From the IMG/VR virus record IMGVR_UViG_3300008255_000024, positions 1 through 45,460 of that record: DNA of 45,460 nucleotides; one strand, written 5' to 3'. A program made the position numbers and the translations under genes. The stretch is from a virus. Its lineage: Duplodnaviria; Caudoviricetes. This document shows positions 1 to 45,460 of this stretch, in pieces. Numbering within the stretch: position 1 is the first letter of the stretch; every line of letters begins with the position of its first letter. The notes under the pieces are model-generated. The model was not told the DNA's origin. It searched no databases and was given only the letters and a program-made list of their open reading frames with translations.

Positions 1-123
1 AGGTCTAGACCTATATTATCTCAATGCAGATGATGGTTGGTCATTACAAACTCTAGAGTTATTACCATTAGAATAAAAATATGGCATTTAAGAAGATTAA
101 AGCAGGACTTAAGAAGGCAGTTA
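1..123. repeat. Terminal overlap copy 1 (circular assembly overlap)
   Basis: Identical to 45338-45460; spans the end of the PD-(D/E)XK gene and the start of the 81..320 ORF. Confidence 0.97.
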
Positions 124-320
124 AGGTTGTCAAAGCAGTAGGCCAAGGCACCGCAGACTATAGCCGTAAGATGAAGGCTGTTGATTACGCAGCAACTAAG
201 ACAGCAGGAAAGTCTGGCTCACGTGTGACTGATGTTAAGAATCAACAAAAGGTTCGACAGACAGTGAAGAAGAAGCAGGGTCTCTCTCTGAAGAACTCAG
301 TGAAGAAGCGCCTTAAATAA
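81..320 (+). CDS. Small Lys-rich basic protein, possibly nucleic-acid binding
   Basis: 79 aa, very K/R-rich; ATG follows the exonuclease stop by a few nt. Confidence 0.65.
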   Translation: MAFKKIKAGLKKAVKVVKAVGQGTADYSRKMKAVDYAATKTAGKSGSRVTDVKNQQKVRQTVKKKQGLSLKNSVKKRLK

Positions 321-334
321 GGGTATTAAAGGGC

Positions 335-363
335 TTGACAAATCTAGCAGAATATGGTATAAT
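335..363 (+). promoter_or_regulatory. Sigma70-type promoter with extended -10
   Basis: TTGACA(335-340)-17 nt-TATAAT(358-363), TG at 355-356. Confidence 0.9.
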
Positions 364-569
364 AGTATATCAATTAATGCTGATTGATTTACAAGTTCTT
401 TGACAATGATAGCTATAAGCTCTCTATATAAGCTCCCTAAATAAGGAGCACCAATGAAAATTGGTGGGGGTTTGGAACGGTGGCCGTAGTGTCGCTCACT
501 AGGTACCATCCTACTACATCCCCACCAGCGTTTGCTGGACAAAATGATTTGTTCTTTAAGGAGTACGAA

Positions 570-758
570 ATGAAAGCTTCGCAAGTAAAAGCAGTTGAGG
601 TTAGCTTACCGCAAGGTGAGTGTTGTGTGTGCCACAAGAAACTGATAGCACCATGGGGTCGTAACGGACCTGATGGATTACAGTGGGTGTGTGGTAGCAC
701 GTGTCAATCAACCTACGATAAAGGAAAGGAGAGACGACATGCGATTCAAGATGGATGA
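570..758 (+). CDS. Small zinc-finger-like protein (62 aa)
   Basis: AAGGAG upstream of ATG570; CCVC...CGSTC cysteine pairs. Confidence 0.65.
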   Translation: MKASQVKAVEVSLPQGECCVCHKKLIAPWGRNGPDGLQWVCGSTCQSTYDKGKERRHAIQDG

Positions 759-924
759 CGATGGAAACTTCATAATGATATTCAGAGCAGATGAGGTAGA
801 CCTTGGTCTTGAGATTCTTCAAGCTATGGAGCCGAAGAGTGAAGCGGATGAGTTATCAATCCAAGATTGCATTGACTTACTACTTGCCTCAAATAATCTG
901 CACAAATTCAGAGTCATTAACTAA
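739..924 (+). CDS. Hypothetical acidic protein (61 aa)
   Basis: AAGGAG upstream of ATG739; overlaps previous ORF. Confidence 0.6.
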   Translation: MRFKMDDDGNFIMIFRADEVDLGLEILQAMEPKSEADELSIQDCIDLLLASNNLHKFRVIN

Positions 925-934
925 GGAGAAGTCT

Positions 935-1126
935 ATGAAAGTTCGTTACTGTGAGTGTGATGAGAAGGTTCTTATCACTGCTACCAATGGTTGCGTGGTT
1001 ATCCTGTTTGAGCCTGAGGAAAACTCTCGAGCTCATCAGGCATTGCGCCAGTTCATTCGTGATTCTAACTTTACTGTTCCGAATCTCGAGGTCCTTCCAA
1101 TGCATACTGAAGGAGAAGCATCATGA
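935..1126 (+). CDS. Hypothetical protein (63 aa)
   Basis: TAAGGAG upstream of ATG935; ATGA overlap with next ORF. Confidence 0.6.
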   Translation: MKVRYCECDEKVLITATNGCVVILFEPEENSRAHQALRQFIRDSNFTVPNLEVLPMHTEGEAS

Positions 1127-1386
1127 CACCTAGTGAAGTAGAAGAGCAGATACACCAAGTAGGGTGCCCGCCTGAGACTTATTTCAAGCGTGCTATGAAG
1201 TGGAAGTATAATCAGGACCACGATACGTATCTGGATTACCTGAAATATAACATCCACTACATCATCCCTGACTATGTTGCTGCCTATACGCTACATCTAC
1301 AACAAGCGAAACTCCGACGAGACGAGGAGACTCAAGAAGATGTTGGTGACGATATCTATCCAGTCATCCTCACCCGTGGCGATTAG
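1123..1386 (+). CDS. Hypothetical protein (87 aa)
   Basis: AAGGAG upstream; coupled start. Confidence 0.65.
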   Translation: MTPSEVEEQIHQVGCPPETYFKRAMKWKYNQDHDTYLDYLKYNIHYIIPDYVAAYTLHLQQAKLRRDEETQEDVGDDIYPVILTRGD

Positions 1387-1421
1387 CTGCATCTTTGGGC
1401 TATGAAAGGTAGCCCACTATT

Positions 1422-1491
1422 GGGGGCGCAAGGTTATGTACTCAAGACTAATGTCGGTTGTACTACGTGGGTTCGATTCCCACCGCCTCCA
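1422..1491 (+). ncRNA. tmRNA-like tRNA-like domain lacking the mRNA-like domain
   Basis: Acceptor GGGGGCG/CGCCTCC with G3:U70 and A73; T-arm GTGGG-TTCGATT-CCCAC; stemless GG-containing D-loop; short hairpin with 4-nt loop instead of an anticodon arm. Confidence 0.7.
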
Positions 1492-1611
1492 CATAACGTC
1501 GCTTAGCCCGTTCCTCAGATGTTCGGTGTCTAGTACCTCTGCTAGCAATAGCATGTCCGGCGGTAGGAGAGCAGACGTGTTCTCAGTGGTGAATATCAGT
1601 AGCCACACTAT

Positions 1612-1682
1612 TTGTGGTTACGCTAATGGTAAGCGACAAGACTCATAATCTTGCGAAAAGAGTTCGATTCTCTTGCCCCGAA
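1612..1682 (+). tRNA. tRNA with CAT anticodon (Met or Ile2), weak acceptor stem
   Basis: D-arm CGCT/AGCG; anticodon arm CAAGA-CTCATAA-TCTTG; T-arm AAGAG-TTCGATT-CTCTT; acceptor TTGTGGT/GCCCCGA has 2 U-G pairs and 1 mismatch; no encoded CCA. Confidence 0.75.
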
Positions 1683-1692
1683 CAACAAATAG

Positions 1693-1860
1693 TATCACTG
1701 TTTGAGTTCTAGGAACAGGTGGGGTTTCGACCCTGTCCCCAATCTATATTCATTGAGATGAAACTGGGGAGCTGGTAATGTAACGCCCTAAGCTATAAGT
1801 ATCGGGAGCTACCTCAGTGGTACCGAGGCTTACATTACACCTAGAACTCAGCTAGTGATA
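1693..1860 (+). ncRNA. Unclassified multibranch structured RNA candidate
   Basis: Closing stems TATCACT/AGTGATA and TGAGTTCTAGG/CCTAGAACTCA; branches ACAGG/CCTGT, CCCCA/TGGGG, GTAATGTAA/TTACATTAC. Confidence 0.6.
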
Positions 1861-1909
1861 GCTGTGTATGCTCAGGCCCCCTGGTGAAGCTGCCCATGGC
1901 CTGGGTTTC

Positions 1910-1977
1910 GGGTCTGACATTCGGAATGAGGAAGCTCTCCAAAAGCTTTCGACTCAGTTCGACTCTGAGCAGATTCG
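1910..1977 (+). tRNA. tRNA-Trp(CCA) with reduced D-arm
   Basis: Acceptor GGGTCTG/CAGATTC plus G73; AAGCT-CTCCAAA-AGCTT; T-arm CTCAG-TTCGACT-CTGAG; D-arm only CATT-CGG-AATG. Confidence 0.75.
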
Positions 1978-2101
1978 CAAACCACATCAAGAAGGATGTG
2001 GTCGCTCTTCCAGTTTATGTACTGGACTTGACTTCTTCGGACAGTCATGAAGCCTCATAGCATTGAGGCGGGGTTTAAGCTTATGGCTTATTTTATCTTC
2101 A

Positions 2102-2599
2102 ATGCTGACCAGACATTTCAAGCTCTGGTCAATTACAATTGTTCTTGCTATGGCACTGTTAAGTTCAGTGCCTAGTGTTTCGGGGCAGCAAGAGCCTATA
2201 TATATCCTAGACGAACAGCCAACTGCTGCTACGTCAACCCCGTTGACACCTGTACTAGAGGTGGAAGATTTCGTACCAATCACACATGTCCATAGTAAGG
2301 AAGAAGTTCCGAATGAAGACTATGTTGTTGGTCGTATCTTAGACATATTCCCAGACGCCCCAATCATGGTGGCTGTTGCTCGTTGCGAAAGCGAGCTCGA
2401 CCCATCAGCAGATAGGGCTAATCTTGGAGTGGATGTAGGTTTGTTCCAGATAAACCAAGTGCACCTAGATACCCTTGCATTGCACGGACTAGATAGGTGG
2501 GATTTGGAGGACAACATTACATATGCCAGAATGCTTTATGATGAATCAGGGTTAGGTCCTTGGTACATGAGTAGGCATTGCTGGAGCCAGTACTTATAG
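2102..2599 (+). CDS. Lytic transglycosylase (SLT/lysozyme-like) with N-terminal signal or anchor
   Basis: VARCES catalytic Glu motif, GLFQIN, C-terminal GLGPW; hydrophobic N-terminus; ATG2102 preferred over TTG2063. Confidence 0.8.
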   Translation: MLTRHFKLWSITIVLAMALLSSVPSVSGQQEPIYILDEQPTAATSTPLTPVLEVEDFVPITHVHSKEEVPNEDYVVGRILDIFPDAPIMVAVARCESELDPSADRANLGVDVGLFQINQVHLDTLALHGLDRWDLEDNITYARMLYDESGLGPWYMSRHCWSQYL

Positions 2600-2617
2600 G
2601 CTGGCAGAGGGAAGTCA

Positions 2618-2745
2618 ACTGGTGGTTGGCCTTTAGCACGGAAAATTAAGATACCACGGCAACGACTCGTGAATAGAGTAACTCGATTACTCATACGTGG
2701 GAGAAATATCGGAACTCCTATCTGTGCTAAATGCTGACCGCCAGT
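2618..2745 (+). ncRNA. Unclassified long-stem structured RNA candidate
   Basis: ACTGGTGGTTGGC/GCTGACCGCCAGT and TTTAGCACGG/CTGTGCTAAA stems with G-U pairs; inner CCACG/CGTGG, GAGTAA/TTACTC. Confidence 0.6.
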
Positions 2746-2756
2746 AACAACACATA

Positions 2757-3470
2757 ATGAAAATACTATATTTCGATTTAGAAAATACCCCAATCCTCGG
2801 AAGAGCCTGGGGTACTTATAACACAGACTTACTCTCAATAGAGAAGTACTCTGAACTTCTAAGTGTTGCTTACAAGCTAGACGATGGACCTACAAAGGTT
2901 GTATCGAGACGGGAATATACTGAGCGCCAACTCACCAAGTTACTTTGGGGGTTATTTAACGACGCTGATGTTATTGTCGGTCAGAATGGTGATAAGTTTG
3001 ATATCAAGGTAGCGAACAAGTTCTTTATCAAGTATCGAATGAAACCACCAGCTCCGTACAAAACTGTAGACACACTAAAGCTAGCAAAGAAGCACTTTAG
3101 ATTCGATAGCAACAAGCTAGATTACCTAGCCCACTTCTTGTTTGGTGAAAAGAAACACCACACAAACTATGGGTTATGGGATGCTTGTATGAGAGGAGAA
3201 ACAAAAGCTCTTGTTGAGATGGAGGAGTACAACAAGCAGGATGTTGACCTGCTGTATAAATTATATCAACACCTTAAGCCGTGGCATACAGGCCACCCCA
3301 ATTCTAATGTGTACTTAGGTACAACACACCAATGTCCTGTCTGTGGTGGGAACACCCAACGTAGAGGATTTATGGTAACTAGAACAGGGAAGTACCAGCG
3401 CTATCAGTGCACGACTTGTGCAGCCTGGTCTAAGGGAAGTAAGATTACAAGCCCTAAAGTTATATCATGA
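2757..3470 (+). CDS. RNase H-like/DnaQ-fold 3'-5' exonuclease with C-terminal zinc ribbon
   Basis: ExoI FDLEN, ExoII QNGDKFD, ExoIII YNKQD; CPVC...CTTC. Confidence 0.85.
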   Translation: MKILYFDLENTPILGRAWGTYNTDLLSIEKYSELLSVAYKLDDGPTKVVSRREYTERQLTKLLWGLFNDADVIVGQNGDKFDIKVANKFFIKYRMKPPAPYKTVDTLKLAKKHFRFDSNKLDYLAHFLFGEKKHHTNYGLWDACMRGETKALVEMEEYNKQDVDLLYKLYQHLKPWHTGHPNSNVYLGTTHQCPVCGGNTQRRGFMVTRTGKYQRYQCTTCAAWSKGSKITSPKVIS

Positions 3471-4030
3471 TTATTGGAATCTGTGGCTACAAAGGAACAG
3501 GCAAGAGTACTGTCGCTGAATACCTGGCGAAGAACCATAAGTTCAAGCGGGTAAACTTTAAAGATGGACTTGTTGCTGAGATGAAGGAACGGTTTCCAAA
3601 TACAATTAAGCAGATTGGTAGTTTGATTGGGGAGCTGAATGCCAGACAAGATTACACTGAAGATGAGTTGTTTGCTATTAAGCCAACCACATTCCGTGCC
3701 TTTATGCAGGAGTATGGGACAGAGGTGCGTCGGGCTGACAACCAAGACTACTGGGTAGACAAATGGAAAGCAACAGTAGAGGAAATGAAAGGCAATATTG
3801 TTACTGACGATGTGAGATTCTTTAATGAGCTCGCAGCAATTGGTGACTTGGATGGCATCCTTATCAGAGTTACTAGACCAGACGTTACCTCTGGTGGTAC
3901 ACACCAATCTGAAACAGAACAAGAAAAGTTTATAGAGGACTTCACTATCAATGGTGAGCCTGGAGACCACGCTTCAATCTATAAACAAATAGATGAAATT
4001 ATTAACACACTTAAATCTAATACAGACTAG
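3467..4030 (+). CDS. Deoxynucleoside monophosphate kinase
   Basis: P-loop GYKGTGKS, R.FMQEYGTE, DDVRFFNE, HQSE. Confidence 0.88.
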   Translation: MIIGICGYKGTGKSTVAEYLAKNHKFKRVNFKDGLVAEMKERFPNTIKQIGSLIGELNARQDYTEDELFAIKPTTFRAFMQEYGTEVRRADNQDYWVDKWKATVEEMKGNIVTDDVRFFNELAAIGDLDGILIRVTRPDVTSGGTHQSETEQEKFIEDFTINGEPGDHASIYKQIDEIINTLKSNTD

Positions 4031-4237
4031 ATGACAAAAGTAACCAAACCAAAAGTACAAGGCTACTCAATAATGATTGGTCTTGAGAAGACTCTCATCC
4101 GAACGATTATTATCGCGGGCCCATTAATGCTCACTATTCTTCCTGAAGCATGGATGAACATGACGCTAGGTGCAGTAGTCACCTTCTTAGTTAACCTAGC
4201 TAAGAACTACGACCTCGATGAGAAGAACCAAGCTTAG
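4031..4237 (+). CDS. Small membrane protein, holin candidate
   Basis: Two hydrophobic segments; near endolysin. Confidence 0.45.
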   Translation: MTKVTKPKVQGYSIMIGLEKTLIRTIIIAGPLMLTILPEAWMNMTLGAVVTFLVNLAKNYDLDEKNQA

Positions 4238-4766
4238 ACGGGTCAGTAAGTCACCTCTAGCTAAGGCTAAGACAAGGCTATGGAAGACCTTGAAACAGGT
4301 GCTAGATATTAGAGATGGGGAAACCTGCATATCTTGCGGTGTGACTGGTATAACAGGACACAATAAGCATGGCGGGCACTTCTTACCCTCTTCTTCATGT
4401 GGTGGATTCTTAAGGTACGACCTACGTAACGTACACAATCAATGTTTACGTTGCAATATGTACATGTCAGGAGCCACTGTTGACTACATGATTTCTCTTG
4501 AGAAGAAGTACGGTCGAGAGTTTGTTGATAAGATACTGGCTCAGCGTGGTACAGATATCAAGCTTGATGTGCAGTATCTCGAAACTCTTACTACGTTCTA
4601 CGAAGGATTACTTACTAAGAACCGTGACCAGTTACTAAAGTTAACGAAAAATTACAACGGATTTATAAATGAAACTGAAACTAATAACGACGGACCCAAC
4701 CCTGAAGTCGTGGCAAAGCCTGCAAAGCAAGCTAGGTCTCGTAAGAAAAACACTGGAGACAATTAA
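4218..4766 (+). CDS. ninG: NinG/Rap-like HNH recombination endonuclease
   Basis: IRD...CISC, HGGHF, LRYDLRNVHNQCLRCN, KYG pattern. Confidence 0.85.
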   Translation: MRRTKLRRVSKSPLAKAKTRLWKTLKQVLDIRDGETCISCGVTGITGHNKHGGHFLPSSSCGGFLRYDLRNVHNQCLRCNMYMSGATVDYMISLEKKYGREFVDKILAQRGTDIKLDVQYLETLTTFYEGLLTKNRDQLLKLTKNYNGFINETETNNDGPNPEVVAKPAKQARSRKKNTGDN

Positions 4767-5637
4767 GAATGTAAGCCCAGTATCTATTGAGGTCATTACA
4801 CGTACTGACCTAAAGCCAACAGTTAAGAACTCAAGAATCACCCATCCATTCATGGAGTCTCTCACAAAAGAGTATACAAAGGATGGTGAAGCGTTTATTG
4901 TGTTCCATATGTCAGAGGCATTCAGAAAGAAATTCGGTATCCAACCAACACTACGTGGCGCAGCGTTCAACGATGATAACTTCTACAGCGAGGCTTACTT
5001 CTGGGCAGATGAGAATACTAAGCGTAACAAGCACAACCAATTCATAGAGACTATGCTGCACGAAATCAGTCACCTTCTATTCCATAGGTCAGGAAAGAAA
5101 GATATTACTCATGATTGGCATGAGAGGGAGGGTACCATACGTGGCATATTTAAGACGCATGATTACCGCCAATACCAAGTCGGTATTCTACAGAAGATAT
5201 CGTCTTGGATAAAGAACAAGTACGGCTCGCCGAAGGTACAACCATTGGTAGAACGAAAGGCACTTAATGTCGTTAAAGAAATGCTGGCGCTAGGCCACGT
5301 TGTCCATGTCTTTGAAGGCTATCGTACGCCTGCTAGGCAAGACTATCTATACCAACAGGGTCGTACAAGACCTGGTGACATCGTAACTAATCTTCGCGGT
5401 GGTGAATCACTGCATAACTACGGAGTTGCTGTCGACATTGTGTTCGGTCCAGAGGGACACCCATCTTGGAACCCAAAGGAACCATGGCTACTATTGGGAA
5501 CAATAGGTAAGAAGCATGGCTTCGAGTGGGGAGGAGATTGGTCGGGGTGGAAAGACATGCCACACTTCGAGATGACTCTCGAGTACACAATAGATGATTT
5601 TAAGAGCAAGAGAGTAGACTATACAAAATTCCTATGA
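4669..5637 (+). CDS. Endolysin: N-terminal HExxH metallopeptidase-like domain plus C-terminal M15 peptidase
   Basis: MLHEISH; EGYRT..RQ..LY.QGRT, SLHNYGVAVD, EWGGDW, DMPHFE. Confidence 0.85.
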   Translation: MKLKLITTDPTLKSWQSLQSKLGLVRKTLETIKNVSPVSIEVITRTDLKPTVKNSRITHPFMESLTKEYTKDGEAFIVFHMSEAFRKKFGIQPTLRGAAFNDDNFYSEAYFWADENTKRNKHNQFIETMLHEISHLLFHRSGKKDITHDWHEREGTIRGIFKTHDYRQYQVGILQKISSWIKNKYGSPKVQPLVERKALNVVKEMLALGHVVHVFEGYRTPARQDYLYQQGRTRPGDIVTNLRGGESLHNYGVAVDIVFGPEGHPSWNPKEPWLLLGTIGKKHGFEWGGDWSGWKDMPHFEMTLEYTIDDFKSKRVDYTKFL

Positions 5638-7163
5638 GTAAGATTATAACAAAGTTTGACCCAGAGTTAGTTAAGCGTGCGGTTGATAGGATTGCAGACC
5701 CTATCGTTCAGACACTAACCCCCATGGGGAATAATGTTTTGTTTGAAAAGGAATTCCATTCCTTGATTACGAACGACGGCTCAACGATAGCTAAGCTCAT
5801 TGACTCTGAAGACGAAACCGAAGATGCTATCATCCAGATGGTGAAGTATGGCTCACTAGCCACCAACCAAGCTGCTGGAGATGGCACTAGTACCACTGTT
5901 CTTCTCACAAAGAAGCTGGTGGACATGGGTGTAGAGCGTATCAAGGCTGGCACAAAGCCTATGGCACTCAAGAAGGAGTACACTGACCTGAAGAACGCTA
6001 TCATCGAGGCCTCCCTTAAACATAAGCATGATGTATCAAAGGATGAGTGGTTTGATATCGCGATGATATCCTCAGGCGGTGATGACGTTCTTGCTGAGAA
6101 CGTTGTTGAGATTATAGACACGGCTGGCGTTGACGGCATGGTATTCCTTAACGAGTCAAAGACCGAGAACACTCGTATCATTAAGGATTCTGGTTACATG
6201 CTGGAGCAAACTATGTTTGACCCAGTACTTGGAAATGTGTCACAGGGTAGGGCTGACTACACTAAGCCGTATGTATTCGTAACGGACAAGAAACTCTACC
6301 ACATAGAAGAGTGTCGAGAGATTCTAGAGACAGCCTTTAAGGTGGGGGCGAAGGAGGTAGTGATTGTCGCCCGCGACTTTCTTGGGGAATCAGCTGGCTT
6401 CCTCATCTCTAACCATCTCGATGAGAAGGTACCACTTAAGGTGCTGATGATTAAGTACCCAACACCTGACAACAACCATGTTGGTCTCTATGACCTTGCT
6501 ACATACCTCGGTGGGCATGTCGTCACAGAGAAACGTGGTTCATTGAAAGGTAAACTAACTGCCGATGACTACGTTCTATCAGAAAGAGTCTACTCACACG
6601 GACCAAAGACAATCTTTGTAACTGAGAACAAGACAAATCCTGAGTTGTCAATGCTGATTCAGGAGGTTCGTTCAAAGAAAGAAGAGGACCCAACCGATGA
6701 CAGCCTTGCTAAACGACTAGCCTCGTTAACAGCAGGTACAGTTAACCTTGAGGTTGGAGCTGCTACAGGTCCTGAGTTACGAGAGTTAATCTTTAGATAT
6801 GAAGATGCGATTAATGCAACGCGTGCTGCGATTCGTAGCGGCTACGTTGTTGGTGGTGGCCTTACTCTCTTTAATGTTACGAGGGATTTGGGTGAACTAG
6901 GTAAAGAGTTTGGGCTTGCGTCTGTACAGCAGATTGCACTCAACTGTGGTGTTGACTTCTCAGTCAAGGACTACAGTGGTACGGTTGGCTACAATGCCAA
7001 GACAGACAGCTTCTCTGACCTAGAAGCAGATGGTGTCATTGAACCATACGATGTATTCAAGTACTCAGTAATCAATGCGTTTAGTATTGCAATTGCAATC
7101 TTAACATCAGGATTTATCATCACTAATAAAATAAAGAAAGACAATGGAAAATGCAACTGTTGA
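5634..7163 (+). CDS. groEL: Phage GroEL-like chaperonin
   Basis: TLTPMG, ITNDGSTIA, AGDGTSTT, EDAINATRAA, GYVVGGG, GYNA; 509 aa, no GGM tail. Confidence 0.93.
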   Translation: MSKIITKFDPELVKRAVDRIADPIVQTLTPMGNNVLFEKEFHSLITNDGSTIAKLIDSEDETEDAIIQMVKYGSLATNQAAGDGTSTTVLLTKKLVDMGVERIKAGTKPMALKKEYTDLKNAIIEASLKHKHDVSKDEWFDIAMISSGGDDVLAENVVEIIDTAGVDGMVFLNESKTENTRIIKDSGYMLEQTMFDPVLGNVSQGRADYTKPYVFVTDKKLYHIEECREILETAFKVGAKEVVIVARDFLGESAGFLISNHLDEKVPLKVLMIKYPTPDNNHVGLYDLATYLGGHVVTEKRGSLKGKLTADDYVLSERVYSHGPKTIFVTENKTNPELSMLIQEVRSKKEEDPTDDSLAKRLASLTAGTVNLEVGAATGPELRELIFRYEDAINATRAAIRSGYVVGGGLTLFNVTRDLGELGKEFGLASVQQIALNCGVDFSVKDYSGTVGYNAKTDSFSDLEADGVIEPYDVFKYSVINAFSIAIAILTSGFIITNKIKKDNGKCNC

Positions 7164-7410
7164 AGAGACTACTAATCTAGAGGCTGAGACACAGAAACGA
7201 ATCTCTGAACGTATCCAAGAAGTGCTTGAGGCTGAGGGTTATGCTCTACAGCCGTTCATCCAGTACTCTGAGTTCGGACTTGTGCCTCGTGTACGCTTAG
7301 TAGCCATTAAACAAAAAGATAATGATGGACAAACAGACAATCCAGCAGACTCTGGAGAGACTAAAGCAGAAGACACAGATACTCCAGTTGAACCAGCACA
7401 AGACGCTTAG
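7144..7410 (+). CDS. Hypothetical acidic protein, probable paralog of 7671..7844
   Basis: Between groEL and groES; motif I..(V/L)L...GY.L.P. Confidence 0.65.
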   Translation: MENATVEETTNLEAETQKRISERIQEVLEAEGYALQPFIQYSEFGLVPRVRLVAIKQKDNDGQTDNPADSGETKAEDTDTPVEPAQDA

Positions 7411-7645
7411 TGACTACGTAATAGTTGTCCCTGTTGATATCCAAGAGCCAGGAGTTACTAGTCGTGCCTCACAGTTTGAGGACCGACCAGAGATTGGACT
7501 TGTCGTCGGAGCTGGACCACTAGCTGAAGGTGTCGAGATAGGTAATGTTGTCTTCTTTGGGCGGTACTCACACGTACAACTCACACACGATGATGTCATC
7601 TATCTAATCATGAGGCTAGAAGATATATACTGCATAGCTGAATAG
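7322..7645 (+). CDS. groES: GroES-like co-chaperonin
   Basis: DYVIV, GLVVGAGP, VEIGNVVFFGRYS, YLIMRLEDIYC match the Cpn10 pattern. Confidence 0.88.
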   Translation: MMDKQTIQQTLERLKQKTQILQLNQHKTLSDYVIVVPVDIQEPGVTSRASQFEDRPEIGLVVGAGPLAEGVEIGNVVFFGRYSHVQLTHDDVIYLIMRLEDIYCIAE

Positions 7646-7670
7646 TTTAGTATTAACTAACAGAATAGAT

Positions 7671-7844
7671 ATGAATGAACCAATCTTGAGTGCCTATGAA
7701 GATGAGCAGGTCAAGCTGGATGAGATGACCGAGGAGGTCGGTGAACTCTGGCTGGACATTGCCTCTCTTCTTAGAGAGAAGGGCTACAAGCTGCGACCAA
7801 TCCTTGTGAATGGTCTACCAGATGTAGTTATCTCCAAACTATAG
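7671..7844 (+). CDS. Hypothetical acidic protein (57 aa, below ORF-track cutoff)
   Basis: Manual translation MNEPILSAYEDEQ...IASLLREKGYKLRPILVNGLPDVVISKL. Confidence 0.65.
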   Translation: MNEPILSAYEDEQVKLDEMTEEVGELWLDIASLLREKGYKLRPILVNGLPDVVISKL

Positions 7845-7867
7845 CACCTAAACCACACTGAGGGATG

Positions 7868-7958
7868 CGTTTAAACCCCTCTAAAATGCCCTAGGACGCG
7901 TTTAAATCTCAAATAGGATATACCCTACGTCTACCCTATTTTAAGAGGCTTAAATCGC
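7868..7958. repeat. Dispersed phased-tract element, copy A
   Basis: ATGCCC-N10-TTAAATCTC core shared with 41251 and 31947 copies. Confidence 0.6.
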
Positions 7959-7971
7959 ATATCCAGGTACT

Positions 7972-7997
7972 AAAAAGGCCACCCAATGGGTGGCTTT
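7972..7997. terminator. Bidirectional intrinsic terminator between converging arms
   Basis: AAAAAG-GCCACCC-AAT-GGGTGGC-TTTT. Confidence 0.85.
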
Positions 7998-8014
7998 TAT
8001 AGTGTCTAGATAAA

Positions 8015-11000
8015 TTATCTACCAATTGGTCTTACTTCTCGTTCAGAGATAGGTGGTTCGGTCAGGAATTGATTCTCTGGTCGATACTCCGAGTCTTTTG
8101 GTAAGTAACCAGTCTCGAAAGTCTTGATTACTCCATTCTCTGTAAGAAGTTTAGTAAGGTTTTCCTTCTGCCGATAAGCAAGGGAAGATTCCTTCGACGT
8201 TAGGTTGTACGGGAGAGCACCAACTCCCAGAAGTCGGAACGTTTCTTGGTAGAAACTTCTTTCTCCAGGACCAAGGTCTTGAGTGTTACCCCGCATTAGC
8301 TTACCATACATGGTCATAGGATTAACCCCCCCCTTAGGGTCAACTCGAACACCTTGTTTATCATATCCGTCTGACAATGAATCGGTCATGAATGGCGGTA
8401 GTCCCATCTTCAGGATACGTGCACTGATATCTGCTAGCACAGTAGACATATCATCGGTCTCATTGAATACCTTATTACCAGCAAACGTCTCATTAGATGA
8501 TAGTTCTTTTACTAGCCCAAGTACAGGATTAGCCGTTAGTGGGTCTTTCAAGTACGACCCGTCTGCAAGAGCACCAAATGGGATTATGTATGAGAGGTCA
8601 AAGTACATCGAGCGACCAGCATCATCCTTCCATGGTAGCCTCATCACGAACATGTCGTCACGCATGTAGTCAGGCATCGCCTCTGCTTCCTGCTCTCCTT
8701 CTATTCCAGCCGCTTTAAACAAATCATTACGTGCCTTACCGAATACAGAAATGCGGTGTGGGTTCTTGGCAAGTGTCTCAGCCACTAGTGGTGCTGCCTT
8801 TAAGGCGAATGTTATGAACGGTACTCCCCAGATAGACTTACGCATTCTTTGAACGAACGGTGTAACTTGTGAGTAGTTGAATGTAGCTGCCATAGCCTGT
8901 CGGTAGGCATCTTCTTTCGTTAATCCCTTGCTTAGTCCAAACTTATAGGCTGCAACCTTAGCAATATTGTCGGTATGTCCGTATGATTTCATCATAAGGT
9001 TGTCAATATGCTTACCGTACTTTCTAAACATACCCTTACCGCCAAGTTGGGCCGCCATAGACTTCTCCATAAGGTCCTTATTGGTCAAGTAGTTAGTCAG
9101 CAACTCATTGATGTAGCCACTTCGCTCATTGAAGCCCATGCTCCGCATCTCATTCAGATACTTTCCATTCGTCTTGAACTCTTTTAGGGCGTCGTAGTAG
9201 ATATCAGCACGCCACGGGCCCATTCCCATCTTCCACCAGTTCTGGATTGAGGCAGAAAATGCGTTACGTACATGAGAGCCTGGATTCCAGATTACCTTAG
9301 CATGCTTAAACCACATAACTAGGGACTCACCAACCTCTTTTGATGGCTCAAATGACCCCTTAAGAACCTCCCATATCTCTTTAGACACGTACTTACCAGC
9401 CAGTTGTCCCATTCTTTGAGTCTCTATCTCATCAAGGATACCACTCTTCTGCCAAAGCAGGTCAGCATACTCATCTTCCAGCTTGTTCACAGCTTCTTGA
9501 ACAAGCTTTAGGTTAGTCCCCTCTAGTACACGCTTCGTCTGTTCTAGCTCACCAAACTTTCTTGCGTTTTTCTCTGCCTGCCTGATTCTAGCTAGTTGCT
9601 GTGCGTCTGTTAGGTCTGAGAAGTAGTCTGCACTCTCAGTTAGAACCTTAGCTTTATCTGGGTAACGGATTGCATCCATAAATTCAATCTCATTACTCCA
9701 TTGGTACATTAGTCGAGGGTCGTTGAATGCCCTCGAGAGAGCTATACCCTCAGGCTTTGTTCGATATTCCTTCCATAGGTCAGCCGTTGAGATTGTTTCC
9801 CTTGCTAGGCGGTCACTCTTCGTTCCTGCCTTTAACCACTTAGTTAGCGGTTCAGCCAAAGCTTTCTGTCCAGTAGAGGTAGGTGCTTTCTTGAGTGGAC
9901 CGTCAGTTAACTTCGCACTCTCCCTAAGAATCTGCTTCATCCCAGATAGTGCTTCACCTATCTCGTCTTCGGTAGCTCCTTTCAACCTATCTAATTCCTT
10001 GTCAATCTTATTAATAGTTGAGACCAACTCCTTATCGTCTTTCACTGCGATACGGCGGGCACTCAACACAGTCTTTAAGTTGTCTCGGACAGCTACCAGC
10101 TTCTTCTTCAAGTCTATTTCCTTACCTTTTAGTTGGTACTTCGATGAATCATCAATACGATGTAGGTCTTCCATCTTCCCACCCTTTGCTGCATACTCTG
10201 CCAGCTTATCGTCAGACATAGCATACCCATCAGCAACGTACTTCTGTATTTCCGCCTTCTTTACAAGGTCAATCTGCTTAATTAGTGTTGTGCCCCATAC
10301 AACAGTAGGGTTATCAACTTGACCAAGAGCCTTCATCATGGCTGGGGATAGCTCACGATTACGTGTCCTAGACTCAATCGCAATACCAGCCCTTCCTTTT
10401 GTACCCTTTGCTTCGAGGTATTCATCGTAAGATTGCTTAAGGTAAGTACCCCAATGCTCGTCTGCTGTTTCTTTTGAGACAACACCGAGGTCAACAAGCT
10501 TCTGCATAAGGTCATCTCTCATCCTGTAGGCTCCTGAGATTGACTCGAAATCTTCTGGTGATAGGTCACGCTGTAGTACCTGTAGGTCTTCAGAAATGAT
10601 ACGCCCGTCCATACCCTTTGTTAGGGTCTTGCCGAATACCTCTGGCTTGAGTTTGTCTAGAGTCTTAAGAAGGTCATCAGCGTAGACAACAATCGCTTCA
10701 TTACGCCCTACGACCTGTTCATACCCTTCAAGGAATGACTTATCAACAGCTGAGCCATAGATAAGCTTATCGCTCAAGAAGGTCAGCGGCGTCCATCCTC
10801 CCTCGCGATGGAAGAATTTTTGTCCGTCTACCTCTATCTTAGTTAGTTCACCAAGTAGTTTTGATTTAACTGCGTTTCCTCCCTTTACAACGCCTGGAAT
10901 CTTTGTTACAATCTTCCATGGGGCAACGTATGTCAACGGGTCGAGGAGAATGTCCCCCATGAATCCTGCCACCTTTCCTTGCCAGCCATTCTTCCCAAGA

Positions 11001-11341
11001 GAATCTTCATCAGAGAATGACTCTCGATTCTTTACACCCTCAGCGAATCCTTTCCCTTTAGCAATACCAACAAATCCATAACTGAAAGTGTTTAGGACAT
11101 CCATGGCATCCATGACAAATCCTCCAGACATGTACTTCTGGCTCTCTCCACCAGCTTTATTTATCTGGTCGAGGGCTTCGTTCTCAAGACCAGCCTGCTT
11201 TGCCATATCATAGAGACCTTGTGGTGTCTTGAGATTTATCGTCTGATTCCTGTAGCTATCAAATGGATTCTTACTACCACCAGATAGTTTTAACGGTTCA
11301 ATCGTTTGGGTAGCGGTGCTGTTCAAATTTATATTAGCCAT
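8015..11341 (-). CDS. Large internal virion/DNA ejection protein (putative)
   Basis: 1108 aa, helical; last gene of the virion operon as in podoviruses. Confidence 0.6.
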   Translation of the reverse strand: MANINLNSTATQTIEPLKLSGGSKNPFDSYRNQTINLKTPQGLYDMAKQAGLENEALDQINKAGGESQKYMSGGFVMDAMDVLNTFSYGFVGIAKGKGFAEGVKNRESFSDEDSLGKNGWQGKVAGFMGDILLDPLTYVAPWKIVTKIPGVVKGGNAVKSKLLGELTKIEVDGQKFFHREGGWTPLTFLSDKLIYGSAVDKSFLEGYEQVVGRNEAIVVYADDLLKTLDKLKPEVFGKTLTKGMDGRIISEDLQVLQRDLSPEDFESISGAYRMRDDLMQKLVDLGVVSKETADEHWGTYLKQSYDEYLEAKGTKGRAGIAIESRTRNRELSPAMMKALGQVDNPTVVWGTTLIKQIDLVKKAEIQKYVADGYAMSDDKLAEYAAKGGKMEDLHRIDDSSKYQLKGKEIDLKKKLVAVRDNLKTVLSARRIAVKDDKELVSTINKIDKELDRLKGATEDEIGEALSGMKQILRESAKLTDGPLKKAPTSTGQKALAEPLTKWLKAGTKSDRLARETISTADLWKEYRTKPEGIALSRAFNDPRLMYQWSNEIEFMDAIRYPDKAKVLTESADYFSDLTDAQQLARIRQAEKNARKFGELEQTKRVLEGTNLKLVQEAVNKLEDEYADLLWQKSGILDEIETQRMGQLAGKYVSKEIWEVLKGSFEPSKEVGESLVMWFKHAKVIWNPGSHVRNAFSASIQNWWKMGMGPWRADIYYDALKEFKTNGKYLNEMRSMGFNERSGYINELLTNYLTNKDLMEKSMAAQLGGKGMFRKYGKHIDNLMMKSYGHTDNIAKVAAYKFGLSKGLTKEDAYRQAMAATFNYSQVTPFVQRMRKSIWGVPFITFALKAAPLVAETLAKNPHRISVFGKARNDLFKAAGIEGEQEAEAMPDYMRDDMFVMRLPWKDDAGRSMYFDLSYIIPFGALADGSYLKDPLTANPVLGLVKELSSNETFAGNKVFNETDDMSTVLADISARILKMGLPPFMTDSLSDGYDKQGVRVDPKGGVNPMTMYGKLMRGNTQDLGPGERSFYQETFRLLGVGALPYNLTSKESSLAYRQKENLTKLLTENGVIKTFETGYLPKDSEYRPENQFLTEPPISEREVRPIGR

Positions 11342-11362
11342 GCTTTTCCTCTGTTAGTATGA

Positions 11363-12439
11363 TTAATAAATTTGACCATTGCTTCCGTATAGAATTTCTC
11401 CTATTGTTGCACCACCCCATGTGTTGAACGACTTACCAACAGGGAGTCTAGTCTTAGCTGGTGTCGTAGTAGTTGGCTTATTGAGACTATCCATGAATCC
11501 TTTGTCTGAGATAACACCATTGTAGGCGCCCATAACAATCGTAGCTAAGTCTTCCATGTTACCTTCGAACCCTATCTGTGTACCCACAGCAGCTAGGTAC
11601 TCAGTACTTGTTATCTGTTCTTTGGTTAGTGTACGAGCAGCCAGTTTATTCTTGATATCCTGAGCAATCATTGCCTGTGTATTCGTGGAAGCCTTTTGAG
11701 TCTCAAGCTCCTTCTTCTGTAGACTGTACTGTGCCCAGCTAATCTGGTTACGCTCACGCTCAAGCTCTAGTTGTTGCGTCTTTAGGTCCATATCCTTTAG
11801 ACTGAGCCCATAGTCCTTCTCGAACTGGTAGTTAGACTGTAGTAGCCCCAACGCAAACTGTTTCTTATTCTCTTCCTGTGATGACCAGAACTGTTCATTC
11901 TGCTGAGCCTGACCAATAGCCTCTTGCTGAAGATTAGCCACACCTATTAGATTAGAATAGAAGGTTTCTTCTTGTTGTTGAAGGAACTCTAGCTTCTTAA
12001 TACGAAGACCTGCCATAGCTGCTGCTGTGGTAGCATCGTTCGTCATCATTGCCTCCTGATATCGAGCGTCTAGGTCTCTAATAGACTTAGTTGTGGTTTC
12101 AGTGAGCTCACGAAGCCCTGCAACCTGTGTAGCATAGCCTGTCCTGCCTTCTAAGGCTTCGGTGAACTGAGCCCCTGCCCTATCTTCAGCATAAGACACC
12201 TCTCTCGAACGTTCTGACTGAAGCCGTGCTGCGGTCGCTGCTCCTGCTGACTGAGTGTCCTTCATCGCGGCATCAATTGAGTTCTGAAGCTCTGAAGAAG
12301 CTGAAGTTGAGATGCCCTTACTCTGTTCTGTTAGCCGTGCCGTAAGAATATCAACCAATGGATTCGATTGAACTTCTTTTCCACCCGTTGCTGGGCTCTG
12401 TGAGGCATAAGCAGCTAATACTTTTTGAAAATCATCCAT
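11363..12439 (-). CDS. Internal virion/ejection protein (putative)
   Basis: Q/A/E-rich coiled-coil; position. Confidence 0.55.
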   Translation of the reverse strand: MDDFQKVLAAYASQSPATGGKEVQSNPLVDILTARLTEQSKGISTSASSELQNSIDAAMKDTQSAGAATAARLQSERSREVSYAEDRAGAQFTEALEGRTGYATQVAGLRELTETTTKSIRDLDARYQEAMMTNDATTAAAMAGLRIKKLEFLQQQEETFYSNLIGVANLQQEAIGQAQQNEQFWSSQEENKKQFALGLLQSNYQFEKDYGLSLKDMDLKTQQLELERERNQISWAQYSLQKKELETQKASTNTQAMIAQDIKNKLAARTLTKEQITSTEYLAAVGTQIGFEGNMEDLATIVMGAYNGVISDKGFMDSLNKPTTTTPAKTRLPVGKSFNTWGGATIGEILYGSNGQIY

Positions 12440-12441
12440 GT

Positions 12442-13620
12442 TTATCTACGCTTAATTATTCTACGATTACGGAGGTTAATACCTGCCACTTTAAAGTTTG
12501 AACTACCCATATCTCTCTCTCCAGAGAAGTTCTTACGGTATCGTTCTAGTGATTTGTTGGCCTCTGAGTCCTCTGACCTCGCATTCTGAATCAGCTGTAG
12601 ACTTCGGAACAGGATTCCAGCAGCCTTGTGAGCTACCGCAAACTTGTACTGTGGATATCGGTCTGAAAAGAACGGGACATCTGTTACTGCTCCAAACTCT
12701 GTAATCTCTGTACCTGCTGTGTTGTTGCCCACTCGATAGAAGATATACTTGAAGGTAAGGTCTACTGGTTCTGCGATACGCATGTCTGATAGTTTAAAAC
12801 CATCTACTGCGGTCTTTGCTACATCATGGTTTATCAGCCACTCCCACTCTGTTAATGCTGTTATGTCTGGAGTCCCTACCATTGATAGGTCTCTCCATGC
12901 CACCTTAATTGTGTTAACACCCTCAGCTAGTGGATTACCATTGACATCCTGATTAACTACACCGAGGTAGTAGTCAGTAGCTAAGTCAGTACCAAACTTA
13001 ATTGAGACCGAGGTAACATCAGTGATGTCTGGTATCTCAACTTCGAAGATTAGTACACCTGTACCCTCGTACTGGGTTAGGTCGATTGCCTCGGTAGTGG
13101 TATCAAGACCAGTGGCTGTGACACCATCTGTGGTCATGTCAAATCGAATTGAATTCTTCTCTGCTGTTATATTCGAGGCATTGGTACCTGTATATGTGAG
13201 CCCATCATCCTCTGGGAGGTCGATTAAATCACGGTGGGCGGCATCGCCAGGAGGAATAATGATACCAAGATAACTATCCGCATTATATCGTTCAATGGCA
13301 TAAGCATGTCGGTTAGGATTCATTGTCGCCAGGTCTCTAGCTTCAATTCTTGTAAAGTCCCCCTGCCCAGCCTCCTCATTCTTGTATCTTAGTTGACCAG
13401 CTGTTAGTAGATACGGAGTCAGATTGTCCATCTTGTACCAAGTCACTGTTGGAAGGTACTCAATGTAAGACCTGTCGGTCATGTGTTCGTTGCCCAACTC
13501 TTCAAGTAACCATGAGGTTGCTTCGGTAAGGGCACCGTACCTATCACTGGCAGATATTCTGTCGTTAGACGAATCTCCAATGAAAGTATTTACGGATGTG
13601 ATTAAGTCACTTACTGTCAT
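12442..13620 (-). CDS. Head-tail adaptor/tail tubular A-like protein with inserted beta-rich domain (putative)
   Basis: Helical N- and C-termini typical of adaptors around an acidic beta-rich middle. Confidence 0.5.
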   Translation of the reverse strand: MTVSDLITSVNTFIGDSSNDRISASDRYGALTEATSWLLEELGNEHMTDRSYIEYLPTVTWYKMDNLTPYLLTAGQLRYKNEEAGQGDFTRIEARDLATMNPNRHAYAIERYNADSYLGIIIPPGDAAHRDLIDLPEDDGLTYTGTNASNITAEKNSIRFDMTTDGVTATGLDTTTEAIDLTQYEGTGVLIFEVEIPDITDVTSVSIKFGTDLATDYYLGVVNQDVNGNPLAEGVNTIKVAWRDLSMVGTPDITALTEWEWLINHDVAKTAVDGFKLSDMRIAEPVDLTFKYIFYRVGNNTAGTEITEFGAVTDVPFFSDRYPQYKFAVAHKAAGILFRSLQLIQNARSEDSEANKSLERYRKNFSGERDMGSSNFKVAGINLRNRRIIKRR

Positions 13621-13623
13621 ATG

Positions 13624-16600
13624 TTATTCATTATCGGGTGAGCTAGTAGTTGTTTCGTCATGTGATATGACTGCAATACTTGGCAAGTACATGTCTGCGC
13701 CAAGTGGTTCACTCGTTGCCCACTCGACCTCTATTTGGATTGCGTGAATGTACGGCTTGTTAATACTAAAGTCTACGTACCCTCGCTTAGCTTCATCTTT
13801 GCTGATTGATTTTGTCATGCCTACTGTAGTACTCTGGTTAAAGTACAGCTTAACAGTAGCAATGACATCTGTTCCTGAGCCTGTGATTGGCGAGTTATAT
13901 ACTCTTACCTTACGAAGAACTGAGGTAATAGGTATATACATTACTCCAGAGTATACGTCACCTTGGTGTGGTGTTTGAGCACCATTACTTCCGGTTGTTA
14001 TATCCATAGGATAAATCTTCTTGTAGTACTTTGTTGCTGTATCTAAATAAGAAAGTAATATACCTTGTTTATTAGAACGATATCCAGAACTTGCTGTCTC
14101 AACTCCAGAACCATAGAAGGTTATTCCAGATGCAATGTTATTTGCTTTAAGGTCAGTTGTTGCACCAGGTGCCTTTACTTGATGTAATATATTAACGGCA
14201 TTATTACTTTCACAGTATAAGTTACCATCGTTCGCCAACCAAATAACTTTATCTCCAGCTCCTGAGAAGCCATCTGGATATTGCGGATAAGCACCGACAC
14301 CTATAGTTCTCACTACAGGGAATACGACACCACCACTATCATTATATCCAAACATTCTTACTTGTGTTAGTCCGCTGTCAGAGATAACAATAAGTTTTAC
14401 AACACCATCTGGAGATACATAGATTTTCTTTATTTCTCTAATACCTGGTATCTCGATGTAGTCCGTACCTCCGAAAGCTGTTGATTGCCTATCCCAGATA
14501 AACACACCACACCTGCCAGAATAGTTAGATAGAGATGTTGTCTCTACGTTTACTGGATACTGGTGCATTGCGATAAATAGTTTTGACCTAAAGTCAACAG
14601 CATCTGTTAGTGTAAATGTCTCTGGGAACAATAGTACATCTTTAGTGACCGCACCATCAATGCCACCTGTCAGCCCTCCGTCTATTTTATGTACTGCATT
14701 TCCTGCAAATATATAAGAGAAACCATTATCAGCTGGGACAATAAAGTTATGATTAGCAGAGCTAGTTATTCTTACACCTAATGTTTCAGTTAACCATGTA
14801 TCATCATAGACACTACTAAATGGAAGTGGTGCAGTTCCACATTCTATTGTCTTCCCTGTTGGAAGGTAAGATACACTTCCCCAATAAGTAGTACCTCCAT
14901 CATAAGAAATTGTTCTGTTTGTTGTTTTAATTGCTGGTAGAACACGAGCCTGTGGAGATAATCTACAAACGTCGCTAGCCGCAGCTCCACCAGAATTCCG
15001 CCTGTAATACATGTATGAATTTATGTACTGACCAGAAGAAAGATATGGACTAGCAGCAGCATTTGTATATATATCAACAACTCCTGTAGAGGAAATAACC
15101 AAGCTTATTTTAGTAATGTCCTTTGGGAATCTAGGGTCAAAGTTAAAGGCTTCTATACTAGGCCCATTTATATCACTCACAATATATATAACATTGTTTG
15201 CTTGATTGAGAAAGATTCCACCAGTAGAACTGCTTGTTATTGATGAAAGACTATTAATCCTAACCTTACCAACATATGAAGCAGTACTCACATCAAACGG
15301 TGTTGACATTGTATATCTAAACACAGAACGAACTACAGATACATCTGTACCAGCTACATAGTAGTCTGTTCCATCGCTAGTCATTGCTGTTCCGTAGATT
15401 GTCTGAGCTCCACCATTGCTAGCATTTGGTGAATCTTTCGCTGCGTTGTAAACGGCTGTTGATAGATTCCATGCGGTGCCAAGGTCATACGTCTTAATTA
15501 CATAGCTAGCAGCTGCGCCTGTCCCGTAAAGAAACATCTTTGTTCCTGTGCTATTGAAGCTCATTCCACCAATGCCTGTTGATGGAAATTGAGCATTAAC
15601 ATTCAAGCTTACTGTATCATATGTTACACCAGATGCAATTTGCCATGCAGTTCCTAAGCTATATTGAAAGATAGTCTTATTAGCGCCTGATAGACCATCA
15701 ATATACATTTTTGTACCATCAGATTTTAAAGCTATTGCCCAACCATTACTACCTGTCTGGGCTGCTTCCTCATACGTTGTTAACACTGGAGAAGAAGAGA
15801 GTTCTCCATATGGATTATCAACAAACAAAAATGATAAAAGTAATTTTGTATCACTGTATGTCCCCTGCGTTACTGGTTCTGATGTTACACCTGTTAGAGT
15901 ACCAACAACTGTAGCTGGTGTTGCGCTTGTATTGTCGGTAAAGACAACATTGTATAGACTTGTCCCGCTATTAACAAAATCAAGAACAATTGTTCCACTA
16001 CCAACATCATCAAGACTATATATATAGTTGTTAATTGTTACAGCATAGGTTTGAGTGTTTGAGGAAACCAGTGTCATAGCAACAGAGTCTACTGATGCTG
16101 ATGTAACTGTACCTGATGTTGCAACATGTACAATACAAGCTATGTTACTACCAGATGGTACATCAATACTTATCGAGTTATTAACTGCTGCAGAATATTC
16201 TGAGAAGCTAGCTATAACTTTAGGTTTAACTGATGCAAAAGGATTAACTTCAACTGATGTAGTTGTCCAAGTAGCACGACTAGCCAGACTAAGTGAGTCT
16301 TCAAGTCCTGTTGTTGTATACAAATAGTATAGGTTTCTTTTATTGTTTACTTGATATACTTCAAGGTCTTGGATTATGTCACCGCTAGAAAGAGTGTGCG
16401 ACAAAGCCATTGATGTGTCCGTTAGTCCATCTAGTTTGTAGATATGTGTTCCTCTGTCAGATAGATACACTGTCTCATTTACATTATCAAAAACAACAGA
16501 CGTGAGTTTAGTATCTGGTGTTCCACTAGGTGAAATTGAGGTTGATGTTGTTGATATAGGAGACAAATATCCCTTCCTTAAATAAGGATTGAACAGCCCG

Positions 16601-16725
16601 CCAGCAAGCTCACCGTTTTTTATGTTTACTATTCTCTGAGGCTGTGGAGTTATCATGTCCTCGTCCCCAGAGAAGTTATCTGTGAGACCAGCACTCCCAC
16701 TTAAGTCTAATATTATTTCTGCCAT
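13624..16725 (-). CDS. Tail nozzle/stabilisation-like protein with central propeller-repeat insertion (putative)
   Basis: 1033 aa, S/T/G-rich; repeats YSLGTAWQIAS / YDLGTAWNLST / YTMSTPFDVST. Confidence 0.55.
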   Translation of the reverse strand: MAEIILDLSGSAGLTDNFSGDEDMITPQPQRIVNIKNGELAGGLFNPYLRKGYLSPISTTSTSISPSGTPDTKLTSVVFDNVNETVYLSDRGTHIYKLDGLTDTSMALSHTLSSGDIIQDLEVYQVNNKRNLYYLYTTTGLEDSLSLASRATWTTTSVEVNPFASVKPKVIASFSEYSAAVNNSISIDVPSGSNIACIVHVATSGTVTSASVDSVAMTLVSSNTQTYAVTINNYIYSLDDVGSGTIVLDFVNSGTSLYNVVFTDNTSATPATVVGTLTGVTSEPVTQGTYSDTKLLLSFLFVDNPYGELSSSPVLTTYEEAAQTGSNGWAIALKSDGTKMYIDGLSGANKTIFQYSLGTAWQIASGVTYDTVSLNVNAQFPSTGIGGMSFNSTGTKMFLYGTGAAASYVIKTYDLGTAWNLSTAVYNAAKDSPNASNGGAQTIYGTAMTSDGTDYYVAGTDVSVVRSVFRYTMSTPFDVSTASYVGKVRINSLSSITSSSTGGIFLNQANNVIYIVSDINGPSIEAFNFDPRFPKDITKISLVISSTGVVDIYTNAAASPYLSSGQYINSYMYYRRNSGGAAASDVCRLSPQARVLPAIKTTNRTISYDGGTTYWGSVSYLPTGKTIECGTAPLPFSSVYDDTWLTETLGVRITSSANHNFIVPADNGFSYIFAGNAVHKIDGGLTGGIDGAVTKDVLLFPETFTLTDAVDFRSKLFIAMHQYPVNVETTSLSNYSGRCGVFIWDRQSTAFGGTDYIEIPGIREIKKIYVSPDGVVKLIVISDSGLTQVRMFGYNDSGGVVFPVVRTIGVGAYPQYPDGFSGAGDKVIWLANDGNLYCESNNAVNILHQVKAPGATTDLKANNIASGITFYGSGVETASSGYRSNKQGILLSYLDTATKYYKKIYPMDITTGSNGAQTPHQGDVYSGVMYIPITSVLRKVRVYNSPITGSGTDVIATVKLYFNQSTTVGMTKSISKDEAKRGYVDFSINKPYIHAIQIEVEWATSEPLGADMYLPSIAVISHDETTTSSPDNE

Positions 16726-16727
16726 CT

Positions 16728-17399
16728 TTATAGATTTCTAGGTTGAATAAATTGTATGTTCTCTGCTACTATATTTACTAGTGTTCCATCTTTACTTCTG
16801 GCTGGAGCAAAGAAAGGATAGAAAATAAATACATCTTTATTACTACCAATAAGGTCTGTACTATATGTTCCGTAGTAAGAGCCATTCAGGAGTAAATCTG
16901 TAGACAGCACATTATATCTTATTTCAAGACTGAAGTTGTAAGTAAATGTTGCATCTGACATTTTTAATTCAAAGTCTAGTGGAGTCAGTACCTCTGACTT
17001 GCCAGCTTCTTTAGATGCAAAGTATAGTTTACCAGTATCAATCTTTATTCCAGCATATGCTCTGAACACACTCATGTCTGTCAACGAACCTGGTAATGAC
17101 CATGCGTCATATACCGCTGGAGATAAGATGTAGCCGACTGTCTTACTTGGTGCTTTAATATAGAATTGACACCGCATTCTAGACTTCTTATCAGGCCCCA
17201 TTAATCTCCCACCAGATGAGTCAATGATTCTTGATAGCTTACCAAAATCTGTAGTTGATGTTGTACCACCACTACCCAGGTCTGAGTATGCTAGATTTAT
17301 GAATGTAACACCGTCGAAGAAGTAATCAGAAAGGTACTGATATACAACATCTGCGGCATCCTTCTTTTCTTCTGGTGATGAAAGTTTATTTAGGTACAT
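16728..17399 (-). CDS. Hypothetical virion protein
   Basis: 223 aa, beta-rich, tightly packed in tail operon. Confidence 0.55.
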   Translation of the reverse strand: MYLNKLSSPEEKKDAADVVYQYLSDYFFDGVTFINLAYSDLGSGGTTSTTDFGKLSRIIDSSGGRLMGPDKKSRMRCQFYIKAPSKTVGYILSPAVYDAWSLPGSLTDMSVFRAYAGIKIDTGKLYFASKEAGKSEVLTPLDFELKMSDATFTYNFSLEIRYNVLSTDLLLNGSYYGTYSTDLIGSNKDVFIFYPFFAPARSKDGTLVNIVAENIQFIQPRNL

Positions 17400-17700
17400 T
17401 GTTTCGTTTGTTTAATCTTTCCTTCATCCAGCTCTCTAATAACTTCATTGCGTCTGCCCCTAACCATCCTCCCATACCTGCAACCACCGCAGAGGCTGCT
17501 TCTGGTATACCAATGATATTAAGTCCGAACTGGAAGAACATATATCCAGAGAAGGCGGACACTGTGAGGTGGGCTGAGAGTTTCTGCCAAGAGAACTCAC
17601 CATTTGATAGGTAGATTTGTAGGTATCTTGAGAGCCCACCAACGGCAGCAACGCTTACATACAGAGCCTCTACTGGTACTTTGTTAAAAAATTCGAACAT
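17386..17700 (-). CDS. Holin-like membrane protein (LydA-like)
   Basis: Three hydrophobic segments, GG..RYL, SAFSG, AGMGGWLG, basic C-terminus. Confidence 0.7.
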   Translation of the reverse strand: MFEFFNKVPVEALYVSVAAVGGLSRYLQIYLSNGEFSWQKLSAHLTVSAFSGYMFFQFGLNIIGIPEAASAVVAGMGGWLGADAMKLLESWMKERLNKRNNVPK

Positions 17701-17749
17701 ATTATTAATTGGTAAGTGATAATCCTCTAGTGGTTATTACTACTGTGTG

Positions 17750-17830
17750 CCTCTCTGGAAGGCCTCTGTGGGGCTCTATACGCCTCATGGTGAGGTTTAA
17801 ATCGTAAAGAGGTTCTTCGATACGGTTTCA
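17750..17830. repeat. Dispersed phased-tract element, copy D (degenerate)
   Basis: CGCCTC-N10-TTAAATCGT core; weakest copy. Confidence 0.4.
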
Positions 17831-17916
17831 AAGGTGATGCCTGTTTTGCTGTCTAACTCGGCTTGAGATAGTGTTGCGTCCAGCTTCCCCGTAAAAGGAT
17901 TAAATGTCCATGCCAT
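17797..17916 (-). pseudogene. Truncated tail-fibre-like ORF (39 aa)
   Basis: MAWTFNPFTGKLD...FETVSKNLFTI*; FNPFTGxLD recalls fibre N-termini; stop lies inside repeat D. Confidence 0.5.
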
Positions 17917-17917
17917 A

Positions 17918-18631
17918 TTATGTTTTCGCGACGTTACTTATTGTGCCCTTTCCACTATCTGTGTATGTGACAACTATAGTCGCCACGGTTATACCACCAG
18001 CACCACCAGTCTTATATGTCCAAGTATCTGTGGTTGCGGCCTGTGTTAGTGATATGTAGTCGTGTGCTGGGATTTCCATACCAACAAGGTAAGCTTGATT
18101 GTCCGCTGTCGCTGGATTAATCCTTGTTCCATCTTCTCCAACAATCATCGTAGAACCTCCACCACTACCAGCTCGGTCAACCTCTACCTTTATTCTCCCA
18201 TCCTTTGATACAACACCATCTGGTAATTCAAATTGAGGATACTCTTTCTCTAAGATGGCTTTAAGTAGTTCGAGTACTTTATCTTTCGACTTATCATTAG
18301 TGATGACGGCCAGTAGTTTATTTAGTGACTCTACAGGTCGGTCATCTTTTAAAGCGGGGATTGTCTTTACAATCTTTGACAGTAAGTCTTCTATCGTTCC
18401 TAGCTCTACCTTATCCTTATTGACAACCTCAACCTTCTGTAGTAAAGGAAAGTTATTAATAGCAAAGGTATCAGGGATAACAATCTCCTGAAGCTATTGC
18501 TTCTCTACTGGTTTGTTTACAGCATCAATAATCGTTTTGAGAAGATGAGAGCTATCTTTAGACATCTCGACTACCTGCTCTTGTTTATCTCCGATGCTTA
18601 ATAGTTCTACATAAATATCTTTTTCGTTCAT
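17918..18631 (-). pseudogene. Virion-associated ORF (237 codons) interrupted by one in-frame TAG at codon 46
   Basis: ATG18631 MNEKDIYVEL...VEKQ*LQEIVIPD...KVEVDRAGSGGGSTMIV...; TAG at 18494-18496, frame open on both sides. Confidence 0.7.
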
Positions 18632-18681
18632 TGAGTTTGTTATTAATAATGGTGATAATGTCTTAATTATACCATGCTCAT

Positions 18682-20271
18682 TTACATCATTAGGAAGAAG
18701 TTGGTGGTGTTAGGGGAGCTGCCGGAACCCGTTTGAAACGCAATGTAACACAGCACATCAGCACTGGTGTTTATGTCTGCAGCATTACCTACTTGGAAAC
18801 CATCACTATTAAATGACTGAATGTAGTTGGCCGCAAAGCCAGATGAGCGATAGTACTTAGACAAATCTCCAGAGTGGTCGGATGAGCGCAAAGCGAAATT
18901 CCTTGCCGCTTCACTTTTTATAAAAACTAAGTCCGGAGTGAACCCAACACCAGTGATGTTACGGTTATCAGTAGCGTTACCAGAGTACTCATTTTGATAT
19001 ACATTCTGACCGGCTTTGACTGCAATAAAGTAGTAGTTAGTCGCTGAGGCGTTAACTCCAGCAAGTGTACCAACTTGAAAACCATCAGCCTGAAGTGCCT
19101 GTATACCATTAGCTACGTTTGCCGCATTATATGTATAGGAAGAAGTATCAGTAGAAGCACCTGAGCTATTAAACTTCATCATGGAGTGATTACCACCACC
19201 CATGGTTAGTACCCAAATTGGTTGGAATCCAACTCCAGTGATACTGCGGTTGTCAGTAGCGTTTCCTGCATAGGTGCCAGACACAATATCGTCACCACCA
19301 AGAGCTAGATAATTAAATACAACAGTGTCTTTGTTTAGTGTTTTAAGCCCAGCGGTTGAACCTGAACCTTTTGCGATCGTAAAGCCATCACTATCAAAGG
19401 ATTGAAACCTATCAGCTACTGTGTTTGTACTCCAGCTGTTTTCTCCTAAATAAGCAAGATTGCTACCTAGGCCAGTAATTGCTGACTGGAAAGAAAATGC
19501 TGGAGACATCTTTTCTACAGTATCAGCAGACCACACAAAGACCGCCTTCGGTTGAAAGCCGATGCCGGTAATCGCTCTCGTACCAGAAGTACCACCGTTA
19601 CCTGTATATGTACCTGTCTTTACATAAAAGCTTGTGTCTGCTGGCTTTGCAGCAATTGCGACCAGGCCGAGTTCTCCTCCAGAAGAATCAAGGGTTACAT
19701 TTAATGATGATGAGCCAGCGGGGGAAACATAGCTTGTCCCATACATCATTCCGTAGTTTGTACCCGAGGATGCAGTTATTGCCGTTCCACTTCCCGCAGA
19801 GATTGTCTTTGAATCTGAGCCAAAGCCACCGATTAATAGTGAGTTGTTAATAATAGTTGTGACAGAAATTGATTCTGATGTACTGGCAGCGGCATCATAT
19901 ATACCATTGGTGCCACCCACAGGACTTACTTGGTCAACACCTTCAAAGGCTCCAACATACCACCCCTTACCGTAGTCCACGCTAGCGTTGTATGTAATTA
20001 CAATGTTGGCTGTTCCTGCCGTTGGATTGGCTAAGTACCATACACTAGACTTTGAATACCACGCTTGTGCGTTTTGTGAGGCTCCCTGTGTCATTGCAAC
20101 ACCATTGTATGTAATGCTATCTATAGCCCAGGTTCCAGAACTACCAGCGTTGTAGTATGTATACAACACCATTAGTCCATTTGTGAGTGTTGGGCAGGTA
20201 TAGCTTATTGTCCAGGTTGAATATGTTGTGCTTGCTGTACCTCCGGTATCAGAATGGAGTGTTATTGCCAT
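18682..20271 (-). CDS. Tail fibre/receptor-binding protein
   Basis: Three repeats of YxGN...R.ITG(I/V)GF(Q/T)P; S/T/G-rich. Confidence 0.7.
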   Translation of the reverse strand: MAITLHSDTGGTASTTYSTWTISYTCPTLTNGLMVLYTYYNAGSSGTWAIDSITYNGVAMTQGASQNAQAWYSKSSVWYLANPTAGTANIVITYNASVDYGKGWYVGAFEGVDQVSPVGGTNGIYDAAASTSESISVTTIINNSLLIGGFGSDSKTISAGSGTAITASSGTNYGMMYGTSYVSPAGSSSLNVTLDSSGGELGLVAIAAKPADTSFYVKTGTYTGNGGTSGTRAITGIGFQPKAVFVWSADTVEKMSPAFSFQSAITGLGSNLAYLGENSWSTNTVADRFQSFDSDGFTIAKGSGSTAGLKTLNKDTVVFNYLALGGDDIVSGTYAGNATDNRSITGVGFQPIWVLTMGGGNHSMMKFNSSGASTDTSSYTYNAANVANGIQALQADGFQVGTLAGVNASATNYYFIAVKAGQNVYQNEYSGNATDNRNITGVGFTPDLVFIKSEAARNFALRSSDHSGDLSKYYRSSGFAANYIQSFNSDGFQVGNAADINTSADVLCYIAFQTGSGSSPNTTNFFLMM

Positions 20272-20274
20272 ATC

Positions 20275-21723
20275 CTATACAGTTGAACCTGAAGCCACAC
20301 AACGCCACTTGCTAGTAACTGTGTTCCAAATAAAGCCAACGTCAAGACGAGTAGTGGTAACGGTAGTGGTTGGTAAAGCTACTGGGCCGTTCTCAAATGA
20401 TGCTCCCCACGTAATAGCCCTAGCTGCGGTGCCTGTCACAGCTATCCATAGCCTCTGTCCTTCCGTTGGTGTACCTGAGAGGTTGGTAGTGAATGAGGTG
20501 ATGTCTACCGCTTGGGCGGTCAGAGAATAGAAGTCTACATTGTCAGTGTTGATTGTAGGTGTAGCAGATGAGGTAGTGGTGCCTGTTCGTGGAGTGACAC
20601 GCTTGTTCGTGAGTGTGTTCGTACTAGAGATAGTTGGAACTGTCACGCCTTCAACCGCCACCACTCCAGCACTTACTCGCGAGAGGGTTGTGTCGGTAGC
20701 ATGACCGAGCTCTATTGTAGTTCCTACAGTAAGGCTGGTTCCAATGTTTGCCGCTTTAGCAGCGCTGATACCTCCTGACGTTCTAATTGCTCCTGTTATA
20801 GAGCTTGTTGTGTCTAGTGTCGAAGGAGCAAAGAGTGATGCTGTTGCACCAGTACCACCAATGGTCAGCAAAGTGGTTGCTCCAGCCCATGCAGTAAACG
20901 AAGTAGAACTTGTCGTAATGCTTGTCGTTGTTGCTGGAGATGTCATTGTCTGCACACCTGTAAAAGTGTTGGCAGCATCTGTCCGAGCAATGGTAGCTGA
21001 GGTACTAGGGAACGTCATTACCGTACTATCAGTGCCAGCAAGGGTGATTGTGTTATTCGCCGTCAAGGTTTTACCATTAGCGATGGTTAGAGTGGCACTG
21101 GTCGCTGGTTCTGTTATCGCAACCTTAGAAATGAACGGTACACCAGTTGTGGTGGTGTTCTTTAATACTCCTGTACCAAGTGCAGCTAAGTTCGTACCAT
21201 TGAGCGCCACAACAGTTAGCGCACCAGAACCAGTGGCGTCCCCCGTGTGGGTAGCGTTAGTTACTAGCCCACTATAGAGAGTGTTGACGGCGTTATCTCC
21301 TGAGTTAGTACCAGTGAGTCCTAGGTCGGTCTTTAGTGTTGCAAGTGTCTGTACTTCGGGAGTCCCAGAACCTGCTGTCTTTCGATAGATAAGAGAGGCC
21401 GTAGCCATGTCAGCTTGTTTAGCTAGTGTGACCGCACCATTATCGATAGTCCAGACAGAGCCAGTTACAGATACCGTAATGTCTCCCTTATCTCCATCTG
21501 ATATTCCTGCATCAGCTGCCCATGCTGGGAGACCTGTGACAAGAGTTAATATTTGTCCATCTGTTCCCTTGGGTAGTCTTTGCATTCCACTATTGTAGTA
21601 GAGAATATCTCCATTTGCATAGCTAAGAGAGAATAGGTCTGTTACAAAAGCTGCCTCTGGGGTAGTCAAAATACCACCAAGGTCGAATCCTGGATTTGTT
21701 ATGTTGAATGGAAGTACTGACAT
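20275..21723 (-). CDS. Tail fibre protein
   Basis: GDILYY, RLPKGTDGQILT...P.W, DGDKGDITV, TLTNK motifs; T-rich. Confidence 0.75.
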   Translation of the reverse strand: MSVLPFNITNPGFDLGGILTTPEAAFVTDLFSLSYANGDILYYNSGMQRLPKGTDGQILTLVTGLPAWAADAGISDGDKGDITVSVTGSVWTIDNGAVTLAKQADMATASLIYRKTAGSGTPEVQTLATLKTDLGLTGTNSGDNAVNTLYSGLVTNATHTGDATGSGALTVVALNGTNLAALGTGVLKNTTTTGVPFISKVAITEPATSATLTIANGKTLTANNTITLAGTDSTVMTFPSTSATIARTDAANTFTGVQTMTSPATTTSITTSSTSFTAWAGATTLLTIGGTGATASLFAPSTLDTTSSITGAIRTSGGISAAKAANIGTSLTVGTTIELGHATDTTLSRVSAGVVAVEGVTVPTISSTNTLTNKRVTPRTGTTTSSATPTINTDNVDFYSLTAQAVDITSFTTNLSGTPTEGQRLWIAVTGTAARAITWGASFENGPVALPTTTVTTTRLDVGFIWNTVTSKWRCVASGSTV

Positions 21724-21724
21724 A

Positions 21725-22453
21725 CTATATCGTTGTTACTAATTTATCCAGGTCTACCTTAGGGTCTATCTTGGAATAAAGTTCTTTTAATCTGGCGTAC
21801 ATTATCATCATGTCCCGAGACATTCGGTTCATGTCTTCTTCTCGGCGGTCTAGTGATAACTCTTTGCCCTCGATATTCTTTTCCCTTATCCGTAGTTTAT
21901 CCTCCCTCTTTAGTCTTTCCTTTGTTGCCTTCTTCTCAGCCTCCTCACTGATTACTATCTCTTGTTCTAGTTCTTTTGCTCTGTCAGATAGTTCTTGAAT
22001 TTTCTTATCTAGCTCTCGTAGATGATTATTCTTTTCGGAAAGGTGCCCTGCGTATAGGTCTGAGCTGTGGTCATAGCGTCTCTTTAGCTCGTCTACCCTA
22101 TCAATTGCTTCTTGTTCTACTTCCTTGAGTTCTTTTATACGTCCAAGATGTAGTTTAATGTCTTGAGCATTCCTAACGGAAGCGGCCTCCCAGGATACGC
22201 GATTGTTCTTAGCCTCTTGAGCTAGCTGACCAATCTCCCTATTAAAAGAATTAGCACGACCACGAATATCATCGAGCCGTGCCATTTCTTCCTGCTTATC
22301 CTCTCTTATATCCGCTAGTCTTTTCTCTTCCTTAGAGATTAGAGAGATGACCTCTTTAAGCTCTTTGGTTTTATTTGCTAGCTCCGTAAGAACGGCAGAC
22401 CTTCCTTCTTTTAGAATACTCAACTCATCTTTCAGTATGATTGAGTTCTTCAT
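21725..22453 (-). CDS. Coiled-coil hypothetical protein
   Basis: 242 aa, E/K/R heptads. Confidence 0.7.
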   Translation of the reverse strand: MKNSIILKDELSILKEGRSAVLTELANKTKELKEVISLISKEEKRLADIREDKQEEMARLDDIRGRANSFNREIGQLAQEAKNNRVSWEAASVRNAQDIKLHLGRIKELKEVEQEAIDRVDELKRRYDHSSDLYAGHLSEKNNHLRELDKKIQELSDRAKELEQEIVISEEAEKKATKERLKREDKLRIREKNIEGKELSLDRREEDMNRMSRDMMIMYARLKELYSKIDPKVDLDKLVTTI

Positions 22454-22486
22454 TGTATTTATTTTATGGTTGATATAGTCAAGCGC

Positions 22487-22876
22487 TTATAGCCCCGACA
22501 GTGTAATGTTGACAGTTGCAGTACCGAAGTTTGCGGCCACCCCTGTCTCCTTGAGCGACATTCGCATATACTTGTATGCTACGTCAATGATAACGTTCAG
22601 GCTTTCTGGTGCCATCTGCCATTCACGTGGGGTGATGACAGAAGATAATCCAGTGGTATCGATGACTAGCTTGTGCCAGTTCGTTCCATCAGATGATGCT
22701 TCAAGCTGAAACTCCATAGTGTTTCCAGCCTCAGCTGCCCCCATTGCGTATACGAGGTCGATAGAGACCTTGGAGAATCCACCAGTTTCAAAGGTCTTAC
22801 GATTACCAGTGTATGCTGCTGTTAGCGTCACACCACTGAAGGCCGTGAACGCTGGTTGATTTAAATTATGTAGCAT
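22487..22876 (-). CDS. Hypothetical beta-sandwich virion protein
   Basis: Start moved to ATG22876 (MLHNLNQ); FQLEASSDGTNW...YMRM pattern. Confidence 0.65.
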   Translation of the reverse strand: MLHNLNQPAFTAFSGVTLTAAYTGNRKTFETGGFSKVSIDLVYAMGAAEAGNTMEFQLEASSDGTNWHKLVIDTTGLSSVITPREWQMAPESLNVIIDVAYKYMRMSLKETGVAANFGTATVNITLSGL

Positions 22877-22877
22877 G

Positions 22878-23075
22878 TTATTTCTTCTTAGCTTCCTTAG
22901 GCTCCTTAGGAGTCTCTTCCTTGACCGCCTTCTCAATGGTCATGAATTGATAGATAGTAACCCATTGTTTCGCAATCTCTTCAGGGAAATCTACCATTGA
23001 TTCTGCATCAATGAAATACGCTTCTCCTTTATAGTTTAGGGATACCTCTTTATCTAATGGGTTCTTAACTAACAT
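22878..23075 (-). CDS. Small hypothetical virion-associated protein
   Basis: MLVKNPL..., K/E-rich tail; packed in operon. Confidence 0.6.
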   Translation of the reverse strand: MLVKNPLDKEVSLNYKGEAYFIDAESMVDFPEEIAKQWVTIYQFMTIEKAVKEETPKEPKEAKKK

Positions 23076-23076
23076 A

Positions 23077-23487
23077 CTAGTGTACAATGGTTCCTAGAGA
23101 GTAAACAGTTGCTGCTGTTGGTGATGTTTGTACCCACATAAACTCCTTTGTGTTGTTCTGTGCGATGGTCATTGTTCCTGATAGTGTAAGACCTGTTGCT
23201 GTAGATACAGTGATAGTTTCAGCTGCGTCTGCTGTATTACGGATAGTAAACTTAAATGAAAGGTTTGTTCCATTAACTGGTGAGTTTGTTGCTGCATATA
23301 CTGCTGCTGCGGTTGGAAGTGTATCTGCACGTCCAGCTCCTGCTGGGTCTCGAAGGATGAGTCCACCAAGGATTTGGTCAGCTGTATAAGCTACAACTCC
23401 TGCTGTTGCTAGAGTTGATATAGTAACGTTACGGAAGATGTTTCCTGTCGCTTGTAGATTTGTAAATGTGGTTGGTGTCTTTGGCAT
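23077..23487 (-). CDS. Head decoration/fibre protein (putative)
   Basis: T/A-rich; directly downstream of major capsid. Confidence 0.55.
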   Translation of the reverse strand: MPKTPTTFTNLQATGNIFRNVTISTLATAGVVAYTADQILGGLILRDPAGAGRADTLPTAAAVYAATNSPVNGTNLSFKFTIRNTADAAETITVSTATGLTLSGTMTIAQNNTKEFMWVQTSPTAATVYSLGTIVH

Positions 23488-23575
23488 AATTCTACTTTAA
23501 TTCTTTAACACAAGCCTTTATTTTATAGACTTGTCTCCATCCCCCCGTAGAGGGACAGAGCAAGGCTACAATACG

Positions 23576-24547
23576 TTATGCACTGTAAGCTGCGGTAGTT
23601 CCGAGAGAACCCCAAGAACGTCGCCAATCTTTGGTGTAGTTGCCCCAACGGCCGTATACTCCAACGGTAAGCGTCTTCTTGTCTTCGTCTACTTCGGTCC
23701 ATGGCTGCATGCCCTCACGGACATCGTGCACAAACTTGGTAGCGCCTGGGACCACGAGGTACCATGCAGTGTCTGAACCGCCATTGATAGCATCCAAGAG
23801 TACAGAAGAAACCATTCCTACTGCTCCCTTGTAAACGTTAATGTCGTTGTTAGCATTGCCAGAAACGAGTTCTGATTCAGTGATAACTTGTGCGGTCTTC
23901 TCCAATGCAATTGGAAGGACGAGAGTTTCACGTCCGCCCATAGTCATAGGACCACCAGCGTCTGTCAATTGCTTACGAAGTGCGAGTCGAGCTGTCTCAA
24001 GATTTGTGTCTGAGAGAACGATACTTGTACTTGAAGCGTTAGACTGTGCTGATACTCCTGGTACTACTGAAGGGTGTTGTACAGAGAATGTCGGTACACC
24101 ATCGTTGTAGTACTGGAAGCGGTAGCCACGGATAGATTCCTTTCGAGTGGTGAAACCTCCGTTGAAGAGCTGGAGACCAGACTCATCGACTGAGAAGTTA
24201 TAGCCACGACCAAGGTCAGTAGCTTCATCAAGCTGTGAGCTGAAGTCTCGGTCCATGAGGTTTTCACGGGTGAGTTCAACTTTACCAGCGTAAGCAGTGT
24301 AGTCTACTGATGTTACGTAAGTCTTGTAGCGACCTAGTTCGTCAGTATCTTCACCTTCATCCTTTCGAGTAACTCGGTTTTCCGAGACCTTACCTGTGAA
24401 GTTCTTTTGAGCAACATCACTAGACTCGATTGTAAGGAGAGACGAGATTCCTGGTGTGTAGAGTTCTGTTCCTTGGTCAATACATTCCAAGATTTGAAGT
24501 CCTACTCCCTTAATCAATTCGCCCCATTTAGCACGTGATTCAATCAT
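23576..24547 (-). CDS. Major capsid protein (HK97 fold, Mu gpT-like)
   Basis: 323 aa; DGVPTFSVQHP, LVLPIALE, SDTAWYL, DWRRSWGS; follows scaffold. Confidence 0.85.
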   Translation of the reverse strand: MIESRAKWGELIKGVGLQILECIDQGTELYTPGISSLLTIESSDVAQKNFTGKVSENRVTRKDEGEDTDELGRYKTYVTSVDYTAYAGKVELTRENLMDRDFSSQLDEATDLGRGYNFSVDESGLQLFNGGFTTRKESIRGYRFQYYNDGVPTFSVQHPSVVPGVSAQSNASSTSIVLSDTNLETARLALRKQLTDAGGPMTMGGRETLVLPIALEKTAQVITESELVSGNANNDINVYKGAVGMVSSVLLDAINGGSDTAWYLVVPGATKFVHDVREGMQPWTEVDEDKKTLTVGVYGRWGNYTKDWRRSWGSLGTTAAYSA

Positions 24548-24576
24548 ATTAGATTATGTGTTATGTAAGCAATTAA

Positions 24577-25083
24577 TTAAAGACCAAATACCTCAGACTC
24601 GAAGATGTTAACTACCAACTGGGTAGTAACGACTGCGCTAGGACCATGTGAGTACACTTGCTGTGAAGTGATGTTCACTGTAGACTCGTCAACTAAGAGT
24701 GAGTCTGCTAGGTCGAAGGTCTTGCCAGCTAGGTCTGAACCTGCTGTGGTTGCAAGGGTAGCATCTGCTGCTACTTGATAAAGGGCTGATTTGTCTACGT
24801 CTACACGTACACGGTTCATTGCTACAGTCTGGTTGTCAGCCGCAGCTGCGAAGGTATCACCGAAGTTACCACGATAGGTGCTTCCTGTAGATACTGCAAG
24901 GCGGTTGCTACCAATGACTTGTTCAACCACACCGAGAATCTTGTCTCCTGCGGCAACTAGGGCAGCGAATCCCGCTAGTGTCTTAACAGCGCCACCAACT
25001 GATACGGTTACTGAGTTTGCTACGATTCGGTCTACAAGGAGTGGACCGCCGAAGTTACCCAATGAACCAACTTTCTTAAACAT
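24577..25083 (-). CDS. Capsid cement/decoration protein (putative)
   Basis: A/V/G-rich 168 aa between scaffold and capsid. Confidence 0.6.
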   Translation of the reverse strand: MFKKVGSLGNFGGPLLVDRIVANSVTVSVGGAVKTLAGFAALVAAGDKILGVVEQVIGSNRLAVSTGSTYRGNFGDTFAAAADNQTVAMNRVRVDVDKSALYQVAADATLATTAGSDLAGKTFDLADSLLVDESTVNITSQQVYSHGPSAVVTTQLVVNIFESEVFGL

Positions 25084-25110
25084 TTTTGATTCGTTGTTTA
25101 GTAGTGAATT

Positions 25111-25743
25111 CTATTCAATACCGAGAGCATTGAATGCTTCTCCGTACTTACCTTTCAGTTTATTAAACTTTTCCTTTTCCATCTTTGCCATCTCCAGAAC
25201 CTTTTCAGTTTCCTGAGAAGTCTTGCCATCATTGGTTGGTGGTGTCTGGCCTGTGCGGGGTGTCCCGTCATAGCCTGCTCCAGTTTCTCCATTCGGCGTG
25301 AAGTTGAGAAATCGGTATGCTTCCTCCAATCGTTGACGTGCTTGTTCTTTTGTTGAGACGTCGGCAAAGTTGAATCGTGATAGGTTATCCTTAAACTTCC
25401 CAAACACTAGTCCAACTTGGTCAGCTTGAAACTCTGGCTTGCTTGTCTTGAACTCAGCGATTGCTGATTCCAGTTCTTGCTTGCGTCGTTCCGCTTCCTT
25501 CTGGCTTAGGGCTTGTTCGATAAGGGTATTAACATCGAGTTCACCGTTATTAAGATTTGCTTTTGAAAGAGCTTCGTTCTTCTTGATGCGTTCATCCTTG
25601 AGTTCCTCTACTACTTTAGTGAGGTCCTGTTTAGATTTCTCCACAAGACTATTGGCTACTTGAGCCGCTGCCTCCGCTTCGGCCACACGCTTCTTCGTGG
25701 CTTCAAGCTCTTCCTTTAAAGCGATAATTTCCTCTTCAGTCAT
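25111..25743 (-). CDS. Capsid scaffolding protein (putative)
   Basis: Acidic coiled-coil upstream of capsid genes, with own promoter. Confidence 0.7.
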   Translation of the reverse strand: MTEEEIIALKEELEATKKRVAEAEAAAQVANSLVEKSKQDLTKVVEELKDERIKKNEALSKANLNNGELDVNTLIEQALSQKEAERRKQELESAIAEFKTSKPEFQADQVGLVFGKFKDNLSRFNFADVSTKEQARQRLEEAYRFLNFTPNGETGAGYDGTPRTGQTPPTNDGKTSQETEKVLEMAKMEKEKFNKLKGKYGEAFNALGIE

Positions 25744-25749
25744 TTGTAT

Positions 25750-25965
25750 AACTACCTCGCCCCCTTAATTTTAATACACTTTATAACGGAGCAATGCCTC
25801 CGACAGGTCGAGTCCTGCTTGGCGAGTCTGCCTTTTGGGCAAGGTAGGATGCAATGTAATGTGAGGGACGCACAGTTTTACTTCGCACCCTACCCCACCC
25901 ATAAGATGGGGCGCTACTGTTCATAGCATCGTTCTTTCGAACTGTAATACCGAGGGCCGTATTAC
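25750..25965 (-). promoter_or_regulatory. Structured 5' leader of the scaffold-capsid transcript
   Basis: Minus-strand hairpins GTAATAC/GTATTAC, GTTC-GAAA-GAAC, GGTAGGGTGC/GCATCCTACC; CTCGCC can pair with GGCGAG at the RBS. Confidence 0.6.
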
Positions 25966-25971
25966 GGCGTA

Positions 25972-26000
25972 ATTATAACATACCTCGTTTATTTTGTCAA
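25972..26000 (-). promoter_or_regulatory. Sigma70-type promoter (capsid operon)
   Basis: TTGACA-17 nt-TATAAT with TG extension. Confidence 0.9.
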
Positions 26001-26009
26001 GAGGGTAGA

Positions 26010-26993
26010 CTAGAATAAGTCTTCTCCTGATACGCTCTGACTTCTTTTGTTGTAGTTGATTGACCGCTTGTGGAAGAAGTCTACATGCTTAGTGGCGATA
26101 ACTTCATTATCAAACCATTCTGTCTTGTGTAGCATTGCTTCGTTTGTTTCAAAGATTCTCTTCAGCCCAACAGAGGCTAGAGAGTTATTGAGGCGGTGTT
26201 TGACGAACTCATAGACCTGTTCCTTTGGTAGAAAGTCTAGCTCTCCTGCCTCGAATATCCAGTCTATCAATTCCTTCTCAACCTTATATGTCTCCTCACA
26301 GAACTTGTATATCCTCTCCTTCCATTCTTCAGTGAACCAGCCTGGGTTCTCTTTCTGAATAATGTTGATTAGGTCGATACCAAACATACCGTGGATATTT
26401 TCTTCTTTTGAGGTTGCCTCTACTGCATTACTCAGTCCCTTGAAAATGTTCTTATGCTTATTGAAAGCCATCATTATCAAGAACTGAGAGAAGAGTGATA
26501 CGTGCTCCACAAAGAGTGCGAATAGAAGGACTGATTGTGCGTACTGACTGTTATCTTCTGTCCGTGACATCTCAGCTACTGAGCTAAGGTATTCGTATCT
26601 ATCTCGTAATACAGGTACTTCCATTATCTTTTCGAACTCTTTATTGAGCCCGAGTAGCTCTAGCAGGTGTGAGTATGCATCGGTGTGACGCACCTCAGAC
26701 TCTGCGAATGTTGCACCTACGGCACCAATCTCTGGCTTTGGCATCTTCTTGTAGATGTCACCCCAGAATGTTTTCACCTGTACCTCTATCTGTGCGATAG
26801 CTAGCATAGCATTCTTCACTGCATTGCGCTCAGCATCCGTAACATTAATCTTAAAGTCTTGGATGTCAGAGGTAAAGTTGAATTCGGTATGTATCCAGTA
26901 TGAGTGTCTTACAGCGTCTACATAAGAGTAGAGCTCTGGGTATTCATATGGTTTAAGATTGGTTCGTTTAGTGAATAGTGAACGCTTCTTCAT
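26010..26993 (-). CDS. nrdB: Ribonucleotide reductase beta subunit, class Id (NrdBi)-like
   Basis: KPYEYP, W.HTE.NF..D.QDF, AIAQIEVQVK (Glu first ligand plus Lys), EVRH..AY, VEHVSLFSQF, EENIH, DFFHKR..NY; start at ATG26993 via TAATG coupling. Confidence 0.93.
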   Translation of the reverse strand: MKKRSLFTKRTNLKPYEYPELYSYVDAVRHSYWIHTEFNFTSDIQDFKINVTDAERNAVKNAMLAIAQIEVQVKTFWGDIYKKMPKPEIGAVGATFAESEVRHTDAYSHLLELLGLNKEFEKIMEVPVLRDRYEYLSSVAEMSRTEDNSQYAQSVLLFALFVEHVSLFSQFLIMMAFNKHKNIFKGLSNAVEATSKEENIHGMFGIDLINIIQKENPGWFTEEWKERIYKFCEETYKVEKELIDWIFEAGELDFLPKEQVYEFVKHRLNNSLASVGLKRIFETNEAMLHKTEWFDNEVIATKHVDFFHKRSINYNKRSQSVSGEDLF

Positions 26994-27121
26994 TATCCCT
27001 CGCAAGATGTGCAAGCACTGTCTCCTGGGGCAACGTGAATGCGTGGTTTAATTGTTGGACCGTCTTCTAGTTCAGGTAGTTCAAAATCAATTTCCTTTTC
27101 GTCCTGATGTCTTTCGCTCAT
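26993..27121 (-). CDS. 42-aa acidic mini-protein ending CTSCEG, resembling an RNR alpha C-terminal redox tail
   Basis: MSERHQDEKEIDFELPELEDGPTIKPRIHVAPGDSACTSCEG*; stop overlaps nrdB start. Confidence 0.75.
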   Translation of the reverse strand: MSERHQDEKEIDFELPELEDGPTIKPRIHVAPGDSACTSCEG

Positions 27122-27389
27122 TTGCTTTTCTTACTAGTGAAATAAAATAGTTGGTTCGTGCATGAGCGCCACGGATTGTGTAGCGGTCTGCATCTGTACT
27201 GGCTTGGAAGTAGAGCTTAATGTCTCTCTCACAAGCATCTCTAAGGAACTTAAGGAACATCTCGTTCTGTCCGTATGCCCCAAAGATTTCAAGCACATCT
27301 TTCTCAGATGGACTATCACCTTCAGGGACAACAGCTTTGTAGTACCCAAACTTGTTTAATAATTTATCTATTACCCTCATATTAATCAT
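27087..27389 (-). CDS. Hypothetical protein downstream of portal
   Basis: 100 aa, helical; starts 1 nt after portal stop. Confidence 0.7.
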   Translation of the reverse strand: MINMRVIDKLLNKFGYYKAVVPEGDSPSEKDVLEIFGAYGQNEMFLKFLRDACERDIKLYFQASTDADRYTIRGAHARTNYFISLVRKANERKTSGRKGN

Positions 27390-27390
27390 A

Positions 27391-29355
27391 TTACATCATT
27401 TGACTTAACTCTCTGTTTGCTGCGCCCATGGCTTGACCGCCTGCTCCCGCAACACCACCTCCAGCTTCTTCTTGTGCTGGCTGTGGCTGTTCTGGATTAA
27501 TAATCTTTGTTGGGTCTAATCCCATTGAGATTGCTAGGCGTGTGAGTGGTTCATCAAGATTAACTCTATCACCACCTACCTGTGCTAGGATTTGGATTTG
27601 TTGTAGTAGTAGTCCTTGTTCTGCTAGGGATGAGTGTTCTCGTCGTGTATCCAGTGCGAGTTTGATATCAAAGTCTACATTGCGGATATACTTAGGAGAT
27701 ATCGCGGTTACTTCTACCTTTCTCTTCTGTTCTACTGACGAGATAATTGACCGCGCCTGTACTTCAGCTGCTTCTGGCATAGCCTCCTCACTACGGTAAA
27801 GCTCAAGTACTCTTGTTCCACGTTCTCCATTGCTCAACTGTGTGTCTCCAAATGAGAAGGTAGCAAATGGTTTCTTGGTGTCTGTGTCAGCGAGAACTCC
27901 TGGTACCATAGTGGCATTAGGCTGGAAACCAAACTGTAAGATGTTCTTGATGCGTAGCATTGCCTTTCGTTTGATGGCACCGTTAAGATTGCGGGCCACC
28001 ATTGTGAGAATAGAAGCTACGTTATTTGCAGCTGTGTGAATCTCATAGGCAGTGGTACGTTCTGAGCCAGTGCCTGTCATTCCCTGTGAGACTCTGTCCA
28101 AGGAAGACTCTTCCATGATACGTCGAGTATACTCAAGAATGAACTGGTGCCATCCTGTTGGAGATGGAAACTGTAGTGGCATGATAGCTTGCTGTAAGCT
28201 AAGACCGCCTGTGTCAATAGAAGTTCTTCGTCCTGGTCGTAAGTAATCATCCTCGAAATCATCGAACCCTGCGGTGAAAATTGGAGTGAAGATAGACAAG
28301 AACGACTGGTCCATCATCATGTTCTGCAATACGTTGAGTACGTCCTGCATGGAACTAAGCTTGTTTGGTAACGATTTACCGTAGAAGAACTCACCGAATG
28401 GTTCATTGATGGCAGAGAAGAACGGTTGTTCTTTATGCGCCCATGGCATTGGTTGTACTTCTTCACTATCTCCTAGAGGATTGAGCCAGATACCGTTAGC
28501 TATCATTACGTACTGGTCTCCTACTGAGTCATAGTAACGTATGAATTCGACAGAACCTTCTGACACATCTGACGAGATGAAGTCTAAGTAGTATGGCAGT
28601 GTTCCACCTTCTCTTTGAGCTGACTTCTTTGCTTCAACTAACTTTGATTTCTTGTAGTGACCAAAGTTCTTTTGGAATGTTGCAATGTCCACTATCTTTC
28701 TCCAGAAAGAGTATGGCTGGTTCTTTGCTCCCATAATCCCAACGCTCGCTGGGTAGTATTCCTCAATAGGAACTAGGCTTGCGTAGAAGCGTGTGGTTTT
28801 TATAACAGACTCCTTCACAGTCATTCCATCTCCGATACCGTGTGCCTCTCGAATCTTCTTCTTTGTATATTCAATGTCCTCGTACCCAATAGCTGTGCCT
28901 TTAACGAACATCTCGAGGATAAACATGGACATGAACTGCTCATATTCATCTAGCTCTTCAGTGTACTGATAGAGGTTTGTGATGATTTGAGCTCGTAGCA
29001 CATCCTCTTCTCCACGTGGTAGGGCTGAGGCTATTGGTAGTTGCTCGGCCAGTTTGCCGTGCATAGACAGTACTTTGTTTCTCGTGAAACCATCGTTAAA
29101 GCCTGACTGCCAATCTTCCATTCCGTCTCGTAGATATAGATTCGTATTGAATCGCTCTACTGAATCTTCAATATAGCTAATGAGATTCATTCCATCGAAG
29201 TATGCAAACGCCCTATCTCGGTCAGTCTGTGCTCTGCGGAACAGTTGCGATACTTGTCCAACTACTTCCAGTTCTTTTTCTGAGGGCTTGAACACTTCTC
29301 CATTAGAGTACAACAGCTCGTATAACTTAATGGGGTCTTTTTTATTCGGTTGCAT
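27391..29355 (-). CDS. Portal protein (P22-like)
   Basis: 654 aa after TerL; FFYGKSLPNKL..MQD.LN, RTTAYE, Q-rich tail. Confidence 0.85.
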   Translation of the reverse strand: MQPNKKDPIKLYELLYSNGEVFKPSEKELEVVGQVSQLFRRAQTDRDRAFAYFDGMNLISYIEDSVERFNTNLYLRDGMEDWQSGFNDGFTRNKVLSMHGKLAEQLPIASALPRGEEDVLRAQIITNLYQYTEELDEYEQFMSMFILEMFVKGTAIGYEDIEYTKKKIREAHGIGDGMTVKESVIKTTRFYASLVPIEEYYPASVGIMGAKNQPYSFWRKIVDIATFQKNFGHYKKSKLVEAKKSAQREGGTLPYYLDFISSDVSEGSVEFIRYYDSVGDQYVMIANGIWLNPLGDSEEVQPMPWAHKEQPFFSAINEPFGEFFYGKSLPNKLSSMQDVLNVLQNMMMDQSFLSIFTPIFTAGFDDFEDDYLRPGRRTSIDTGGLSLQQAIMPLQFPSPTGWHQFILEYTRRIMEESSLDRVSQGMTGTGSERTTAYEIHTAANNVASILTMVARNLNGAIKRKAMLRIKNILQFGFQPNATMVPGVLADTDTKKPFATFSFGDTQLSNGERGTRVLELYRSEEAMPEAAEVQARSIISSVEQKRKVEVTAISPKYIRNVDFDIKLALDTRREHSSLAEQGLLLQQIQILAQVGGDRVNLDEPLTRLAISMGLDPTKIINPEQPQPAQEEAGGGVAGAGGQAMGAANRELSQMM

Positions 29356-29753
29356 TATTTAATAACGACTTGTCTGTACATGTCCTTAGCGGTTCTGTAG
29401 TGCTCATCGTTGTTCTTAAATTGATAAACACGAAGCCTTATTGCTTTTATAGCCTCGTAGTATCCCTCTACGTAGTTCTTAATCTTCCTTTGAATCTCTC
29501 CATCCTGCTCATACTCAAGCATAAGCTTAAGTGAATCTTTGTATGGTGACTCTGTGTACCACTCATATCCATTAGCTGGCATCTCCTTATATACCTCATG
29601 TACATAAGCATCCTTCCAGTAGATGCGGTAGAATCCCATACGGATGCGGCGCACCTTGAAGTGCTTAGACATCTTTCGTAAATCTTTTACAAGTCTACGA
29701 AACCAATAGCTACCGCCTTCTACGCCTAACGTAAGGGTTGAATCCTTTGCCAT
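29355..29753 (-). CDS. Hypothetical basic protein between TerL and portal
   Basis: Start at or downstream of ATG29753; TAATG coupling to portal. Confidence 0.65.
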   Translation of the reverse strand: MAKDSTLTLGVEGGSYWFRRLVKDLRKMSKHFKVRRIRMGFYRIYWKDAYVHEVYKEMPANGYEWYTESPYKDSLKLMLEYEQDGEIQRKIKNYVEGYYEAIKAIRLRVYQFKNNDEHYRTAKDMYRQVVIK

Positions 29754-31353
29754 CTTTCTTAAACTTATCTGATACCTTAGCCTTTGTCTTAACCGCACTC
29801 TCTAGTCCAAGACATAGATACTCCAGTCCAGAACGATGGTGAGAGGTCCAGTCATGGTTAGGTTTAACAGAACGTATCTCGTCCTCTCCATGGAATCTAA
29901 CCTTAGGATAGGCCGCCTGTTCGATACACATGCTGAAGTATTCGTTGTCTTCGTTCTTGTTCAGCTCTACTCCTTGTCTTGCCCTCATCTTAACTGCGGT
30001 CTTTCTTGTTTGGAATTCCTTCCACATCTCTTCTGAGTTGACATAAATGCCCGCCTCCTTGAGGATTGAGAACACCGATTTGTTGGTGACAGCTGATGTA
30101 AATCTACCAGCTGGGTCTCCAAACACGGTACCTCTCTTCCATTTACGGTGTGACTCTATCTTCTCTATCTCTTTCTTTGTATACCTGAAGTCATCCGATG
30201 GGATTACTCCAGTCAAGAATGGAACAAAGAAGTCAATGGTCTCTCCTGTTTTATAGAAAGAATCTATAATTCTGAGCTTACCATCAGCTATCTGTGCCCA
30301 GATTAAAGATGTTCCGTCACTCTTACCCCAGTCTGCACCAACATATAGGGGTAACATATCATTGTAGGGATAGAAACCAATTACTGGTTCCCACTCTGGG
30401 TATACCCTGCCCTCCAATGAACGTTCGTAGCTCAGGTCAATTTCCTGTGCCATGGCTTCTGGTGTGCGTCTCGATGCCTCAAACTCATACCACTTCTTGT
30501 CCTTCAGGGGGTGGAGCTTCCACAATAAGGATAATACATCCATGCCTGAGGTCCTGAGTTTCCAGTAGAAGTTGCGTCCTGCTGGGGTTGAGTTGGCTAT
30601 CTGACACGCTGTGGTGTCTGCACCAGCCTCCCATGATTCCTTTGCTGTCTCCCAGAATCCAAGTTCATCGTAAAAGATTGCTGTCTTACGGGCCCCGCGG
30701 CCAAAGTTCTTGTTCATGGTGTCACCAGATATAATGTTATTACTCTCTGGATTGACAAGCTTAAGGTTATTCCTATGCTTCTTTAGATTGAATCTCTTTG
30801 GTAGAATCCACTTAGGCAGGTTCCTGATTGCGAACTCTAGCTTCCCAAAGAGGGCGTCTTGGTTAACTCCATCATCTACCAGCTTCTCTTTGTATGAACC
30901 TAGTAGAAGGTTTGTTCCATCTCTAAACAACCAGTACCACAAGAATACATATACCATAAGCCATGATACCCCCATGTCTCGAGACTTCTCTACTAGAAAG
31001 TTCTTACCATGGTCAATGTGCTCAACGATATATCTTACTGCATCTCTCTGATAATCAAAGAGTACTACGGGAAGATTCTTATTCTTACTGCGTGGGTCAT
31101 ATGTCCAACAGAAATTCTCTATAAAGAATATAGCTCCTTCTGCTGGATTGTCTGGCCTTTGACAAAGATTATAAACTAGTATCTGAGCAGCTGGGTTATT
31201 GTTGGCAACCTCGTTATGCTGTGCTCTTAGTATTAACTTCTCTCTTTGTTCTGGTTGTTCTAGCCAGTCTAGATAAAGCTTCTTTCTACGCTCAAACTCT
31301 GAGGTAGCCTCGGGGGCCTCCACCAAGGGGGAGATGGCCTGTTCCTGCTCCAT
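29710..31353 (-). CDS. terL: Terminase large subunit
   Basis: LFDYQ, Walker A VEKSRDMGVSW, Walker B AIFYDE, NSTPAG, nuclease GADWG..D and GDPAG. Confidence 0.93.
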   Translation of the reverse strand: MEQEQAISPLVEAPEATSEFERRKKLYLDWLEQPEQREKLILRAQHNEVANNNPAAQILVYNLCQRPDNPAEGAIFFIENFCWTYDPRSKNKNLPVVLFDYQRDAVRYIVEHIDHGKNFLVEKSRDMGVSWLMVYVFLWYWLFRDGTNLLLGSYKEKLVDDGVNQDALFGKLEFAIRNLPKWILPKRFNLKKHRNNLKLVNPESNNIISGDTMNKNFGRGARKTAIFYDELGFWETAKESWEAGADTTACQIANSTPAGRNFYWKLRTSGMDVLSLLWKLHPLKDKKWYEFEASRRTPEAMAQEIDLSYERSLEGRVYPEWEPVIGFYPYNDMLPLYVGADWGKSDGTSLIWAQIADGKLRIIDSFYKTGETIDFFVPFLTGVIPSDDFRYTKKEIEKIESHRKWKRGTVFGDPAGRFTSAVTNKSVFSILKEAGIYVNSEEMWKEFQTRKTAVKMRARQGVELNKNEDNEYFSMCIEQAAYPKVRFHGEDEIRSVKPNHDWTSHHRSGLEYLCLGLESAVKTKAKVSDKFKKDGKGFNPYVRRRRR

Positions 31354-31354
31354 A

Positions 31355-31825
31355 CTACTTCTCGTTCTGTTCGGCGTACTTCTCTCGCATCTTATTCAAT
31401 TCCTGTAAGGCTGTGTCAGAATTCATATTGATATCTATCTTAGCCTGTATAGCAATGTTCTCTGTAGCTAGTCCATTCATCAATTGTGACTTATCAAACA
31501 GAATACCGAACACTGTAGCAAGTGTGGCAAGGTTAACCTTAGCTAGTTGGTCCTCATCCACATACACCTCTAATAACTTCTTATTCAGAGTTTGTATGGC
31601 TAAGTTACGGGTATCCTTGGATAACTCTACCATTTCCTCTGTATCTATCTTCCTTAGTCCTTGTTTCGTAGTAACCACTGCTGGTTCCTTGCCTCTGCGT
31701 CGGGCCATTTGTCTTCGCTGAGACTCATTGTTCTTCGCTTTGGCTAGTTCCTCCTTGGTCATGAACTCGGCGCCAGGGATTACTATCTTGGCTCCCTTAG
31801 GAACCGTCTTTCTTATTTTGCTCAT
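31355..31825 (-). CDS. Terminase small subunit (putative)
   Basis: 156 aa directly upstream of TerL; GILFDKSQLMNG..TENI motif. Confidence 0.7.
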   Translation of the reverse strand: MSKIRKTVPKGAKIVIPGAEFMTKEELAKAKNNESQRRQMARRRGKEPAVVTTKQGLRKIDTEEMVELSKDTRNLAIQTLNKKLLEVYVDEDQLAKVNLATLATVFGILFDKSQLMNGLATENIAIQAKIDINMNSDTALQELNKMREKYAEQNEK

Positions 31826-31836
31826 AAAGCTTCAGC

Positions 31837-31865
31837 ATTATACCATACTATGTAAAATTTGTCAA
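31837..31865 (-). promoter_or_regulatory. Sigma70-type promoter (terminase operon), nearly leaderless
   Basis: TTGACA-17 nt-TATAAT with TG; ATG only 11 nt beyond the -10. Confidence 0.9.
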
Positions 31866-31939
31866 GTACTCCTTGTACGACCGAGTGAAACTCTCAAGGG
31901 GCCATGCCCCGAATTCGTCCCTTGGACTCAAGTACCACT

Positions 31940-32040
31940 GGTACGATTGCCCTATAAGCCTCTAAAATCCTGAAGATGACCTAAGTATCATGTTCTGAAT
32001 TTAAAACGCTCTACGGGCATTTTAGGGGCATTTAAAGCGA
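31940..32040. repeat. Dispersed phased-tract element, copy B
   Basis: GAAGATGA..TAAGTATCA...AATTTAA aligns ungapped with copy C; reverse strand aligns with copy A. Confidence 0.65.
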
Positions 32041-32182
32041 TGTCTATTCCTACACACTATTGGTTTTTTAGATATCTGAAGTGTTATGGCATACATCTCA
32101 GATTCTTTAAAATTATATCTCGCTCTTGAGGGGTAATTATACCTACCCACACACTGATTCCCCCCTATACCCCACCCCTATC

Positions 32183-32551
32183 ATTACATCATGAATATCG
32201 AATCCTGTCAAGACTGTACAAATTCCATCGGTATTGTATAAACTATGCCATTATTATTCTTTTATGTAAAGGCTGGGGGGGTGGTATATACTTTAGGGAG
32301 ACTTTAGGGATACTTTACTTTATGGTATACTTGTGGCATAAGTACAATTATTTGACTACTTCGATATACTGTGGTATGACTAGCTATCCCCATTGACTTC
32401 TATAGTGCTATCCTGTATGCTCTCTAGTAGGTAGAAAGGCATGACCGCCAAGACTACCAGTTCATTACAATAACAGTAACTATAATATGAAACCATCACT
32501 ACTTATGGCTATGCTATCAGACTTGCTTTATCTTGAGCAATCTGATATGCT
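32183..32551. promoter_or_regulatory. Cluster of divergent/tandem sigma70-like promoters at the strand switch
   Basis: Minus TTGACA-17-TGTAAT (32183-32211); plus TTGACT-17-TATGAC (32352-32380), TTGACT-17-TATGCT (32393-32421), TTGCTT-17-TATGCT (32523-32551). Confidence 0.65.
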
Positions 32552-32617
32552 AGCTATGACCGACACGGTGGTACAATCTTACAAGGAAATGGGAAACTAT
32601 GACCGCGTGAGGATACT

Positions 32618-33602
32618 ACGTGTTGTTAGTATATAGTGTGCAGCTAGGATATACCATAACCGCCTAAACAGGTGAGAATGGTATGCCCTGTGGTGTACAC
32701 TATGACCGCATAAAGGCGGTAAAGTTACACCACAAGATTACCGACTTGCATAGTTGCAAAATAATCGCAAGTATGATAATCTTAAAGAGTCAAGGGAAAG
32801 AGAGTCTCGGAACCTTGCAACAGTACATTTACAATCAAAGGTGAGTATAGGTGAAAACCTACACTGACCGCCTGTTGTGACTAACAGGTTTATATAAAAG
32901 ACTTTTACGCAATCTCTGAAAACTTGCATGTGCGCTGGATAGCCAAAACATGCAACGGAACCTAGCAAGTAAGTTATAAAAGCCCTGTACCCTGTTGCAA
33001 GTAGTATCTGATACTATAAGCACGTACGAAGTGGGATATATAGCAATCCTTGTGAGCATACGTGAGTGAATGTAAAAGTGACTATATATAGTTTGATTGT
33101 CATATATGAGCCTTACAACTCGAAAAACTGTAATAGTGTGTACGTGTCGATATATAAAACTGATTATACTTTGAAAGGGTACAATAGTCAGAAAAAGACC
33201 AACGACACACGAATAGTAGCACGTTGTCATAACATACATTGACAATCGTTCCAGAACTACAATGCCCGCCAGCTATACTATAGGGTAATGCATACATTAT
33301 CACGTAAAGCAGCGACAAAGTAGGTAAGAATAAAGCGTATACCGTAACACGTATATTGTCAGTAGCTTATAGGGCTTGCGAATACCGCAAGAAGTAACGT
33401 AGAATTGTATACAGTCACGATACTCTGTGAGTGTATGATATAATCATACTGTGACATAACGACAATGTGCTACAATGTAACATCTCACGCTAGTACACTT
33501 GTAAAGTGTAGCATGTCATATAAACTACAGGTGATGCCGTGAAAAGTAACATACTGTATACATGCGAGAAAGTAAGTAGAAAACGTGAGATAATAACAAC
33601 GT
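32618..33602 (+). ncRNA. Candidate ~1-kb ornate structured ncRNA
   Basis: No plus-strand ORF >=60 aa; about 20 nested helices; possible closure GTTGTTA(32622)/TAACAAC(33594); downstream of promoter cluster. Confidence 0.65.
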
Positions 33603-33637
33603 CAGATTACCGTTAGTGCCTTTGTGCCTTGGTAGTC

Positions 33638-33770
33638 TGCACGTTATGGCAAGTGACCCGCTACAGGGTAAGTAGCAATACAGAAACATATATACACAAC
33701 TCCTTTAATTAAAGAACTGTTATTGTTTGAATTGATTCTATTTGAATTCTATCGCTTGTCATAACGTGCA
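33638..33770 (+). ncRNA. Long-stem structured RNA candidate
   Basis: 19-bp stem TGCACGTTATGGCAAGTGA/TCGCTTGTCATAACGTGCA with two G-U pairs. Confidence 0.6.
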
Positions 33771-33860
33771 TAAGCACGTGTATATTATAAGTTATCATCG
33801 AAATATGCTAGAGTTATCGCTAGTATTAACAGCAGTATTATTCTTGAATTATTGTACACA

Positions 33861-33938
33861 ATGAAAAAAGGAAAAGATAACCGTAAATTCTACGGTAAGA
33901 TGTTGCGAATGATTAACGATAAAAGGCGTAAGCATTGA
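33861..33938 (+). CDS. Possible basic micropeptide (25 aa)
   Basis: MKKGKDNRKFYGKMLRMINDKRRKH*; A-rich start context. Confidence 0.3.
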   Translation: MKKGKDNRKFYGKMLRMINDKRRKH

Positions 33939-34101
33939 TATGACTATAGATTTAGTAAGCACGCCAGTTGGTACGTATTATCGTGCCAGCATACGACAAA
34001 AAGGATACGTTGGTTCGTATACGTGTAAGAATAGACTGGAAGCAATAGCAGTATGTTATCAAAATTTCACAGAGTATCTGTGGAAGTAATCAAATAAAAG
34101 T

Positions 34102-34404
34102 ATGTCATTTAGTTTAGAATATGCATTTGCAAACGCTGAAAGATTGTTGAACGCCCGTAAAAGTGCAAGTGCTAAAAGAATCAGTTATGTATTGTACTAT
34201 GCAAACAATACAAAGCGTTATGAAGGTAAAATTGAAGGGTACACAGTAAAGCAACTTATTGCAGAGTTCAGATTGAACTACGGGCAATACAAGATTGCGT
34301 TCATCACCAAAATTGGTAATGATGATGTGCTATGTTACTACAACTCTGCTCGTAGTGAGAAGTTCTTTTATCCAAACAGAACACATACACGTAAGGCAAA
34401 GTAG
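34102..34404 (+). CDS. Hypothetical early protein
   Basis: 100 aa; A-rich start context. Confidence 0.7.
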   Translation: MSFSLEYAFANAERLLNARKSASAKRISYVLYYANNTKRYEGKIEGYTVKQLIAEFRLNYGQYKIAFITKIGNDDVLCYYNSARSEKFFYPNRTHTRKAK

Positions 34405-34405
34405 T

Positions 34406-34573
34406 ATGTTAATTTTATTAACACTGTTTATAGTATTTGTTTTCCTTGTGAAATCTTATCACTATATTAACTCTCATGAAGAGTTGCAAATACCAGAGGT
34501 TACTTTCACATACTTGAGTTTATGGGTAGTGTGGTTTAGTATATACATAGTCTGGTTATTATCAATGTGGTAA
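34406..34573 (+). CDS. Small two-helix membrane protein
   Basis: 55 aa from ATG34406, two hydrophobic segments. Confidence 0.6.
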   Translation: MLILLTLFIVFVFLVKSYHYINSHEELQIPEVTFTYLSLWVVWFSIYIVWLLSMW

Positions 34574-34579
34574 ATTTCT

Positions 34580-34885
34580 ATGAAAACAAAATCAATCATT
34601 GATAGGGCTTTTGATGGGGCTGGTTTTACTTATAAAGTATTAAGTAAACATAAGTCCACTTGTCCTTTCTGTGATTACCCACAGTGGGTGATTGAAGTAA
34701 GGAATAGTCATGAATGGTCTGATGGTGTAATTGAACATGATGTTATCAAACTACAGTTACATAATTTCATTGAGCTTGGTTATATAATCTCTATTAAGAG
34801 TACAAAACGAGCAGGTCTTTCCCTTGGTATGTTTAGAAAGTTAGAAAGGTTACAGACTAATTTAATTAACGAATTTAACAAATGA
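34580..34885 (+). CDS. Hypothetical protein (CPFC motif)
   Basis: 101 aa; ATGA coupling to GGCT gene. Confidence 0.65.
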   Translation: MKTKSIIDRAFDGAGFTYKVLSKHKSTCPFCDYPQWVIEVRNSHEWSDGVIEHDVIKLQLHNFIELGYIISIKSTKRAGLSLGMFRKLERLQTNLINEFNK

Positions 34886-35235
34886 CAACAATTGCAGTAT
34901 ACGGTAGTCTAAAGAAAGGAAAGTATAATCACAGTATACTTGAAGACCAGAAGTTTGTAGGTACGACAACAGTAAAAGGAACTCTGTATAGAGTGAGTTC
35001 ATATCCTGCTCTTGTAGAAGGAGGGGATACAGAGTATCCATCTGAGGTGTATGAAGTAGAGGATGAGATGTATGAGCGTATCAAGAGAATGGAACTAGGT
35101 GCTGGGTATAAAGAAGTAGAGGTTGCTTGCAATATACTAGAAACACTTGAGGTTGTGCCCGCCATAGTGTACTACGCAGATACTCTACTAGCAGAGAGGT
35201 GTAAGGAACATTACGAAGTGATTAGTGAGTACTAA
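34882..35235 (+). CDS. Gamma-glutamylcyclotransferase (AIG2-like)
   Basis: AVYGSLKKG..NH, YPALV, EVYEV, ME...GY. Confidence 0.9.
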   Translation: MTTIAVYGSLKKGKYNHSILEDQKFVGTTTVKGTLYRVSSYPALVEGGDTEYPSEVYEVEDEMYERIKRMELGAGYKEVEVACNILETLEVVPAIVYYADTLLAERCKEHYEVISEY

Positions 35236-35303
35236 TTACAGGAATGTGTGCGCCTTAAAGACTACAGTAATATGAATTAATTACAATTTATTAGTTAGTA
35301 GGT

Positions 35304-35548
35304 ATGTACCTACTGAACAGGGTTTCGTGCAAACACTAGGATATGTAGAGAGGAAAGTGCAACATACCAAGTACCTCGTTGCTAAGGCCGTGATTATATT
35401 CAGTAATCGGCGGTAATGCTATACGACTGTCAGGAGTTGAGCGCTGGAATCATGTGTAGCGTCATTGCTCTTAACGATTTTTTACTGACGGGAGTGATGA
35501 AAAGAACCTATATATTCGGGGTGTCGGAACCCTATTTAGTTGGTGCAT
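35304..35548 (+). ncRNA. Long-stem multibranch structured RNA candidate
   Basis: ~24-bp imperfect closing stem (35304-35327/35525-35548) with G-U pairs; possible pseudoknot GAGG..GCAAC..CCTC-GTTGC. Confidence 0.6.
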
Positions 35549-35576
35549 TCCACATTATCATTTAATCCTAGTCATT

Positions 35577-36749
35577 ATGACTATACAACAGGTTAAAAAA
35601 TTAATCAATAAGTGCGGGGAAGTAGTATCAGTACACTATGGTTGGAACATAGCAAAGTTTCGAAAGGATGAAATCACCATTAACGGTGATGTCCTGAAAT
35701 GTGGTTACTATGAAATTAACAGCAGGGATATCAGAGCTATTGCGAATGGAGCCTATGTGTCAGTAGCTGCAGCGGTAACATTTGGTAGTGACCCCGAGCT
35801 ATTCTTTGTAAAGAATGGGCAGATTGTACCAAGTAACGATGTTATCACAACAGATGGTGGTGATGTTACACGTGATGGTTTCCAACTTGAACTAAATCCG
35901 CAAGGACATACATGTCGTGAGATAGCAGGCTCGAACATAGCAAGGGCTTTATTTAGAGCTGAAGAGATAGCTTCGAACATCGGTGCAGAACTTTCTATTG
36001 CTGTTGGTGTTACTGTCGGTGATGAGGCATGGAAGAAATCTACATTTGAAACAAGACGTTTTGGATGTAACCCAACATCCAATGTGTATCAAAAGATTAA
36101 CCGACTAGCTACTGGTATGCGAATCAGATTCCGTTCTGGTGCTGGGCACATCCATATTGGTGGGCTTAATGCTCATGAGAAGGCTGACTTGCCTACGATT
36201 GTCAAGCTTATGGATATTATTGGTGGCAACACAGCAGTACTCATTGACCGAGACGAGAATAACGCACATCGACGCAAGTACTATGGTAGGGCAGGAGAAT
36301 ACCGACCGAAACAATACGGTCTAGAGTATCGTGTGTTCAGTAACTTCTGGTTGAGACATTATGTACTATGGTCGATGGCTTCTGGCTTGCTACGTAATGC
36401 AGTTGGTATATATCGAGCAGGGCTAGCTGATGATTTAATCAAGCGATTCGATATGGTGAAGGTACGTGAAGCAATTAACACCAATGATAAGGCGTTAGCA
36501 ATGGAGAACTTTCTTATCTATAAGAAGTTTCTGGAAGATAAGAACATCTTTACAGGTAGTGGAATAGATATTGGTAACGTGGATTTATTCCTTGCATGGG
36601 CAAATAAGAAAGACCCAATTGCTGAGCTGGCACCAACTCTGAAGAGCACCTTCGATTCATGGGAAGAGAAATTACACTACGGTGCTAATGGATTTGAGAA
36701 GTTTCTTGACCACTCAGCCCTTGACGAGTTAGACCATTGCAATGGATGA
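35577..36749 (+). CDS. phiEco32-like COOH-NH2 ligase type 2
   Basis: FGSDPELF, DGFQLELNP, FGCNP, RSGAGHIHIG, RRKYYGRAGEYRPK.YGLEYRVFSNFW. Confidence 0.9.
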   Translation: MTIQQVKKLINKCGEVVSVHYGWNIAKFRKDEITINGDVLKCGYYEINSRDIRAIANGAYVSVAAAVTFGSDPELFFVKNGQIVPSNDVITTDGGDVTRDGFQLELNPQGHTCREIAGSNIARALFRAEEIASNIGAELSIAVGVTVGDEAWKKSTFETRRFGCNPTSNVYQKINRLATGMRIRFRSGAGHIHIGGLNAHEKADLPTIVKLMDIIGGNTAVLIDRDENNAHRRKYYGRAGEYRPKQYGLEYRVFSNFWLRHYVLWSMASGLLRNAVGIYRAGLADDLIKRFDMVKVREAINTNDKALAMENFLIYKKFLEDKNIFTGSGIDIGNVDLFLAWANKKDPIAELAPTLKSTFDSWEEKLHYGANGFEKFLDHSALDELDHCNG

Positions 36750-36802
36750 TCTTGCAATGGATGATTACGATGAAGAACTTTACTAGCAATTAAGGAAGTA
36801 TA

Positions 36803-37816
36803 ATGATTACATCTAATAGACGCTTTGGTATTGAGATAGAATTTGTAGCGCCGTCTGCTACTGCTCTTGATAAAATCCGTGGTCGGTTGAATGTAGTTGA
36901 TGATGGTTCTTTACGACCACTACTAAATGCAGGTGAGTATGTATCCGATGTTCTCCGAGGTGAAGACGGTGAGCGTTCAGTAGAGTACGCTTGCGAGATT
37001 CTTAAGAAACACGGAGCACACTCTAGTGACATAAAGACATCCGTACACGTTCATCTTGACGGAATGAAATCGCAACATGTGTTACGCTCTACAAAAGACT
37101 TCAGCAAAATTCCAACTAACCAAGCTGTGTATAGTTTATCTTCACGAATGAAGAAGACATTAAGTGAAGCACACTTTGCAGCTGCTGGCAGGGAAGGAAG
37201 ACTACAGTACCTAAATCCGAATGATAACTACGTGACGTCTTCGATTGGTAACGTACTCTACTTCTCATCTGTTACGCTTACTAGGACACCTTCGATTAAC
37301 TATACTTACTATTGGATTGAAACGCCAGACCGATTCAAATGGCTACGTAATGTGTTCTATTTCTACACACAGTTTTCTAGTGTGATGGATAGCATTGTGT
37401 CAAACTCCAGACGGTGTGGGAATATGTATTGTATTCCTCTTGCGAAGTCGTATGAACTATCAGAGATAGAGAAGTGTAAGAGTGTTGAAGACATTGCACA
37501 GGTGTGGTATAAGGGAAGAGGAATGGGTAATCACTACGATGACTCACGCTATCATAACGTAAACCTTCACTCATTCTTTGAGAGACTTGGTACTGTGGAG
37601 ATACGTTCACATGGCGGTACAATTGACCCACTAAAGATATTACTGTGGATTAAACTTCACCAAAAGATTGTTGATAAACTTGAGGATATGGAACTTGAGG
37701 ACATCAAGTTTGAGGGCAATCTATATAAGGAGTTTGTTGATTTCGTAGAAGAACCAGTATTGCAGGCTTACGTGAAGAGATTACTATGTTACTATAGTAA
37801 CATAACAGTTAAATAA
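36803..37816 (+). CDS. Putative amidoligase (glutamine synthetase-like fold)
   Basis: RRFGIEIEF, DGSL, EYVS.VL, SVHVHLD, RYHNVNL, GTVEIRSHGGT. Confidence 0.88.
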   Translation: MITSNRRFGIEIEFVAPSATALDKIRGRLNVVDDGSLRPLLNAGEYVSDVLRGEDGERSVEYACEILKKHGAHSSDIKTSVHVHLDGMKSQHVLRSTKDFSKIPTNQAVYSLSSRMKKTLSEAHFAAAGREGRLQYLNPNDNYVTSSIGNVLYFSSVTLTRTPSINYTYYWIETPDRFKWLRNVFYFYTQFSSVMDSIVSNSRRCGNMYCIPLAKSYELSEIEKCKSVEDIAQVWYKGRGMGNHYDDSRYHNVNLHSFFERLGTVEIRSHGGTIDPLKILLWIKLHQKIVDKLEDMELEDIKFEGNLYKEFVDFVEEPVLQAYVKRLLCYYSNITVK

Positions 37817-37818
37817 TT

Positions 37819-39177
37819 ATGTGCGGACTAGCATTTGCTTTTTCAAAGAGGGGTCGTGGTGTAGGCAAGCAGGTCTACGAAATGTATAAGGCGCAGGAGT
37901 CTCGTGGAAAGGAAGGGTATGGATTCATCTCTATACAAGATGGTAAGTTAGTTGCTGTTGAGCGTGCTCAGAAAGAGGATGGTATTAAGAGTAAACTTCT
38001 GGCTGATAAGTCTGAGATTATTCTCTTTCACCACCGTATGCCGACAAGTACAAAGAATACAATAGGAACAACACATCCTATCTTTGTTTCTAATCCAGAG
38101 CTAGAGTATGATTACTACGTTGCTCACAATGGTGTGATTACTAATGATGATAATCTAAAAGCTATTCATGAGAATCTTGGGTATGTGTACACAACAGAGT
38201 TCACTGAACATATCGTTGCTAAGTATAAGAACGGAGTAACAGAGGAGCTAGACGCTGACCGCCCAGTCTTCAATGATAGTGAGTGTCTTGCTATTGAACT
38301 AGCACGATACATCGAAGGACTATCGAATAGCGTAGATACAAAGGGTAGCGCAGCTTTCTGGATAGTACAGCTTGAGAAGGCAAGCACCAAGGTATTAAAC
38401 ATCTTCTATGGCAAGAACAAAGGTCGTGACTTGAAGATTACACACAATAAGAAATGGTGGGGAGTATCGTCAGAGACAGGTACTGATATCGAGAGTATGA
38501 AACTCTACTCTTTTGACATGGGAGACAAGACTTTGTATGAACAGCCACTGAATATAGACGAATCATACAAGGTAGTAAAGGTTGGATACCAGACTACACG
38601 CTACGCATACGAGGACAACAGCTACGACCGCAGCGACGTGAAGTACGGAGCAGAGAAGCAGGCAGACATCCATGCTTATGACAGTCTTGCTAACGCATAC
38701 TACAGCATGAAGGAAGCTACTGATTCAGGAGTGCCACTTAGTGAGTTCACACGCACGATGTTGAACGGGTACTACTACTACGTTCCAACTAAGTTTATTG
38801 GTAAGGACTTCGCAGAGCGACAACTGTTCTCTGCGTGGCCGTTTAATAGCGTCATTGCACTACCTACCCCAAGTACTGTTAACGTTGATGAGAAAGCACA
38901 GTTCAGATTGGAGGAGCTTTGTAACCAGTATGCTGAGAAACAGTGCCAGCAAGAGAAGTACCAGTCTCTAAATGATAAAGGTGTGTTTACCACAGAGGCG
39001 TTTAAGAAACTGAACGACGCTATTGAGCTAGACTTGCAAGAGATAGAAGAAGAAATATCTACTCTCGGTATTGATGCAGAACAAGTCGACGAAGTAATGG
39101 ACATTGCCAAAGACTTAGCTGACTACAACTACTCATTTGATTCTTACAATGAGACAGAGGTTATCCAATTCTCTTAA
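37819..39177 (+). CDS. Class II (Ntn) glutamine amidotransferase with C-terminal extension
   Basis: N-terminal MCG, RG..GYG, HHRMPT, HP, AHNGVITN, DSE. Confidence 0.9.
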   Translation: MCGLAFAFSKRGRGVGKQVYEMYKAQESRGKEGYGFISIQDGKLVAVERAQKEDGIKSKLLADKSEIILFHHRMPTSTKNTIGTTHPIFVSNPELEYDYYVAHNGVITNDDNLKAIHENLGYVYTTEFTEHIVAKYKNGVTEELDADRPVFNDSECLAIELARYIEGLSNSVDTKGSAAFWIVQLEKASTKVLNIFYGKNKGRDLKITHNKKWWGVSSETGTDIESMKLYSFDMGDKTLYEQPLNIDESYKVVKVGYQTTRYAYEDNSYDRSDVKYGAEKQADIHAYDSLANAYYSMKEATDSGVPLSEFTRTMLNGYYYYVPTKFIGKDFAERQLFSAWPFNSVIALPTPSTVNVDEKAQFRLEELCNQYAEKQCQQEKYQSLNDKGVFTTEAFKKLNDAIELDLQEIEEEISTLGIDAEQVDEVMDIAKDLADYNYSFDSYNETEVIQFS

Positions 39178-39186
39178 TAAACTATC

Positions 39187-39516
39187 ATGACACCAGAACA
39201 ACTTGAAAGGCTAAGGAACGAAGCTAGAAGATTCACGGCTCCCCCTGTTTTTCATCGAGTTGGTACCTCAATGCTAACTGCGAACATAAACGCTGTATCC
39301 TTTGACGACGACCAAGATTTCTCTGAGGAGGAGTTAATAGACGATGAGCAGATTGCTCAGCTCATGAAGAGCAGGCACCTAACCAAGGCTGAGAGACATG
39401 CACTTCATAAACCTAAGTCTGATTGGATTGAGGGCAGACGAGGAGAGGAGTGTCGAGCAGCACATGAACTACGGGTAGACGATATTGTACCAGTATCATT
39501 AAGAGTTAAGAAGTAG
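39187..39516 (+). CDS. Hypothetical protein
   Basis: 109 aa, follows GATase. Confidence 0.6.
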   Translation: MTPEQLERLRNEARRFTAPPVFHRVGTSMLTANINAVSFDDDQDFSEEELIDDEQIAQLMKSRHLTKAERHALHKPKSDWIEGRRGEECRAAHELRVDDIVPVSLRVKK

Positions 39517-39574
39517 CATAACAACATACGTATGTCTAAGTCAACGCTGGTCGTTAGACCACCTTAAAAGAAAT

Positions 39575-39945
39575 AGTAGTCAGAGTGTGCCATAGGGTTG
39601 CACCATGAGTACGCCCCTTGTAGATACGACGAAACTCTATACCCTGTATCTCTTACGAGACTCAGATATAGTTTCGACAGAACGATTCGTTCTCTGCACA
39701 TACAGCCAAGGTCTTTCGCTACGTTTATTACAACGATTCACCCAGATTGACAAGATATTTTAAGTGCCTGTATGCAGTATAGGGTATTCCCTTAGTCTAC
39801 GTGGCACTGTGGATTGTTTACCACTGTCATCCTTTGCATACCATAGGTATTGCACGCTGGTTTCACCAGTCATAGGAGTCCTCCAACGATATGAGATTAT
39901 AGTGTAAACGTTGGCATGGTCTACGCCCCTCACACTCTGATTACT
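39575..39945 (-). ncRNA. ~370-nt structured RNA candidate transcribed opposite to the flanking genes
   Basis: 15-bp closing stem 39575-39589/39931-39945; minus-strand GTAA and GAAA loops; dedicated promoter at 39964-39992. Confidence 0.65.
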
Positions 39946-39963
39946 TCTAATCAAGTAACCCAC

Positions 39964-39992
39964 ATTATATCATACTACTTAATTTTTGTCAA
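39964..39992 (-). promoter_or_regulatory. Sigma70-type promoter driving the minus-strand RNA
   Basis: TTGACA-17 nt-TATAAT with TG extension. Confidence 0.88.
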
Positions 39993-40032
39993 GTCCCCAA
40001 GAATATGGCTATGAATAAGGTTATTATAACGC

Positions 40033-40061
40033 TTTACTTTTAGCATAGAGTATGATATACT
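40033..40061 (+). promoter_or_regulatory. Sigma70-like promoter (ATP-grasp/replication genes)
   Basis: TTTACT-17 nt-TATACT with TG extension. Confidence 0.7.
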
Positions 40062-40078
40062 ATAGGGAATAATAACAA

Positions 40079-40141
40079 ATGGCAGAACTTGCAGTTGTGT
40101 TAGTCCTCATTGGACTAATGGCAGTAATTTTAAAAGATTAA
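40079..40141 (+). CDS. 20-aa hydrophobic micropeptide
   Basis: MAELAVVLVLIGLMAVILKD*; first ORF after the promoter. Confidence 0.5.
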   Translation: MAELAVVLVLIGLMAVILKD

Positions 40142-40150
40142 ATAATCATT

Positions 40151-41038
40151 ATGACCTTTCGCATTTATCCATACAAAGTAGGTACTGCTTCAGTACAGAA
40201 ACTCAAGTCAGAACTTGATGCACTTATCATTAGAACAGAAAACTCACGCTATCGTTTTAGTCCAGAGCATATCATTATCAACTGGGGTAACTCACGTCGA
40301 CCATCGTGGATGACTGAAGAGATAGACGATTTTATATTAAACAAACCAGAAGCGGTAGCAGTAGCAGCCAACAAGCTAAGAACTCTACAGTTACTAACAG
40401 AAAGTGGGGTTCCAACCATACCATGGACTACGATGAAGAGTGATGCTGAGTTCTGGGCTAACACAGCAAATAAAGTATACGCCCGACATGTACTAGATGG
40501 GCATAGTGGGGAGGGGATTGAGGTAATACAAGCAAACGAGAATCTAGAGGCTGGGCGTATGCAGGACATTGCAAACGAGCTATACTCACTAGGAAAAGCT
40601 AGTTTAGCTGAGGCGGTTGAAGAACAGATAGAATTAACAAACGTAGAAGTACCTGACGCACCGTTGTACACACTAGGTGTAGAGAATCATGGTGAGTATC
40701 GAGTACATGTGTTTGATGGTGATGTAATCCTTTACCAGAAGAAGTCACGGCGAGTAGACGAGGATGGTGAGATTATTACAGCAGACGGAGAGGAAGCAGA
40801 TGTCCGCAACCTAGCTAGTAATTGGGTTTACCGAACAGGGAATCTTAATCGACTAGAACGTATAGAAGAACTGGCGCTCAATGCTGTAGCCTCTCTAGGT
40901 CTAGACTTCGGTGCAGTAGACATCATCATGGATGAGAACTTGGATGTCTTCGTGTTAGAAGTCAATACAGCCCCAGGTTTGGGCAATGAAGATAGTTTAG
41001 TAGCATATGTTGAGGCGTTTAATAGTTTGGTTAACTAA
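40151..41038 (+). CDS. ATP-grasp ligase (RimK/phiEco32-like)
   Basis: INWG, LNKPEAV..AANK, GHSGEGI, EYRVHVF, RN, LGLDFGAVDI, VLEVNTAPG. Confidence 0.92.
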   Translation: MTFRIYPYKVGTASVQKLKSELDALIIRTENSRYRFSPEHIIINWGNSRRPSWMTEEIDDFILNKPEAVAVAANKLRTLQLLTESGVPTIPWTTMKSDAEFWANTANKVYARHVLDGHSGEGIEVIQANENLEAGRMQDIANELYSLGKASLAEAVEEQIELTNVEVPDAPLYTLGVENHGEYRVHVFDGDVILYQKKSRRVDEDGEIITADGEEADVRNLASNWVYRTGNLNRLERIEELALNAVASLGLDFGAVDIIMDENLDVFVLEVNTAPGLGNEDSLVAYVEAFNSLVN

Positions 41039-41098
41039 CACCCCCATGCCAAAAGCCAATCAGGAGATTGAGAGGATTGTGAGGGAATTAAAATATGT

Positions 41099-41227
41099 AT
41101 GCTAACATTAACAGCAGAGATACAAGCACCACAACTATCACCACAGGATTACGAACATCTAAAGATTGTTCTTGAGAAAGAGTTAAGTCGTAATGGTACT
41201 GTAGTAAAGATTACTGGCCAGCTATAG
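41099..41227 (+). CDS. Hypothetical protein (42 aa)
   Basis: Manual translation MLTLTAEIQAPQLSPQDYEHLKIVLEKELSRNGTVVKITGQL. Confidence 0.45.
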   Translation: MLTLTAEIQAPQLSPQDYEHLKIVLEKELSRNGTVVKITGQL

Positions 41228-41231
41228 TATA

Positions 41232-41308
41232 CCCTCTGTGAGGCCACAGAATGCCCGTGGTTGAGTTTAAATCTCGAAGATGATATAAGTATCAAGTATG
41301 CAATTTAA
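41232..41308. repeat. Dispersed phased-tract element, copy C
   Basis: ATGCCC-N10-TTAAATCTCGAAGATGATATAAGTATCA. Confidence 0.65.
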
Positions 41309-41594
41309 TACAGAATATGATGAGGTATCAGATGAATTTACCATCACTCTTAAGATACCAAAGAGACAGAGTGGTGAGTACACGTATGGTGATGGCAGAT
41401 ATACAGTAGATAATGTAATGGTCTGTATAGATAAGAAGTACAATGTCTATACATTGAACTACGTTATCTATCTTGACTATAAAGATAGTCTACAGTTAGG
41501 CAATCCAATTCTCCACTTTGATAATGAGAAAGAAGCGGTAAAATTTGCAAACGATTATAAGTTAATGATTCAATACAGTGGATATAAAGACTAA
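41298..41594 (+). CDS. Hypothetical protein
   Basis: 98 aa, overlaps primase-helicase start. Confidence 0.6.
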   Translation: MQFNTEYDEVSDEFTITLKIPKRQSGEYTYGDGRYTVDNVMVCIDKKYNVYTLNYVIYLDYKDSLQLGNPILHFDNEKEAVKFANDYKLMIQYSGYKD

Positions 41595-43029
41595 GATACA
41601 ATCATTACAACAAACTCTTAATACATCTTATGAAAGACCAAGTATTGAGAAGCTTGAGGGGATGGTTGCTAACCTAAGAGGTAGCCCTGGATACACGTAT
41701 CTTACCGAGAAGCGAGGGCTGACCGACGCCACTCTAGAATATTTTAAACTAGGGTATGACGAGAAGAAGAAAGCCATTGCTATCCCACACTTTAAGGAAG
41801 GAGAACTTATTAACATTAAGTATCGTTTCTTAAAACCAAAGGACGTTCGGTACATAGGTGAAGCAGGTGCAGAACCTTGGCTATTCCATGAAGCAGGATT
41901 GGAAGTAGCTAAAGAGAAGGGTGCTGTGTTTATATCCGAGGGAGAGATTGATGCTATGAGTCTGTGGCAGATGGGAGTGAAGAACGTCATCAGCTCAGGC
42001 TCAGGCGCACAATCATACGGACCTTGGATAGAACTCATTGACCCAATCAAGCAGGTATGGATAGCGTATGATAACGACGGTCCTGGACAATCAGCAGCTA
42101 AAGATTTGGCTGACCGTATTGGACTAGAGAAGTGTCGCAACGTTATCTATCCCGAAGGAACAAAAGACGCAAACGATTATCTTCAAGGTCATGACTCAAA
42201 TGACTTACGAGAATTGTTTGCAAAGTCACCACCATTTTATAAGTACGAGTTCTCTGGATTAAGTGACGTGATTCAGAGAATCATCGACGACCCGATGGAC
42301 TACCTTGAAGTCACATTACTTCCTGGTGTGAAGCTTGAAAGAGACCAGCTAGTTGTATTATCTGGTAACACGAATGCAGGCAAGTCCACAGTATGTTTGA
42401 ATATTATTAAGGAGCTGGCAGGCAGAGAGATTCCAACCCTCTTCATGCCGTTTGAGCGAGGAGTGTATTCTCTAGGACGCAGGTATGTGCAGATTGCTTT
42501 AGGTAAAACCCAAGAGCAAATGCAATTTACCTCCAAAGAGGAGTGGGCTAAGCTAGCCATTGAACTATCGCAACAACCAGTATACTTAGCTGTACCAGAC
42601 AGAAACAAGATTGTAGAAACAATAACTCGGGCTCGTAGATTATTCGGTGTAAAGATGGTTATTATCGACCACCTTGATTACGTCGTAAGAAATATATCAA
42701 GTAACAGGGAACAGGCTATTGCTGATACGGTGCAGTCGATGAAGAGATTAGCAGAAACACTTGGTATCATTATCATTATAGTCACACATGTTAGGAAGCT
42801 TGACGAACCAGGCGCAGTAGCCACTCGTAAGCCTAATTTGGATGACCTCAAGGGCAGTTCGTCACTTAAACAAGACCCCGAAGTAGTAGCGATGTTAAAC
42901 CCTACCGCAGATAGGCGTGGTATTGCAGTAGATATCCTTAAGAATAAAGGACCTATGCTATCACATACGTTTAACATTAACAATGATACAGGTGTAATTC
43001 TAGGAGATTATGACCCAGACGATTGGTAG
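41578..43029 (+). CDS. Primase-helicase (TOPRIM plus DnaB/SF4) lacking the N-terminal zinc domain
   Basis: ISEGEIDAMS, AYDNDGPG, KDAND; Walker A GNTNAGKS, IIDHL, VTHVRK, DLKGSSSLKQD, KNK. Confidence 0.93.
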   Translation: MDIKTKIQSLQQTLNTSYERPSIEKLEGMVANLRGSPGYTYLTEKRGLTDATLEYFKLGYDEKKKAIAIPHFKEGELINIKYRFLKPKDVRYIGEAGAEPWLFHEAGLEVAKEKGAVFISEGEIDAMSLWQMGVKNVISSGSGAQSYGPWIELIDPIKQVWIAYDNDGPGQSAAKDLADRIGLEKCRNVIYPEGTKDANDYLQGHDSNDLRELFAKSPPFYKYEFSGLSDVIQRIIDDPMDYLEVTLLPGVKLERDQLVVLSGNTNAGKSTVCLNIIKELAGREIPTLFMPFERGVYSLGRRYVQIALGKTQEQMQFTSKEEWAKLAIELSQQPVYLAVPDRNKIVETITRARRLFGVKMVIIDHLDYVVRNISSNREQAIADTVQSMKRLAETLGIIIIIVTHVRKLDEPGAVATRKPNLDDLKGSSSLKQDPEVVAMLNPTADRRGIAVDILKNKGPMLSHTFNINNDTGVILGDYDPDDW

Positions 43030-43264
43030 TCCTGAAGAGCTGAGGGTAGTGCCACTACACCCACTCTTTGGAAGGACTGATAGACACAGAAGAGCAAAGG
43101 TGTGTTGCCCATTCCATGGTGATAAGAACCCAAGCATGGTTATCTTCCCTAATGGTGGATATAACTGCTTTGCTTGTGGTGCTCATGGTAATTCAATTGA
43201 CTTCTGTGTCAACATGGGACAGACATATCAAGAAGCATTAGAGGAACTAGCGAAGTATCGTTAG
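43010..43264 (+). CDS. Stand-alone primase CHC2 zinc finger
   Basis: CCPFHGDKNPS...YNCFACGAHGNSIDF. Confidence 0.9.
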   Translation: MTQTIGSPEELRVVPLHPLFGRTDRHRRAKVCCPFHGDKNPSMVIFPNGGYNCFACGAHGNSIDFCVNMGQTYQEALEELAKYR

Positions 43265-43292
43265 ACACATTAGAAATATTAATTAAATATAA

Positions 43293-43664
43293 ATGATTAT
43301 AACAATTAAGAAAGTATCACGTGACTTACGTGAGGGTATTAGCAAGAAGACTGGTAAGCAGTATAGCTTTGAGTCACTTGGTATTGCACCAGCAGAAGAT
43401 AAGCTTACAGACATTAATGGTGATGAGTTTGACCGCAACTCACGTTGGATTAACGGCTTCTCTAAGAAGGGAGTCACTGATGACTGGGCAGAGGGAGATA
43501 AAGTAAAGATTCTTTTGCTCCGTCGTAAGGTACCAGGTCGTGATGGTGTCGAGAAAGAGGTGATTAACTTCTCCTTACCTGAGGGCGTAGAACCTATGGT
43601 GCAGAAGGCTAGTACTGAATCACCAGCTCCAGATAAAGATGACGTAGACCCAACTGACTGGTAA
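43293..43664 (+). CDS. Single-stranded DNA-binding protein (putative)
   Basis: Beta-rich body, GISKKTGKQY loop, acidic tail DKDDVDPTDW; replication module. Confidence 0.6.
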   Translation: MIITIKKVSRDLREGISKKTGKQYSFESLGIAPAEDKLTDINGDEFDRNSRWINGFSKKGVTDDWAEGDKVKILLLRRKVPGRDGVEKEVINFSLPEGVEPMVQKASTESPAPDKDDVDPTDW

Positions 43665-43665
43665 T

Positions 43666-44130
43666 ATGAATAACATTCAACTACTAGCACAAGCATACCG
43701 ACAGTTCTTGCTCCAACTTGGAAGAGAGTTTAAGTTAGTAAGAGATGAAGCTTCGTATGAAGGATATGCTGATACATTCATTGATGCTGTCAAGTCACCA
43801 GAGATAGGATTCACACCATCAGAGGTCCAAACTTTGATTAAGATGTATGATATGTTCTGTCTATTGGACATTAATGACCTACCTAGCCACCACTCTATGA
43901 AGATGATGGTAAATAAAAAGGTAGACATGGATGTTCTTGAGTCTGCTAAAACATTATCAGTGACAGATTTTAAAGAGTCTCTCAAAGATAAAGAACTTGG
44001 AACACAAGATAGGTCATACAAGTATGAGATTATTAAACGTGTAGTGGAGTCAGGTTCTATCCGTAGAGTATACGGAGAGGAACTTGATGAAGCACTTAAA
44101 CAACTACAAAAAAATGCTGGACTACGATGA
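43666..44130 (+). CDS. Hypothetical protein
   Basis: 154 aa, tightly packed. Confidence 0.7.
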   Translation: MNNIQLLAQAYRQFLLQLGREFKLVRDEASYEGYADTFIDAVKSPEIGFTPSEVQTLIKMYDMFCLLDINDLPSHHSMKMMVNKKVDMDVLESAKTLSVTDFKESLKDKELGTQDRSYKYEIIKRVVESGSIRRVYGEELDEALKQLQKNAGLR

Positions 44131-44323
44131 AGATGAACAAGAGTATGATTATGTAGACATTGATGCCACAGTAGAAGCCATACGTGCAGCTTGGAAGTGT
44201 GTGCCTGATACATCGCTCTCAGAACCCTTGGACTTGGTAACACCAATGCCATTTGTAGAACTAAAGAATTCAGAATTGATTGAAGTATTGAACGAGTTTA
44301 CACATCAGAATTTTCAACCATGA
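44114..44323 (+). CDS. Hypothetical acidic protein
   Basis: Probable start ATG44114; ATGA coupling downstream. Confidence 0.6.
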   Translation: MLDYDEDEQEYDYVDIDATVEAIRAAWKCVPDTSLSEPLDLVTPMPFVELKNSELIEVLNEFTHQNFQP

Positions 44324-44550
44324 AATTACACGTACTTCCATGGACACCTAGTGGGTATGCTGTTTTCCTAGAAGGAGAGTCTCCTTTAGAAAATAAGGAA
44401 GGCTCAGTAGAAAATCCATATACGTTCAAAACACTACGTGGTGCTGAGAAGTTTGTTGTAGACCTGGTGTCTGGATACGTTGATGATATAGAAATTTTCT
44501 TTCATGATGATGATGGTAGGATTATTAATCAAGTAAGCAACATTGAATGA
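44320..44550 (+). CDS. Hypothetical protein
   Basis: 76 aa; ATGA couplings on both sides. Confidence 0.65.
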   Translation: MKLHVLPWTPSGYAVFLEGESPLENKEGSVENPYTFKTLRGAEKFVVDLVSGYVDDIEIFFHDDDGRIINQVSNIE

Positions 44551-45413
44551 TTTACAAAATTGAGGCCACAATTCCCACGACACAATATGGAAACATACGT
44601 CCTACGTTTGAGTTGGAGAATGATGGAGAAGAAAGCCTCGCCCTTGAGAAATTGCACGCACTATGGGCAAAGTATGGGGAGAAGCCTTTAAACGTCTCTA
44701 CAGGGCAAATAGAGGGCAATAAACGCAAGCCAGAAGCTGGCTCGGTTCCGCTAGAGGAGCGCCAGACATTCACCAGAGAGGTAATTATGTGGGATGAGGC
44801 AGCTCACAAGTACTACGACAAGGAAGGCAATGTACTTATGTCAGCTTCTCAGTATGCAGAGAAGAACTCACCAAAGTTTGACCTCGATATGATGCTTCCT
44901 AAGACTGCTAAGTCATGGGATGTAGAAGAAGCAGCTCTCAAAGATGTATGGAAGATGAACTCTGATATCTCAAACCATTGGGGCTCAGCTATTCATAAGG
45001 CACTGGAATTGTACCACCAGTATCACTCACTCGGAGAGAAGGTGCAGCAGAAGAAAGAGCTTGATATAAACTACGTGCTACCAAAGAACTCCTACCTTCG
45101 GAAGATTGTGCTCGAGTTCGTCGATAGTTACGGAGCTGATGCCTTATCAGAGGTGCTTGTGTCAGACGTAGCCAATGGTATGGCTGGCACCATTGACAGG
45201 CTCTCTGTTAACGGCAAGAAGGTACGCATTGGTGACTACAAAACTAATGCTGAGATGGATAGCAAGAAGTTACTGAAGTATCAGAAACAACTAAGCTTCT
45301 ATGCTCACATCCTTATTAATAAAGGATACGAAGTAGAAGGTCTAGACCTATATTATCTCAATGCAGATGATGGTTGGTCATTACAAACTCTAGAGTTATT
45401 ACCATTAGAATAA
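44547..45413 (+). CDS. PD-(D/E)XK exonuclease (RecB/Cas4-like)
   Basis: GSAIH..LE, SEVLV, AGTIDRL, IGDYKT, YQKQLSFY. Confidence 0.88.
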   Translation: MIYKIEATIPTTQYGNIRPTFELENDGEESLALEKLHALWAKYGEKPLNVSTGQIEGNKRKPEAGSVPLEERQTFTREVIMWDEAAHKYYDKEGNVLMSASQYAEKNSPKFDLDMMLPKTAKSWDVEEAALKDVWKMNSDISNHWGSAIHKALELYHQYHSLGEKVQQKKELDINYVLPKNSYLRKIVLEFVDSYGADALSEVLVSDVANGMAGTIDRLSVNGKKVRIGDYKTNAEMDSKKLLKYQKQLSFYAHILINKGYEVEGLDLYYLNADDGWSLQTLELLPLE

Positions 45414-45460
45414 AAATATGGCATTTAAGAAGATTAAAGCAGGACTTAAGAAGGCAGTTA
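45338..45460. repeat. Terminal overlap copy 2
   Basis: Identical to 1-123. Confidence 0.97.

Follow-up and report, generated by a model that had tools for sequence, protein, structure and literature searches.

A conserved structured phage RNA with two guide arms and a predicted target in the leader of its own head operon

What does a phage express from a perfect promoter that points into a gap with no credible open reading frame? This question is raised by positions 39,575 to 39,992 of the 45,460-base stretch of DNA analysed here (the window), which is a complete virus record with direct terminal repeats. Comparison with related phages indicates that the locus encodes a genuine structured RNA that has so far gone undescribed. 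It carries two equivalent guide arms, for which a specific target is predicted in the leader of the phage's own head operon.

The promoter (39964..39992, minus strand) is of the sigma-70 type and reads TTGACA-17-TATAAT with 12 of 12 positions matched and a TG, as a first-pass annotation of the window had claimed; it is kept at the same place in relatives, and exact TTGACA-N16-18-TATAAT sites number four in the window against 0.05 expected. The predicted RNA (39575..39957, minus strand) would measure about 370-380 nt, its start (~39957) being placed from the -10 box and its end from the closing stem and a U-rich tract. A 67-aa ORF overlaps this region, but its start codon (39963) lies upstream of the predicted transcription start, and the frame is broken in five homologs, by frameshifts in L040, L020 and L029 and by stops in L042 and L024. 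We therefore rejected a protein-coding gene, in agreement with the earlier reading of the gap as free of a credible ORF, and the locus appears to be a separate RNA gene with its own promoter and without a conserved ORF.

The slot that holds this RNA is flanked by a 109-aa ORF, which ends at 39516, and by an ATP-grasp gene (40151..41038, plus strand), which serves here as context only. Pfam searches of 18 window proteins returned a phage capsid, an SU10-type portal, a primase-helicase and a phiEco32-like cluster comprising GGCT, COOH-NH2 ligase, amidoligase, glutamine amidotransferase and, last, ATP-grasp. This cluster (34882-41038, plus strand) is interrupted by the slot, which also adjoins the primase-helicase operon, and no link between the cluster and the RNA was found. 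Divergent promoters occupy 39959-40066, driving the RNA leftward and the ATP-grasp operon rightward, with -10 regions that form an 18-nt inverted repeat, and similar paired promoters are present in several relatives. Elsewhere, about 2 kb (31870-33930) upstream of a promoter at 31865 lacks a credible long ORF and may hold a packaging site, an origin or further RNAs. From their translations, we take the ORFs at 5634-7645 (plus strand) to resemble GroEL/GroES and that at 26010-27014 (minus strand) to resemble the ribonucleotide reductase small subunit. At least half of the words sampled from the phage were present in seven public runs, all of them aquifer metagenomes from one year and possibly from one campaign; no RNA run was among those listed, which bears on expression in neither direction.

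Homologous loci were collected by alignment of ATP-grasp relatives (8 viral and 25 metagenome loci, including duplicates and the window's own twin), and for 14 of those fetched we read the slot that follows the conserved promoter on the minus strand. An RNA of the same kind, here called type A, fills eight of the 14 slots, self included (L028, which is the twin, L040, L020, L024, L029, L042, L043 and L045, the last being a partial copy of the first 280 of 386 model positions); full copies are 52-74% identical and share their location as well as the promoter. Three slots hold, on the minus strand, another conserved element, type B (L021:4400-4820, L025:4390-4804 and L034:500-953). It has a duplicate of its own, CCGACUAGAAUA or CAGCCAGAAUA occurring twice and changing in concert, and its conserved CG(A/G)GGG can pair with the first loop of the head-operon leader described below. 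One slot holds a third element (L036:3936-4312, minus strand) with a strong fold, unrelated to types A and B and without an Rfam hit; those of L023 and L037 measure only about 85 nt. In G005, a genome 93% complete, the slot is empty. Searches farther afield were negative. Annotated phages yielded only seven promoter-sized matches of 31 nt and no RNA homolog, their capsid relatives being less than 34% identical; the 18 loci from a double-motif scan of viral contigs included no homolog; one exact core pattern matched 23 times in 185,579 prokaryote genomes, never extending past the pattern; two further patterns retrieved only known members from viral sequences; and a covariance model of the 5' domain found no match in 64 other loci or in 13 records, the latter mostly fragments and scanned without a positive control.

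Folding alone leaves the strand unsettled, since both strands fold better than shuffled sequences (z of -3.2 for minus and -4.0 for plus). The first-pass annotation had correctly cautioned that one closing-stem position (39579/39941) is A-C on the minus strand and G-U on the plus strand; across the homologs, however, helices read on the minus strand contain 31 G-U against 5 A-C cells, which settles the matter for minus. Covariation among the homologs, proposed as a check at the outset, likewise supports two pseudoknotted domains on that strand. In the 5' domain (8 sequences), 92.6% of cells are paired and 12 of 24 pairs show double changes (0 of 500 shuffles), pairing falling below 48% when the alignment is slid, and in the core (7 sequences), 97.5% of cells are paired and 10 of 23 pairs show double changes (covariation score, 0 of 500 shuffles), by controls that ignore relatedness and for helices picked by eye from the same sequences. 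In the 5' domain, P1 joins the strand AGUGUG (39931..39936, minus strand) to UACAC at 39906-39901, the conserved partner of its GUGUG, and the same strand could engage the target's CACAUU in trans. P2 (39914-39909 with 39888-39883) crosses P1 to form the 5' pseudoknot (39874..39914, minus strand), a region with a conserved UAAUCU loop and an invariant CUCCU (39878-39874) able to mask the first guide copy. There follow a covarying hairpin CUGG-UGAAA-CCAG (39857..39869, minus strand) and the conserved core (39694..39832, minus strand), which includes GGAUGACA/UGUCAAUC, the hairpin GUGG-UAAACAAU-CCAC and GUGCC/GGCAC; one of its four helices (CUGCAUA 39777-39771 with UGUGCAG 39700-39694, minus strand) crosses two others and makes a second pseudoknot.

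Two features that had been singled out in the single sequence fare less well among relatives. The 15-nt inverted repeat behind the annotated closing stem is present, its 3' arm (39575..39589, minus strand) pairing with 39945-39931 over 15 bp and being followed by AUUUCUUUU, but the stem is a peculiarity of this phage rather than a conserved structure, the duplex between the leader and tail of the RNA amounting to -27.7 kcal/mol here against -7.4 to -9.3 in six homologs. As for GNRA-type loops, there is one clear case (CUC-GUAA-GAG), in a peripheral and nonconserved hairpin, and the conserved loops are UGAAA and UAAACAAU.

The duplicated motif near both ends takes the form of an exact 9-nt direct repeat at 39610 and 39922, and it is conserved as a duplication, not as a sequence, which varies between phages. 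Such a 9-mer repeat arises in 402 of 2000 shuffles and is thus weak alone; it becomes credible only through concerted change in the homologs. The seven bases after GUGUG, here AGGGGCG (X1, 39924..39930, minus strand), recur near the 3' end (X2, 39612..39618, minus strand), each RNA carrying its own version (own-versus-other permutations, 2 of 5040), and this concerted evolution speaks for the two equivalent binding sites that had been suspected. Copies of a second repeat, Y (CCUAUGG; Y1 within a hairpin at 39841..39847 and Y2 at 39590..39596, both minus strand), at about positions 90 and 340, also change together (1 of 5040). By eye, the 3' end, which begins with X2, is a miniature of the 5' domain, with X, CUC(CU)AUG, GUGCAA(UA)C and Y. 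In seven RNAs, neither full X nor full Y has a consistent internal complement, and a C4/CI-type immunity RNA was rejected for want of such a complement of the duplicated motif within the transcript. For Y, no consistent partner emerged inside the RNA or in three genomes scanned; its best genome match here is antisense to groEL at 5971 and is not repeated in the other two. The phage tRNAs examined gave no support to the idea of X as a mimic of a tRNA acceptor strand.

Does the RNA belong to a known family? At the gathering level Rfam has nothing over the RNA or in 16 related loci, and at E<=10 there are only chance miRNA, snoRNA and lncRNA matches, so that the annotation as a stand-alone structured RNA of unknown family, with which the homologs agree, can be retained. 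The RNA resembles tmRNA and RNase P RNA in size (350-400 nt) and in its pseudoknots. We rejected tmRNA, given no Rfam RF00023 match at E<=10, no ARAGORN hit and no tRNA-like ends, the same tool finding a tRNA-like-domain remnant elsewhere in the window; RNase P RNA, with no Rfam match at E<=10 and no conserved P4-type helix in the alignment; group I and group II introns, with no Rfam match and an element that is intergenic and has its own promoter; and ROOL, GOLLD, OLE and raiA, with no Rfam match. The tmRNA remnant just mentioned (73 nt, 1422-1494, plus strand; Rfam tmRNA E 9.6e-12, below gathering) consists of the tRNA-like domain only, with G3-U70 and a T arm, the mRNA part being absent, and its 5' strand GGGGGCG differs from guide X by one base. 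Nearby, tRNA-Met and tRNA-Trp are called in atypical form, their acceptor stems being poorly paired (1612-1683 and 1910-1978, plus strand), and the related phage G002 has a mini tRNA-like hairpin of acceptor stem and T arm only (L149, about 12372-12444, minus strand). Our literature search found no description of the RNA; the catalogue PMC10690425, whose searched part gave neither the motifs of this RNA nor the record identifiers, may already contain a fragment of it.

What, then, could two guide arms bind? A search for targets of the repeated motif, as the first-pass annotation had advised, yielded a candidate partner 14 kb from the RNA gene, the leader of the scaffold/capsid operon. This head operon, with its scaffold gene at 25743 and capsid gene at 24547, has its own perfect sigma-70-type promoter (25972..26000, minus strand) and a structured leader of ~220 nt (25744..25965, minus strand), in which a first hairpin with a CCCUCG loop and a long hairpin are followed by a covarying junction before the scaffold start codon. 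Across 12 sequences this 3' junction of the leader is 100% paired, with double changes in 10 of 16 pairs; it contains ACUCGA and GCAUUG loops and AAGUGUAUU, the start codon sits in a GUCAU/AUGAC hairpin in most of the 12 phages, and an invariant AAGGGG stands before the closing strand, 16-21 nt from the start codon. Rfam holds no real match to the leader, which appears to be itself an undescribed conserved RNA element. Of the 3,813 helices of at least 9 bp that the RNA can form with the remainder of the genome, the best joins X1 to this leader, AGUGUGAGGGGCGUA pairing over 15 bp with UGCGUCCCUCACAUU (25858..25872, minus strand), and the predicted target thus comprises the apical loop CGUCCCU and the adjoining strand of the long hairpin, 115-129 nt upstream of the scaffold start. 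DNA contigs matched over short pieces only; one of them changes a guide-target U-G to C-G (39923), at a depth of 2 that is too thin to count.

The type A RNA and the leader are both available in three phages only (G000, G001 and G002, this phage among the three). When both X copies were compared with the phage's own genome, the leader ranked first in G000 (-42.7; mean -14.1, sd 5.1; 14,940 windows), G001 (-31.1; 6,313 windows; record 41% complete) and G002 (-39.6; 15,299 windows), ranks that measure strength and are not a blind test, because the X probes were chosen after by-eye matches in all three genomes. When the whole RNA was scanned in G001, the site came only fifth. The G002 site falls in the first hairpin instead of the long one and coincides with a contig end that bears a 99-bp inverted repeat. 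This apparent inverted terminal repeat (L148:1-99 and the last 99 of L150) falls exactly at the head-operon leader, the leader promoter being missing, and is probably an assembly artefact at a hairpin. Of 13 leaders, each of the three type A RNAs matched its own best, with equally good shuffled sets in 1, 2 and 0 of 200; the guide of L029, whose own leader was not among the 13, did no better than shuffles (69 of 200). Guide tails and loop tails change in step between phages (CGUA/UGCG, AAAGCG/UGUUUU and AACCGG/UUGGUU), the pairing with the own leader, variable tails included, reaching 13-16 bp. In the reverse test, in which a leader loop was compared with the genome, with a first-hairpin probe that was misplaced in G005 and not centred in G000, the slot RNA ranked 1, 2 and 1 in the type A phages (second in G001). 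Type B phages had been set as a test before being examined: in G003 the unrelated slot RNA ranked first against its own long-hairpin loop, and in G004 the slot RNA came only seventh and tenth against its own leader and pairs over 12 bp with the leader of G003. The loops are hypervariable between phages and predicted to be 93-100% unpaired in G000, G001, G002 and G003. All three type A phages, a small sample, thus appear to combine conserved seed complementarity to an accessible site with compensatory change. G005 keeps a CCCCU leader loop despite its empty slot, which suggests that the RNA is not essential in every member.

We consider the gene anatomy, the fold, the strand, the concerted guide copies and the stepwise guide-loop complementarity to be established at the level of sequence. 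Since the guide is complementary to the leader loop and co-changes with it between phages, the RNA very probably binds the head message in trans. We believe that this conserved, pseudoknotted RNA would most likely turn on head-gene translation, a composite reading that we hold about as readily as we doubt it, the direction of control being close to evenly balanced. Upon transcription from the minus-strand promoter at the slot, the guide would be weakly held in cis, AGGGG by CUCCU and GUGUG by UACAC. The target loop would nucleate on the guide and displace P1 by strand exchange, as suggested by the likeness of the RNA's own UACACU to the target's CACAUU, and the 5' arm would end up with a duplex of 13-16 bp, the 3' arm with one of 7-10 bp. 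With roughly equal chances for and against, the CCCU loop of the leader would otherwise pair with the invariant AAGGGG before the junction stem and start codon, and its capture by the RNA would free the ribosome-binding region. As the promoters of the RNA and of the head operon are both of the host-type consensus, head synthesis would lag until the RNA accumulates, making the RNA a timer, and the core would act as a stabilising or protein-binding scaffold that holds both arms. Activation is preferred on two grounds: the site is located far upstream within a structured leader, and its CCCU can pair with AAGGGG, a sequence mimicked by the guide. Such distant binding places in structured leaders are also used by activating sRNAs, for instance DsrA on rpoS. 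However, AAGGGG at 16-21 nt from the start codon is too distant for a textbook Shine-Dalgarno sequence, so that the direction of control is weakly based.

The same binding could instead repress or destabilise the head-operon message, for example through altered cleavage of the long hairpin, and so delay assembly or lower the burst. All of the pairing evidence fits this equally well, the empty slot in G005 suits a dispensable brake, and SviR of the satellite PLE lowers translation of an ICP1 gene beside the capsid operon (10.1101/2022.04.08.487710). We nevertheless regard repression as unlikely, if a serious contender, as the site lies more than 110 nt upstream of the start codon, off the ribosome-binding region, and there is no apparent way to lift the block late in infection. 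What counts against the favoured reading is the core, whose ~200 nt with many invariant bases, some of them unpaired, exceed the needs of an antisense RNA. It is tentatively conceivable, if rather unlikely, that the RNA is a two-armed, guide-programmed machine whose arms (X and hairpin Y) dock leader hairpins and whose core is catalytic or part of a multi-RNA complex, the slot being, within that same reading, an exchangeable promoter-slot cassette in which unrelated RNA folds are recruited to the same target. A related rival has the RNA as a ribozyme acting in trans, or as half of a machine made of two RNAs; its arms would dock one or two leader hairpins while the core cuts, joins or holds them, by substrate docking like that of the VS ribozyme or in a pRNA-like role in head assembly. 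The large core with its invariant unpaired bases and second pseudoknot, two equivalent arms that could join two substrates, and a leader with its own promoter and stable fold would all suit this rival, but three members match no ribozyme or RNase P model at E<=10 and a slot that can hold an unrelated RNA or nothing makes an essential packaging part unlikely; this rival seems improbable.

Cross-pairing between phages raises the further thought that the RNA acts against co-infecting relatives, guide and loop diverging in an arms race. The guide of L040 pairs over 15 bp with the leader of G001, the G005 loop pairs over 11 bp with L043 and 10 bp with L034, L025 pairs over 12 bp with G003 and not with its own leader, and the loops are hypervariable; yet all three type A phages, and G003 as well, match their own leader best, where a weapon would call for the reverse, and superinfection exclusion is accordingly quite improbable. 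The guides might also mimic Shine-Dalgarno sequences, as a sponge for the ribosome or 16S rRNA, with anti-Shine-Dalgarno leader loops whose complementarity is a by-product. AGGGG does look the part, and an AUG follows X2 by 7-8 nt in three of seven RNAs, but pairing extends into the variable tails, for a total of 13-16 bp that is specific to each phage's own leader, and the small ORF is not conserved, so that we consider mimicry very improbable. Most remote is a DNA hairpin at the leader as the target (an R-loop, primer or packaging site): the slot adjoins the primase-helicase operon and the G002 assembly breaks at the leader, but G-U pairs take part in the pairing, and the loops concerned lie on the transcribed strand downstream of a promoter.

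Binding of the head-operon leader, the reading we favour, would be of interest in several respects. A specific predicted partner makes function testable at once, with two short transcripts and with natural cognate and non-cognate pairs, and the family offers a naturally re-programmed RNA guide scaffold. If the timer model is true, a phage whose strong promoters are all of the host consensus type would time head synthesis by RNA alone. Moreover, one or more of the unrelated RNAs found in this slot also seem aimed at the leader, and control would then have converged on a single point.

Among known systems, the C4 immunity RNAs of P1/P7 and the CI RNA of P4 have short pairing segments that co-vary with the phage leader and define specificity groups. 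Their duplicated part is the target, which sits within the transcript itself; the RNA described here duplicates the guide instead, faces a target 14 kb off in a lytic head operon and is much larger. The pRNA of phi29 also has its own strong promoter, a link to head assembly and loops that co-vary between phages, but its loops pair mutually into a ring; in the present RNA X1 and X2 are identical and their complement belongs to a different RNA, and Rfam gives no match. ROOL and GOLLD are large, phage-encoded stand-alone RNAs with multiple pseudoknots, and many GOLLD RNAs exceed 800 nt (PMC12286853; see also PMC12990946). The RNA described here is shorter than GOLLD, has no Rfam match and is not beside a tRNA island, and while ROOL and GOLLD, which are marked by RNA-only homo-oligomeric cages, are structures without known function, it comes with a specific, co-varying predicted partner in trans. 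Like the trans-acting sRNAs of phages and satellites (SviR, VpdS, PreS and 24B_1, as covered in the review PMC12197685), it has a separate gene, a short seed and a distant mRNA target, and it differs from SviR-type sRNAs, as portrayed there, in its length of ~370 nt, two covarying pseudoknots and duplicated guide, as well as in a target in its own genome and in guide-target co-variation between phages. By analogy, then, this RNA appears to work like a trans-acting phage sRNA and to be built like the ornate RNAs of phages.
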